DNA from: Macrostomum hystrix
Taxonomy: Eukaryota; Animalia; Platyhelminthes
Direction: 5' to 3'
Assembly: GCA_950097015.1 (NCBI GenBank)
Contig: CATNEN010000038.1
Coordinates: forward strand, 23,002,001 to 23,066,000
Length of the DNA stretch: 64,000 nucleotides
Shown here: in pieces, positions 1 to 64,000 of the stretch
How the letters are laid out: every line of letters begins with the position of its first letter
Position numbering within the stretch: position 1 is the first letter of the stretch
Notes under the pieces: model-generated
Told to the model about the DNA's origin: nothing
What the model saw: only the letters and a program-made list of their open reading frames with translations
Database searches by the model: none
Program-made: the position numbers and the translations under genes

Positions 1-1391
1 GAGACTTAGTTTTACGTAGAACACCAAACGACGCTTATAAAAGTAAATAAAAATGAAACAAAAAGTATCCGGTATTTGCGATGTAAACTTATTTGACAAT
101 GATTACAAAATCGGAACTTACATTTTCATTTTGTCTTGACCTGCTCGAAGACGTATGTACATTAGATACTGTACGAACTGTACGAACGTACGAACGTAGC
201 GTTCAAACGAACTGTACGAACACTACCACTGGCACTATTAATTTGAGTTACCTACAGTTCCCAGAATAAGTTTGTTTCAAAATGTTAACAAAACCTTTCG
301 TTTTCAGAATAACCGCATTCAAATTAGCATTGCTTAAATTGGGTAGACCCTAACACAAAATATGTTACACGTGTGCCAATCGGCCTTGACTTCCTCACCG
401 TCTGGCAGTAAGAATGAATATTTATATTTTTATTTAGTAGCGATTATTGCAACCTTCCATAACATCTTCTTTACCAGGCCATTTTTTACCACTAAATTTT
501 CTACTTTACTCAAACGCGATTAGTAAACAAGAATGCTTTTGCGGCTGTTGCTTGGCTGTGCTCTAATGCATACGAGCAGCAGCAGCTCGTATCATATCAT
601 CTTAAGTTGCGCTATTTTTAGAAAATACGTATTTGTACGAGTATAGTTTGTATATTTTATCACGTCTTTTCCAAGGCTGTTCCGCGGGTTTGCATTGGAA
701 TTGCCACGGAGAATCACTTTGTAATATACTCGTATTTTAACAAATATATAAGAAAGTAGTGCCAGGTAGGTTTAACCTAAATAGTTTGAATAAAAACATA
801 ATTACTTCCAATTTTTAATTTGTTTTTCTATGCTTTAGCTAATTGTAAGATTTAAAGCTCTACTGTTCGTTTCTGGCCAAAGAAAAAATATTGTAACTTC
901 AACAACGTAGAAAGTTAGAAAACCTTAAAATATCCCAATATTGATTCCATGACAAAACAAGCTAACGGCTTTTCAATTGAACTGCATCGACATTGAGGAC
1001 TCGTCTATTGCTGCAGATCAACAAACTGAAATGTAAGTCGTGTTACTTCAGTTTACTCAGTTTTTTTCAGTCTTCGAAAATGAAATACTCGTAATGGTGT
1101 TTAAATCGTGCCATTGGGAGCATCTGAGCCTTTGCCAAATGGCGAGAGAGACGAAATTCCCTTTCTAGCTCGTATTAATCATATAATACTCGTACAATAG
1201 CAGTATACAAAATTACTATAATATTTAATAACTTCATAATAATTGGTATTTCATTATAGCGTAGAATGTAGCTAAAAGGTATCGGTAAAATTAAAATTAA
1301 AATGGTCTAGCAATGGTGACAAGCCGGAACTAGGACACCAGAGATGGATGCATTTTAGGCCGTTTTGATCGTGAAATACACGACTCAGTCA

Positions 1392-2024
1392 TCAGTCATC
1401 AGTCGTGTTTTCACAAAGCGTTTGGCTTGGACCAGCGAGGCGTGATAAATATTCTGGTTGGTCCTTTTGTTGGTGCTTCACCGCGTCCGTCTGTTGCAGC
1501 TTTCTGTTCAGTAGCTGTTGCAGCTTTCTGTTCAGTAGCTGTTGCAGCTTTCTGTTCAGTAGCTGTTGCAGCTGTCTGTTCAGTAGCTGTTGCAGCTGTC
1601 TGTTCAGTAGCTGTTGCAGCTGTCTGTTCAGTAGCTGTTGCAGCTGTCTGTTCAGTAGCTGTTGCAGCTGTCTGTTCAGTAGCTGTTGCAGCTGTCTGTT
1701 CAGTAGCTGTTGCAGCTGTCTGTTCAGTAGCTGTTGCAGCTGTCTGTTCAGTAGCTGTTGCAGCTGTCTGTTCAGTAGCTGTTGCAGCTGTCTGTTCAGT
1801 AGCTGTTACAGCTGTCTGTTCAGTAGCTGTTGCAGCTGTCTGTTCAGTAGCTGTTGCAGCTGTCTGTTCAGTAGCTGTTGCAGCGTAGTTAACGTATCGG
1901 CATCGAATTCAACAGCTTGGCTGGGTTCCGACACGAACAACTGAAATGCCACCGAAGCCGTCGAGTTTTTTGGGTGAATCTGAAAGCAAGCATGTGGACG
2001 AATTCGTGTTATTCTGTCACTCAT
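1392..2024 (-). pseudogene. Micro-ORF family member C, expanded internally by a 24-bp repeat encoding (QQLLNRQL)n; one CAA>TAA stop at 1806-1808
   Basis: The frame from ATG 2024 runs through the repeat to TGA 1392-1394 except for one stop. VSEPSQAVEFDADTLTTLQQLLNR matches ORF 9010-9192 (VSEPSHASEFAVDALSTLQQLLNR). Confidence 0.45.
1490..1884. repeat. 24-bp minisatellite (TCTGTTCAGTAGCTGTTGCAGCTG)n
   Basis: About 16 near-identical tandem units are directly visible. Confidence 0.97.
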
Positions 2025-2292
2025 TAAATTCGTGCTGCCATTTTGAATTGCTTATCCAAATTACTAAACCCTGCGAATCCTAAGATGCTAAATTCCAGAA
2101 ATTTTTGCCTGCTTTTGGATCCACTAGTTTTCGATCTACTCAAGAGTTCATGTTAGGGACATTATCGCTTGATTGCATTCCGAATCCACAATCCCTATAA
2201 TTTCGCTTATTAAAGGTGTGTCCTCACCTGCAGGCTCACAAAAGCTGATCTGGTGTCGGCAGATCGTGTTCCTGCCGATGTTGTCGATGGCC

Positions 2293-2493
2293 CTAGACAC
2301 CAGAACCACTGCTGACTGCGCTGCCTCCTCCAGACGCTTGGCCATCATGAGTCGATGTTGGATCCTCTGACGGCTGCTGCAGCGGTGAACTCTGCAACTG
2401 CTGCAGCTGACGGAGCGGATCTGAAGGCTGCGGATCCACTGCCTGTACAGGTGGGTTGGGATTCTGCCACGGTGGCTGCCGATTGTGTGACAT
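2293..2493 (-). CDS. Micro-ORF family member B (66 aa, Q/P/S-rich, motif DPLRQLQQL)
   Basis: Intact ATG-TAG ORF; the near-identical copy at 11739-11942 differs by an in-frame 3-nt indel and a few substitutions. Confidence 0.45.
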   Translation of the reverse strand: MSHNRQPPWQNPNPPVQAVDPQPSDPLRQLQQLQSSPLQQPSEDPTSTHDGQASGGGSAVSSGSGV

Positions 2494-3190
2494 TTCTTTG
2501 TCTATTTCTCTGCTGCGCTGCTAGCACACAAACCACCTTTGTGTCCGTGACAAACATTTATGAAGCGATAGATAAATGTGTCCTGGATCGCATACGTACG
2601 AGGTACGGCTATTGTACTTATCTCATACATTATCTCTTTCCTTTTTCTGTCTCTCTCTCTCTTTGTCTTCTTTTCTCTCTTTCCTCTCTTTCTTCTTTCG
2701 TTTTTTCTATTTCAACAACTATTGTCTTATCTTTTTTATCTGCTAAACAACGTACAAATTGTACATGATGAAATACGGCACGCAGGATTCAAGAATATAA
2801 TGAAGCATTCTTTCGCAATTTTTCAGCGACTATATCTTTTTGTAGCCCTTCTTCTGCCATTAATCTTCAAATTGTGTTTTTAGAATTTTAACTGCATTCG
2901 ACCATAATGTACGTGTACAGGTTTGCAATACCAAATCGTCACACGAGTACCGTACCTACTGTTGCTATGCTTTTCTGATAACCTATATTAATACATCATT
3001 ATTTTCTAACTAGAGTTTTTTACATGCAGCATTAGAGCCCATTTTTTTTAAGTACGAATTAAAAATATATAGATTTCCTAAATGAAGACAATTTCTTTGT
3101 TTAAATCCTTTCTTATATTTTCCAAGAATGGCTTAATTGTTTAGTTTTGTGATCAAAGGAGTAGAATTATGACCGATACCTTTGAACTAT

Positions 3191-3193
<3 letters not shown>

Positions 3194-3256
<63 letters not shown>

Positions 3257-3605
3257 GACTTGCAGGAAGGCTGCGGGCAATAGCATATCGTTTGGCGACA
3301 CTAGACCCGCAGTCAGCGAGGAGGCAATTCTGCCCATTTCGCTGACTCCTGAGTACACACGCACACAGATACTGTACGCAGGCACACGCTCACACAGGTG
3401 TGTACATCTGCCCTGACTTTCTCATCGTCAGGCAGTGTACACTTTCACTGTGCCTTGGAGGTTGGCCCTCAAGGGTGTAAATTACACGATAAGCCCCCAA
3501 GCCTTCTCTCCGCGACGGCGCCCAAATAAATGTGGCCTCGCCGTGGAATCGAACTTAGGGACCTTGGTGCGAGAGGCAAACGCGTTAACCGCTCTGCCAC
3601 CGACC
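3194..3605 (-). mobile_element. tRNA-derived SINE, full length, with (ATT)n tail
   Basis: On the minus strand the 5' end has an A box (TGGCAGAGCGG) and a B box (GTTCGATTCC), a ~350-bp body and a tail at 3194-3254. At least 8 copies occur in the window. Confidence 0.9.
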
Positions 3606-4145
3606 ATCTTTGAACTATATTAGATGTGCATATTAACCATTTAGTGTAGTGCGTCAATTGCACTCCTTTGTCGATGGTAATAAATGCTTTACACTAGAAC
3701 AGTTGGAATGGTGTACGTGGGGCGGGGGTTGGCGCATGGTTGTGCGTACATTACTGGGGTTGGGGTGGCAGGGAAACCCCAGTTGGTCATGTAGGTTATA
3801 GATGGCTTAAAAACTGGTCAATTATGACTGTGGCGTCTCAATTAAATGTTGTTTAAAAGTTGTCAATACGGCTAAAGTGTTGGTTAAAAGTGTAAAGAAG
3901 ATTTTGAAAGAGTTATGTTGCACAAATAGTTATGCATTTGTTTGCTATTATTGGTATTTAGAAAATTGTGATTTTGTTAAGCGTAGCGTTTATTTAGTCA
4001 TAGATTTGTATATACGTATGTAAACACAATGGAAAAACAATCGGCCTATTAACTGGGATCCAGGGGGGTTGAACTAGCAATCCATTCTGTTTATTCTATC
4101 CAGTGGGATGGACTAGCAATCCTTTTGCATCCATTGAGCAGTGCG

Positions 4146-4537
4146 AGCCACTTGAGACACTTGAACAGCCTTTGAGCGGTTAGAGCCACTTGAGACACTT
4201 GAGACACTTGAACAGCCTTTGAGCGGTTAGAGCCACTTGAGACACTTGAGACACTTGAACAGCCTTTGAGCGGTTAGAGCCACTTGAGACACTTGAACAG
4301 CCTTTGAGCGGTTAGAGCCACTTGAGACACTTGAACAGCCTTTGAGCGGTTAGAGCCACTTGAGACACTTGAACAGCCTTTGAGCGGTTAGAGCCACTTG
4401 AGACACTTGAGACACTTGAACAGCCTTTGAGCGGTTAGAGCCACTTGAGACACTTGAGACACTTGAACAGCCTTTGAGCAGCTTGAGACACTTGAGACAC
4501 TTGAACAGCCTTTGAGCGGTTAGAGCCACTTGAGCCA
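4146..4537. repeat. 33/42-bp minisatellite (GAGCCACTTGAGACACTTGAACAGCCTTTGAGCGGTTA-type)
   Basis: Tandem units with an optional 9-bp subunit. Confidence 0.95.
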
Positions 4538-5410
4538 ATTTTAAAACGTACTTGAGCCATGAAAAACATATGACCAACTTTCAGGCCGCGTTAACCTCGA
4601 GAGCGTTAGGCAACTTTTGCACAACTTTTTGCACACTTTAAGCACTTCACCCGTACAGGTGGCTCTAAAATTCTTAAATACGGCCCAAACTGCAAAAAAT
4701 GCGCAAATACTGGTCAAGCTTCTCATATGAGCCGTAAATGACCCACCACGGCGGCTATCAGAATTCATCGGGTATAGCGCTAAAGAAGGCACCACATTGA
4801 CCTGGAATGGATAAAATTAGCGTCTATTACCCCAGTTGATGCTGGCAACCATTTAGCAGTACACGAATCGTTTCAGTGCAGTCGGGAATCGAACTTCCGA
4901 CCACCGAACCTCCAAAAGAAAGATTTTTTTGATTCCATAGATAGGCTTGAAAAAAATTCACCCTAACATAAACAGGAAGAAACTAAAAACTGCAATTTTA
5001 CACTTACAACCTAATGGCGTGTGTCTGACTGATGCATTTCTAAAATCTTAATGGCCAAAATGCGTTTTAACAAAGACCACGAGCAGTTAACCACTTTAAT
5101 TGTCATCGAGTCTTAAATACACAATAGAAGTACGTGTGCTTGTAATTTCATTGAAATGCTGATATCAGACTTGTCAGTAACTGATTAGTTTTATGAAAAC
5201 AAAAACTTGCGTTGAATGCCATTTAGGGCTACTACAAGTAGCAAATCGGGCTTCTCATCTTAATTTTAATTGTGTAAGCTCTCTAAATATTACAGTGTTT
5301 AAATTGCACAAAAATATAATGTTAGCAGGAAATTTTGGATGATTGTCAATGCAATCTGACAACAAGTCAGATTTATACACGCAAATCGGCAATCGTTTTA
5401 GACGAATGAT

Positions 5411-5603
5411 TGCAGGATGGCTGTGGGCAATGGCACATCATTTGGTCACACTTGAGGTTGGCCCTCAAGGGCGTAAATTGCACGACATGCCCCCGAGCCT
5501 TCTCTCCGCGGCTGCGCCCCAAATGAATGTGGCCTCGCCGCAGAATCGAGCTCAGGGACCTTGGTGCGAGAGGCAAAGGTGTTAACCGCTCTGACGCTGA
5601 CCC
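5411..5603 (-). mobile_element. tRNA-SINE copy with an internal deletion
   Basis: Matches both ends of the 3260-3605 element and lacks the middle. Confidence 0.85.
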
Positions 5604-5899
5604 CCTTAAAAATTTATTAATATTATGCAAAGATAAAGCTTAATTGGATCTCAAGGGATGCTTTAGTTCGGCAATCCCTAACTCTTTATTCCACCCTGTA
5701 GTGATCTTCGCAGTCCTTTTACCTCTCGCTGTCTCCGCCCACGTGAGTTTAGGCTCTATTGCATGCAGTTATGTGACGCCTCTGCCGCAGGTTGGCGGCG
5801 AAAATCGAAGACAAGAAGCGGTTGCTCAAGCTTCTTCTTTACCCGGCTGGCTAGGACTTGCGGACGGTTGCCACGGTTTTGACTTGACGAGCAGTTCAC

Positions 5900-7460
5900 T
5901 GGCAAGCTGAACCTACCCTGCACGCGGTTTGAGTACTGACCTCTGCACGCAGCGGCCGGCGCATCCGGCGACTTCTTCGAGGCAGCAGGCTTCGAAGGCC
6001 ATTGCGATTCCCCGAATGGCGACCAGCTCATAGCTGGCTGCAGTTCAGAGCAGCTCCGCCAGAAGCTGATGGCCCTGGACAATATTGGCTCTGAAGCGGA
6101 GCAATGGAGGCGGCGAAAGCCCAGGGCGACCCTTACGGAGACCAAAGAGTCAGTGCAGCGCCTCCGCCGCTAGGTTTCACGTCCGTTGGCATCGTCAGAA
6201 CAGCGGCAAGCTCAACAACCCAATATAATAGTACGTCCGGGCCCTGCAGACTGACAGCGACCGAGGACGGCGTCTTCTGCCTAACAGTGACGGCCACTGG
6301 CACTGCGAAAACCCGTGCTCGTGCGACTGTGCTGATCGACCTTACACCTGTGTCGCTTCTCGTGGACAGTGGGGCCGACTGCATCATCTTGACGGAGAAG
6401 GCCTGGTACAAGCTTTCCTGACCGCCGCAGCTGCAGCCCAGCCGGACAAAGATTTTCTGGTTCCAATCCTCCCCGGCGCTCAGCACCCTGCAGGCCTGCT
6501 GTCTGCTGCCTGCCTCTCTGTTGAACAGCTTAGCGTGACGGTCCGCTTCATCGTCGTGACGGGCGACGGCATCAGCTCGATCGAGAAGATTCCACGCAGC
6601 TGCACCTTTCGAGCCTGGGGCCGCAGGTCCGAGCGATTTCGTCCATCGAGGCAGAGAACCCGGAGATACAGGCGATTGTCAAGCGTTTCCCCGAGGTCTT
6701 TAAGGGCCTGGGAAAGGTCAAGGACGTCTCTGCGCAAGCCAGGCCAGTCCGCCAAGCGGCACCAGATCCCGAACATGGCGGGGCCGACGATCTTCACAAA
6801 GCTGGACATTTTCATGGCGATCCAACAATCGGAGTCAGCAAAGACAGCAGCAAGAACTTCGTGTTCTCGACCTCCCGAAGACTGCAGCAGCTGACCCGCC
6901 TTAGCATGGTATTTGCAGCAGACCTGGCGGGCGTCCAGTGGATCCACGACGACATCATCATCCATGGCCAGGACCTACTCGTAGAAGCTCACCGAGGGCA
7001 CGTCGCTGCCTGTCTGACCACGGCATCACCTTGAAGGCCAGCAAGTGCCGCTGGGGCATCGCAAGCGCCAAGTTCATGGCCATGACGTCTGCCAAAGTTC
7101 GGAATCCAGCCGTCTAGCGAGAAAATCGACGAGCTGCAGGCCATCAGGACCCCCAGTCTGTCAAGGAGGTCAGATCGTTCCTGGGCTTTGCCAACCACCT
7201 GGAGGATTTCATGCTGCAGCTCGCCGACAAGGTCAACTTGCTCTGGCGGCTGACAAAGAAATGCCAGGAGTTCGTGAGGGACAGTGAGCAGCAGCTGGCA
7301 TTCCAGGCCACGAAAAATTGAATCTCGAAGAGCTGCACCATGGCCTTCTTCGACAAGCGCTACCGACCAAGCTCGTTGTCGACGCGTCACCAGTGGGGCT
7401 TGTCGCCATCCTGCAGCCGGGTGGCCTTCGCTAGCCACACCTGAAAGGACGCGGCTAAGG
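5900..7460 (+). mobile_element. Degenerate Ty3/Gypsy LTR retrotransposon pol remnant
   Basis: Motifs in PR-RT-RH order: protease LLVDSGAD (~6356-6379), RT FTKLD and IHDDIIIHG (~6942), VRSFLGFANH (~7169), RNase H LVVDASPVGL (~7372). Many frameshifts and deletions. Confidence 0.85.
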
Positions 7461-7475
7461 CTCTAAGCTTAAATG

Positions 7476-8355
7476 CTCATCTCTCACCAGTCTCATCTCT
7501 CACCAGTCTCATCCCTCACCAGTCTCATCTCTCACCAGTCTCATCTCTCACCAGTCTCATCCCTCACCAGTCTCATCCCTCACCAGTCTCATCTCTCACC
7601 AGTCTCATCTCTCACCAGTCTCATCCATCACCAGTCTCATCTCTCACCAGTCTCATCCCTCACCAGTCTCATCTCTCACCAGTCTCATCTCTCACCAGTC
7701 TCATCCCTCACCAGTCTCATCTCTCACCAGTCTCATCCCTCACCAGTCTCATCTCTCACCAGTCTCATCTCTCACCAGTCTCATCCCTCACCAGTCTAAT
7801 CTCTCACCAGTCTCATCCCTCACCAGTCTCATCTCTCACCAGTCTCATCCATCACCAGTCTCATCTCTCACCAGTCTCATCCCTCACCAGTCTCATCTCT
7901 CACCAGTCTCATCTCTCACCAGTCTCATCCCTCACCAGTCTCATCTCTCACCAGTCTCATCTCTCACCAGTCTCATCTCTCACCAGTCTCATCCCTCACC
8001 AGTCTCATCTCTCACCAGTCTAATCTCTCACCAGTCTCATCCCTCACCAGTCTCATCCCTCACCAGTCTCATCCCTCACCAGTCTCATCTCTCACCAGTC
8101 TCATCTCTGACCAGTCTCATCTCTCACCAGTCTCATCCCTCACCTGTCTCATCTTTCACCAGTCTCATCTCTGACCAGTCTCATCCCTCACCAGTCTCAT
8201 CTCTCACCAGTCTCATCTCTCACCAGTCTCATCCCTCACCAGTCTCATCCCTCACCAGTCTCATCTCTCACCAGTCTCATCTCTCACCAGTCTCATTCCT
8301 CACCAGTCTCATCCTTCACCAGTCTCATCCCTCACCAGTCTCATCTCTCACCAGC
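7476..8355. repeat. 16-bp minisatellite (CTCATCTCTCACCAGT)n
   Basis: Tandem array with period 16. Confidence 0.97.
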
Positions 8356-9009
8356 CTTATGTGCAGAAAGAAGGCACAAACTCGTAGAAGAAGATCTCTC
8401 CGAAATTATAGTGGGTCCAAACATTGTGTTAAAATGTTCAGTATGTATTGCCAAAACATTTCTAGGTAACATGTGCTGGGTAAACTCACTAGCATTGTCT
8501 ACATTGCTATTATTTAGGATTGCATCTCGAGTGTTTTCCTGAAGCTATTTTTAGCCCTAAAAACTGGTTGTGTCACTGGTGGCAGAACGAAAACTCCACG
8601 GAATTACCTTGAGCCGTATACGAGCGTATATATATCACTAGTCTTATATATCACTAGTCTCATCTCTCATCTCTCATCTCATAATATTTGTACTTTCATA
8701 ATATATATTTACATATGGTCAGAGATGATATGTAAAATATAAACCTGACTGACAAGAGATACTAGTAACAGTTCATCGGTTCTATCGTCAATTGGCCGGC
8801 AAAGGACTACATGAACAGAGGCTATGAGAAACTTTGTGACGGTCGCCATTTCTACAAGATCCTGGGTCGGCCAATGTACAAGAATATCAGCACGCGTCTA
8901 AGTCTAGCAGTCCAACGTCACCAATGTCCTTCGTGATCTGCTCCGTGTTGCTTACTTGACGTGTAGGCGACCATTGTTTACTGAGGATATTTTGCAGAGG
9001 CCATCCTAA

Positions 9010-9192
9010 CTAGCTTGGACTGGGCCTCCTAGGTGTAGCAAGTTGATGGTCCATTGGTTGATAATTCTCATCGACCACCTGTTGCGGTAGTCTATTCAGT
9101 AGCTGCTGCAGAGTAGATAACGCATCGACAGCGAATTCTGAAGCATGGCTGGGTTCCGACACTGACAGTTGAACTTCCATCCATGAGGCCAT
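9010..9192 (-). CDS. Micro-ORF family member C' (60 aa; MEVQLSVSEPSHA...DALSTLQQLL)
   Basis: Intact ORF, homologous to 1806-2024 and to the 59-aa A copies. Confidence 0.45.
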   Translation of the reverse strand: MASWMEVQLSVSEPSHASEFAVDALSTLQQLLNRLPQQVVDENYQPMDHQLATPRRPSPS

Positions 9193-9243
9193 CGAGCTTT
9201 CTGATGCTTATGTGAAAGCAAGTATGTCAAACTCATTAAACCG

Positions 9244-9281
<38 letters not shown>

Positions 9282-9298
9282 CAGATAGATAGATAGAT

Positions 9299-9334
<36 letters not shown>

Positions 9335-9389
9335 TTTCGATAGATAGATATTTAGATAGATAGATAGATAGATGATAGATAGATATTTC

Positions 9390-9432
<43 letters not shown>

Positions 9433-9515
9433 GATAGAGAGATATTTAGATAGATAGATTGATAGATAGATAGATAGATAGATGATAGATAGATATATAG
9501 ATAAATATATAGATG

Positions 9516-9546
<31 letters not shown>

Positions 9547-9618
9547 GATAGATAGATATTTAAATTACAGATAGATAGATAGATAGATAGATAGATATAT
9601 AAATAGATAAAGATATAT
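9244..9618. repeat. (GATA)n microsatellite
   Basis: Directly visible. Confidence 0.97.
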
Positions 9619-10884
9619 AACTCATCAACCAGCTATCCATGCAGAACTCACCAACCAGCTATCCATGCAGAACTCATCAACCAGCTATCCATGCAGAACT
9701 CACCAACCAGCTATCCATGCAGAACTCATCAACCAGCTATCCATGCAGAACTCACTAACCATCTATCCATGCAGAACTCATCAACCAGCTATCCATGCAG
9801 AACTCACCAACCATCTATCCATGCAGAACTCATCAACCAGCTATCCATGCAGAACTCACCAACCAGCTATCCATGCAGAACTCATCAACCAGCTATCCAT
9901 GCAGAACTCACTAACCATCTATCCATGCAGAACTCATCAACCAGCTATCCATGCAGAACTCACCAACCATCTATCCATGCAGAACTCATCAACCATCTAT
10001 CCATGCAGAACTCATCAACCATCTATCCATGCAGAACTCATCAACCATCTATCCATGCAGAACTCATCAACCATCTATCCATGCAGAACTCATCAACCAT
10101 CTATCCATGCAGAACTCATCAACCATCTATACATGCAGAACTCATCAACCATCTATACATGCAGGACTCATCAACCAGCTATACATGCAGAACTCATCAA
10201 CCATCTATACATGCAGGACTCATCAACCATCTATACATGCAGAACTCACCAACCATCTATACATGCAGAACTCATCAACCATCTATACATGCAGAACTCA
10301 TCAACCATCTATACATGCAGGACTCATCAACCATCTATACATGCAGAACTCATCAACCATCTATACATGCAGAACTCACCAACCATCTATACATGCAGAA
10401 CTCATCAACCATCTATACATGCAGAACTCATCAACCATCTATACATGCAGGACTCATCAACCATCTATACATGCAGAACTCATCAACCATCTATACATGC
10501 AGAACTCACCAACCATCTATACATGCAGAACTCATCAACCATCTATACATGCAGAACTCACCAACCATCTATACATGCAGGACTCATCAACCATCTATAC
10601 ATGCAGAACTCATCAACCATCTATACATGCAGGACTCATCAACCATCTATACATGCAGAACTCACCAACCATCTATACATGCAGGACTCATCAACCATCT
10701 ATACATGCAGAACTCATCAACCATCTATACATGCAGGACTCATCAACCATCTATACATGCAGAACTCACCAACCATCTATACATGCAGAACTCACCAACC
10801 ATCTATCCATGCAGAACTCATCAACCATCTATACATGCAGGACTCATCAACCATCTATACATGCAGGACTCATCAACCAGCTAT
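9619..10884. repeat. 26-bp minisatellite (AACTCATCAACCATCTATACATGCAG)n
   Basis: Tandem array; it produces spurious ORFs in three frames. Confidence 0.97.
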
Positions 10885-11738
10885 TATTACAGAACCCAAT
10901 AATCAACATTTGCTTAAGAACTAAGGTTGGCATTGAAATGATTTTGTCAAGCCTAGGAAGTGTTAACCTGTAGAATAGCTTTTTTGCACTCGTTAAGACA
11001 GGACTTACTCGCTACTGGCGCTAAACCCTGAAGTTAACGATAGTTTCTAACAGTATTGATAAAATCAGCAGTTTAAATTGATGGGAGGCTTGGCACAGCT
11101 AGGCTAAGCTTTGAAATTAACAGACAGGGGTAGGTTTTTAAGGCAAAAAATGCCCAACGCTTATATCTACTCGTTGGTACCCTATGGGGTTGTATAGTAC
11201 CTTGTAAAAATTCGTGCGTATTCAAAAAACTTTATACTCGTTTTTTTCAATCCGGAGAAAATTGCCGTGCATTTTGTTTCACTGTACTATCGCTTCTAGA
11301 ACATCGAATGCTGAAACTGAAATTCGTGCCCACGAATAACACAGTTTCAGTTGAATAATCAGTCCATTTTATTTAAACTCTTTTAGTTTTATTACCTTAG
11401 AATTGTTGCACACGCAGTGAAATTTTTGAAAAGACGATAAAAAGGAGAAGTTCGATCAGTTTGCCCGCATCGACGTGTTCATGACAATTTTCCTAGAGCC
11501 CGTGTCTCAGGCTATACAGTAGGACGGGTCGAATGTCGCTCTGCGATCAGTCCTAATCGAATTACGATTAAAATTAATCAAGCGAGTTCATACGAACTAT
11601 TTGGAACATTATCATTGGATTTCATTCCGAATCCACAATCCCTTTGATTTCGCTTATTAAAGTGTGTCCTCACCTGCAGGCTCACAACAGCTGATCTGGT
11701 GTCGGCAGATCGTGTTCCTGCCTTTGTTGTCGATGGCC

Positions 11739-11942
11739 CTAGACACCAGAATCACTGCTGACTGCGCTGCCTCCGCCAGACGCTTGGCCATCATGAGTCG
11801 ATGTTGGATCCTCGGACGGCTGCTGAAGCGGTGAACTCTGCAACTGCTGCAGCTGACGGAGCGGATCTGAAGGCTGCGGATCCACTGCCTGTACAGGTGG
11901 GTTGGGATTCTGCCACGGTGGTGGCTGCCGATTGTGTGACAT
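11739..11942 (-). CDS. Micro-ORF family member B' (67 aa)
   Basis: Lies in duplicated block ~11605-12070, which matches ~2155-2620; the ORF is intact. Confidence 0.45.
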   Translation of the reverse strand: MSHNRQPPPWQNPNPPVQAVDPQPSDPLRQLQQLQSSPLQQPSEDPTSTHDGQASGGGSAVSSDSGV

Positions 11943-12569
11943 TTCTTTGTCTATTTCTCTGCTGCGCTGCTAGCACACAAACCACCTTTGTGTCCGTGAC
12001 AAACATTTATGAAGCGATAGATAAATGTGTCCTGGATCGCATACGTACGTACGGCTATTTGTACTTATCTCATTCATTTTTCTCTCTTATATTGTATTTA
12101 TTTTTCCTCCATGGATACAGCTATGATCTGTACATTACAACCTGGCGAAGAACTAAATAAGTTGCATTTTTGTGCATTGTTTTCGCTGTGTGAAGCCTTA
12201 CGGTTGAATCGCATCTCAGGAAGCAGGTTTTTTTACTTCCTAAATGGCAGATTATGCAAGTTAAATGCTCCCCCCTCCAAGCTTTATTGTTTTCGATCAC
12301 GACCGCATTGTCTTTTTTTATAGATATTGGTGGAGAGAAACGACTGCGGTGGCATTACACGCCGGTGTTTGTTTTTGTGCAGTTGTATTCAGTTTATTTG
12401 TTTTGTGAGTGCGAGTGTGAGTGTTCCGTCAGTCTTCTTATGCTAAGCTTGTGTATGTTTTGCCTTCAGTTCACGAACACTAAAATAAATAGATCTTGCT
12501 GTCGTTCAAGCGAACGCGTAAATCTAACTTTCGCAATTAGTTTCTTAAAAATGACTTTGGCGACAGGGG

Positions 12570-14975
12570 ACATTGGTTCTCTCTTCTGGGTAGACATTGG
12601 TTCTCTGCTGCTGGGAGGCCATTGGTTCTCTGCTGCTGGGAGGCCATTGGTTCTCTGCTGCTGGGGGACATTGGTTCTCTGCTGCTGGGAGGCCATTGGT
12701 TCTCTGCTGCTGGGAGGCCATTGGTTCTCTGCTGCTGGGTAGACATTGGTTCCCTGATGCTGGGTAGACATTGGTTCCCTGATGCTGGGTAGACATTGGT
12801 TCCCTGATGCTGGGTAGACATTGGTTCTCTGCTGCTGGGAGGCCATTGGTTCCCTGCTGCTGGGTAGACTTTGGTTCTCTGCTGCTGGGAGGCCATTGGT
12901 TCTCTGCTGCTGGGAGGCCATTGGTTCTCTGCTGCTGGGAGGCCATTGGTTCTCTGCTTCTGGGAGGCCATTGGTTCCCTGCTGCTGGGTAGAGATTGGT
13001 TCCCTGCTGCTGGGTAGAGATTGGTTCCCTGCTGCTGGGTAGAGATTGGTTCCCTGCTGCTGGGTAGAGATTGGTTCTCTGCTGCTGGGTAGAGATTGGT
13101 TCTCTGCTGCTGGGAGGCCATTGGTTCTCTGCTGCTGGGAGGCCATTGGTTCTCTGCTGCTGGGAGGCCATTGGTTCTCTGCTGCTGGGTAGACATTGGT
13201 TCCCTGCTGCTAGGAGGCCATTGGTTCTCTGCTGCTGGGTAGACATTGGTTCCCTGATGCTGGGTAGACATCGGTTCCCTGCTGCTAGGAGGCCATTGGT
13301 TCTCTGCTGCTGGGTAGACATCGGTTCCCTGCTGCTAGGAGGCCATTGGTTCTCTGCTGCTGGGTAGACATTGGTTCCCTGATGCTGGGAGGCCATTGGT
13401 TCTCTGCTGCTGGGAGGCCATTGGTTCTCTGCTGCTGGGTAGACATTGGTTCCCTGATGCTGGGTAGACATTGGTTCCCTGATGCTGGGTAGACATTGGT
13501 TCCCTGCTGCTGGGTAGAGATTGGTTCTCTGCTGCTGGGTAGACATTGGTTCCCTGCTGCTAGGAGGCCATTGGTTCTCTGCTGCTGGGTAGACATTGGT
13601 TCTCTGCTGCTGGGTAGACATTGGTTCTCTGCTGCTGGGTAGACATTGGTTCTCTGCTGCTGGGAGGCCATTGGTTCTCTGCTGCTGGGAGGCCATTGGT
13701 TCTCTGCTGCTGGGAGGCCATTGGTTCCCTGATGCTGGGTAGACATTGGTTCTCTGCTGCTGGGTAGACATTGGTTCCCTGATGCTGGGTAGACATTGGT
13801 TCTCTGCTGCTGGGAGGCCATTGGTTCTCTGCTGCTGGGAGGCCATTGGTTCCCTGATGCTGGGTAGACATTGGTTCCCTGATGCTGGGAGGCCATTGGT
13901 TCTCTGCTGCTGGGGGACATTGGTTCTCTACTGCTTGGTAGACATTGGTTCTCTGCTGCTGGGAGGCCATTGGTTCTCTGCTGCTGGGGGACATTGGTTC
14001 TCTGCTGCTGGGAGGCCATTGGTTCTCTGCTGCTGGGAGGCCATTGGTTCTCTGCTGCTGGGAGGCCATTGGTTCTCTGCTGCTGGAAGGCCATTGGTTC
14101 TCTGCTGCTGGGAGGCCATTGGTTCTCTGCTGCTGGGAGGCCATTGGTTCTCTGCTGCTGGGAGGCCATTGGTTCTCTGCTGCTGGGAGGCCATTGGTTC
14201 TCTGCTGCTGGGTAGACATTGGTTCCCTGCTATGCTACTGGGAGGCCATTGGTTCCCTGCTGCTGGGTAGACATTGGTTCCCTGCTGCTGGGAGGCCATT
14301 GGTTCCCTGCTGCTGGGTAGACTTTGGTTCTCTGCTGCTGGGAGGCCATTGGTTCTCTGCTGCTGGGAGGCCATTGGTTCCCTGCTGCTGGGTAGACTTT
14401 GGTTCTCTGCTGCTGGGAGGCCATTGGTTCTCTGCTGCTGGGAGGCCATTGGTTCTCTGCTGCTGGGAGGCCATTGGTTCTCTGCTTCTGGGAGGCCATT
14501 GGTTCCCTGCTGCTGGGTAGAGATTGGTTCCCTGCTGCTGGGTAGAGATTGGTTCCCTGCTGCTGGGTAGAGATTGGTTCCCTGCTGCTGGGTAGAGATT
14601 GGTTCTCTGCTGCTGGGTAGAGATTGGTTCTCTGCTGCTGGGAGGCCATTGGTTCTCTGCTGCTGGGAGGCCATTGGTTCTCTGCTGCTGGGAGGCCATT
14701 GGTTCTCTGCTGCTGGGTAGACATTGGTTCCCTGCTGCTAGGAGGCCATTGGTTCTCTGCTGCTGGGTAGACATTGGTTCCCTGATGCTGGGTAGACATC
14801 GGTTCCCTGCTGCTAGGAGGCCATTGGTTCTCTGCTGCTGGGTAGACATCGGTTCCCTGCTGCTAGGAGGCCATTGGTTCTCTGCTGCTGGGTAGACATT
14901 GGTTCCCTGATGCTGGGAGGCCATTGGTTCTCTGCTGCTGGGAGGCCATTGGTTCTCTGCTGCTGGGAGGCCATT
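12570..14975. repeat. 25-bp minisatellite (CATTGGTTCTCTGCTGCTGGGAGGC / ...GGGTAGA) with a higher-order duplication
   Basis: Tandem array; the same variant block recurs 1528 bp apart (for example 12960 and 14488). Confidence 0.97.
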
Positions 14976-16185
14976 GTTCCCTGGAGGTGACGTCCATAAT
15001 AATATTTTTTCTGTCTTCTCTGTATACTCAGTCTGTTAAATTTGTCTGTTTGTTCTTAGTCGATATTTCTTAACAAATTTTCTCAGTTTTCTCCTCTACA
15101 ATAATATTAGTTTTAAAGGAAGACTGGGAAAAACATCTAATTTAGCACCCCTTCCTGGGCATTTCTTGCCAAAAACCTCGATCTAATTAATCCCCTAATT
15201 CATCAAATTACTACCACATTATGCTAGTAATCCTATCAGAAAACTATATTTTAAACGCTTTGAACTAACTTAACCCTCGAGCTACTGGAGCGTGCTGTGG
15301 ACCAGCTTACAATCACGAGGCCTGCGTGCTTGCAATTTACGGACGAGACCTGTATACAACTGGCATTCACAACTTTACTCGCTTGTAAGCGTCATGTAGT
15401 AAATATAATTGGTACAAGATAGAGCAAACCAGCAATTGTTTAATGTTTCAAGTCTTTTTACATCGACAGAAAAAACTGTTCTGCGTCTTCTTCTTAAATT
15501 TTTTTTTCAAACCCCAGCCACAATTAAGATTGCAGGTAGAAAAAAAAAACATTAAAATGTTCATATTTCTACTGAACAGAAAGTACAAGTAGTATAGAAT
15601 CCAACGATTTTGTATCGGTGGATATGAAGGTTGGTAGTTCTCTTCCTCTTCCTAGGCCGGACTCTTCTTTTTATTTTTGACATGGCCATTTTTGGGTCAT
15701 GGCTAAATTGATTCTACTGTTCGTGATTTAGAAAGCTTTAGAACTGTGAATTCTGATTTTGAAGACCATCGAAAAGTTGAAATGCTTGAGAAAGGCCAAT
15801 AAGACTATAATAGACGTAGACAGTCATGGCACACCTATTGTCACAGCCAACCCCTATTGTCACAGCCAACCCCTATTGTCACAGCCAACCCCTATTGTCA
15901 CAGCCAACCCCTATTGTCACAGCCAACCCCTATTCTCACAGCCAACCAATTCACAATTCTCGCAGTCACAGAAAAAATTCCCAAACGGAAGACATTAAAA
16001 GTAATAAAATATTACAATATTTCATCACTTTACAATAAGTTAATTGAAATTACATATAAAATTATGATTGCATGAAAAGTTTAAAGATTCTTGTCAGGTC
16101 AAAAGTAAAGTTTGAAAAATGTTAAAATGACGGCCTCCTTTGAATAGCAATCTGTAGAGGTTTGCAAAGTGGGTGAGGTGTCAGG

Positions 16186-16365
16186 TTAATCCCCGTCCTG
16201 CTCAATGATGATGCCTGAAGCGTCCACAGGTTGTGTGACGATCTGGACTGGGTCCGCCTGCAACGGTGACTGCTCCAGGAGCTGGCGAAGTCTCAGCAGA
16301 GGGTCGTCGGCGTCTGCGTCGTTGTCGGCATGTCGCCTAGGCTCAATGCGAAGCAGGAACTCCAT
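16186..16365 (-). CDS. Micro-ORF family member A1 (59 aa, MEFLLRIEPRRHADNDADADDPLLRLRQLLEQSPLQ...EQDGD)
   Basis: ATG 16365 to TAA 16186, with an upstream TATATATA (~16409-16416) and a TCATT Inr-like motif. Four intact copies; it falls below the ORF-track length cutoff. Confidence 0.55.
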   Translation of the reverse strand: MEFLLRIEPRRHADNDADADDPLLRLRQLLEQSPLQADPVQIVTQPVDASGIIIEQDGD

Positions 16366-18496
16366 ATCCGAAGCCCGAAATGATTGCAGAAGATTTTTAA
16401 GAGAATTCGTATATATAGTATAGGGCTATATAGAATGTACACTTGTCCGAGCGCCCCAGCAAGTGTACATTCTTTACGCTTTTCTATAATTTTTTACATA
16501 TTTTTACATATGTACATTTTTTGTTGCGTACACTTGCTACGGCGCTCGGACTAGTGTACGCAACAAAAAATGTACAGAAAATGTACAAAATTAGAATTAG
16601 AAAAGAATTATTCTTTTCATAAAATGGTCATATGTACATTCTACTTTTGTAGAAGTGTGTGTAGTGTGGGCGGGTGTACACCGCCGCGCGCTCTCTGGAT
16701 TTCCGTCTGTCTTCTGTATCTGCGCGATTGACGGAATGCCAGGCCAGCCAGCCAGGCCAGCTAATGATACTAGCTTTTTTTGCCCGTTGTTTTTGGGGCA
16801 GAAATTTAAAGCAAAGCAGTATAAGCAATTCACGTCTCTGTATTAACTTCGTGTAAGTCCGTGTAGATTGTTGAGTAGCGCTGAATCCTCGCATGCGGAA
16901 GGTCCCTAGCTCGATTACCAACCACAACTGATTTTTGTAATCGACGAAATAAAACTTTTTCACTTTTTGTCATTTTTCTTTTCATTCCTCCTTTCTATTG
17001 ATCTGTCATCTATTTCATTTCTAAAATGCATATAATATGCCTGTGTTGTATACAGTTCTTGCCGTTCTAGCCAAAAAGCTATAATTCATTATGCAAGAGT
17101 TTTCCATATCGAGTTCTTTGAGTTCTAGGGACAAGGATTCTAGTTTGGTTTCTTTTGAAAAATGGCTTTGTCATGTATGTATCTCATGTATCTCATTGAG
17201 CTACTTAGTCGAAGTTATTCTACACTACGCCGTAAAAATGGCTTCCCTATATGTTTGGAAATAAGTTATTTATATAGTTTTCTTACTACATGCACGTGGG
17301 TTAGGAATGCAATTCCCCCAAGTCCACCGCCAGTAAGGCTAGCCCCCCGTGGGTCCACGTGGGTTCACCCGGCTAGCCGAGTATTTTTTGACTAGTGGAA
17401 GTGTCGGCTAGCCGGCGGCCGTTAGATGAATAGCTCAAAAGAGAATATCATATACACTTCAAGCGCAGAGTGCTGGCAACCAGTCGATTTTCAGCAGTTG
17501 CAACCAGAAAAAAATTAGATGTGTTGCAATTGTAGTTCTGGCTTCCGACAAGCCATTAAGCCCTCACTGTTAAGGTGGAAATATCATTTGTTATAGACGG
17601 GGTGATCACTTGGTTCTTTCTTAGCACGATAGAAAAAGCGTCATATTATCTATTTACATGTAAAATGCACTTAATCAGTAAGTCCCATCTGAACTAATTC
17701 AGCTTAAGTTGTATTGTATTACAGTATTAATTAGTATGAACTGTGGTTTGCTTATATGTTTGGAAATAAATTATTTATATAGTTATCTTACTACATGCAC
17801 GTGGGTTACATACTTCATATTTTATACTTTCTACTTGCAGTAGACGAGTAGCATGATCCATGCAACATTTATCGTAATTCCCCCAAGTCCACCGCCAGTA
17901 AGGTTAGCCGCCCGTAGCCGAGTATGCAGACCCAAATAGCTCCACGAGTGCAGAATCTAAAAATAGCTCATCGAGAATCTCATACACTTCAAGCGCAGAG
18001 TGCTGGCAACCAGTCGATTCGTTCCAGAAAAAAAAACTCATCGAAGTGAAGAACAGTTTCATCTGGAGCACTGCTCAACAAAACTAAATGTCAATCATGT
18101 GTTCCAACACAGAAAACTGCAGCAGCCGACACAATTCAAAGTCTCCGAGATCAGTAAGAAGGTCCAGACTGCATGCGATCAACTTATTCTGTGCATTAAT
18201 TTCTGTTGCGTCACTGATTCTCTCAAACCTAGTGTTAATCATAAGCTGTGCTCAAATTGAATTGTTCTCGGAATAATCTCATCTCATCACATCTCAACAT
18301 CTTAACTTATCTCATCAATTCCATCAAAATCTAATCTCATCCTGCTACTGTTTGTAACATTACATGCTTATTTTATGTTAAAAAATAGATTGATAGTGAC
18401 TCCTTGATGCTTAAGTGATGTGTCTGACTTGCAGCTTGTAAGCCAGCTCACTCTTCTAAATATCTGAATCGGTACATCGGTGAATCGGTAACTGTA

Positions 18497-21400
18497 TCAC
18501 AGCCAACCCATATTCTCACAGCCAACCCACATTGTCACAGCCAACCCATATTCTCACAGCCAACCCATATTCTCACAGCCAACCCATATTCTCACAGCCA
18601 ACCCATATTCTCACAGCCAACCCATATTCTCACAGCCAACCCATATTCTCACAGCCAACCCATATTCTCACAGCCAACCCATATTCTCACAGCCAACCCA
18701 TATTGTCACAGCCAACCCATATTGTCACAGCTAACCCATATTCTCACAGCCAACCCATATTCTCACAGCCAACCCATATTGTCACAGCCAACCCATATTG
18801 TCACAGCTAACCCATATTGTCACAGCCAACCCATATTGTCACAGGTAACCCATATTCTCACAGCCAATCCATATTCTCACAGCCAACCCATATTGTCACA
18901 GCCAACCCATATTCTCACAGCCAACCCATATTCTCACAGCCAACCCATATTCTCACAGCCAACCCATATTGTCACAGCCAACCCATATTGTCACAGCCAA
19001 CCCATATTCTCACAGCCAACCTATATTGTCACAGCCAACCCATATTCTCACAGCCAACCCATATTGTCACAGCCAACCCATATTCTCACAGCCAACCTAT
19101 ATTGTCACAGCCAACCCATATTGTCACAGCCAACCCATATTCTCACAGCCAACCCATATTGTCACAGCCAACCCATATTGTCACAGCCAACCCATATTCT
19201 CACAGCCAACCTATATTGTCACAGCCAACCCATATTCTCACAGCCAACCCATATTGTCACAGCCAACCCATATTGTCACAGCCAACCCATATTGTCACAG
19301 CCAACCCATATTCTCACAGCCAACCCATATTCTCACAGCCAACCCATATTCTCACAGCCAACCCATATTCTCACAGCCAACCCATATTCTCACAGCCAAT
19401 CCAAATTCTCACAGCCAATCCATATTCTCACAGCCAACCCATATTCTCACAGCCAACCCATATTGTCACAGCCAACCCATATTCTCACAGCCAACCCATA
19501 TTCTCACAGCCAACCCATATTCTCACAGCCAACCCATATTGTCACAGCCAACCCATATTGTCACAGCCAACCCATATTCTCACAGCCAACCTATATTGTC
19601 ACAGCCAACCCATATTCTCACAGCCAACCCATATTGTCACAGCCAACCTATATTGTCACAGCCAACCTATATTGTCACAGCCAACCCATATTGTCACAGC
19701 CAACCCATATTGTCACAGCCAACCCATATTGTCACAGCCAACCCATATTCTCACAGCCAACCTATATTGTCACAGCCAACCCATATTCTCACAGCCAACC
19801 CATATTGTCACAGCCAACCCATATTGTCACAGCCAACCCATATTGTCACAGCCAACCCATATTCTCACAGCCAACCCATATTCTCACAGCCAACCCATAT
19901 TCTCACAGCCAACCCATATTCTCACAGCCAACCCATATTCTCACAGCCAATCCAAATTCTCACAGCCAATCCATATTCTCACAGCCAACCCATATTCTCA
20001 CAGCCAACCCATATTCTCACAGCCAACCCATATTCTCACAGCCAACCCATATTCTCACAGCCAACCCATATTGTCACAGCCAACCCATATTGTCACAGCT
20101 AACCCATATTCTCACAGCCAACCCATATTGTCACAGCTAACCCATATTGTCACAGCCAACCCATATTGTCACAGGTAACCCATATTCTCACAGCCAATCC
20201 ATATTCTCACAGCCAACCCATATTGTCACAGCCAACCCATATTCTCACAGCCAACCCATATTCTCACAGCCAACCCATATTCCCACAGCCAACCCATATT
20301 GTCACAGCCAACCCATATTGTCACAGCCAACCCATATTCTCACAGCCAACCTATATTGTCACAGCCAACCCATATTCTCACAGCCAACCCATATTGTCAC
20401 AGCCAACCCATATTCTCACAGCCAACCTATATTGTCACAGCCAACCCATATTGTCACAGCCAACCCATATTCTCACAGCCAACCCATATTGTCACAGCCA
20501 ACCCATATTGTCACAGCCAACCCATATTCTCACAGCCAACCTATATTGTCACAGCCAACCCATATTCTCACAGCCAACCCATATTGTCACAGCCAACCCA
20601 TATTGTCACAGCCAACCCATATTGTCACAGCCAACCCATATTCTCACAGCCAACCCATATTCTCACAGCCAACCCATATTCTCACAGCCAACCCATATTC
20701 TCACAGCCAACCCATATTCTCACAGCCAACCCATATTCTCACAGCCAATCCAAATTCTCACAGCCAATCCATATTCTCACAGCCAACCCATATTCTCACA
20801 GCCAACCCATATTCTCACAGCCAACCCATATTCTCACAGCCAACCCATATTGTCACAGACAAATAATATTGTCACAGACAAATAATATTGTCACAGCCAA
20901 CCCATATTGTCACAGCGAACCCATATTCTCACAGCCAACCCACATTGTCACAGCCAACCCATATTCTCACAGCCAACCCATATTCTCACAGCCAACCCAT
21001 ATTCTCACAGCCAACCCATATTCTCACAGCCAACCCATATTCTCACAGCCAACCCATATTCTCACAGCCAACCCATATTCTCACAGCCAACCCACATTGT
21101 CACAGCCAACCCATATTCTCACAGCCAACCCATATTCTCACAGCCAACCCATATTCTCACAGCCAACCCATATTCTCACAGCCAACCCATATTCTCACAG
21201 CCAACCCATATTCTCACAGCCAACCCATATTCTCACAGCCAACCCATATTCTCACAGCCAACCCATATTCTCACAGCCAACCCATATTCTCACAGCCAAC
21301 CCATATTCTCACAGCCAATCCAAATTCTCACAGCCAATCCAAATTCTCACAGCTAACCCATATTCTCACAGCCAACCCATATTCTCACAGCCAACCCACA

Positions 21401-22038
21401 TTGTCACAACCAACCTATATTGTCACAGCTAACCCATATTCTCACAGCCAACCCATATTCTCACAGCCAACCCATATTCTCACAGCCAACCCATATTCTC
21501 ACAGCCAACCCACATTCTCACAGCCAACCCATATTCTCACAGCCAACCCATATTCTCACAGCCAACCCACATTCTCACAGCCAACCCATATTGTCACAGC
21601 TAACCCATATTCTCACAGCCAATCCAAATTCTCACAGCCAATCCAAATTCTCACAGCTAACCCATATTCTCACAGCGAACCCATATTCTCACAGCCAACC
21701 CATATTCTCACAGCCAACCCATATTCTCACAGCCAACCCATATTCTCACAGCCAACCCACATTCTCACAGCCAACCCATATTGTCACAGCTAACCCATAT
21801 TCTCACAGCCAATCCAAATTCTCACAGCCAATCCAAATTCTCACAGCTAACCCATATTCTCACAGCGAACCCATATTCTCACAGCCAACCCACATTGTCA
21901 CAACCAACCTATATTGTCACAGCTAACCCATATTCTCACAGCCAACCCATATTCTCACAGCCAACCCATATTGTCACAGCCAACCCATATTCTCACAGCC
22001 AACCCACATTGTCACTGCCAACCCATATTTCCACAGCC
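18497..22038. repeat. 19-bp minisatellite (CACAGCCAACCCATATTCT)n; smaller arrays at 15833-15948 and 23440-23808
   Basis: Tandem array embedded in a duplicated cassette with shared flanks. Confidence 0.97.
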
Positions 22039-22452
22039 TACACACAGTTTCACAGCTGAAACAACGAAAGATGTACTGATGTCTAAGTAATTAGAAGGCA
22101 TGAAATTCGTACATTAAAATGTGTGAAGGAATCGGAATGTTCATGCTATGATGCCGAAAAAACAAAATTTGAAATTGTAGTTTTACTTGAAAAAGTTGCA
22201 TTGGCGAGAACTACAACACGAACCACAGTCACTTTAGTAAAACAATTCCCAAACGGAAGACTTAAAATGGATAAAATATTACAATATTTCATCACTTTAC
22301 AATATGTTAATTGAAATTACATATAAAATTATGATTGCATGAAAAGTTTAAAGATTTTTGTCAGGTCAAAAGTAAAGTTTGAAAAATGTTAAAATGACGG
22401 CTTCCTTTGAATAGCAATCTGTAGAGGTTTGCAAAGTGGGTGAGGTGTCAGG

Positions 22453-22632
22453 TTAATCCCCGTCCTGCTCAATGATGATGCCTGAAGCGTCCACAGGTTG
22501 TGTGACGATCTGGACTGGGTCCGCCTGCAACGGTGACTGCTCCAGGAGCTGGCGAAGTCTCAGCAGAGGGTCGTCGGCGTCTGCGTCGTTGTCGGCATGT
22601 CGCCTAGGCTCAATGCGAGGCAGGAACTCCAT
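22453..22632 (-). CDS. Micro-ORF family member A2 (59 aa)
   Basis: Intact 180-nt ORF (L5P versus A1) with the upstream TATA retained. Confidence 0.55.
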   Translation of the reverse strand: MEFLPRIEPRRHADNDADADDPLLRLRQLLEQSPLQADPVQIVTQPVDASGIIIEQDGD

Positions 22633-24222
22633 GATAGCCGAAAGCCCGAAATGATTGCAGAAGATTTTTAAGAGCATTCGTATATATAGTCTCTGGGCCG
22701 GTAAGCACCAAACCAAGGAAGGTCCATAATTCTGTTGTTGGGCAGGAGCAGGAGTGTACACTCCAATAGCAGGAGTGCACATTCTGAGTGTACATTCCAA
22801 CGCCAACGGAGTTGGCGTTGAGGTTGCTCAGTTGGCAATAATAGCTAGAATAATAGAATGTAATAGCTAAAATAGCTAAAGATTCTAGCAAGATTCTAGC
22901 TTGCTAGGGATTCTCAGCAAGCTATTACAGAGTGCTGGCAACCAGTACATTCACAGTCCTCTCACAGTCACAATTGTGTTTTCACATTCACAGTTTCATC
23001 TGGAGCACTGCGCAACAAAACTAAATGTCAATCATGTGTTCCAACACAGAAAACTGCTGCAGCCGACACAATTCAAAGTCTCCGAGATCAGTAAGGTCCA
23101 AGGTCCAGACTGCATGCGATCAACTTATTCTGTGCATTAATTTCTGTTGCGTCACTGATTCTCACAAACCTATAATGAGAAACCTTAGCTGCGCTCGAAC
23201 TGAATTGTTCTCGGAAGAATCTCATCTCATCACATCTCAACATCTTAACTTATCTCATCAATTCCATCAAAATCTAATCTCATCCTGCTACTGTTTCTAA
23301 CATTACATGCTTATTTTATGTTAAAAAATAGATTGATAGTGACTCCTTGATGCTTAAGTGATGTGTCTGACTTGCAGCTTGTAAGCCAGCTCACTCTTCT
23401 TAATATCTGAATCGGTACATCGGTGAATCGGTAACTGTATCACAGCCAACCCATATTCTCACAGCCAACCCATATTCTCACAGCCAACCCACATTGTCAC
23501 AACCAACCTATATTGTCACAGCCAACCCATATTCTCACAGCCAACCCATATTCTCACAGCCAACCCACATTGTCACAACCAACCTATATTGTCACAGCCA
23601 ACCCATATTCTCACAGCCAACCCATATTCTCACAGCCAACCCATATTCTCACAGCCAACCCATATTCTCACAGCCAACCCATATTCTCACAGCCAACCCA
23701 TATTCTCACAGCCAACCCATATTCTCACAGCCAACCCACATTGTCACTGCCAACCCATATTGTCACAGCCAACCCACATTGTCACTGCCAACCCATATTT
23801 CCACAGCCTACACACAGTTTCACAGCTGAAACAACGAAAGATGTACTGATGTCTAAGTAATTAGAAGGCATGAAATTCTTACATTAAAATGTGTGAAGGA
23901 ATCGGAATGTTCATGCTATGATGCCGAAAAAACAAAATTTGAAATTGTAGTTTTACTTGAAAAAGTTGCATTGGCGAGAACTACAACACGAACCACAGTC
24001 ACTTTAGTAAAACAATTCCCAAACGGAAGACTTAAAATGGATAAAATATTACAATATTTCATCACTTTACAATAAGTTAATTGAAATTACATATAAAATT
24101 ATGATTGCATGAAAAGTTTAAAGATTTTGGTCAGGTCAAAAGTAAAGTTTGAAAAATTTTAAAATGACGGCTTCCTTTGAATAGCAATCTGTAGAGGTTT
24201 GCAAAGTGGGTGAGGTGTCAGG

Positions 24223-24402
24223 TTAATCCCCGTCCTGCTCAATGATGATACCTGAAGCGTCCACAGGTTGTGTGACGATCTGGACTGGGTCCGCCTGCCA
24301 CGGTGACTGCTCCAGGAGCTGGCGAAGTCTCAGCAGAGGGTCGTCGGCGTCTGCGTCGTTGTCGGCATGTCGCCTAGGCTCAATGCGAAGCAGGAACTCC
24401 AT
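24223..24402 (-). CDS. Micro-ORF family member A3 (59 aa)
   Basis: Intact 180-nt ORF (SPWQ variant) with the upstream TATA retained. Confidence 0.55.
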   Translation of the reverse strand: MEFLLRIEPRRHADNDADADDPLLRLRQLLEQSPWQADPVQIVTQPVDASGIIIEQDGD

Positions 24403-26996
24403 ATCCGAAGCCCGAAATGATTGCAGAAGATTTTTAAGAGCATTCGTATATATAGTATAGGGCTACTAGCTAAAGTGTGAACTTTGTGTCTCAGGGAAAA
24501 GTGTGTGAACAGGTACAAACAAAAAATACGAATTTGAAATTACAGTATACAGAACTTTCCATTGTCTATTTGGCTAATTTGTCTAATACGAGTTTGTCTC
24601 GTACAAGTGAAGCAATCTAAAATATAAATCTATTTATAGATTGTTTATACAATTTAGTACAACTGGTCTAAAGATTCAGAATGAGATAAAGTGCAAGATC
24701 TAGCATCTAGCATAAGATTAAACATGAAAAACTTGAATTTTAAACGCTGAGGGAACGTGCAAGCTGTGACACTTTTATATTTTATCTTTTATCTTTTATA
24801 GCAAGTCAGGTTATCCTTATAGAAAGACATGAATTCGTCAGTTGATGCTCTCTCGGCGAGACTGACTGAATTTCTGCAGCAGCAGCGGCAACTCGGTGTG
24901 CAGCAGCTCGGTCAGCGGTCTAACAACGCTGGGCAACCCCATTTCGCTCCGATTTCGATTCTTTCAATCACTGCCTATTGGTCCTTTTGCTGTTGGCAGT
25001 CTGACCCTCTTCCCTTCCTATCCTACCCTAAAGAAGCTAGCCCCCCAACCCAAGCCAACCATGCGAAGGCCCAAATGTACAGTAGTTGTTATTTTTAGCA
25101 GTGTGATGTAGAATGGCTAGCTGCCATTAACCTTGCTCTGAAACAAGGTGAGTCAGCATAATTGTAAGCGCGCATAAGAGTAATAGGGAGCTAGGGATTC
25201 GCGAGCAAAATGCGGAGTGTAGGCCGTGCATTTCTTCCTAGGAGGTCGGGGGAATCCTTGGCGGGCTTTCCTTCTTCCTCTCGGGCGGGTTCAAGGTGTA
25301 CGTTCGAACTCCCTTTCCAATGGAGTTTTCCCCTATCCCCCTTTCGCGACTGCCGCCACGGGAGCGAGAGTGACGATCTAATAATCTTGCGCTTGCGTAA
25401 TCACTCAGCCAGTGTTCTGCTTAATCTCTCCAGCCTCTGACTTCCTCATCTCACACAGATTCGGTTTGCTAGTTGTTTAATGTGTAGGCTGCAGTCTAAT
25501 GTAAAGAAATGTGTCTGATGTTTGACGAGTAGGATTCCGGCTATGGATTTTCATTCGAGTTCTGAGTACCACCTTTCTAGACCCCTGTAGCGCGAATTCA
25601 GGAATCCCCTTTTGAGGCGTGTCTCGATCCATTCTGGGGCTCTCACCCCAGTCTAAAACGGAAGTTGCAGAATGCCCTATTTTTCGGCTTGTCTAGATAT
25701 GCGCGATAAACTAGGAGCTGTGTACTCCGGGGACCCAAGTTCCCAAATGTCATCGGTGGCAACGTTGGCGCATTGGGTGGTGGCGCTACCTGAGATCATT
25801 TTCCGCTTTGCCAATAGCCTTTCCGCATTTCTGTGACAAGAGCCTGGGCCGTTTCGATTACCGCTACCAAGGTTAGGAGTCAGTTACTTACATGCTACTG
25901 ACGACAGTAGGCTCTCTAGCCCTGTCCTGTCTGATTACGGATAGTCCGACCCCTCACTTTAGACTTTTAGCCGGTTTCGAGCACTGCTTGGGGTAGGCAC
26001 GGCTGTCATGTCTGTGGCCTATGGGACGAGTGGGACTGGCCAGCCTGAGGCCGATAGGACCACTCCCTGCATCCGCTGAGCCTCCTTATCTCTCTCCCTT
26101 CATCTCCTCTCTCTCTCCGCGGCATCCCGCATGCAGCTAGGCGGATATTTAAGTCGACTCTGTCGCCCGCCTTAGGAGTCTTCTCGCATGAGGGCAGGTC
26201 AGCGCTTGCAAACACCCACACACATCAAGTGACTTTTTAGCAATTAGCAGTTAGCAGTTATTTTTAAAAAAAAGTTTGCTTCTGCGTTCTTGCAGATGGA
26301 TCAGCACCGACGGGCACCATTTTGATTTTGATTTGCCTTAATGAAGCAGAGCTAAGCAATGAATGTAAACTGGTAACAGCGAACTGTAAACAGCGAATCA
26401 AATTTTATGTTTTCTTTCTAACTAGCAATTGTATGCCCCCCTCTGGGATGCGGGACATAGAGCACAGTATCTGAAAAAATAAATAATCATCCCCCTGTTG
26501 ACAACTATAACAAGTATTTTTTGCTTTGCACAGTTGCAATTGTTAAATAGAAGTAACAAATTTGAAGTTGCGCCTTTTCCATTTGTTTAAATAAATTAAC
26601 ACATAAATTAACCGTAAAATCTTACTGCCAGGGCGCGGGCTGAGGATCTGGGATTGTCTTTAAACTGAGCCTTAAATTTTTTTGTTGTATACCGACTGAA
26701 CACATGCGGGCTGAAGGCTTAGTTCATTTCATTGTTTCAAACTTTTTAATAAACTAATACAAATCGTTAAATAAATATGTCTATAAATATATGGTCAGTA
26801 AAAGAGTGACTAAGCATGCCAAACTTAACTGGTGCCTACGAGAGAAATCAACTAATGCGAAACTAAACATTTAAATTCTTTGTCTCAATTCTTTTCTTTG
26901 ATCTCTTTCTGACTTCTCATGCCATTTTAAGAACTGACTTCCCTGTACACCTGGGAACATTCGTAAATACAATTCAACTCGGATTACCTGCGAAAT

Positions 26997-27270
26997 CTAC
27001 TGCATCTCACTACCCCACTTCCTCTCACCCTACTGCATCTCACTACCCCACTTCCTCTCACCCTACTGCATCTCACTACCCCACTTCCTCTCACCCTACT
27101 GCATCTCACTACCCCACTTCCTCTCACCCTACTGCATCTCACTACCCCACTTCCTCTCACCCTACTGCATCTCACTACCCCACTTCCTCTCACCCTACTG
27201 CATCTCACTACCCCACTTCCTCTCACCCTACTGCTCTCCCTCTCACCCTACTGATCTCCCTCTTACCCTA
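26997..27270. repeat. 33-bp minisatellite (CTACTGCATCTCACTACCCCACTTCCTCTCACC)
   Basis: About 7 tandem units. Confidence 0.95.
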
Positions 27271-27273
27271 CTG

Positions 27274-27812
27274 ATCTAGGGAATCTAGGGAATCTAGGGA
27301 ATCTAGGGAATCTAGGGAATCTAGGGAATCTAGGGAATCTAGGGAATCTAGGGAATCTAGGGAATCTAGGGAATCTAGGGAATCTAGGGAATCTAGGGAA
27401 TCTAGGGAATCTAGGGAATCTAGGGAATCTAGGGAATCTAGGGAATCTAGGGAATCTAGGGAATCTAGGGAATCTAGGGAATCTAGGGAATCTAGGGAAT
27501 CTAGGGGATCTAGGGAATCTAGGGAATCTAGGGAATCTAGGGAATCTAGGGAATCTAGGGGATCTAGGGAATCTAGGGAATCTAGGGAATCTAGGGAATC
27601 TAGGGAATCTAGGGAATCTAGGGAATCTAGGGAATCTAGGGAATCTAGGGAATCTAGGGAATCTAGGGAATCTAGGGAATCTAGGGAATCTAGGGAATCT
27701 AGGGAATCTAGGGAATCTAGGGAATCTAGGGAATCTAGGGAATCTAGGGAATCTAGGGAATCTAGGGAATCTAGGGAATCTAGGGAATCTAGGGAATCTA
27801 GGGAATCTAGGG
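27274..27812. repeat. 9-bp repeat (ATCTAGGGA)n
   Basis: About 60 almost perfect units. Confidence 0.97.
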
Positions 27813-28355
27813 AAGGCACAGAATCGATTTTGGGACCTCCCTTAATCCAGATTGATCTCGACGAATTTTGAGTCCCTATGCTCTATGATAAATGTAGAGG
27901 AAACAGAAATTTAGAAGCAACCATGTTTTATATACTGGCTAGCTATTACACTAAGTTGTCATGCAGAGTAATATAACTGCAGTCTACATGTACAGGTCTT
28001 TCGAAGGAATGAGCTATAGGATATGACTGAAACAGTATCCTATCGTTTCTACTATTAGTAGCAAACGGCGAATAAATCTTCCTCCAAATATTTTTGGCAT
28101 ACGTGAAAAAAAATTGGAAAATTTAGTAGAAAATTTCGAAAATAATGCAAACAATACTGCCAAATTTCAGAGCAACTAGACATGTTAAAGGTGAAATAAT
28201 ATTTTTCTGCAATCACAAGTCACGTGTACTACACGAAAAGATAAAAAAACGCGAAAAAGTGATGTTAATAAAACCCTGCGCCCCGTTGGCGGGAGGGCGT
28301 ATAGCGGGGCTCATAGCAAAATCAACCCTGCGCCCCCCGCCGGTGTCCCACCGGG

Positions 28356-28551
28356 CAGTGTCAATGCTTAGATTAACAGCTCCGGTGAAAAAATTAGCTA
28401 GAATAAAATAAGCCAATCCGTATTGGCCAATTCTAGTTAGCAGCGTAGATTGAGATTGAGTGGCAGTGTTGCCTAGACAGAGAAGCTGGTTCAGTGTGAG
28501 CAGTAGCAGCACCTGACTACAGGAGGCTAAACAGGTGAGCATAAAGGCGGC
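28356..28551 (-). pseudogene. Duplicated 196-bp fragment of the PIGW last exon
   Basis: Matches 42852-43047 with two visible mismatches. Confidence 0.9.
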
Positions 28552-28625
28552 GATAAAGCATAAAGCATAAGCATAAGCATAAAGCATAAAAGCATAGAGG
28601 TTTGCAAAGTGGGTGAGGTGTCAGG

Positions 28626-28805
28626 TTAATCCCCGTCCTGCTCAATGATGATGCCTGAAGCGTCCACAGGTTGTGTGACGATCTGGACTGTGTCCGCCTG
28701 CCACGGTGTCTGCTCCAGGAGCTGGCGAAGTCTCAGCAGAGGGTCGTCGGCGTCTGCGTCGTTGTCGGCATGTCGCCTAGGCTCAATGCGAAGCAGGAAC
28801 TCCAT
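28626..28805 (-). CDS. Micro-ORF family member A4 (59 aa)
   Basis: Intact ORF (EQTPWQADT variant); TATATA is at a similar upstream distance although the spacer differs. Confidence 0.5.
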   Translation of the reverse strand: MEFLLRIEPRRHADNDADADDPLLRLRQLLEQTPWQADTVQIVTQPVDASGIIIEQDGD

Positions 28806-29944
28806 AGCCGAAGCCCGAAATGATTAGAGAAAAATTTTCAAAATAGATAATCCTATATATTGAAGAATTTTAGAAATCGTCATGCCACGGAATTGCCATG
28901 ACTCGTAGATGTGCAGAAGTTTCAGAATTTAGTACTGTTTATGAGCGCGACTGTTTGTACATTTGTCCATGAAGCACTGCGTCCATTGTTCACTTCATTT
29001 ATTATTGTATTCTACAAAAAGTAGAGTAGTAGAGTTATTTTTGGTACAAGGTACGACCGTACGACTTACGAATTTACAGACGAATTTCTCGTAGAATTCT
29101 TTAAAAAAGTATTTATTTATATTAAGAATGCAAATGTACTCCGGGCAACCTACGAGTACATTTACATATATATCAAATTAATATATTCTTCAATTAAAAT
29201 AATATATTAACAAAATCTAAATTAACAAACTCTTTATTAACATTAATACATTGACGAATCGCAGGATAATAAAATTATTATTCAAAATACCACTCGACTT
29301 CTATTCTACTCGTAGAGTCACTAGACTAGAATCACTCTCTCACTTACTATATATTTACTAGTCGAATGGTCCTACTTCGTACTACTGTCGTTACTTTTTT
29401 CGCAACATATAGTTTTCATAGCAACGTTCTTGAAAAGAAATAGCCAAAATAGAGTTAACAGAAAATGTACATCCGTCATAACAGCTTTGGTAATAAGTAC
29501 CAGCTCCAACTGTTGCAAGTTTGAGTTAATGTCCGCAAATGTACAAATTTCAGGTCTGAGGCAAGTAGTTCTCAACCCGTTCTAGCAGAGCGTCCGAGTA
29601 GCCAGGGCTGTAGTACTTGACAATCTCCTCCGGGTAGCAGTTGTTGATGGTGTTGATGTACTCAGCCAGGGCGCTGCCCGGCTCCGCTCGGATCTCCTGA
29701 ATCTTCTTCAAGCCGCCGGAGGTGACAAACAGGCGGCGCGATTTCGGATTGTGCGGCAACACCTTGCTGAACTGCGCCACCACGTGCTTGAGGATGTTGG
29801 CCGGAGCGTCCTGTAGCAGCGGCTCAAGGGCCCACAGGTGAACGCACTTTTGAAGGATGTACTTCAGGGCGTTCTTGGACTGTGAAAGAAATTATGGCAA
29901 ATTTTATTTATACGAGCCGTAGCTCACAGATAGTTAAAAGAAAT

Positions 29945-30455
29945 CAGGGCTTCAGGAACTCAAAGCATCAGGAACCCAAAGATTCAGGAACTCAAAGAAC
30001 TCAGAGAATCTTCAGGACTTTAAGGTTCAGGATCTCAAAGCTTCAGGAACTCAAAGCTTCAGGAACTCAGAGCTTCAGGAACTCAAAGCTTCAGGAACTC
30101 AAAGCTTCAGGAACTAAGAGCTTCAGGAACTCAAAGCTTCAGGAACTCAGAGCTTCAGGAACTCAAAGCTTCAGGAACTCAGAGCTTCAGGAACTCAAAG
30201 CTTCAGGAACTCAAAGCTTCAGGAACTCACAGAACTCAGAGAATCTTCAGCACTTCATTGTTCAGGAACTCAGAGCTTCAGGAACTCAGAGCTTCAGGAA
30301 CCCAGAGCTTCAGGAACTCAAAGCTTCAGGAACTCAGAGCTTCAGGAACTCACAGAACTCAGAGAATCTTCAGGACATGAAGGTTCAGGAACTCAGAGCT
30401 TCAGGAACTCAGAGCTTCAGGAACCCAGAGCCTCAGGAACTCAGAGCTTCAGGAA
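29945..30455. repeat. 16-bp intronic minisatellite (GCTTCAGGAACTCAAA)n
   Basis: Fills the last SPAG6 intron. Confidence 0.93.
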
Positions 30456-31254
30456 TCTCACCTTGATCTGCAGGTCCTCACTCACATCTGGCCAGAGGAA
30501 TGCTCGCAGCATTTTCGGCAGAACAATGACCTGCGCCACAGCCTTGGCGTGCTCAGGCGAGTGTCGACCAATTTGGCCGAGGGACCATGCGGCAGCGGCC
30601 TGAATGTGATCCTCAGACTCTGTCTGCAGCGTCTAGAGTTAGGACGCCCTGGATTGGCGGATAGAAGAGCAATAGAACCAATCAGCATTGCTCCTTAAAC
30701 GTTTTCCTCAACTACACTACTGATTTTTGGAATGTAGGCAAGTAGACATTTTAATTTGCAATGTTCAAAAGCGATTCCTGCCTCACCCTAGAAACAATGA
30801 CAGCCATGGCTAGGTTCTCAGAGTGCGCTGCCACGTAGCCCAGCATCATGACGCCGGTTAGTCGAACATTTTCTCGACTGTCGCCGACAAAGTCGACAAT
30901 GGCAGCTACTCCGCCAGCGTTGACAATGAGCTGGGACAACTCCGGCGTGTGCTTCGCCACCTCGCGAATCAGCGTGGCGCAGTTCTTGCGCACGTACTCA
31001 TCCGGATCCTTCAGGCAGGTGAGCACAGCCGGGAAGATCTCGGCTTCAACAACCATCTCGGCGAGGTCTACGGAGTGCTTGCAGATCTGGGCTAGAGTTG
31101 AGAATACCTGGCGTTTTAGTCTGGCGTTCGGGTTCAGCACCATCTGGGCCAGGTGGGCGATGGCGCCTGAATGACAATGAGTTGAAGACGGTGACAGTCG
31201 ACTATTTTGAAATTTTAAATCACATCTAAACATTTTCTCGTCTTTCCCCTGCCC

Positions 31255-31640
31255 ATCTCTCTCATCTCTCCCCTGTCTTATCTCTCCCCTGTCTCATCTC
31301 TCCCCTGTCTCATCTCTCCCCTGTCTCATCTCTCCCCTGTCTCAACTCTCCCCTGTCTCACCTCTCCCCTGTCTCATCTCTCCCCTGTCTCATCTCTCCC
31401 CTGTCTCATCTCTCCCCTGTCTCATCTCTCCCCTGTCTCAACTCTCCCCTGTCTCACCTCTCCCCTGTCTCATCTCTCTCCTGTGTCATCTCTCTCCTGT
31501 GTCATCTCTCTCCCGTGTCTCAACTCTCTCCTGTCTCACCTCTCCCCCGTCTAATCTCTCTTCTGTGTCACCTCTCCCCCGTCTAATCTCTCTCCTGTGT
31601 CATCTCTCCCCTATCTCATCTCTCCTCTGTCATCTCTCCC
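31255..31640. repeat. 16-bp intronic minisatellite (CTCATCTCTCCCCTGT)n
   Basis: In a SPAG6 intron; the unit differs by 2 nt from the 7476-8355 satellite. Confidence 0.93.
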
Positions 31641-33675
31641 ACCGTACTCATCGGCTCTCTCCCATCGAGGCATCGTACTCATTTCTTGTTTCTGTCTGGA
31701 CTATAGAATAGTTTCTTTAAGGAATTTTTAAACCGTGCTTATCTTCAAAATAGATTGGCTTGCTGCCAAATTGAAGAATATCCCCCCTCCCTAGAACCTC
31801 AGCCTCACCTGTATCAACCACAGTCTGTGCCAGCTCTGGCTCCTGAAGGCACAGCACCAACAGTGGGACAGCGCCGGCGTCGACCACGGACTGCGCGAGT
31901 TCAGGACCATGTCTGGCGATGTAGCCCAGTGCCCAGGCTGCGCTCTCCTTGACGCCGGGGTCAAACTCCTCCAGGCAGATGACGAGGGCATCAAAGGCGT
32001 CGCAGTCTACAACGGCCTGGGCCAGCTCCCGGGAGTGCTTGGCCACGGCGCGAAGAACGAATGCGGCCGCCTTCTTGTAGAAGCGCTGCAGGTTTTCAAA
32101 TATTCCTTCAATTCCTTCCGCGATTTTTTATAATAAAATATTTAGCTAAGTGAGCTCACATTCTGCTCAGCCAGTGAGTAGACCAGCTGTGGCAGGATAT
32201 CACCCTTCACCACAGCCTCAGCCATGTCATCGTTGTAGTTTGCCAGGCGACCCAGAGCTAGGGCGGCTGTCTGCTGGATGTGGGCACAATGTCCAACAGC
32301 AACGACCGCAGCAGTGACATGACGCCTGCATTCTGCAGAGTATCGATATACTGCGGCCGTGTGGCCCGCTCTGCCACGGTCTGGACAAACTGCGTCCGAG
32401 CTTTCTGACACTGTTCGAATACTGCAGAATTGGACGGCTTAGATTTGACGTGTTTATAAATAAAGAAATTAAAGTAATTGTCTGAGCTTTTTTATTGAAT
32501 TTTATTTTTGCTTTTCACAAATGTATGATTTAAATATTTATGCCAAGTTGCTTTACGTTTTCATTGAAGAAATGTAATTCGTATTTTTATTAATGCAGAA
32601 GTTAAAATACCAAAATATCATAATGTATTTTTGTTACACTTTATAATTCTTTTTGCTCTATATATCCTTATGCAATATTTTTATTCACAACAATTAACTT
32701 TAACTTGAAGTATAATTAATGTTTATTTAGTTCGGTTGAATTTTAGAACTGATTTAAGAAAATTCGATTTGCGTGAAAAAAGTAATAAATGGAACTAAAA
32801 AATGTGACATTTTACTTAAAGGAAAACAAAATATGTAAGTTTATATATAATTAATAAAATTCATTTATTTAAAAATGCAGTATACTTAAAGTAGATGAAT
32901 GAAACTATTGATTTAAATTAAAAGCATGCTTGCTACACATTGTTTTTAATTTTAATCAATAATCAAAATTATTTCACCGGTTTTTATAACACCAGAACAA
33001 CTGTTATATTAATTAAATTTAGCATACCTTGTGAAACTTGTAGTTGACTCATCATGGAGTTATGAAAAAAACTTATATGATATCATTTTTTCAAAACACG
33101 TGTATTATTTGTATTTAAAAAATGTGTTGAGGCTGGCATCCTGAAGGTTGGCACCCCGCTGGCCGTGCCATCAAAGGAGTGCATCTACCTGGGCCGCGTA
33201 TATCAAAAAATGGTCACAGGATTTGAGTTCGAAAATATACCGTTTCTGTAGAGCTTTCTATTAGTTACTTAGCAAGTATAACAAAAATTATACTATTTTG
33301 TGGTTTATAGTTCTTTATACAAAAATTATGAATAACTGCGATTTGTGCTATTTTTTAAACATCGAAAGATTTTATCTTATGCATTACAATATAAATTAGT
33401 GAGTGTACAGCACACGTGTCTCTTTCTGTATGTTACAAAAAAAGTAAATAGAAGAAAAATAATAGATTTTCTGTACTTTAATATTATCGATAGATTCGAT
33501 AGTTGTGACGTTGTCACTTGTTGAAGGCACCCCTGCGCCCCTACAATATTACTCTATGCGTTGATTATATGCTTAATTTCCAAATTATGTACTTGCGAGG
33601 GCCGTTTTAACTCATCGTATAATATTATCCAATTCTGTTAATTTATATTAGTAAGTCAAATTATTAGTGCGCTAC

Positions 33676-34088
33676 TGTCAGTAACAATAAACGTATATCG
33701 CGCCATTCTAGCTATTTACTACGCGTATCGTAATGTATTTTCCCCCCGGCCAATGAGCGTGCGAGCTCTGGCTGGCCGGAAGTATCGATCGCTTTGTTTT
33801 TCAATCAGCCTAGTTTACTTAACCAAGGGCTTCCGGCCCGCTCGCGCTCCACTGGTTCTGGTTCTTTCTTTCCGGCTGGTTCTGCGCTCCACTGGTTCTT
33901 TCTTCCTCACTTTCGTTATCGCCATTCTCGCTCTTCTACGTTTCGTGCCGTGACTTTTCTCACTCACTACACTCCACTACATTCGGTTCTGACACTCACC
34001 ATTACGAGCTCCTACGCCTTACATTACGCCCTGCTTGTCGACGTCCCAGTGCATACAGAATAAAAGTGCTACCGCTACGTCACCCACA
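33676..34088 (+). mobile_element. Candidate solo LTR
   Basis: TGT...ACA termini, AATAAA about 25 nt before the 3' end, GC-richer than the flanks, flanks CTAC/TTAC as an imperfect target-site duplication. Confidence 0.45.
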
Positions 34089-34335
34089 TTACTGACTTTG
34101 AATTGCCGAACTTACAATTGCCGCTGCTCAGACTTCGACTTCGTCCTTTGTGTTTAATCGTCACAATAGTACCGTTTAGAATCTAAGAATAATAGTGCAG
34201 GAACTTTTTGTGCGTAGTGCACAGTATCAGAAAAATTAAGGATTCATTTTATTACGACCTAATTTTATACATATTAGGACATGCTGATTTGAGTAAGAGA
34301 CATTACATTTGAGTGAATTTTATTATATATTAGAA

Positions 34336-34607
34336 TTGCAGAAGGGCTGCGGCAATAGCACATGTACATAGTTTAATGCCACTGGACCCGCAGTTAGTGA
34401 GGAGGCAAAATTAATTCTGCCACATTTCGCTGAGATCCTGAATACACACTCAGACAGATCGCGTACGCAGACACGCTCACACAGGTGTATACATCTGCCC
34501 TGACTTTCTCATCGTCATAGGTTGGCCCTCAACGGCGCAAACTGCACGATAAGCCCCCAAGCCAATTTTCTTCGCGGCTGCACCCCAATTAAATAAATGT
34601 GGCCTCT
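34336..34607 (-). mobile_element. tRNA-SINE copy (diverged, lacks the tRNA head)
   Basis: Aligns with the SINE body. Confidence 0.8.
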
Positions 34608-34732
34608 GTGAGAGACACAATTCAGACTACTGAGAACAGTAGAAAAGCAAAGACTTGGCTACAAAACTCTCACAAAGCACAAAAAAAGTATCGCCATAAA
34701 AATGACAAGGTTAAAACAGACTTCTGTGCACA

Positions 34733-35202
34733 CTATATATATATATAGACGCAAAAAGTTAGGTAGCTTTTGCGCGCACGCGCTCGCAGAACAGTCGGGA
34801 GGGGCAGGCCATGGCGGACTGGGGATCAAGTCCGATAGCCTGCAAGTCAGCCAACAGAGTGGTAATTAGCGTCACAGTTCTTCCTTGGCCGCGGCGCAGC
34901 CGCTCGGTCGGTTGGTGCAGGAGGACCAGCGCAAGCGGGTTTCGCTCGCCGCGACCGTGGCTCCTCAGACAGTGGCCCAGCAGCATCTGGCGGCGCCGGC
35001 GCAGGGTGACGCTCAGGGCTGGGACGCCGGCGCGAACCATCAGGTCTCTGGACGGCAGCCTCTCCGGGTAGTGCACGCCCAGGGCGTGGCGCAGCAGGGA
35101 CCTGTATAGCGCGTCCAGGGCTTTCTCTCGCGTGGCGGTCATCGGGACTGCTTCCATGCCGTACAGAAGGATAGGCTCAACGGCAGCGCGGAAGAGGCAC
35201 AC
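34733..35202 (-). mobile_element. 5'-truncated RTE-like LINE (ORF C-terminus plus (TA)n tail)
   Basis: LFRAAVEPILLYGMEA...LDALYRSLLRHALGV is typical of the post-RT region of RTE-clade elements; a stop is followed by (TA)n. Confidence 0.8.
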
Positions 35203-36152
35203 TAAGAGTGGTGGGAGAGGACTGCGTGTGGCTATGGCTGAATGACGAAGGCAAACAAGCCAGTAACCGGTCTCTGTCTGCCAGCGCGAGGTTTGTTCCC
35301 CACTTTTAGTGTGTTTACAGCCTCGCCGCGGAATCGAACTTAGGGACCGTGCTTCTACTTTGGGATCAGTACAGAAAATGACAGCTTTTCGCTTTAGGCT
35401 ATTCTGTTAAGTGTCGATTTTATATGTAGCAAAATTCCTGCTGTTGCAGACATTTATAGTAACTTTAGGTAATAGTGAGTTAATTCTAGCTCGTATTTAT
35501 ATAGTTGCTAAGAGAGTTTTTACTCAATGCTAAACAGAAAAGTGACGATTAGTCAACCCTGCAGGCTGTGGCAGGTAAATTCTGAATCAGGTAAAAATTT
35601 ATGGCAAGCTTTCAATTTCTCTATAATAGGTGTAGCCATGCAGTGAATAAGCATTCTCAAGCTGAAAAGTAGGTCGACAAAGTTGTAAATATAGAGACAA
35701 GAATTTGCTCGAATTCGGCCACATTTTGAATGGTGTAGGGGCCGGGTTTACACGTAGCTGTGTGAAAATCGATAGGAACAAATGGGGTCGATCTCCTTTT
35801 ACAGCAAAGGCCCGTAGCACACAATTCAATTATAGGCCCGGAGGCACAAGGCCTCAGTCAGGCCTGTTCACAACTCTCTACAGGCCTAACGCACCTAGCG
35901 TTAGTCACACAAGGGCGGGGGAGAGCAGGGGTCACACTGGGAGATTACGTAACAATAGCAGCCCTCTTTCAGTCGGACTCCAAGCAATTTTTGCAAAGCC
36001 TCGACAGCCCACCCCTTCTTTCCAAATATAATAACTCACGCTTATGCATGCACGCTAGAACAATTTTAGCCAGCAAAATATTTTCAGTTGAGTCTACTGC
36101 TCCAGTCTATTGCTTATTTAAAACTCTGATATCTTAAATTCCATTCAAGAAA

Positions 36153-37519
36153 ATGAAATCTGCAACAGTGGCACCAGGAGGCGCTGACTCGATGGAAGTT
36201 ACAGTCGCAGTTGACGATAATGTAGATTGTATAGTACCGCAGTTGAATCCAGTGCCATTGTTATCTGCAGCTTCGGCTGAGTCTCTCAACTCGGCGTCGT
36301 CGAAGCCGGAGTGTCGAATCTGCCGCGGCTCGGCCGACGAATTGCGTCGATTGCACGACCGGCTGCACCAGGTGAAGTGCGCCTGCGCTGGCAGTCTGGA
36401 ACACCTGTGCGCCGGCTGCTACAGGCGATATTACCTGGATCAGGAGCTGGACAGGTTAGTGCACACTCACAATTTATTGCAATACACGACGCTTGATAAA
36501 GTCTTAATAATATCAATAGCAGGAGGACTGCGGGTAATGGCACATCATTTGGTGACACTAGACCCGCAGCCAGCGAGGAGGCAATTCTGCCCATTTCGCT
36601 GGCTCCTGAGCACACACGCACACAGATACTGTACGCAGGCACACGCTCACACAGGTGTGTACATCTGCCCTGACTTTCTCATCGTCAGGCACTGAACACT
36701 TTCTGTCTATGCTTTGGAAAGCTGCATGGCTCTTAGGGGCGTAAATTTCCAGTAAAACGGCCAATCATTTTCTCCTGTCCGCGGAATCGAGCTCAATCAG
36801 GACATTGGTGCGAGAGGCAAACTCTTTGAGAGGTTAGACCGCCCTGACCCCGTTAGGATAAGAACTTCCAACTTTTTGGCTAAGATCTGAAAGCTGTAAT
36901 CATGGTGGGTTTCAACCTCTTTAAAAATGATTTGCACTTTTCCGCCCACATCAACAGGTGCGAAATATGTCGCCAGCCAATTGACATCGACGACGAAGAC
37001 TGTGACGGTCGTGCCGTGTTGAAGCTCCGTCACTGGTTCCGAAAGGACCGCTGCTGCCCTGAGGGTCCCTGCGTTGAGAGCCGCTTTCTCGCGTACGCCT
37101 GCTTCGTTCTGATAGTCTTTGTTGTTGTTTTTATCATATTCTTCATCGTCGGCGAGAAGCTGCATCAACGCCGGCAGCAGAGAGAGCGTCGAATTGGGAC
37201 AATGGCACCGCTGCCTTCTGGGCCGGATTTAACGTCGACTACGGGCACGTCGCCGACCGAAACAGAGCTGACGCCATCAGAGCGTCGCGTGGAAGCCATC
37301 GTATTTGCCTCGGTGGCATGCGTCAACATTGCCATCGCGCTGGCCTACGTAACCTACGCCTACAGGCGACGCTGCTGCGGTTGCTGCCGCAGCGGCGGCG
37401 GCGGCGGCGTCTCGATGGAATTAAGACGACAACGTATGCTGCGACGTCGCAGGCAGGACGTGGAGTTTGGCGCTGTCGAGCAGCACGAGTCTATCCAAAA
37501 CCTGGGAGTTGTGGTTTGA
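36153..37519 (+). CDS. MARCH-like membrane RING-variant E3 ligase, 2 exons (36153-36454, 36958-37519), ~287 aa
   Basis: CRIC...CACAGSLEHLCAGC...R|CEICRQ is joined by a phase-2 GT-AG intron containing a SINE. Two hydrophobic TM segments are followed by RRRCCGCC. Confidence 0.85.
36518..36850 (-). mobile_element. tRNA-SINE in the intron of the RING gene
   Basis: Aligns with the SINE consensus. Confidence 0.88.
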
Positions 37520-38139
37520 GCTGTTGAAAAATTTAAAACGTTCTTTTTTATTGTCCGGCCATTACTTATTGTAGTACAAGCGTTACTATTCATCATTAAT
37601 CCCAGTTTTATCAGCGTTTTAGCAAATTTTTAGCAAACGCAAAAGTTAAATAACTGTCCTCTTATTCTACAGGTATCTCGCGATCAATTGTTTTATTACC
37701 TATTGTCATTTCCTGTAAAAAATCATCTTTGCGTGCAACCAGTTTTGTCTTTCTGGCCAAGTGTGTAAATAAAATTTCAATAGGTACAAGCTTGACTATC
37801 TCTCTGTGTGCTCTGAGCTAACGGTGCTTCATTTTCAAATGACTTGAGCTATACACTTTACTTTGTAAGACTGTTAAAACGACCATTTAACCCGACGCGG
37901 GTATCTGTGGAAGCAAGAGTAAGTCCTTGCATTAGTGTTAAATTAATCAGTCGAGACACAAAGTTCAATAAATAAATTTGCTGTTTGCAATGAAAACTGT
38001 CAAAAAGGTGTTTTTAAAGTTTATTGTTCGAAAAATAGTCACTAGTCACTAACTATTCGATAACTATTAGCATATCGAATAGTAAAGTCATTTGCGAAAA
38101 GTCCAGTCAAATAAACATATTCAATATTCCAGGCCGATT

Positions 38140-41100
38140 TCAGCAGAGAACCGACTTGCCTTGACGATTGGTTGCCATAGCAACCAGGGCCGCACCGCCA
38201 GCTACACCGATCTGGGCCCAGTCGGCTGAGAAGCTGAAAGAGGTTTAAGAATGATTTGTTAATAAAACATGTCATTGCATTTATTCTACATTCGTTTGGA
38301 AAGCAGACGTGGCTAGATGGCGTGTGGGCGGCTTGTTGAGAGTGGGGAGTTGAGAGAAATAATAACATCATGGACACACCGACTGTCTAAGTATCGACAT
38401 CCTCGCCATTAATACCTACCCGGAAATAGCACTGAATGCGGCGCCCATCTGCCACAAGATCTGCTGCTTCAGAGAAGCCTCGGGCACGTGACGCGGCAAC
38501 TGCTCTGAGAATAGCACAGCTGGCCAGGATTCATCCGCGTTAGTCGGTTTCGGAGTCAATTGAGGCAACGCTTCAACCACTACGACGCCAGTGTCGAGAA
38601 GTTCGCTTTGCTTTTGAACGATGACAGGAGGTGTGCTGCGAGAATTCACTGACACAGGTCCTGACAGGAGCTCGGGTGGTGGTAGAAGGCGATTGTTAGT
38701 GGACAAATAGCGAAGTTCGCTAGATTTTTTTGAGTCAAACTTTAGAGCGCGATGCTCAGAGACCCTGGTTAGACGACGATCAGTCGACACAGCCCGACGC
38801 TCAGAGGCTCTTGCAAGACGACGGTCAGTCAAAACAGCCCGACGCTCAGAGGCTCTGGTCAGACGACGGTCGGTCGAGACAGCCCGACGTCCAAAGGCTG
38901 TCGACAACCGACCATCAAAAGACTCAGCACGACGCTCTCTGACCAGACGACGGTCAGTCGTGACAGCCCGACGCTCAGGGGCTCTTGCACTACGACGGTC
39001 CGTGTACACAGCCCGACGCTCAGAGGCTCGCGTCAGACGGTCAGTCGACACAGCCCGACGCCCAAAGCCTCGTGCCAGAAGGTCAGTCGACACAGCCCGA
39101 CGCTCAGAGGCTCTAATCAGACGACGGTTGGTCGAGACAACCGGACGCCCAGAGGCTCTCATTTGATGGTCGCTCGGCAGAGCACGGCGCTCAGAGGCGC
39201 GTGTCAGACGACGGTCAGTCGTGATAGCCCGACGCTCTGAGGCTCTGGTAAGATGACGGTCAATTGACTCAGCACGACGCTCTCTGGCTTGACGAGGATC
39301 AGTCGACACCTCCCGACGTACCCTGACTAGTTGGCGGTCACTCTGCAAGGAACGGCGCTCATAGGATCTTGACAGACGACGATCAGTCGACACAGCCCGA
39401 CGCTCCAAGGCTCGTGTCAGACGACGGTCAGTCGGGACAGATCGATGCTCAGAGGATATTGACAGACGACGGTCAGTGGACACAGTCCGAAGCTCAAAGG
39501 CTCTGGTCAGCCGACGGTCTGTCGACACCTCCATCCGTTCCCTGATTAGTTGACGGTCGCTCGGCCGAGAACGGTGCTCATAGGCTCGTTTCAGACGAGG
39601 GTCACTAGACTCAGCACGACGCTCAGAGGCTCTCGACAACCGACCATCAATCGATGTAGCACGACGCTCTCTGGCCAGACGACGGTCAGGCGACAACTCT
39701 CGACGCTCAGAGGCTCTCGACAATCGACCATCAATCGATGTAGCACGACGCTCTCTGGCCAGACGACGGTCAATCGACAACTCTCGACCCTCAGAGGCTC
39801 GTGTTAGATGACGGTCAGTCGAGACAGCCCGACGCTCAGAGGCTCGTGTCAGACGACGGTCCGTGTACACGGCCAGACGCTCAGAGGCTCGCGTCAGACG
39901 GTCAGTCGACACAGCCCGACGCTCAGAGGCTCTCGACAACCGACGATCAAACGACCCAGCACGACGCTCTCTGGCCATACGACGGTCAGTCGACATCTCT
40001 CGACGCTCAGAGGCGCGTGTCAGGCGACGGTCAGTCGTGACAGCTCTACGCTCAGAGGCTCTCGACAACCGACCATCTGTCGACTTTGTACGACGCTCTC
40101 TGGCCAGAAGACGGTCAGTCGAGACCTCTCGACGCTCAGGGGCTCGTGTTAGACGACGGTCAGTCGAGACAGCCCGACGCTCAGAGGCTCGTGTCAGACG
40201 ACGGTCAATCGAGACAACCCGACGCTCAGAGGCTCGTGTCAGACGACGGTCAGTCGAGACAACCCGACGCTCAGAGGCGCTAACAAGTCGACGGTCAGTG
40301 TACACAGCCCGTCGCTCAGAGGCTCTTGTCAGACGACGGTCAGTCGACACAGCCCGACGCTCAGTGGCTCTCGACAACCGACCATCAATCGACTCATAAC
40401 GACGCTCTCTGGCCATACGACGGTCAGTCGACACCTCCTGACGTTCCCTGATCATTTGACGGTCGCTCTGCAAGGAACGGCGCTCAGAGGCTCGCGTCAG
40501 ACGGTCAGTCGACACAGCCCGACGCTCAGAGGCTCTCGACAACCGACCATCAATCGACTCAGCACGACGCTCTCTGGCCAGACGACGGTCAGTCGACACC
40601 TCTCGACGCTCAGAGGCTCGTTTTAGACGACGGTCAGTCGAGACAGCCTGACGCTCAGAGGCTCGTGTCAGACGACGGTCAGTCGAGACACCCCGATGCT
40701 CAGAGGCGCTTGCAAGTCGACGGTCAGTGTACACAGCCCGACGCTCAGAGGCTCTTGTCAGTCGACGGTCAGTCGACACAGTTCGACGCTCAGTGGCTCT
40801 CGACAACCGACCATCTATCGACTCAGCACGACGTTCTCTGGTCAGAAGACGGTCAGTCGACATCTCTCGACGCTCAGAGGTGCGTGTCAGACGACGGTCA
40901 GTCGTGACAGCCCGATGCTCAGAGGCTCTCGACAACCGACCATCAATCAACTCGGAACGACGCTCTCTGGCTATACGACGGTCAGTCGACACCTCCCGAC
41001 GTTCCCTGATCATTTGACGGTCGCTCTGGAAGGAACGGCGCTCAGGGGCTCTTGTCAGAAAACGGTCACTTGTGACAGTCCGACGCTCAAAGGCGCTTGC

Positions 41101-41601
41101 AAGACGCCGGTCAGTGTACACAGCCAGATGCTCAGAGGCTCGTGTTAGACGACGGTCAGTCGAGACAGCTCGACGCTCAGAAGCTCGTGTTAGACGACGG
41201 TCAGTCGAGACAGCCCGACGCTCATTAGCTCTTGTCAGACGACGGTCAGCCCTGACAGCACGATACTCAGAGGCTCTTAATATTCTTCTGTTCAAGGACA
41301 CAGAACGAATTTTCCGTGTCTCAAGGCTGCCGTGGGCTCTTGGAATCTGTCTGTCAGTTGACAGAGCGTTACGATGTGAGTCTAGAGACAGTTGTCGGTT
41401 CAACTGTACACTTCTGAACTGCCTCGAGCTGATCGCAGAATCGCGATGGCTGGTGACTGCGCCCGTAGCCCTTTCACCTAAAGCAGCTGTGCTGACAGTG
41501 GAACCTCCAGCTGCGACATCGACCACTGCAGTGTGACAGTCGATAGTCTTCCTGGTCATGAAGACCAGAGAGATAAGCAGCAACAGCTTGATGTCCGCCA
41601 T
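38140..41601 (-). CDS. Secreted or membrane-tethered Arg-rich repeat protein, ~1091 aa (exons 41601-38420, 38233-38140)
   Basis: Signal-peptide-like N-terminus and many diverged ~15-aa RRAVSTDRRLTRASE units in one open frame. A GG|GTAGGT donor and TTTCAG acceptor add GFSADWAQIGVAGGAALVAMATNRQGKSVLC*. 5'UTR intron at 41697-41602; AATAAA at ~38020. Confidence 0.8.
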
Positions 41602-41843
41602 CTAAGGTGCGTTTTTAATTATTTAATTAAATTATTCGCTTTTCGGTTTAAAAGCGCAACCAAGATAAATCACCAGCGCACTGATCCGTAGACTTACCTG
41701 GGACAAAAGCACGAGAGATCAGAAACGACTTCAAAACAGAATAAGAAGATCAAGCGCGGATAGTGGGAAGTTTGACTGAACGATTTGCGAGGACCAGTTT
41801 AAGCGGCCGTGAAGCTGGCACAGAGGTTCCTGGAAAGTCTCCC

Positions 41844-41849
41844 TATATA
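41844..41849 (-). promoter_or_regulatory. TATA box of the Arg-rich repeat gene
   Basis: TATATA lies about 150 nt upstream of a consensus CAG|GTAAGT donor of a non-coding first exon. Confidence 0.5.
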
Positions 41850-42317
41850 GTGCAGTGTCCAAGCCAACTCACAGCCGACTCAGAATCCCACTGGGAGTCG
41901 CAGAACTCTTATCACCCATTGGCAGGCTGTTCCCAGTTTCCAAATTATCATCTTCGCAGGTGCGTGACGGTAACGGGCACTAAAAATAGGCTTTCACCGG
42001 CCAACTCCGAGAGGGCACTGCGGTTTAAGTTGTCTTCCTTTAAAACTTTTTTTCGTAGTTTTTATTCTTATCAACCCAGGAACACATTCGAAATAAGTTT
42101 GTTATTAAAAGCAGAAACTCATTTCGTTTCGCAACAATGCCATCGGATATTGAGTCATTGATTTCGCTTCGAACAAAATGAGCTTTGGGAGCTTACCCCA
42201 TGCGCTATAAAATAGTTAAACAAGTTTATTATTTGCGAATAAACTTTACTGGAACTCATCTAAAAAGCAGCTAACAAGCTGCCCAGTCCATAGACAGACA
42301 ATGTGTCATTTGCTACC

Positions 42318-42555
42318 GGGTCGGTGGCAGAGCGGCTATCGCGTTTGCCTCTCGCACCAAGGTCCCTAAGTTCGACTCCGCGGCGAGGCCACATTTATTT
42401 GGGGCGCAAACAGCCGCGGAGACAAGGCTTGGGGGCTTGTCGTGCAATTTACGCCCTTGAGGGCCAACCTCCAAGGCATAGTGAGATTGTACACTGCCTG
42501 ACGATAAGAAATACAGGGCAGATGTACACACCTGTATGAGCGTGTGCCTGCGTGA
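42318..42555 (+). mobile_element. tRNA-SINE copy
   Basis: A box, B box and body present. Confidence 0.88.
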
Positions 42556-42720
42556 TGATGTGTCATTGCCCGCAGATATGTGCAGCATCGCCTCTAGTCC
42601 ATGGACTGATCAGCCGTGCAATCAACTATTATTATTATTATTGTACAAATTAAATACGTAGGCATAAAAATATGCTTCACTTTTGTTAATAGCATCGACC
42701 ATATTATGTTATAGAATCGT

Positions 42721-45700
42721 TTAGTCCTGTTTTGTGAGCCGAAATTCGCGCCAACAATTGGTAGCGGATGCTACAAGAAGCAGACAGAGAACCAGACAGG
42801 CTAAATATGTGGACAATATAATCAGCGTTAGCCAATTATCAACAATAGACACAGTGTCAATGCTTAGATTAACAGCTCCGGTGAATAAATTAGCTAGAAT
42901 AAAATAAGCCAATCCGTATTGGCCAATTCTAGTTAGCAGCGTAGATTGAGATTGAGTGGCAGTGCTGCCTAGACAGAGAAGCTGGTTCAGTGTGAGCAGT
43001 AGCAGCACCTGACTACAGGAGGCTAAACAGGTGAGCATAAAGGCGGCATTGAACAATAGGCGAGACGGTTCAGTGTAGACTGGCGGCAGGTTGATTAGCG
43101 GCAGTAACCATGGCAACGCAACGAATGTGAGTAACATCAGAGGCCAGGTGATAAAACTGCTGGAATTGCCTGCAAATGGATAAGTATGCCTTTTAAATAC
43201 AGATACTCTATGCTAGCGGCATTTCAGAATTTTGTTTATTATAAATAGATCTTATCTAGACACTAATCTATCAGATCTTATCTAGACACTAATCTATCAG
43301 ATCTTATCTAGACACTAATCTATCAGATCTTATCTGGACACTAATCTATCAGATCTTATCTAGACACTAATCTATCAGATCTTATCTAGACACTAATCTA
43401 TCAGATCTTATCTAGACACTAATCTATCAGATCTTATCTAGACACTAATCTATCAGATCTTATCTAGACACTAATCTATCAGATCTTATCTAGACACTAA
43501 TCTATCAGATCTTATCTAGACACTAATCTATCAGATCTTATCTAGACACTAATCTATCAGATCTTATCGAGACACTTATCTATCGGATCTTATCTGGACA
43601 CTAATCTATCAGATCTTATCTAGACACTAATCTATCGGATCTTATCTAGACACTAATCTATCAGATCTTATCTAGACACTAATCTATCAGATCTTATCGA
43701 GACACTTATCTATCGGATCTTATCTGGACACTAATCTATCAGATCTTATCTAGACACTAATCTATCGGATCTTATCTAGACACTAATCTATCAGATCTTA
43801 TCTAGACACTAATCTATCAGATCTTATCTAGACACTAATCTATCAGATCTTATCGAGACACTAATCTATCAGATCTTATCTAGACACTAATCTATCAGAT
43901 CTTATCGAGACACTAATATATCAGATCTTATCTAGACACTAATCTATCGGATATTATCCAGACACTAATCTACGAGTACAGTTGATATTCGGTAGCCATC
44001 ACCAACGCACCATTGCCAGTAGCTGCAGCCAATCGTCGGCTAACAGCAGCGCCGGCGCAATAGACAGCGCAGTAGGCCGGCAGCGACAACAGACCCTCCT
44101 TGTTGGCTAACAGGGGCCACAGCTGTTGCCTGTCAGTGTCGGCTAGCAGGAAATCAGCTCCGCCGAGTGGCAGCAGCAGGCAGGCATGGCAAATACCCAG
44201 AATGACCGCCCACAGGCCTGGCCAACGGGACAGCGGCTGCCAGGCGGCTCTGAGGCAGGCCAAGGTGAGAAAGAAATTCCAATGCACTCCGTACTCAGTC
44301 ACGTGCTCCTGATGATAAATGGGAGGTGAGATGGGTGACCGTGATAAAAATAGTTGGCAGTTTAAAAACCAGGTTAATATTTAAAGGGACAATAAACTAG
44401 AGTGGCTAAACTTCAAATGGGGTTGTAGGGTTGAAGAGGCATGAGGTTGAAGGTTGAAGGACCAAAATTTTCAAGGGTCACGGGGTTAAGGAGTCGTGAG
44501 GTTGTAGGGTTACGCGGTTGAAGGGTCATCAGATCATGAGATTGAAGGGTTATCATGTTGTGAGGTTGAAGGGTCATCATGTTGTGAGGTTTAAGGTTGA
44601 ATCATTCACCTTATTAAAGGTTACGGCAGAGGGGTCTGTGGCAGAGCGGTTATCGCGTTTGCCTCTCGCGCCAAGGTCCCTAAGTTCGATTCCACGGCGA
44701 GGCCACATTTATTTGGGGCGCAGCCGCGGAGAGAAGGCTTGAGGGCTTGTCTTGCAATTTACGCCTTTGAGGGCCAACCTCCAAGGCACTGTGAGAGTGT
44801 ACACTGCCTGACGATGAGAAAGTCAGGGCAGATGTACACACCTGTGTGAGCGTATGCCTGCGTACAGTATCTGTGTGCGTGTGTGCTCAGGAGTCAGCGA
44901 AACGGGTAGAATTGCCTCCTCGCTGGCTGCGGGTCTAGTGTCACCAAACGATATGCCATTGCCCCAGCCCTCCTGCAATTATCATTTTATTAAAAGGTTA
45001 CGGCATTTAACTGAAGGTGAAATCCCAATCCACTACCTGATAATCCGAGGCCTTCACAGCCAAGGTTCTGGCCAAGCCCAGCAGAGCCAACGGCAGGCAG
45101 GCGGTGACAAGAGATCGACGCCACATGCTCAGCGACGCGCCCGATGGCGACGGTGGCGGCGCGAGTAGGCCGCTGGCGAAGGTGAAGGCAGGAGCGCCGA
45201 TGTCCATTAAGCCGACGCCAGCAGATTCAGCTTTGGCTAGACGGCGAGGCATTGCTGGGAAGTCAACGGCGAAGATAGCAACAGAAGTCTGCAGCAGCAG
45301 CAGAGACTGGAAAATATTTTCGCCATATTGGATTGAGTATGATTGAGTAGGGAAACGATTGGGGCTATTTGTATAAACAGTGCCTTGATTTCGGATTTGA
45401 AGGTTAAATCGAGTTTATTAACAGAAGTGGGTGGGATGAAATTGGAGGATTTCTTAATAAGAATGGGGTTACAGGACTAGAATCGGATTTGATTGATTGA
45501 GTTTGAATCGAGAATTGTGGTAAGATTCGATGATTTAGATGGGATTTTAGCCTTGAGGCAGGATTTCGGTAAGATCATTGGAGTGGGATTTGATGATTGG
45601 GTGGGATTTGATGATTGGGATAGGATTTGATGATTGGGGTGGGATTTGATGATTTGGATGGGATTTGATTATTGTGGTGGGATTTGATGATTGGGATGGG

Positions 45701-46534
45701 ATTTGATGATTTGGATGGGATTTGATGATTGGGTGGGATTAGATTATTGTGGTGGGATTTGATGATTTGGATGGGATTTGATTATTGTGGTGGGATTTGA
45801 TGATTTGGATGGGATTTGATTATTGTGGTGGGATTTGATGATTTGGATGTGATTCGATGATTGGGATAGGATTTGATGATTGGGGTGGGATTTGATTATT
45901 GTGGTGGGATTTGATGATTGGGATGGGATTTGATGATTTGGATGGGATTTGATGATTGGGTGGGATTAGATTATTGTGGTGGGATTTGATGATTTGGATG
46001 GGATTTGATTATTGTGGTGGGATTTGATGATTGGGATGGGATTTGATGATTTGGATGGGATTTGATGATTGTGGTGGGATTTGATGATTTATTGGGATTT
46101 GGGATTGAGTGTTTTGGAGGGACTGTTTCTGATTTAAGGATTCACATAATCCCACTCACCTGAAAATCCTTAAACAATTGCTTAGGTTGCGGCAGTGCAA
46201 CAATAAAATCGAAATTATTCCTCTGCGCAATGGGCACCAATAGCAGCAAGCAAGCCCCGGCTAAACAAACTAATTCGGTCACGTGATCGGCTAGTACAGT
46301 CAGCTGCAGCACAGCAGACAGGCACAATAAAATCGATTCCAAATAATTGATTAGCCGCATTGGTCCGAAGCAGCATCTCAACTGAGCAGTGACGCCCAAC
46401 AGTAGGCAGGGCAGACTCAGGTGCAGCCAAATCTCTGTTAGGCCGCAGCCTCCGTGACCAGCTATGAAAGCTTCGTGTTGAGCCTTCCTGCTAGTCATGT
46501 TATTAGTATTTTGATTGCGATTATCAGTTGCCAT
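42721..46534 (-). CDS. PIGW: GPI inositol acyltransferase (PIG-W/Gwt1), 4 exons (46534 or 46498-46160, 45306-45037, 44308-44011, 43169-42721), ~451-463 aa
   Basis: Motifs RKAQHEAF, AVDFPAMPRRLAKAESAGVGLMDIG, YQ|EHVTEYGVHWNFFLTL, NKEGLLSLPAY and ILANLFTGAVNL. All splice phases are compatible. Confidence 0.93.
43246..43970. repeat. 26-bp intronic minisatellite (AGATCTTATCTAGACACTAATCTATC)n
   Basis: Fills PIGW intron 3. Confidence 0.95.
44631..44980 (+). mobile_element. Full-length tRNA-SINE in PIGW intron 2
   Basis: A box, B box and full body present. Confidence 0.9.
45580..46100. repeat. 19-20-bp intronic minisatellite (GGGATTTGATGATTTGGAT)n
   Basis: Fills PIGW intron 1. Confidence 0.93.
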
Positions 46535-48081
46535 GCGGATGAGACTTGACTATGTCGTAGGTATTGACAATCAGATAGCTTGAGAATAGGCAGTACAGAT
46601 AGCGAAACCAAACTAGTTGACTGCGATGATGCCGCATGCAACGAAACGGTGTCAGCAGTTCAGCAGCAGGCGTGGCGAAGATTAATCCTGTTGGGCTGCT
46701 CTGCGGCCAGAAGTAGTTCTTTAGAACAGCTGGGATGCTGGCTAGAATGCCTATAAAATATAGGGATGAGAAACGGGAAGATAGGGGAAGAGGGGGTAGA
46801 TAAATGGTACACTGCCTGACAACGGGAGAACCTGTGTGAGCCAGTGCCTGCGTACAATATCTGTGTGCGTGTGTGCTCAGGAGTCAGCGAAATGGGCAGA
46901 ACTGCCTCCTCGCTGGCTGCGGGTCCAGTGTCACCAAATGATGTGCCATGGTGTGCTTATAGAAAAAGAATGATAGCCTAGTCTTGTAGAGTCAAAATAC
47001 TTACCGCTGTACTTTCGAATCAGCGATTCGGTACGCAGCAGCAGCACAGGCAGCTGGTGGCAGCAGTCAGCAGTGTCGCAAGCCCAGCGCTGCAGTGCCC
47101 GATGATTGGCGTGGCCGCTAACGCCGTCGCTGTCAAATGTAATCAGACAGTCAACCTGCCAATCAGCTAGCACGGGTCTAAGGCAGTTGTCTATGGCCGC
47201 AACTGACCAATCAACTGCGTTACTATCCGGCAATTGAGGATCGTCAATAATTTTTAATCTCCGACAGTCCTGTCCCAGTCCTTTCGTCCAGGCAGCTGTC
47301 AGTTCCTTAACACGCTGTTTACCCTGACCGTAGTAATCCCCTGACGACAGGCAGGCCAGGTAGAGCTCATAACGGCAAGATCTGCCTGCCGCTAGCAACA
47401 GGGGCGCAAAGAACATGCATTCGTCGTCAGGATGAGCGGTAACCAATAGCAACCGAATTGGGCGAAACCGAACTGAGACTTCAGCAGAGGATAACTGACT
47501 CTGATATGAAGAAAAATTAGGGAATTTATGAAGCACAGTAATAATGACTCTCATTCCAGGGGATCTGGGTATGACAGTAAACTGTCATACTGGGATTACT
47601 GGGATCACAGTAAATATAATGGGATCTGTGCCAACAGAATGGGATCTCTTTTAATAGAATGGGATCTCAGTAACTAGAATGGGATCTCAGTAAATAGAAT
47701 GGGATCTCAGTAAATAGAATGGGATCTGAGCATGAGAATGAGATCGAAAATTTAGTACGGGATATAGGAAACAGAATGGGATGTTAAAATTAGAATAGGA
47801 TCAGAATATTAGAATGGGATACGAGGATCAGAATGTGTTGGCTGGCTTAGACGACACGTCTAGAAAAATGCCTTTACTGAGCTTGAGCTTACCAACTTTA
47901 ATCTCTCTGATTCTAGTAGCAGATCGCCCAGCTGTTGCAGACACTTGTCACTGAGTCGGCAAGCAAGCCAATAAGCAGCAGCAGCAGTGCTAAATAGAGT
48001 AAACACGTTTCCAAGTATTAGTATCAACGGCGACAAGTAACCTAAGTCACCGAGAAGTGAGTAGTTAGACAGGTAATTGGA
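46524..48081 (-). CDS. PIGL: GlcNAc-PI de-N-acetylase (PIG-L), 3 exons (48081-47893, 47500-47005, 46750-46524)
   Basis: N-terminal TM segment, catalytic AHPDDE, ITFDSDGVSGHANH and C-terminal CMRHHRSQLVWFRYLYCLFSSY. Splice phases 0 and 1 are compatible. No ATG in the first exon. Confidence 0.93.
46805..46950 (+). mobile_element. Partial tRNA-SINE in the last PIGL intron
   Basis: 3' half of the SINE body. Confidence 0.85.
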
Positions 48082-48174
48082 CTGAAAAGTTTGAAATTAT
48101 GATTTTTTAATGCGTAAAACACAACGCTATCTTGTTTTCCGAACAAAGCAAAGCAAAAAAATTCACATTTTATA

Positions 48175-48460
48175 GGGGCCAGCGGCAGAGCAGTTAACGC
48201 GTTTGCCTCTCGCACCAAGGTCCCTAAGTTCGATTCCACGGAGAGGCCATATTTATTTGGGGCGCAGCCGCGGAGGGAAGGCTTGGGGGCTTGTCGTGCA
48301 ATTTACGCCCCTTACACTGCCTGGCGATGAGAAAGTCAGGGCAGATGTACACACCTGTGTGGGTGTGTGCTCAGGAGTCAGCGGAATGAGCAGAATTGCC
48401 TCCTCGCTGGCTGCGGGTCTAGTGTCACCAAATGATGTGCCGTTAGCCGCAGCCCTCTGT
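48175..48460 (+). mobile_element. tRNA-SINE copy upstream of PIGL
   Basis: A box and B box present; internal deletions. Confidence 0.88.
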
Positions 48461-49719
48461 CATTAATGATTTAATTAGCGATCTAGATTTTTAGAAATAA
48501 AAACATTATCTATAGGATCTGTGCATCTTTATGTCTGTTTAAGTACATGAAATTTCGCTCTTAGCGAAGTGTGATTACGGCGTGTGCTATATATTTGTTC
48601 AGTATAGGTGACTGGTATGCCTGCAAAAAATCTAGAAAACAAAATAAAAATAAGATCAGAGTATTTGATAATGAAAAGTTTTTCAAACGAACAAAAATAT
48701 AATTTCTTTATTTAAAATATGAATTTATTGCGGCTACCATTCAGTCGTTAGATTGTCGAAGCTCGGACTTGAAGGTAGGGGGTTCGATTTCCAATTCAAC
48801 AGGTGGAACACGTTTTTGTAACTTAGCAACCAAGTCAGACAATAAACACTCCATGTGAGTGTCCATGGACTGAACAGCAGTACGCAGCTATCAGATGCGC
48901 CGCGCAATAGCTGCACACCTGGCTTAACTAGGCCAGGTAGAAAGAAATTAATATTTTAATTACCATTCGTTTAGCAGGCAAAAATACTGAACGAAGTAGG
49001 AAAAAAAGAAGAAAAAAAACGAGAAAAGAGAAAATTAAGTCTAACAAGCTGAAGTTTTGTGAGTGTGATGAATTAAAATGAGGCTTCCAGGCATCAGCAA
49101 ATAGAAATCAGTTCATAGCGATGATAAATTACTGCTATCGCTAACTATTGCAGAAATCGTGCAACCATATTAGAGAAATTTGATAATAACACTGCAGTAA
49201 GACTAAAAACTAATTGAATTTATAAATAGTAAATTAAGTATTAAGGTGAAGAACAAAAAAAGAAGATTTCGAAAGAAATAAAGTAATTAAAAAGCAATCG
49301 AGATTGGCAAGAATTAATTACAGAACCAGATAAACAAAACAAGTAACAAATCTATACTAACCTATACAAAGAGAACAGACAAGAGTTGAAATGAGATCTG
49401 ATGAAATACTGAAAAATAAAATAAAATGTTTTTACACACTTTCCGAGGGTTTTACGATTCGATAAACAATCTAACCATGCGATTGCAAAAATATACGGTG
49501 GACAACTACGACCAAGGCTTAAACCCTAAAATCAAAATAGATTAAAGAAGGAATTCAGTAGATAGGATTACAGTTTAATAATTTAATAAAGAACTTCCGA
49601 TGTATTCGGTAAGAGATTCCCAGGGGATTAATCAAATTGTTTTACGAGAAATGCCAAGAAATTCCCGATAAATTATTGATTTTTTTAGGAATATTCTGAC
49701 GAATTCAATAAGGAATTAA

Positions 49720-50535
49720 CGATGGATTTATCTGCGAATTTCCGATGGATTTATCAAGGAATTCCCGATGGATTTACCTGCGAATTTCCGATGGATTTAG
49801 GAAGAAATTCCCGGTGGATTTAGCAAGGAATTCCCGATGGATTTATCAAGGAATTCCCGATGGATTCACCTGCGAATTTCCGATGGATTTAGCAAGGAAT
49901 TCCCGATGGATTTATCAAGGAATTCCCTATGGATTTATCAAGGAATTCCCGATGGATTTACCTGCGAATTCCCGATGGATTTAGGAAGAAATTCCCGGTG
50001 GATTTAGCAAGGAATTCCCGATGGATTTATCAAGGAATTCCCGATGGATTTACTAAGGAATTTCTGATGGATTTAGCAAGGAATTCCTGATGGATTTATC
50101 AAGGAATTCCCGATGGATTTACCTGCGAATTCTCGATGGATTTAGGAAGAAATTCCCGGTGGATTTAGCGAGGAATTCCCGATGGATTTACCAAGGAATT
50201 CCCGACGGATTTACTAAGGAATTTCTGATGGATTTAACAAGGAATTCCCGATGGATTTACCAAGGAATTCCCGATGGATTTACCAAGGAATTCCCGATGG
50301 ATTTACCAAGGAATTCCCGATGGATTTACTAAGGAATTCCCGATGGATTTACCAAGGAATTCCCGGTGGATTTACCAAGGAATTCCCGATGGATTTACCA
50401 AGGAATTCCCGGTGGATTTACCAAGGAATTCCCGATGGATTTACCAAGGAATTCCCAGTAGATTTACCAAGGAATTCCCGATGGATTTACCAAGGAATTC
50501 CCAGTGGATTTACCAAGGAATTCCCGATGGATTTA
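49720..50535. repeat. 23-bp minisatellite (GGAATTCCCGATGGATTTACCAA)n; related arrays at 53560-53700 and 54000-54250
   Basis: Shared GGAATTC-N-GATGGATTT core on both sides of BPNT2. Confidence 0.93.
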
Positions 50536-51014
50536 GCTAGCAATTCCAGAATGATTTGCTTGGGAGTTCCTGGACAATTAACCAAGAAATATCAATACGA
50601 TTTTCAAGGTTTATTTGAAATTCTAAATGCATTTTACAAGAAATCTTAAATAAATTTATACACGCTATTTCTTAAGTAATGCCAGAAAATAAACAGCTTA
50701 GACTACAAGCAACAGAATTTTTAAGTTTAAAACAAAAATTTACTAGTTAAAAGTTCAACGAACCAAACATAGGCATTTTTGTGACATAAGCATCTTGGAA
50801 AAAGTAGGAAACAAAAATAAGAGTAAAATAGAGTAAATCTAGAGATAATCTAGATTATATTCCAGAGGGAATGGGGTTGTCAGTCAATAAATCAGTTGTC
50901 GAATTATCAATACTGTCAACATTTTAAACTTATCTCTTTCTTTTGTCAACACTTAAACAAACCAGCTGTGCAATGCAATCAATTGTGCAATTTATTACAC
51001 CAAAATAGCCGTTG

Positions 51015-53504
51015 CTATCCTGTAGTTCGACTTTGCTGCTGCTGCTGCTTCGGCTTCAATTTCGAGACTGGAGCGAATGCGACAAAGCCGTCTGAATGTC
51101 GCGGCAGGTCAGGACTGGCATAGTCAATGCTCCTTAGCCTACCAGCCCCGCCTGCTTTGTCATCGGCGCCATCCAGACTGTAAAGCTTGCCGCCCAGACT
51201 CTCAAGTATGGCGTGCCCAGCGCATAGATCCCATTTAGATATTGGGCCAGTGTGCAGGTAGTTGTCGGCTAGGCCCTGCGTTGCGAAGCGATCAATAATG
51301 AGCATAGGTGTCGAGTAAACATGCTTTCACATTTTCTAGGTTTCTAGAAGTACTCAGAGTTGGTTGGTAATAAAATCAAAACCTTTGCCTCTCTATTGTA
51401 ACTGCTTCCCCATTCTCCTATCCTCTCCCTCCCTCTCCTATATTCTCCCTCCCTATCTTATCCTCTCCATCTACTATCCCCTCCCTCCCTCTACTATCCC
51501 CTCCCTCCCTCCCTCTCCTATCCTCTCCCTCCCTCTCCTCTCCTCTCCCTCCCTCTACTATCCCCTCCCTCCCTCTCCTATCCTCTCCCTCCCTCTCCTC
51601 TCCTCTCCCTCCCTCTACTATCCCCTCCCTCCCTCTCCTCTCCTCCCCCTCCCTCTCCTCTCCTCTCCCTCCCTCTACTATCCCCTCCCTCCCTCTCCTC
51701 TCCTCTCCCTCCCTCTCCTCTCCTCTCCCTCCCTCTACTCTCCTCTCCCTCCCTCTCCTATCCTCTCCCTCCCTCTCCTCTCCTCTCCCTCCCTCTACTA
51801 TCCCCTCCCTCCCTCTCCTATCCTCTCCCTCCCTCTCCTCTCCTCTCCCTCCCTCTACTATCCCCTCCCTCCCTCTCCTCTCCTCCCCCTCCCTCTCCTC
51901 TCCTCTCCCTCCCTCTACTATCCCCTCCCTCCCTCCTATCCCCTCCCTCCCTCTCCTCTCCTCTCCCTCCCTCTCCTATCCTCTCCCTCCCTCTCCTCTC
52001 CTCTCCCTCCCTCTACTATCCCCTCCCTCCCTCTCCTCTCCTCCCCCTCCCTCTACTATCCCCTCCCTCTCCTATCCTCTCCCTCCCTCTTCTCTCCTCT
52101 CCCTCCCTCTACTCTCCTCTCCCTCCCTCTACTATCCCCTCCCTCCCGCTACTATCCTTTAATTCATAATGGATGGTTGTGAAAATACAGAAAATCAGCA
52201 ATAATTTCCCCATCTATCTCACCTTGCTGAGCAGTAGAAGCTTATAACCAGCGCCAGCAGCCGATAGTAGCTCCATAGACTCGTTAGGGAACAATTTCTT
52301 GGCTCTGTCTAGTAAATCGGAGCTCTGATGACTGCGCGAGACTAGCACTCGCCTGCTGGCTTGGTCGGCATTTTTCTTTGACGACTGACCGGCCTTGATC
52401 TCGCCGCTGCTAGTTAAGCTTTGGAGCACAATTGGCAGATTAATATTACCCTGCAGACTGTCGGATACTTTCAAATTGCGCCAGGCCCAATAGGTGCGAT
52501 TGGCGAATGGAAAGTGAAGCACGCCGACAAGCGGCACGCCTCTGTAGGCTACGCACACCTGTTTATATGTTTATAAATTTATATCTTAACCACTCTCTCC
52601 TTTCCTTTACCCGTCTGGCATTTCCTCTCCCTTCTATCCTTTCCTCTCCCTCATCTGTCCTTTCCTCTCCGCCTCAGTGCTTTCCTCTCCCACTGTCATT
52701 TCCTCTCCCATTGTGATTTCCTCTCCCACGGTCATTTCCTCTATCTGTCTGCCCTTTCTTCTCTCACTGTCCTTTCCTCTTCCAATCTGCCATTTCCTCT
52801 CCCCTTCTGTCATTTCCTCTCCCCTTCTGTCCTTTCCTCTTCCCATCTGTCCTTTCCTGCCCCCCCGTCTGTCCTTTCCTCTCCCACTGTCTTTTACTCT
52901 GGCCTGGGTAAGTTTCGCTTAAAAATGTGAATTCCTACTATTTTTCAATACAAGCGTAGAAAGTTATAACCATGAAAGCGAGATAAACAGGGCAACTCAC
53001 CTGAACGGACACATACTGCAACATGTGCTCAGTAAACTCCTGCGTACCATCCAATGGATCAACCCACACTAAGACGTCCTTAGAATTGACAAAGAAATCG
53101 TGCCTCAACGGTTCCACATCCGGGTGTCGATGGCTGGCCAGAGCCAGAGCTCGATAATCCAACGGGGCCGCCTGAGCCTCTTCCGATACCAGACGCAGCC
53201 ATGGAAACGATTTGTGAAAGCCATAGACTAATTCGGCATTGGCCGCCAAATCCGCTTGCGTCACTGGCGGCGCCTGGTCGCTAATGTAAACACCGGCCTT
53301 AGTAACGCGAATAGCTTCCCGATGCCTAATAATTAATTGGCCAGCCCGTTCGCATAGTTCAATGCTGACAGACAGCAGCTCCTTGACCGAGACGCCGCGA
53401 CCGCCGCTAAGAAGCGGCACCTCAGTGTGGATCAGGAATAATATAGCCACACCGCTGGCTAGGCAGAAAGCCCCCAGTTTGTTTATCCTCAGACGGCACA
53501 CCGC
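51015..53504 (-). CDS. BPNT2: Golgi PAP phosphatase / inositol monophosphatase 3, 3 exons (53504-53001, 52558-52223, 51275-51015), ~367 aa
   Basis: N-terminal TM anchor, TQAD, SEE, WVDPLDGTQEF, VSRSH, GAGYK and KWDLCAGHAIL. All introns are phase 0. Confidence 0.9.
51420..52155. repeat. Polypyrimidine (CT-rich) tandem repeat in BPNT2 intron 2; a second CT-rich repeat at 52620-52900 in intron 1
   Basis: Period of about 20/60 bp, almost purine-free on the plus strand. Confidence 0.93.
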
Positions 53505-55696
53505 CTGCAATGGGGGATCGATTCAGGATGGTACTCAGTCTGATTTTCAAATAAACTCCATTCGAATTCCTGATGGATTTCCCATGGAATTTCCAAAGGA
53601 TTTCCTATGGAATTCCCGATGGATTTCCTATGAAATTCCTGAAGGATTTCCCATGGAATTTCCAAAGGATTTCCTATGGAATTCCCGATGGATTTCCTAA
53701 CATATCTATCAGAAAAATGTCTAATGGATCTCTGTAACTCCTAAAAGAAAGCGTAACGGATTTTTTAGCCATAATTTTTTTCTACAACTATTCTTAATAA
53801 ATTTTCTAAAAGTAATTTCCTTAAAATCAATCAATTGCCGGATTTCACAAAGGAATTCCGAGACAGATTTTTGGAATTTCTTAAGGATTTTTAATAGAAC
53901 TTTATTCCTAGACGGGTTTTTAAAGGAAGTCCCTGATATACATTATTAAAGGAATTCCCACACCGATTTCTTAAAGGGATCCACAGACCAATTTTTTAGA
54001 GGAATTCCCTGATGGATTGGAAAAGGAATTCACTGATGGATTTAAAAAGGAATTCACTGATGGATTTGAAAAGGAATTCTCTGATGGATTTAAAAATGAA
54101 TTCTCTAATGGATTTGAAAAGGAATTCTCTGGTGGATTTAAAAAGGAATTCTCTGATACATTTAAACAGGAATTCTCTGATACATTTAAAAAGGAATTCA
54201 CTGATGTATTTGAAAAGGAATTCTCTGATGGATTTAAAAAGGAATCCTTTAAGGATGTCCAAAAGGAATTCCCAAATAAATTTTAAAAAATGTATTCCTA
54301 AACGAATCTCGAGAAGGAATCCCCAAAATTATTTCCAAAAGAAATTCTCTAAAGAATTTCCAAAAAGTAATTCCATGACGGCTTTTTTTGAAGTAGCTGC
54401 ATCTATTTTTAATGTAACACAAAAATGTTAAATTTGGCAACCATTTTATCACGAGACAAGACAATAGATAACAAAAGTATGCTTAACTGAGCAAGTGTTT
54501 TACAAAATTGGGCCCCGTATATTTAAAATTTTTACTAATAAAAAGATTTCCATAATATCTGTTCTTTGTTTAAACAAGAGACTTTCAAATTTTTGTTTAA
54601 ACGCACAAAAGTCGCAAGATAACACAAAAGGAATGATATTAAAAAGGAATAAAAGACTCGCATAAATCATGGTTGAATACAGTATAGAAGAAAGGAATGA
54701 AGGTACAATAATTAAGCAACAACAATCAAATAGAGCGCCTTTTAATTGATAGTTATTGCTTAATTAGTCCATGCCTAATGTCTAAACATAAGGAGCGGTT
54801 TCGATTTAAACTCACTAAAAGTAAGCATGCTACTAAATTTATTAATAGTAGTCAGTAGTATGCATAGATAAGAATAGTTAAAATATATACCAAAGGACAA
54901 AACAAAAAAGTATCTCTTGATCAGTAATAAAAACTTTGCAATATACTTGTGTATAAAACTATACAAAAGCATTCAATGTGGAATGCTTAGTAACACGCAA
55001 ATGGTCAGTATCACAGTGCTAAACGTATCTACAAGTAACTTAAAAAAGGATTAAAGTTTTATTTTATTTTTTTGGTTTACAAAAAAATAAAAAAACATGA
55101 TCTAATTTATAGTGCTGGTTGCTGAAAAGCAATCATGAAGATCTAAAAAATACAATAGAAGTGTACAAAAAAATTAAAAATCAAACAAAGGACTAATTTA
55201 TGGTGTAAGAAAATACTTACAGGTTCAAAAAATGAGGAGAAATGAAAAGAAGAACAAAAGATAGCCAATTCCATTTAGAGATCGATACGTAAAAATAGTC
55301 TTATCTACAGTCGCAGACTGACAATTTGCATCAAATTTATGAGAATCGAACAGTGGTACTTATGGGGAATGTTTCGAATATTAATGGCCAGTGAGAGAGA
55401 GAGCAAAACTGATTGAAAATCTTTGGGTTTAGGTCTAGCTGTTTGATGCTTGTTCTAAAAGATTATCCTGGTATCTGAGTAAGAAAATTATTGAACAAAT
55501 ACATCTAGGTTAGTAGTTTAAAATATTCTTAAACCACTTAAATATTGAAAGGTTGCTTACAACTAAGTATTGTTAGGTATTAGAAGACCTAAATGGTTCT
55601 CACAATCAACTACTGATAATGATACATTTAGAAATCAAGGAAGAAAGCGTGCCATTGTTAGTTTAAAAATCAATATTGAACATCAGGCGACCCAGT

Positions 55697-56413
55697 TTAA
55701 ATAACAGACGACATAGATCTACCAGACGGAATTGTGCCCATCAGCTGATCCGTAGACTTGCCATTATTCATAGGGAAGGCGTACTCTCTCTGTACCATTA
55801 GTTCGCGATCTAGTTTCACCTGTGGCACTAGAAAACAGCTAGTAAAGAAGCAGAAGATGACAGATAGTACAGCCAAGCCGAAGCTCCATGATGGCCAATT
55901 AAGTTCGGGATTCGGCAGCCAATAGGGATCTAAGCATTTGCCGCCGAACACAGCGATGCCAACACCAATCAGTGCGCCAATGAATAGCATTCCGTAGGCC
56001 AAGCAGCGGCTTAGCAGCGCCCGCCTCTCTGGATTATCGACGCAGCGAACAACATAGATAACGCAGAGGATTAGCGCGCCAATGTGCAATAGCAGGCCTA
56101 GGGTGATGCAGAACTGAACAAAGCGAAACCAAGGCGGCATTAAATAATCCCTAATGGGATAAAACTCCGGCGCAAATGACCACCAGCAGCCGAAGTAGGA
56201 TCGCATCTCGGGATCTAGACGATGAACTAAACCATCTAGACAGAACTCCCATAGGCCCAGTCGGTCCATTGGTGTGTGCACTCTCGGCCAGCTTTGCAAC
56301 CAGAATGGCGTCACAAAAGACAATAGAACGCACACAAAGCTAAACACTGTACACACTAATGCTGCTCTTGCATAGCCGGACACTATTATATGCTTCTCGG
56401 AGTTGACCGACAT
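55697..56413 (-). CDS. Invertebrate claudin-like / PMP22-superfamily 4-TM protein (238 aa from MSVN)
   Basis: TPFW, GLWEFC...C signature, four hydrophobic segments, SWSFGLA before TM4, and C-terminal SSVI (PDZ-binding-like). Confidence 0.85.
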   Translation of the reverse strand: MSVNSEKHIIVSGYARAALVCTVFSFVCVLLSFVTPFWLQSWPRVHTPMDRLGLWEFCLDGLVHRLDPEMRSYFGCWWSFAPEFYPIRDYLMPPWFRFVQFCITLGLLLHIGALILCVIYVVRCVDNPERRALLSRCLAYGMLFIGALIGVGIAVFGGKCLDPYWLPNPELNWPSWSFGLAVLSVIFCFFTSCFLVPQVKLDRELMVQREYAFPMNNGKSTDQLMGTIPSGRSMSSVI

Positions 56414-59400
56414 TGCACTCCAAAGCTGGGGGAGATTTTCTGTGTTGGCACAGTGATTCTTTAACTGTACGATCTGATTGATTTTTTTCACACTATACTG
56501 TCACTGAAATTAGCAAACATGTGCATACCTTATTAGTTATTTATTGTAAGTATAAAATATAATAATATATGCTCAGTAGCATTAGCAGTAGCAAAAGTTC
56601 AAGATAAAATATGCAAACAAGATAATGCACTGAGTTGTATCAGAAAAGAACTTATTCATACAGCAAAAATATACATATGCAGTTTTATTAAAACAACTAA
56701 AGAACAATTTTAGAAAATATAATACCAAATACAGTGCTAATAACAGTAAGTTAAGCTGATTATCAACTAGTTAACAAACTAACACAGATTTTTGTTGATG
56801 ATGATCATCATTAGATTCAAAATTTTAAATTAAATTTTAACTTTATTTTTCTAAGTAAAATGAACAAGTTAGTTATTTCCAACTGTTTTACAATGACAAG
56901 CATAAATTAAAGAACACCTATTTGAAAAGCAATTAGTTATACTGACTATATGCATTGTATTTGAGTTTTATACAAATAATAGCTAACAATAATGTTTATG
57001 AATCAGCAGTAGTTTTTTATATATTGTTCAATATTGTTTTTGTTAGAAAAAAAACTAATAGTAAAAAGTGCTGTTTTCTACTGTTTCTTTAGTTATCAAT
57101 CTATTAGCTACTTTAAAAGAAAAAATAGAAAAGTAAAACTACAACAGTAAAATGTTTTTTTCACTTAAAAATGTCAAAAATACTACTTTTATTAAAATGG
57201 CTATCAATTTTTAATTTTCACAATTGCCACTCTATTTTTCTTCTTTGTCAAGTAATTTATTTGATTCTGCAATTTGTGTTCTGATTGGCATTTTGACAAT
57301 GGCTAAGGCTACAAGTGATGATTGTATCAATATTAGGATAAGTAGCAGTGTCAGTGACAAAAATGCAAATTATCTTGAGAATGAGAATCTGAATGTTTAA
57401 TGAGATTGATTCTTAACTAGGCTCTGATGATGATGATGATTATAAGAGCATTAAAAAAGAGCAAACATCTTCCATTACAAAGAATATCGCACCAAAAATT
57501 AAATATTATATCCTTCTATTAAAGCTATGTTTGCTTATAAAAAATAGCATGTTTTTATAATTATTTTTTTTTCAAAATGTGCTATTTATATCTTAACCAA
57601 GTACATTATTCCTTATTAGCAATAGTCTACCCAACCATACCCAACTCCAAGTTTTAATGTTTCAATTTTATTCACTTAGTATTACATTACTAGCATTATA
57701 TATTCAGTTTTTATACTGAGCAGCTATTAAAAAATATGTTTAAATATTATTAGCTATTTGGGTTTATAAGCATTAACATTCATTTAATCTGAAGCATATT
57801 GTAAATAGTAGTTACTATATATAGTATGAAATAAATCTTATGGGAGAGCTGCAGTTAGCCATTGCTGACTAGGCTAACTTGAACTAATTGCTTATAGCTT
57901 TTTCAGTTTTTTTCTGTTTTTTTTTCAGTTCTATTTAGCAATAGTATTTGTTTTGCATATTTATTATTTAGTTTAAATCAATGCTTTTGTAAAAAAATGA
58001 TTTTGGCCTCAGTTCTGGTGATATGATAATGATGAGGCAATAGGGCAACTAATATACCATTAATACCCATGCTTTAAGGGTGTTAATGAAAAATCTGAAG
58101 GGGCTGTTAGCCCAAAGGTTGTGTATCAATTTTAGCATACCATAGATGTTTTTGCCCAAGCTATACTTTCAGAGTCAGAGACAGGGGTGTGGGACAAAGC
58201 CCCCACTTTGGGGTGCCATAGACATTTTAGCCTCAGTAAGCCATTCCTATTGGTCAATGCTTTTTTGTGGGTGGTTAATGGTTATTAACTGCCCACAAGA
58301 AAAATTAAATTACTAAGCATTAATTCATCTATGGCCATTAACAGGCAAGACTTTCTGCCTGTCATGGTACAACAGGTTTTTTCCAAAGCAGATGCTAGCC
58401 ATGAAGCTTATTGAATATTGAAACATGATGAGGCATGACTAGATACTAGTTGGCTCTAGGCCTAATTAAACTATGTTTTGGCCATAGACAGACTAGTTGG
58501 CATTGGCATGACTAGTTGGATCAAATTCAGACTCTATGTGATTCCTAGGCACCAATTCAAACTTATAAATCATTGCACAAAAAATTGTAATTGCTGATTA
58601 TGCTTTGATTCTTAGTATTTATTGAAAATATTACCGCACAAACATATAGCCTGTCTCTGATGTAAAACTACTTAACTAGTCAGATAAAAATGCTAAAAAA
58701 ATTGTAAAAAATGAATAGCTAGGCCTATATGTTTTAAAACTTTAAAATTATTCTCTTGGATTTTGCTACCTCAATAATGAAATGTAACAATAAGGCAGCT
58801 AGGACTACAGAGACATTTGCAAATATAGGCCTATGTATATTTTTAATTCTTTCTTGATTTTCTACAAAACAAAACAGGTGCCATGTAGCACGTTGCCTAT
58901 AAGAAAAAAAGCATGAATAAGTGGTGCAGCACAATATACAAAGGAAGCATTCGCGAACAAAACCCGTTTTCATAAAATCTGCCTTGTCTAAAGTAGCTAG
59001 CTAGCAATAAAAATGCGGCTCTGTACGCTTTGTAGATAATTATGCAACCTGAATAAGTCAATGAGCAGACGTTTATTGTATGACCTGCAACCTTCATTTC
59101 AGTCCTCGTAAGTTGTATACTATACTATAAGCAATTATATTACAATTTTAATTCTTTAGAGTGAATACAGGGGTTAAAATCAGTAGTTGGCTTATAAGTT
59201 GCTGCAGAGTGATCCATTGACACAGAGGGGATATAAAGTTCGCCCCTTCCGATAACCATTTTGCCTTTTGTAAAAAATCCAGATTCCAGTCAACAGCATA
59301 CCGATACAGTACAGTACTATAATTTTAAACGACAACTTCCTTCTAATTTTAAAACAGTGCTAATTATAGTTATAACAAGCATATACATAGCAAGATCTGC

Positions 59401-59728
59401 TAGTAGCTTGTTTTTTTATTTCTATGTGTAAATGTATATTTTAATCTCTTTTATTTAAAAATTAAGTTATACTATTGGCCTGAATCTTAGTAATTACGTC
59501 ACATCTATCATTCCCAACTTCCCAATTCCCAGGTTCCCAACGAAAGTAGTTATCGCGTCACTCTGGTGTAGCGAATAAGATACGCCACGGTAAGTCAATC
59601 GCATGATGACTGAATCACGGCTCGTGTCGGGCTAGGCCTTAGGTCTAACTTGGATTAAGAAGTCGTGCATTTAAGTGCCTATTGGCTATCAATAGGCTAT
59701 ATAGCTAATACGGAATATTGTAGAGCAC

Positions 59729-59826
59729 GAATGCGCTGACTGTCTGCCAGATGTAGGTAGCCCCTGGTGGCAAGGCCTGGTGGACCATGCTGACAGAGCC
59801 ACCTGTCTGAGTAGCTAAGCCAGATG
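59729..59826 (+). pseudogene. Decayed fragment of the ZNHIT2 coding sequence
   Basis: GAATGCGCTGACTGTCTGCCAGATGTAG...CCCTGGTGGCAAGGCC...GCTGACAGAG...TAGCTAAGCCAGAT aligns with 62900-62989. Confidence 0.75.
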
Positions 59827-59970
59827 CTTATCTTGCTATATTGCTAATGCTTAGTTCCAAAGTTTCCAGTCTTTGAAGTTTGCACTTCTTTTTATCCCTT
59901 CTTTATTCCTTTGATTAGCTACTCTTTGCTAGCTTTAGCTTTGGTGGGCAAGCTGAATGGTAGGGGCCTA

Positions 59971-60227
59971 CCTGGACACTTCGTCATCTTACAACTTCGT
60001 CATCCAAATGACGATCTGTCCAATATCCCAGAGGGTGGATTACGAAGAGACTTAGACTTGTGGACACTTCGTCATCTATAAAACAAAATTCTTCAAAGTT
60101 AGAACAGAACCACCCCTCCCCACCTGTTGGCACCTATCTTTCAACTCTTAATAATGAAATCAGTTTTGACACCTCTTTTTGACAATTTAGAGTGTGAAGT
60201 GTGTTCACACCTCTGCCCCACCACCTA
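59971..60227. mobile_element. Partial inverted copy of the MITE at 61700-62134
   Basis: Reverse complement of ~61866-62134, beginning CCTGGACACTTCGTCATC. Confidence 0.8.
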
Positions 60228-61699
60228 CTCTGACTACATATCTTGAAAGTTTCTCTGGAGGGATAAGAAATTATTTACATGGACTGGTCACTGGACATGC
60301 TTGTCATCACTCATCATTTATACCTAATTGTTTATATTACGAGTATATAGACATGTACTTATAACAATAGACTTAAAATTGAAATTAATTAGGCCTACTT
60401 ATATTTTTATAGTATCACTATAATATTGAATTGTCATGTGGTGTCTGATAGCTTTTGACCAAACCTAGCTTTTTGACTATGGCCTATTTTGTTTGCAAAT
60501 TTTAGGTGAATTTTTGTTGTAGAGCTAATATCAGGCCTAGGCCTATAATATTCACCTATTAGGCCTAGCTAAGCTAGGCTAGCTATATTCTATATAACTG
60601 CAGAGTTTAGGCCTACAGCAATCTGCCTTTAAACCCCATAGGGGCCCTAAGAAAAAATCAACTGTCTTGTAGTGTAGTTGCACTTTGCACATTAAATTTT
60701 GTATTTTAACAAAGTTGACATTTGATTGACATTTATATAAAGGTTTTAAAAATGGCATGGCATATCAAATCCCTCAATAACTGCCATATAGAAGAGTTTG
60801 TATAGCGCCTAGCATTAAATATCCTTTGCAAATACCTTTTGCAATCTCCTATTTTTGGTTAGGCCTATCAACTACTACCGAGACTACCTATACCTATAGG
60901 CAGTGGGACATTTCATGGTGAAGCATACATGCGCAACACCCGGCCGACCCGGCCAGTTTGGCCGGGTGAAACGAGGGCCAAGCAAGGTAAGTCGCAAAAA
61001 CCAATAGACCAAGTGCAAAAAATCAAAGGGGGGACCAAGGGACAAAAAAGGAAGGCGTGAAGAAAAGGAAAAAGGGGAGAGAAAAAGAGAGCAAATGAGA
61101 GCAAACTAAGTCGTAAATAGAGCAATGAACTAAGTCGCAAATGAGAGCAAAAACTAAGTTGCACGGCCGGCTAAGATTTGGGAGGTTGCACATGTATGTG
61201 GTGAAGTGTTGTTAGCTTAGTGCAGTTCTCTTTTTAGCTAAAATGTATATAGTCCCTTGCACATTTATATGAAGTTAGTGCCAATATGATGAAATAAAAT
61301 GATGATCTACTATTATTATTGGATGGCTTGTGGTAAGTAGATTGTAGATATGAGTTTGGCATGAGTCTCGGACAACTGGACAAGTAACCTAGGGTTGACA
61401 ATGTAGTCAACAGTCATAGCAGCTATCCACTAAGCATATAGTAACTGTGCATTTTATTAACATTTTCCCCTAAAAACTAATATAGATTAATAAATGGCTA
61501 CTTATCTATAACAATAGCTAGCTACTAGCTACTTTGGTGTAAAATAATATTGCAATATTGTAATTGCAATCAAATATAGAAGTATTGACTTTGTGCTATA
61601 TTAGCTAGGTAGCTAGTTAATTAGTTCTTTTTAAACATTGATATAATATTTTATGAATATATATTTGTAGCTAGCTAACTCAAAGTATGCAGATATGGA

Positions 61700-62134
61700 T
61701 CCTAGACACTTTGTCATCTTACTACTTTGTCATCTTACAACTTCGTCATCCACTTAGAAGGTAGGACACTTTGTCATCCAGCCAATTGGCATGCTTTAAA
61801 GTTTGGTCAGTTCGTCATCTACTAATAAATAAATAAGCAATCTAGTTCATCATCAATAAAGTGAGGGTGGGGTGGTGGGGCAGAGGTGTGAACACACTTC
61901 ACACTCTAAATTGTCAAAAGGTGTCAAAACTGATTTCATTATAAGAGTTGAAAGATTGGTGCCAACACGATGTGAGGAGGGGTGGGGAGGGGTGGTTCTG
62001 TTCTAACTTTGAAAACTTTTGTTTTATAGATGACAAAGTGTCTACATGTCTAAGTCTCTTCGTCATTCATCCTCTGAGAAATTGGACAGATTGTCATCTG
62101 GATGACAAAGTTGTAAGATGACAAAGTGTCCAGG
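61700..62134. mobile_element. MITE-like non-autonomous DNA transposon
   Basis: Terminal inverted repeats CCTAGACACTTTGTCATCTTA ... TAAGATGACAAAGTGTCCAGG, with subterminal ACTTYGTCATC repeats. Confidence 0.7.
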
Positions 62135-62479
62135 TACCACCACTACCACCACCACCAGCAGATATAGCTATCTATTAATACTAATTAGGTAAAAAACATA
62201 TTTTTATTGTTTTATATCATTAAAGTCTATAACATATTTCCTTAAACAAATATTTTAGTGCTTACTTTACCTAGTTAGCCCTCTGTAGCTTATGGAAATA
62301 TGTATTTTACTAGATAAATGACAATATTATTTCTAGTTTCATTGTGCGCTTTTATTTATTGCAAATTTATGATTCTTGTTATGCTAAACTAAGGATTAGC
62401 TCTCGTGAAATCAGATTTACATTTAATATTTGCCATATCAATATCCTTAATCCAGGCCATTACACCTGACTATTTCTAG

Positions 62480-63928
62480 GAAACTGCCAATTCACCAATC
62501 TGTGGCATCTGCACCAACTCTGGTTCAGTTGGCAGGTACACATGCCCAAAATGTGGCATAGCCTACTGTTCAGTAGCATGCTACCGACACGAGCGACACT
62601 CGGCCTGCTCCGAGGCATTCTATCGCGACTGCTGCCTGGAGTCCCTGCGCGGCGAGATGGTCGGCTCTGCTGAGAGGCGTGCTATGGCCGACGTGCTGCG
62701 TCGTCGACTAGCTCAGGAGGCAGAGGAGAACGCACTTGACAATGTGCTAGACGATGAGGACGAAGACGACGAAGAAGACGATCTGGCCAGTCGGCTAGCT
62801 GGCGTTGATCTTGACTCTGACGAACTCGACACTGACGCAATCTGGCGCCTGCTCACCCCAAGCGAGCGTCGGCGCTTTGTACGCAGTTTAGAGACTGGCG
62901 AATGCGCCGACTGCCTGCCAGATGTAGCGCCCTGGTGGCAAGGCCCGGTGCGCGACGCTGACAGAGAGCCGCCATTAGCTAAGCCGGATACCACTCTATT
63001 GGCTAGCCTGGCACCTGGGGCATCAAACAAATCGCCTAGTCCTCTGATGCCGCTAGTTCTGCTTGAAGCCCTGCTTGCCTACGCTTACGCTATGCGACTG
63101 AGCAACTGCGACCTGACTGACTGTCCCGATCAGCTGATCACCTGCTGCCGTCTGCTGTGGCCCTGCTTACCCGGCAACACAGCCACCCCAACCTCCGCCG
63201 ACAAGACAGCCACCCCAACCTTTGTCGCTAAGACAGCAACACCAACCTCCGCCGATAGGACAACCACCCCAACCTCCGCCGCTAAGACAGCAACACCAAC
63301 CTCCGCCGCTAAGACAACCACCCCAACCTCCGCCGCTAAGACAGCAACACCAACCTCCGCCGCTAAGACAACCACCCCAACCTCCGCCGCTAAGACAGCA
63401 ACACCAACCTCCGCCGCTAAGACAGCAACACCAACCTCCGCCGCTAAGACAGCAACACCAACCTCCGCCGCTAAGACAGCAACACCAACCTCCGCCGCTA
63501 AGACAGCAACACCAACCTCCGCCGCTTCGTCCAACTCGCCGCTCGCCACTGTGGATCTAACAATAGCCAGATTCTTGCACCGTTTACAGACGCACGCTCG
63601 CCAGCTGTGCTATTCCAATTCGTTGTTCTTAGCCTGCTTGCACGACGCTGTCAGGCTGTTAAATCAGGACCGCAGTCTTAGCTATCTGGAGCGAGCTCTG
63701 GGTGATTTGAAAGCTGCCTTGCAATTTAGCCGCACTCGCTATGCTCGGTTGGCTATTAAACGATTGGACTTCATCGTTGCTTGGCTAGTCTCCGGCGGCG
63801 ACAACCAAGTTGTTAAACAATTGAATAGTTACACTCTGTGTAGCCAACTGGTGCCGTTACTAGAACTAGCTATTTGTCAGTACGCCACAGATTTGGTCGC
63901 TAAGGAGCCGATTGATAAATTAGATTAG
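62480..63928 (+). CDS. ZNHIT2: Zinc finger HIT domain protein 2, single coding exon, with an inserted (TATPTSAAK)n repeat
   Basis: The frame extends 59 codons upstream of ATG 62657 and contains the zf-HIT CGIC...RYTCPKCGIAYCSVACYRHERHSACSEAFYRD, followed by LASRLAGVDLD, IWRLLTPSERRRF and PWW. Confidence 0.88.
   Translation, partial: ETANSPICGICTNSGSVGRYTCPKCGIAYCSVACYRHERHSACSEAFYRDCCLESLRGEMVGSAERRAMADVLRRRLAQEAEENALDNVLDDEDEDDEEDDLASRLAGVDLDSDELDTDAIWRLLTPSERRRFVRSLETGECADCLPDVAPWWQGPVRDADREPPLAKPDTTLLASLAPGASNKSPSPLMPLVLLEALLAYAYAMRLSNCDLTDCPDQLITCCRLLWPCLPGNTATPTSADKTATPTFVAKTATPTSADRTTTPTSAAKTATPTSAAKTTTPTSAAKTATPTSAAKTTTPTSAAKTATPTSAAKTATPTSAAKTATPTSAAKTATPTSAAKTATPTSAASSNSPLATVDLTIARFLHRLQTHARQLCYSNSLFLACLHDAVRLLNQDRSLSYLERALGDLKAALQFSRTRYARLAIKRLDFIVAWLVSGGDNQVVKQLNSYTLCSQLVPLLELAICQYATDLVAKEPIDKLD
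63178..63525 (+). repeat. 27-bp coding minisatellite in ZNHIT2
   Basis: About 13 in-frame units of ACAGCAACACCAACCTCCGCCGCTAAG. Confidence 0.95.
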
Positions 63929-64000
63929 TCATTTAAGTACTTCCTGTGTCCGGTTTCAATCTTAAATAGAAGCATTTTATTGTGCATTTTTGTACTCGTA

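What the first reader, a model, noticed from the sequence alone, without database searches (positions are those of the whole stretch)
46496..46552. PIGL and PIGW, consecutive GPI-anchor enzymes, overlap stop-over-start: candidate eukaryotic pathway operon
Seen: on the minus strand PIGL ends CAT CCG CAT GGC AAC TGA TAA (TGA at 46526-46524). The first PIGW ATG (46534) lies inside these codons in the +1 frame, an 11-nt overlap. The second ATG (46498, MTSRKAQHEAF) is only 25 nt past the stop, and that spacer has no AG and no AATAAA. Established: PIG-L de-N-acetylates GlcNAc-PI and PIG-W acylates the product in the next step; the genes are not adjacent in human; a GPI gene on a bicistronic mRNA is known (PIGY/PYURF). 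Inference: they share one transcript. PIGW could be made by (a) termination-reinitiation, (b) trans-splicing at GACATAG|TCA (46550), which cuts inside the PIGL CDS, is in frame for a leader AUG and would make the two products mutually exclusive, or (c) a +1 frameshift at AAC-UGA-U, resembling the antizyme UCC-UGA-U site, giving a fusion protein.
Basis: partly seen in the sequence, partly recalled or inferred. Interest (0 to 1): 0.92.

Follow-up and report, generated by a model that had tools for sequence, protein, structure and literature searches.

The report
Overlapping PIGL-PIGW operon pair, flatworm
In the flatworm Macrostomum hystrix, the genes for two consecutive steps of GPI-anchor synthesis (PIGL, then PIGW) overlap by 11 bases, appear on one spliced RNA contig and are equally tightly linked in M. 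lignano. This is an unusually tight case of the spliced-leader operons already common in this genus, and how PIGW gets its own message or start is still unknown.

Summary
On the minus strand PIGL ends TGA TAA (46526-46521). PIGW ATG1 (46534) lies 11 nt inside PIGL. ATG2 (46498) lies 25 nt past the stop, and that spacer has no AG and no AATAAA.

The genome is Macrostomum hystrix. It carries the published AUG-ending Macrostomum spliced leader, and the genus is reported to have about 15% of genes in operons.

In each of three runs of one study, a single spliced contig of about 2.4 kb runs from PIGL exon 1 through the junction to the PIGW exon 1 donor and onward. PIGL has no ATG of its own, so it needs the leader's AUG.

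In M. lignano the pair is just as tightly linked. Three gene models join the two ORFs in frame, and the PIGW proteins start upstream of the ATG2 position.

So "one transcription unit" is supported, but it is an operon member in an operon-rich genus, not an exceptional eukaryotic operon. The route to PIGW protein could not be tested, because only contigs were available. The candidates are trans-splicing inside the PIGL coding end, a true bicistronic mRNA, an internal promoter, or a fusion.

The scan has noted other overlapping pairs in this genome, but not this one.

The parts
47893..48081 (-). PIGL exon 1. It encodes the TM anchor and contains no ATG in any frame. The predicted SL acceptor ttttcag| at 48084-48082 fits the published YTNCAG motif and is in phase with the leader's AUG.
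   Evidence: 0 ATG in 189 nt; contigs cover 48041/48048-47893 and splice to 47500; homology to the M. lignano PIGL N-terminus, which also lacks a Met. Motif from PMC8629364.
47005..47500 (-). PIGL exon 2, the catalytic PIG-L domain with the AHPDDE and HANH motifs.
   Evidence: PF02585, E=1.8e-17; joints 47500|47893 and 46749|47004 with GT..AG on the minus strand; 60% identity to M. lignano.
46524..46750 (-). PIGL exon 3, the C-terminal part (...SQLVWFRYLYCLFSSYLIVNTYDIVKSHPHGN), followed by the stops TGA (46526-46524) and TAA (46523-46521).
   Evidence: 56% identity to M. lignano up to ...LLINT; the contig is continuous from 46749 to 46160.
46524..46534 (-). The 11-nt overlap of PIGW ATG1 with the last PIGL codons (CATGGCAACTGA).
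46160..46534 (-). PIGW exon 1, running from ATG1 (46534) or ATG2 (46498) to the donor cag|gtgagt at 46160.
   Evidence: GWT1 profile positions 2-91; 64% identity to M. lignano PIGW residues 1-136; the contig leaves the genome exactly at 46160.
45037..45306 (-). PIGW exon 2.
   Evidence: GWT1, E=4e-14; 80% identity to M. lignano. Boundaries read from AG/GT sites and frame.
44011..44308 (-). PIGW exon 3.
   Evidence: E=1e-19. (single copy).
42721..43169 (-). PIGW exon 4, including the stop TAA at 42723-42721.
   Evidence: E=2.5e-15.. Contig length fits the exons plus about 160 nt of 3'UTR (inference).
46545..46551 (-). Candidate SL acceptors inside the PIGL coding end. ATAG| at 46551-46550 puts the leader AUG in the PIGW frame, giving M-SSLIR-MATDN... 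CAAG| at 46546-46545 puts the leader AUG in the PIGL frame, giving a 7-codon uORF.
   Evidence: Read from the sequence. Neither site fits YTNCAG. No RNA evidence either way.
46579..46580 (-). Candidate acceptor ctgcctattctcaAG|, which has the best pyrimidine tract. The leader AUG would open a 27-codon uORF whose TGA overlaps ATG2 (AUGA).
   Evidence: Read from the sequence. Untested.
46484..46485 (-). Candidate Ciona-type junction. The third AG after the PIGL stop (ggaAG|GCT) is the only one of the three in the PIGW frame. The leader AUG would give M-AQHEAF... It is preceded by an A-rich 40-nt stretch containing AAUACU and AAUAAC.
   Evidence: Read from the sequence. It has a poor pyrimidine tract. 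Untested.
46453..46499 (-). Stable RNA hairpin that begins at ATG2.
   Evidence: 111-nt window, -33.4 kcal/mol, z=-3.75, 0 of 200 shuffles as stable. The upstream window is unremarkable (z=+0.66).

Best explanation
PIGL and PIGW are a conserved gene pair with no space between them, transcribed together as part of a spliced-leader (SL) operon of Macrostomum hystrix.

PIGL has no start codon of its own. It is opened by the AUG that ends the trans-spliced leader, at the acceptor ttttcag|TCC (48082|48081).

PIGW's start region overlaps the last PIGL codons. PIGW therefore cannot be released in the usual way, by poly(A) cleavage of the upstream gene followed by SL addition about 100 nt later.

The most likely route is SL trans-splicing at an AG in or just after the PIGL coding end. 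The in-frame site at 46550 is the best fit, because the leader AUG, ATG1 and ATG2 then all read PIGW. A given precursor would then yield either a PIGL mRNA or a PIGW mRNA, as proposed for the operons without intercistronic sequence in Ciona and the SL1-type operons of C. elegans.

Shown here: the anatomy, the SL genes, spliced RNA contigs that cover both genes, and the linkage in M. lignano. Inferred: a single precursor molecule, the position of the PIGW acceptor, and mutually exclusive processing.
For: Anatomy and gene identities.

Species: the genome's size and contig count equal those of the M. hystrix assembly.

Spliced leader: the published 35-nt M. lignano leader ending in ATG occurs exactly at least 23 times. 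Some copies lie in arrays spaced 11.6 kb apart. There are 149 matches with up to 3 mismatches and 0 for the reversed control.

Literature: operons and SL trans-splicing are common in the genus (PMC8629364; PMC5730564; PMC10468722).

PIGL start: exon 1 has no ATG, and its acceptor fits YTNCAG in phase 0.

RNA: in each of runs X2-X4, one contig of 2388-2421 nt covers PIGL exons 1-3. It then runs uninterrupted from 46749 to the PIGW exon-1 donor at 46160 and continues for 1146-1178 nt. That length matches PIGW exons 2-4 plus a 3'UTR. Introns have zero depth.

M. lignano:
- Three UniProt models (P0121, P0124, P0125) contain PIGL joined to PIGW exon 1.
- Four NCBI PIGW proteins carry 'g2', 'g3' or 'g9' tags. 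In that annotation scheme these mark a gene inside a multi-gene transcriptional unit.
- PIGW there starts MVSMATLTNISSS..., upstream of the ATG2 position.

Precedent: operons without intercistronic sequence and mutually exclusive processing are described for Ciona and C. elegans (PMC1488885; PMC12582326).
Against: - No SL-to-PIGW junction was seen. The contigs do not break at any candidate acceptor. However, they also stop 33-40 nt short of the PIGL acceptor, so 5' ends are simply not assembled in these runs.
- A contig across two genes does not prove a single molecule.
- None of the candidate AGs fits the YTNCAG motif, which covers about 44% of M. lignano SL sites.
- No separate M. lignano PIGL protein turned up in the searches. 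This would fit an mRNA that is not cut between the two ORFs. It could equally reflect the loss of an ORF that lacks an ATG.
- All three informative runs come from one study.
Confidence: 0.5

Rival explanations
1. The mature mRNA is truly bicistronic. One SL-capped, polyadenylated mRNA carries both ORFs, and PIGW is translated from it. Translation would occur either by termination-reinitiation at ATG1 (11 nt before the stop) or ATG2 (25 nt after it), or by leaky scanning past the weak-context leader AUG and the few internal AUGs.
For: - Fully spliced contigs cover both ORFs, with no break and no intron signal.
- Only 4 ATGs lie in the 901 nt before ATG1, against 13.0 +/- 3.4 in mononucleotide shuffles. 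Three of the four have a pyrimidine at -3, whereas ATG2 has A at -3.
- PIGL has only 2 Met in both Macrostomum species, 0.66% against a median of 1.86% in 120 homologues.
- No separate PIGL protein appears in the M. lignano NCBI set.
- As leads only, earlier scan notes report other overlapping two-gene SL-capped mRNAs in this genome.
- PYURF-PIGY is a known bicistronic GPI mRNA.
Against: - Reinitiation after a 304-codon ORF is normally very inefficient.
- No UGGGA (TURBS-like) motif is present upstream, by my reading.
- The depletion of out-of-frame ATGs is the same in the PIGW control (3 vs 7.1 in PIGL; 4 vs 8.6 in PIGW), so the leaky-scanning signature is not specific to PIGL.
- Two in-frame internal AUGs would trap scanning ribosomes.
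- Contigs cannot show that a single molecule carries both ORFs.
Confidence: 0.25
2. These are two overlapping but independent genes. PIGW has its own transcription start inside PIGL (intron 2 or exon 3), the PIGL 3'UTR runs into PIGW, and the assembler merged the two mRNAs into one contig.
For: - De Bruijn contigs join any RNAs that share 31 nt, and the tool itself warns that a contig across two genes shows no single transcript.
- A transcript starting in exon 3 would carry the 37-codon uORF from ATG 46637, which ends 25 nt before ATG2. That is a layout compatible with reinitiation.
Against: - The layout has zero or negative spacing and is kept in a species whose proteins are only 56-70% identical.
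- The M. lignano annotation places PIGW as a downstream gene of a transcriptional unit.
- PIGL intron 2 is only 254 nt and is largely a SINE copy.
- Operons are the rule for such closely spaced pairs in this genus.
Confidence: 0.12
3. A PIGL-PIGW fusion protein is made, either by a +1 frameshift at AAC-UGA-U or by removal of a mini-intron that takes out the stop.
For: - Three M. lignano UniProt models read PIGL in frame into PIGW exon 1 (...SSYLLINTPSNHGDKATRKAAHEAF...).
- In M. hystrix, a GT at 46550 paired with an AG at 46485-46484 would remove 67 nt and fuse the frames (read).
- A stable hairpin follows the stop.
Against: - M. hystrix has two consecutive stops and a frame change.
- The RNA contigs show the unspliced junction, and the joint table has no 46550>46484 joint.
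- The donor GTCAAG does not fit the GT[G/A]AG motif.
- The hairpin starts 27 nt after the UGA, too far for a frameshift stimulator (from my own knowledge).
- Chimeric models of operon genes are a frequent annotation artefact in flatworms (PMC12582326).
- The NCBI M. lignano PIGW proteins are separate and their N-terminus aligns contiguously with M. hystrix DNA.
- No protein family with both domains was found elsewhere.
Confidence: 0.05

Closest known systems
Spliced-leader operons of Macrostomum lignano (Wudarski 2017, PMC5730564; Ustyantsev & Berezikov 2021, PMC8629364)
   Same: Same genus and an identical 35-nt leader ending in AUG. Both have same-strand neighbouring genes within a transcriptional unit, conserved housekeeping genes, and an upstream gene that takes its AUG from the leader.
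   Different: The typical repeat-corrected intergenic distance is about 100 bp. Here it is -11 nt (ATG1) or +25 nt (ATG2), so the acceptor cannot lie in an intergenic spacer. Trans-splicing of PIGW in M. hystrix is not shown.
Operons without intercistronic sequence in Ciona intestinalis, and SL1-type operons of C. elegans (PMC1488885; summarised in PMC12582326)
   Same: There is no intercistronic DNA. Processing of one precursor into the upstream or the downstream mRNA is expected to be mutually exclusive.
   Different: In those cases the poly(A) site abuts the acceptor and the coding regions do not overlap. Here the downstream start codon lies inside the upstream CDS. In S. mansoni, the only flatworm analysed for this, all 45 operon pairs had at least 5 bp between cistrons.
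Human PYURF-PIGY bicistronic mRNA
   Same: A GPI-biosynthesis gene is expressed as the second ORF of a two-ORF transcript.
   Different: The upstream ORF there is a small, unrelated protein and no trans-splicing is involved. Here both ORFs are full-size enzymes of consecutive steps. The upstream ORF has 304 codons.
Chimeric gene models of flatworm operon genes (PMC12582326)
   Same: The M. lignano models P0121, P0124 and P0125 join two unrelated Pfam domains of neighbouring operon genes. This is the pattern that paper describes.
   Different: Here the join is in frame, with no detectable spacer at protein level, in three loci. A real spliced fusion isoform cannot be excluded without the DNA.

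Membership tests
SL-resolved operon (flatworm type) | Neighbouring genes on the same strand at a very short distance. | tested here: met
   the distance is -11 nt (ATG1) or +25 nt (ATG2), on the minus strand.
SL-resolved operon (flatworm type) | The organism has SL RNA genes and uses SL trans-splicing. | tested here: met
   the exact published leader is present, including copies in arrays. PMC10468722 reports that about 20% of M. hystrix genes are SL-trans-spliced.
SL-resolved operon (flatworm type) | One primary transcript spans both cistrons. | tested here: inconclusive
   in each of three runs of one study, one spliced contig covers both genes. Contigs cannot prove a single molecule.
SL-resolved operon (flatworm type) | The downstream cistron receives the spliced leader. 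| not testable with these tools
M. lignano tags PIGW as g2, g3 or g9 of a transcriptional unit, but the cut site is unknown.
SL-resolved operon (flatworm type) | The arrangement is conserved in a relative. | tested here: met
   M. lignano PIGL and PIGW exon 1 are contiguous in three models, and the PIGW N-terminus is homologous to the overlap region.
Operon without intercistronic sequence (Ciona / SL1-type) | The poly(A) site of the upstream mRNA abuts the SL acceptor of the downstream mRNA. | not testable with these tools
   No 3'-end or SL-junction reads were available. Candidate AGs at 46484, 46488 and 46491 follow an A-rich stretch containing AAUAAC.
Bicistronic mRNA translated by termination-reinitiation | A restart AUG lies close to the upstream stop. 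| tested here: met
   ATG1 lies 11 nt before the stop and ATG2 lies 25 nt after it.
Bicistronic mRNA translated by termination-reinitiation | An upstream 18S-complementary element (TURBS-like UGGGA) or a short upstream ORF. | tested here: not met
   No UGGGA occurs in the 120 nt before the stop, by my reading. The upstream ORF has 304 codons.
Antizyme-like +1 programmed frameshift | A 0-frame stop at the shift site with the ORF continuing in the +1 frame. | tested here: met
   AAC UGA U, with the PIGW frame open in +1.
Antizyme-like +1 programmed frameshift | A stimulatory structure immediately 3' of the shift site. | tested here: not met
   the stable hairpin (z=-3.75) starts 27 nt after the UGA. 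Only a weak 4-bp stem lies over the site itself.
Natural PIGL-PIGW fusion gene | One continuous ORF across both domains. | tested here: not met
   M. hystrix has TGA TAA and a frame change. The RNA contigs keep them. No two-domain proteins were found outside the M. lignano models.

The most novel reading that the evidence does not exclude
The mature mRNA is a true SL-capped bicistronic message, and Macrostomum makes a full-size membrane enzyme (PIGW) from the second, overlapping ORF after a 304-codon first ORF. Alternatively, the worm sets the PIGL:PIGW ratio by choosing, on each precursor, between polyadenylation and trans-splicing inside the PIGL coding end. Either route would couple two consecutive GPI steps in one unit. 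Together with the other overlapping pairs noted in this genome, it would define a class of overlapping-cistron operons in flatworms.
Probability: 0.25. Interest if true: 0.7.

Novelty: new member of a known kind. Interest (0 to 1): 0.45.

Why it matters
This is a clean, conserved case in an animal of two consecutive enzymes of one pathway packed into one transcription unit with overlapping coding regions. The enzymes are GlcNAc-PI de-N-acetylase, followed by inositol acyltransferase.

The overlap rules out the standard way of resolving an operon, which is poly(A) cleavage followed by leader addition in a spacer. The locus is therefore a convenient test case for a question the flatworm literature says it could not answer for lack of 3'UTR data (PMC12582326): how flatworm operons without a spacer are processed or translated.

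It also explains why gene predictors fuse the two genes in M. lignano. For GPI biology it suggests selection for co-expression of steps 2 and 3. In the wider context it is one more operon in a genus that has thousands.

Tried and rejected
M. lignano DNA at the junction and the neighbouring genes in other flatworms could therefore not be fetched.
- The PIGL exon-2 search found no close relative (best 45% identity). The reason is that the M. lignano cluster representative is the 418-aa joined model, which falls outside the length window.
- The search for two-domain PIGL+GWT1 proteins elsewhere found none in the 120 best PIGW relatives or in 30 Atlas clusters.
- The ATG-depletion (leaky scanning) test gave a signal in PIGL, but the PIGW control shows the same depletion of out-of-frame ATGs. 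I rejected it as specific evidence.
- The frameshift stimulator test found a structure, but at the wrong distance.
- Supplement searches of three Macrostomum papers for PIGL, PIGW or the Mlig identifiers found nothing.
- A literature search for PIGL + PIGW + operon returned only bacterial papers.
All searches used single exons by reference. Residue and ATG counts were made exon by exon and summed.
- I could not decide whether the M. lignano in-frame join (...LLINT|PSNHGDK...) is a predicted or real mini-intron or contiguous DNA. The contiguous alignment of MVSMAT... to M. hystrix DNA favours a spliced or chimeric model.
Full report
OBSERVATION

Reading the minus strand confirms every coordinate in the finding.
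- PIGL ends ...CAT CCG CAT GGC AAC TGA. The TGA is at 46526-46524 and is followed directly by a second in-frame stop, TAA (46523-46521).
- The first ATG of the downstream ORF is at 46534, in the +1 frame, so the overlap is 11 nt.
- The second ATG is at 46498, 25 nt after the TGA.
- The 25-nt spacer has no AG and no AATAAA.
- The AG of GACATAG| (46551-46550) forms the end of an in-frame TAG of the PIGW frame. An exon starting at 46549 would therefore be in frame with both ATGs.

Pfam confirms the gene identities. PIG-L (PF02585) matches at E=1.8e-17. GWT1 (PF06423) matches all four PIGW exon ORFs in profile order. The three downstream exon ORFs pass the gathering score, and the exon-1 ORF falls just below it.

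ORGANISM

The window lies in a genome of 220,453,370 bases in 42 contigs. These are exactly the figures for the Macrostomum hystrix assembly in PMC10468722, Table 1. Earlier notes of this scan name the same species.

The published 35-nt M. lignano spliced leader ends in ATG (PMC8629364). It occurs without mismatch at least 23 times in this genome, and some copies lie in arrays spaced 11.6 kb apart. The reversed control gives 0 hits.

In M. lignano, about 30% of genes are reported as SL-trans-spliced and about 15% as being in operons. The repeat-corrected intergenic peak is near 100 bp, and the acceptor motif is YTNCAG. For M. hystrix the genome paper reports about 20% trans-spliced genes.

The finding therefore sits in a genus where operons are routine.

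GENE MODELS

The models rest on RNA joints, homology and reading frame.
- PIGL: exon 1 at 48081-47893, exon 2 at 47500-47005, exon 3 at 46750-46524.
- PIGW: exon 1 at 46534 (or 46498)-46160, exon 2 at 45306-45037, exon 3 at 44308-44011, exon 4 at 43169-42721.

PIGL exon 1 contains no ATG in any frame. The ATG at 47554 that opens the long genomic ORF lies in the intron. The acceptor ttttcag|TCC (48082|48081) fits YTNCAG and is in phase, so PIGL most probably starts with the leader's AUG. The M. lignano PIGL models also begin without a Met.

Upstream on the same strand lie a BPNT2-like gene (also without its own ATG) and a claudin-like gene. They are separated by 2-3 kb of repeat-filled DNA.

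RNA EVIDENCE

Only assembled contigs were available. In each of three runs of one study (X2-X4, organism B), a single contig of 2388-2421 nt behaves as follows:
- it covers 48041/48048-47893;
- it splices to 47500-47004 and then to 46749;
- it runs without a break through the stop/start junction to 46160, the PIGW exon-1 donor;
- it continues for 1146-1178 nt.

That continuation equals PIGW exons 2-4 (1017 nt) plus about 160 nt of 3'UTR. The match is my inference, because that part lay outside the laid stretch.

Introns have no depth, so this is spliced RNA. PIGL has a single locus in the genome, so a retrocopy is not the source.

The limits of this evidence are as follows.
- A contig across two genes does not prove one molecule.
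- The contigs stop 33-40 nt short of the predicted PIGL acceptor. The 5' terminal parts and SL junctions are therefore not assembled in these runs, and the absence of a break at a PIGW acceptor carries little weight.
- Any functional PIGL mRNA must cross every acceptor that lies upstream of its stop.

RELATIVES

A full-library search with the PIGW exon-1 ORF gave one hit, an M. lignano UniProt model of 418 aa (P0121). PIGL runs in frame into PIGW exon 1 in that model, and the match is 70% identical. Two more models share the same join.

Four NCBI M. lignano PIGW proteins (479 aa or a fragment) carry locus tags ...g2...g3 or ...g9. In the scheme of PMC5730564 these tags mark genes inside a multi-gene transcriptional unit.

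These proteins start MVSMATLTNISSSPSNHGDKATRKAAHEAF. BLAST and tblastn align this contiguously with the M. hystrix DNA from 46543 onward. MAT aligns with ATG1, and an alanine or lysine falls where M. hystrix has ATG2.

I draw two conclusions.
- The tight PIGL-PIGW linkage is conserved between two Macrostomum species whose proteins are only 56-70% identical.
- The shared start region is the upstream, overlapping one, not ATG2.

The in-frame join in the UniProt models is most simply a chimeric or mini-intron model. Such chimeras are common for flatworm operon genes (PMC12582326).

No separate M. lignano PIGL protein turned up. This may mean the mRNA is not cut between the two ORFs, or that an ORF without an ATG was dropped from the annotation.

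No two-domain PIGL+GWT1 protein appears among the 120 best PIGW relatives or in 30 Atlas clusters.

MECHANISM

The overlap rules out standard resolution in a spacer. The options, read from the sequence, are these.

(i) SL addition at 46550. The leader AUG, ATG1 and ATG2 all read PIGW, which makes this a robust design.

(ii) SL addition at 46545 or 46579. The leader AUG opens a short uORF that ends at the PIGL stop, or at a TGA overlapping ATG2.

(iii) A Ciona-type junction at the in-frame AG at 46485-46484, after an A-rich 40-nt tail containing AAUAAC. The leader AUG would then start PIGW at AQHEAF.

(iv) A true bicistronic mRNA.

(v) An internal promoter.

(vi) A fusion protein.

None of the candidate AGs fits YTNCAG.

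I tested three predictions.
- Leaky scanning. ATGs are scarce before ATG1: 4 in 901 nt, against 13.0 +/- 3.4 in shuffles. PIGL has only two Met in both species, at conserved sites. However, out-of-frame ATG depletion is the same in the PIGW control, so this is not specific evidence.
- Frameshifting. The only strong structure (z=-3.75) starts at ATG2, 27 nt after the UGA. The upstream window is unremarkable.
- Splicing of a fusing mini-intron. The joint table lists no such joint.

I rank the explanations as follows: SL resolution inside or at the PIGL end about 0.5, bicistronic translation about 0.25, internal promoter about 0.12, and fusion about 0.05.

COMPARISON WITH WHAT IS KNOWN

The locus works like a Macrostomum SL operon, and more specifically like the operons without intercistronic sequence in Ciona and the SL1-type operons of C. 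elegans. For those, mutually exclusive production of the upstream and downstream mRNA has been proposed (PMC1488885; PMC12582326).

It differs in that the coding regions themselves overlap. In S. mansoni, all 45 analysed pairs had at least 5 bp between cistrons.

PYURF-PIGY shows that a GPI gene can be the second ORF of an mRNA, but that architecture is different.

Membership in the SL-operon class is met for spacing, SL machinery and conservation. It is inconclusive for a single precursor and untestable here for SL addition to PIGW.

VERDICT

The anatomy is real and conserved. It is a new, unusually tight member of a known kind, and it pairs consecutive pathway enzymes. Interest is moderate (0.45). 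It would rise to about 0.7 if the second ORF proves to be translated from a mature bicistronic mRNA, or if processing choice sets the enzyme ratio.

The scan has noted other overlapping or bicistronic pairs in this genome (MED9-GEMIN6, YAE1-like-TGS1, COPS9-lectin receptor). I used these as leads only.

No exon-joined protein was used in any search.

Noticed in passing
window 28372-28568 (-): A fragment of about 197 bp is about 99% identical to the middle of PIGW exon 4, with no homology in the flanks. It lies about 14 kb downstream on the same strand and looks like a recent fragment copy, not a second gene.
   Followed up: partly
window 46830-46950; similar copies at 44830-44960, 48340-48450 and 42500-42560: A SINE-like repeat, with a tRNA-like part nearby, sits in PIGL intron 2, in other introns and in flanking DNA. 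RNA contigs of this element reach a summed depth of 5,000-9,500 in runs X2-X4, against 14-19 for the PIGL/PIGW exons.
   Followed up: no
window 46453-46499 (-): A stable RNA hairpin begins exactly at PIGW ATG2. In a 111-nt window it gives -33.4 kcal/mol, z=-3.75, with 0 of 200 shuffles as stable. Its function is unknown and conservation could not be checked.
   Followed up: partly
window 43247-43972, 45573-46089, 47600-47835, 49700-50560, 51430-52150: Long tandem arrays with periods of 19-26 nt or more fill the PIGW and PIGL introns and the gaps between the same-strand genes. They inflate the apparent intergenic distances, as described for M. lignano operons.
   Followed up: no
window 51015-53510 (-) and 55697-56491 (-): A BPNT2-like gene whose first exon has no ATG of its own, and a claudin-like gene, lie upstream of PIGL on the same strand. 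The BPNT2-like gene has AATAAA about 20 nt after its stop, so a larger four-gene unit is possible but was not tested.
   Followed up: no
M. lignano proteins P0121, P0124, P0125 versus P0122: The UniProt models join ...LLINT directly to PSNHGDK..., whereas the NCBI PIGW proteins have MVSMATLTNISSS before the same PSNHGDK. P0124 also lacks 8 residues (VSGHANHR) of the zinc-site motif. These differences may be paralogue variation or model artefacts in the polyploid M. lignano assembly.
   Followed up: partly
run X1 (organism A), window 46680-47425: A 492-nt spliced PIGL contig from a second study shows 5 differences and the same exon 2-3 joint. It comes from a close strain or species, and it ends before the junction, so it says nothing about the overlap.
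   Followed up: no

What the first reader, a model, noticed from the sequence alone, without database searches (positions are those of the whole stretch)
47893..62660. Three conserved genes lack their own ATG and start exactly at phase-0 AG acceptors: AUG probably supplied by a spliced leader
Seen: PIGL begins TTTTCAG|TCC AAT TAC (48081) with an in-frame TAA just upstream. BPNT2 begins CATTGCAG|GCG GTG TGC CGT (53504) with an in-frame TGA a few codons upstream. ZNHIT2 begins TATTTCTAG|GAA ACT GCC (62480), where the TAG itself is in frame. Adding only Met gives MSNYL...TM, MAVCRLRINKLG...TM and METANSPICGIC, which match ortholog N-termini in length (human ZNHIT2 starts MEPAGPCGFC). Established: flatworm spliced leaders end in AUG, which can act as the initiator. 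Inference: all three depend on trans-splicing for translation, and ORF finders truncate them (ZNHIT2 loses its whole zinc finger).
Basis: partly seen in the sequence, partly recalled or inferred. Interest (0 to 1): 0.85.

Follow-up and report, generated by a model that had tools for sequence, protein, structure and literature searches.

The report
Genes borrowing the spliced leader's AUG
Three single-copy housekeeping genes of this Macrostomum flatworm (PIGL, BPNT2, ZNHIT2) have no start codon of their own and most likely take it from the AUG that ends the worm's trans-spliced leader RNA, a mechanism already described in flatworms, so these are further examples and not a new principle.

Summary
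Each of the three reading frames opens right after an AG acceptor in phase 0. Each has an in-frame stop 1, 6 or 7 codons upstream and no in-frame ATG before its essential domain. The genome carries a canonical spliced-leader (SL) RNA gene whose exon ends ...TTGCATG|GTAAG.

For BPNT2, an assembled RNA contig follows all three exons, leaves the genome exactly at the predicted acceptor and carries 23 further foreign letters. That length is about what a k=31 assembler would keep of a shared leader. The tool did not print those letters.

For PIGL, RNA confirms the exon-1 donor, but the contig stops 65 nt short of the acceptor.

In M. lignano, all seven database entries for the BPNT2 and ZNHIT2 orthologues also lack a Met and begin within 0-3 codons of the same position. 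One read-through model shows the TTG-CAG acceptor is conserved.

The mechanism is published (Cheng et al. 2006; slORFfinder 2023; the ATG remark in Wiberg et al. 2023). This scan has already reported the same thing at five other loci of this genome. Interest is low.

The parts
48082..48089 (-). PIGL trans-splice acceptor CTTTTCAG (fits the M. lignano SL-acceptor motif [T/C]TNCAG)
   Evidence: motif from PMC8629364
48097..48099 (-). in-frame TAA six codons upstream of PIGL codon 2
47893..48081 (-). PIGL exon 1 (63 codons, N-terminal membrane anchor, no ATG in any frame). The donor at 47893 is confirmed by an RNA contig, which reaches only to 48016.
   Evidence: (record 14)
47005..47500 (-). PIGL exon 2 (PIG-L domain, HPDDE motif)
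46524..46750 (-). PIGL exon 3 with stop TGA at 46526-46524. The whole model is 303 codons plus the leader's Met.
53505..53512 (-). BPNT2 trans-splice acceptor CATTGCAG (fits [T/C]TNCAG). TTG-CAG is conserved in M. lignano, where a read-through model starts LQAVCRL.
53523..53525 (-). in-frame TGA seven codons upstream of BPNT2 codon 2
53001..53504 (-). BPNT2 exon 1 (168 codons: short tail, membrane anchor, start of the inositol-monophosphatase fold). An RNA contig ends its match at 53505 and runs on for 23 foreign letters.
   Evidence: (record 19)
52223..52558 (-). BPNT2 exon 2. Flanking introns read GTGAGT..AAACAG and GTGAGA..ACGCAG.
   Evidence: (joints)
51015..51275 (-). BPNT2 exon 3 coding part with stop. 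The 3' UTR runs on to at least 50664.
   Evidence: (records 4, 19)
62471..62479 (+). ZNHIT2 acceptor TATTTCTAG. Its TAG is an in-frame stop. It is a TAG rather than a CAG acceptor, so it does not fit the top motif.
62480..63928 (+). ZNHIT2 single coding exon (482 codons plus stop). zf-HIT covers residues 6-36 (62495-62587). The first in-frame ATG is at 62657.

Best explanation
PIGL, BPNT2 (a Golgi-type inositol-monophosphatase-family enzyme) and ZNHIT2 are transcribed with an upstream outron that carries no usable start codon. BPNT2 and PIGL probably belong to a same-strand, operon-like row: claudin-like > BPNT2 > PIGL > PIGW.

The spliceosome joins the worm's spliced leader, whose last three bases are AUG, to the AG acceptor that sits in phase 0 directly before codon 2. 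Ribosomes then start at the leader's AUG. The resulting proteins begin M-SNYL..., M-AVCRLRINKLG... and M-ETANSPICGIC....

Shown here:
- the sequence anatomy of the three sites;
- the SL RNA gene ending in ATG|GTAAG;
- use of the BPNT2 acceptor, with a foreign 5' piece joined to it;
- the single-copy state of the three genes;
- Met-less orthologues in M. lignano.

Inferred:
- that the foreign piece on BPNT2 is the leader;
- that PIGL and ZNHIT2 are trans-spliced at these sites;
- that translation starts at the leader's AUG.
For: (1) SL RNA gene. The 3' 20-mer of the published M. lignano leader occurs 31 times exactly in this genome, 127 times with up to 2 mismatches, against 1 control hit. In locus L007 it reads ...GACTCAATTTATTGCATG|GTAAGAC. 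The transcript folds into three hairpins with a U-rich Sm-like site between hairpins 2 and 3, z = -4.5.

(2) BPNT2 RNA. Contig record 19 of run X4 (1368 nt) matches 50772-51274, 52222-52555 and 52998-53505 with GT..AG introns. It then has 23 letters that match nothing in 47860-53850. So the message leaves the genome at the predicted AG|G.

The one extra matched base (53505) is what the leader's final G would give. A count of 23+1 letters is close to what a k=31 assembly should keep of a leader shared by about 3,500-7,250 genes (gene count from PMC10468722). This last step is my inference.

(3) No other start is available. In-frame stops lie 1-7 codons upstream, and the first in-frame ATGs fall at codon 161 (BPNT2), codon 60 (ZNHIT2, after the zinc finger), or not at all in exon 1 (PIGL).

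(4) Each gene is the only copy in the 220-Mb assembly. BPNT2 and PIGL are spliced and expressed.

(5) M. lignano orthologues. Three GenBank BPNT2 entries start VCRLRLNKLG and are flagged 'partial'. A UniRef model starts LQAVCRL, which is TTG-CAG read through. Three ZNHIT2 entries start EGPTKSSIC, PTKSSIC and TKSSIC, all 'partial'.

(6) In the alignment, the first BPNT2 residue falls one column before the initiator Met of three more distant orthologues. ZNHIT2 would have 8 residues before the first Cys, as in Bugula.

(7) Literature. All reported flatworm leaders end in AUG, and that AUG can serve as initiator (Cheng et al. 2006, pmid 16230357, as cited in PMC12582326 and PMC5832876). [quoted passage not shown] The acceptor motif [T/C]TNCAG (PMC8629364) fits PIGL and BPNT2.
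Against: The 23 foreign letters on the BPNT2 contig were not printed, so their identity with the leader is unproven.

The PIGL contig ends at 48016, 65 nt before the acceptor. No RNA was laid on ZNHIT2.

The ZNHIT2 acceptor is TAG, not the CAG of the enriched motif.

The leader's AUG has U at position -3, a weak Kozak context. No protein-level evidence exists here.

The PIGL N-terminal length is only loosely comparable with orthologues. The H of HPDDE would fall at 87; orthologues range from 22 to 139, with a median of 57.
Confidence: 0.85

Rival explanations
1. Each gene has an unrecognised upstream cis exon, possibly a micro-exon, that carries the ATG and ends in phase 0. The acceptors would then be ordinary internal acceptors.
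For: The 23 foreign letters on BPNT2 could in principle be the end of a cis exon lying more than 345 nt upstream, outside the laid stretch. Flatworm acceptors can be shared between cis- and trans-splicing (PMC12582326). PIGL and ZNHIT2 have no junction data.
Against: None of seven M. lignano database entries for BPNT2 and ZNHIT2, including six GenBank models, carries such an exon. All are Met-less at the same place. The N-termini already match orthologue lengths with only Met added. The BPNT2 contig carries only 23+1 extra letters, the length expected for a shared leader in a k=31 assembly and not for a 5' UTR exon. The base before GCG is G, as in ...ATG. All three acceptors are in phase 0.
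Confidence: 0.08
2. The genes start at a non-AUG codon or a downstream AUG, or are decaying pseudogenes, so no donated AUG is needed.
For: Near-cognate codons exist: TTG at 53510-53508 upstream of BPNT2, and CTG as codon 4 of PIGL exon 1.
Against: The TTG of BPNT2 lies in the part removed by the splice seen in RNA. Downstream AUGs would delete the membrane anchors, catalytic motifs or the zinc finger. The frames are intact, single-copy and 51-79% identical to M. lignano over their full length. BPNT2 and PIGL are spliced and expressed.
Confidence: 0.03

Closest known systems
[quoted passage not shown]
   Same: The leader ends in AUG followed by a GU donor. The recipient ORF lacks its own AUG and begins in frame at the trans-splice acceptor. 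Conserved housekeeping genes are affected.
   Different: The host is a free-living basal flatworm (Macrostomum) rather than a parasite. Translation from the leader's AUG was tested experimentally in schistosomes and not here.
slORFs (ORFs created by SL addition; slORFfinder, PMC9851317)
   Same: The start codon is supplied by the leader, and such ORFs are missed or truncated by standard annotation.
   Different: That work used ribosome footprints from nematodes, ascidians and Euglena. No flatworm or Macrostomum data were analysed there.
SL trans-splicing and operons in Macrostomum (Ustyantsev & Berezikov 2021, PMC8629364; Wiberg et al. 2023, PMC10468722)
   Same: The leader's 3' 20-mer is identical. 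The acceptor motif [T/C]TNCAG fits. There is enrichment in conserved genes and same-strand gene rows. The authors remark that the leader probably contains the start ATG.
   Different: Neither paper, in the passages I read or term-searched, lists genes that depend on the leader's AUG. These three genes are not named in the searched literature.

Membership tests
Genes initiated at the flatworm spliced leader's AUG | The organism has an SL RNA whose exon ends in AUG directly before a GU donor, with an Sm site and hairpins | tested here: met
   ...TTGCATG|GTAAG, 31 exact copies of the 3' 20-mer, three hairpins plus a U-rich site, z = -4.5
Genes initiated at the flatworm spliced leader's AUG | The mature mRNA carries the leader joined at the acceptor in front of codon 2 | tested here: inconclusive
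   BPNT2: an RNA contig leaves the genome at 53505/53504 and carries 23 foreign letters, which were not printed. PIGL: the contig ends 65 nt short.
Genes initiated at the flatworm spliced leader's AUG | The acceptor is in phase 0 with the conserved ORF, with an upstream in-frame stop and no usable genomic AUG | tested here: met
Genes initiated at the flatworm spliced leader's AUG | The same Met-less start is conserved in a related species | tested here: met
   M. lignano BPNT2 (4 entries) and ZNHIT2 (3 entries) all lack Met at the same position. No M. lignano PIGL was found.
Genes initiated at the flatworm spliced leader's AUG | Translation starts at the leader's AUG (protein N-terminus or ribosome footprints) | not testable with these tools
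   No proteomic or Ribo-seq data are available here
PIG-L / inositol monophosphatase (BPNT2-type) / zf-HIT proteins | Pfam domain above the gathering score | tested here: met
   PF02585 at 65.4 bits, PF00459 at 42.9 bits, PF04438 at 33.8 bits, all above their cut-offs

The most novel reading that the evidence does not exclude
Dependence on the leader's AUG is obligate and conserved across Macrostomum species for these housekeeping genes. Un-trans-spliced transcripts would then be untranslatable, and trans-splicing efficiency would act as a translational on/off gate for a row of secretory-pathway genes (claudin-like > BPNT2 > PIGL > PIGW). Many of the '5'-partial' gene models in Macrostomum annotations would be complete genes of this kind.
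Probability: 0.3. Interest if true: 0.4.

Novelty: new member of a known kind. Interest (0 to 1): 0.2.

Why it matters
The main value is for annotation. ATG-based gene finders truncate these genes: ZNHIT2 loses its zinc finger, and BPNT2 loses its anchor and catalytic motifs. Databases then flag the M. lignano orthologues as partial. Adding a rule for a phase-0 acceptor plus the leader's AUG would repair many Macrostomum gene models. It would also allow a count of how many conserved genes depend on trans-splicing for translation. It does not reveal a new mechanism.

Tried and rejected
(a) I tried to read the leader on the messages. Read laying allows one call of at most 6 kb, so only PIGL and BPNT2 were laid. 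The loose end at 53505 was among the rows not printed, and ZNHIT2 was left out.

(b) I looked for RNA-derived proteins of this species that start with the leader's Met. Three homologous-protein searches returned no protein of this species. One HMMER search of representatives returned only M. lignano and more distant orthologues.

(d) I looked for paralogues or processed retrocopies that might preserve a leader-gene junction. All three genes are single-copy. The only extra match is a roughly 100-nt ZNHIT2 fragment with no 5' end.

(e) Rfam found nothing in the window.

(f) The Mlig gene ids were not found in any held paper, and no supplement is held for PMC8629364.

(g) The joined exon models were frame-checked in a local script only.

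(h) The species name (M. hystrix in earlier notes of this scan) was not verified here. I can only say it is a Macrostomum other than M. lignano.
Full report
**Observation**

- **PIGL (minus strand).** The site is CTTTTCAG|TCC AAT TAC, with the first exon base at 48081. An in-frame TAA lies at 48099-48097. Exon 1 (48081..47893) contains no ATG in any frame.
- **BPNT2 (minus strand).** The site is CATTGCAG|GCG GTG TGC CGT, with the first base at 53504. An in-frame TGA lies at 53525-53523. The first in-frame ATG is codon 161.
- **ZNHIT2 (plus strand).** The site is TATTTCTAG|GAA ACT GCC, starting at 62480. The acceptor's TAG is itself in frame. The first in-frame ATG is codon 60, at 62657.

Pfam places the zf-HIT domain at residues 6-36 of the ZNHIT2 frame, so an ATG-based ORF call loses the whole finger. 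It also confirms PIG-L and the inositol-monophosphatase family for the other two genes.

In each gene only one AG lies between the upstream stop and the first essential residues. Phase 0 was therefore not picked from alternatives. Three of three in phase 0 is only mildly unlikely on its own.

**Organism and leader**

Earlier notes of the scan named the genome as a Macrostomum flatworm. I tested this as follows.

- The 3' 20-mer of the published M. lignano leader (PMC8629364) occurs 31 times exactly and 127 times with up to 2 mismatches in the window's own 220-Mb assembly. The control pattern hit once. Some copies sit in arrays spaced about 11.6 kb apart.
- One copy (L007) reads ...CGGTCTCTTACTGCGAAGACTCAATTTATTGCATG|GTAAGAC.
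- That copy folds into three hairpins with a U-rich Sm-like site between the second and third, z = -4.5.

So the leader exon ends in ATG directly before its donor.

The nearest database proteins are from M. lignano, at 79% identity (BPNT2 exon 1) and 51% (ZNHIT2). The window therefore comes from another Macrostomum species. I did not verify the name M. hystrix given in earlier notes.

**RNA evidence**

One read-laying run was allowed, with a limit of about 6 kb. I laid window:47860-53850, which covers the PIGL and BPNT2 acceptors.

Run X4 behaves as RNA. It shows spliced contigs and has no depth in BPNT2 intron 1.

**BPNT2.** Record 19 (1368 nt) matches 50772-51274, 52222-52555 and 52998-53505. 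Its last 23 letters fit nothing in the stretch.
- After placing the cuts on GT..AG, the model is exon 1 53504..53001, exon 2 52558..52223 and exon 3 51275..51015. That gives 366 codons plus stop.
- The message leaves the genome exactly at the predicted AG|G. It does not run on into the 345 nt of genome upstream.
- The single extra matched base (53505) is what the leader's final G would produce.
- 23+1 letters is about what a 31-mer assembler should retain of a leader shared by several thousand genes. About 6-7 gene-specific bases are needed for uniqueness among the 3,496-7,254 trans-spliced genes reported in PMC10468722. This is my inference.
- The tool did not print these letters, so their identity with the leader is not shown.

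**PIGL.** Record 14 (2369 nt) starts its match exactly at the exon-1 donor (47893) but ends at 48016, 65 nt short of the acceptor.

**Comparative evidence**

All three genes are the only copies in the assembly.

- **BPNT2 in M. lignano.** Three GenBank entries start VCRLRLNKLG and are flagged partial. A UniRef model starts LQAVCRL, which is the TTG-CAG of the acceptor read through. The acceptor and the Met-less start are therefore conserved.
- **ZNHIT2 in M. lignano.** Three entries start EGPTKSSIC, PTKSSIC or TKSSIC, and all are flagged partial. This species has ETANSPIC.
- **Synteny.** BPNT2 and ZNHIT2 lie on the same contigs in M. lignano, with accession numbers two apart, so their neighbourhood is kept.
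- **N-terminal lengths.** In an alignment with more distant orthologues, the first BPNT2 residue falls one column before their initiator Met. With Met added, ZNHIT2 has 8 residues before the first Cys, as in Bugula; Rhagoletis has 5.
- **PIGL.** The length comparison is loose. The H of HPDDE would fall at 87, against 22-139 (median 57) in 116 orthologues. No M. lignano PIGL was returned.

**Mechanism**

The best-supported reading is that the three pre-mRNAs carry an outron without a usable start. The leader is then spliced to the phase-0 acceptor, and the leader's AUG becomes codon 1.

BPNT2 and PIGL sit in a same-strand row: claudin-like (56491..55697), BPNT2, PIGL, PIGW. Their spacers are filled with repeats. 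That matches the operon-like arrangement described for M. lignano (PMC8629364).

The PIGL and BPNT2 acceptors fit the enriched trans-acceptor motif [T/C]TNCAG. ZNHIT2 uses TAG instead.

My per-gene confidence is about 0.9 for BPNT2, 0.85 for ZNHIT2 and 0.8 for PIGL.

**Rivals**

- **A cis-spliced upstream exon carrying the ATG.** This cannot be excluded for PIGL and ZNHIT2 without junction reads. However, none of the seven M. lignano entries shows such an exon. The N-termini need only a Met to match orthologues. The foreign piece on BPNT2 also has the length expected of a shared leader.
- **Non-AUG or downstream starts, or pseudogenes.** These are contradicted by the observed splice, which removes the upstream TTG of BPNT2. 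They would also delete essential domains. The frames are intact, conserved and single-copy.

**What is known**

- All reported flatworm leaders end in AUG, and that AUG can act as initiator (Cheng et al. 2006, pmid 16230357, as cited in PMC12582326 and PMC5832876).
- slORFfinder treats leader-supplied starts in general (PMC9851317).
- Wiberg et al. remark that the Macrostomum leader probably contains the start ATG (PMC10468722).
- The scan has already reported the same habit at five other loci of this genome. I treated those notes as leads only.

These three genes are therefore new members of a known kind. The practical value is for annotation.

**Limits**

- The joined exon models were only frame-checked locally and were not sent to any search.

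Noticed in passing
window 46524-46550 (minus strand): PIGL's stop (TGA, 46526-46524) overlaps the first ATG of the next gene, a GWT1/PIGW homologue (ATG at 46534; a second ATG at 46498). No AG lies between the stop and either ATG. A TAG| acceptor in phase 0 with the PIGW frame lies at 46552-46550, inside PIGL's last exon. RNA contig record 14 (2369 nt) is far longer than the PIGL message and must run into PIGW. Another finding of this scan already covers this (s1-853591).
   Followed up: partly
window 59705-59839 (plus strand): About 100 nt, 2.7 kb upstream of ZNHIT2, are a decayed duplicate of its central ECADCLPDV..PWWQG motif (61% aa and 79% nt identity, one TAA). No further part of the gene and no 5' end is duplicated.
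   Followed up: yes
window 49710-50547, 53564-53699, 54000-54271: Related 23-24-nt satellite arrays (GGAATTCCCGATGGATTT-type) lie in the outron or spacer upstream of both the PIGL and BPNT2 acceptors. C/T-rich 20-nt arrays fill both BPNT2 introns (51414-52158, 52594-52900).
   Followed up: no
window 48185-48440, also about 44600-44980 and 46840-46980: A tRNA-like, SINE-type repeat lies just upstream of the PIGL acceptor. Its RNA contig depth is very high (up to about 3980 in X4), and many different loose ends show it is a multi-copy transcribed element. Related copies lie in or near PIGW and PIGL introns.
   Followed up: no
window 48597-49558: Exact-match RNA contigs (X4 records 16 and 17, depth 9-12) cover part of the spacer between BPNT2 and PIGL at a depth like that of the exons, while BPNT2 intron 1 has none. 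This is compatible with a polycistronic precursor, a long 3' UTR or an independent transcript. The strand is unknown.
   Followed up: no
window 63170-63540 (plus strand): ZNHIT2 carries about 14 tandem 9-residue repeats (TATPTSAAK type). M. lignano has a different, shorter repeat (SSAHAPTPT type) at the same place, so this is a fast-evolving low-complexity insert. It also swamped the first protein search.
   Followed up: no
G000 contigs C15, C17, C42: Leader genes recur at a spacing of about 11.6 kb, consistent with earlier notes that the SL RNA gene sits in the rDNA repeat.
   Followed up: no
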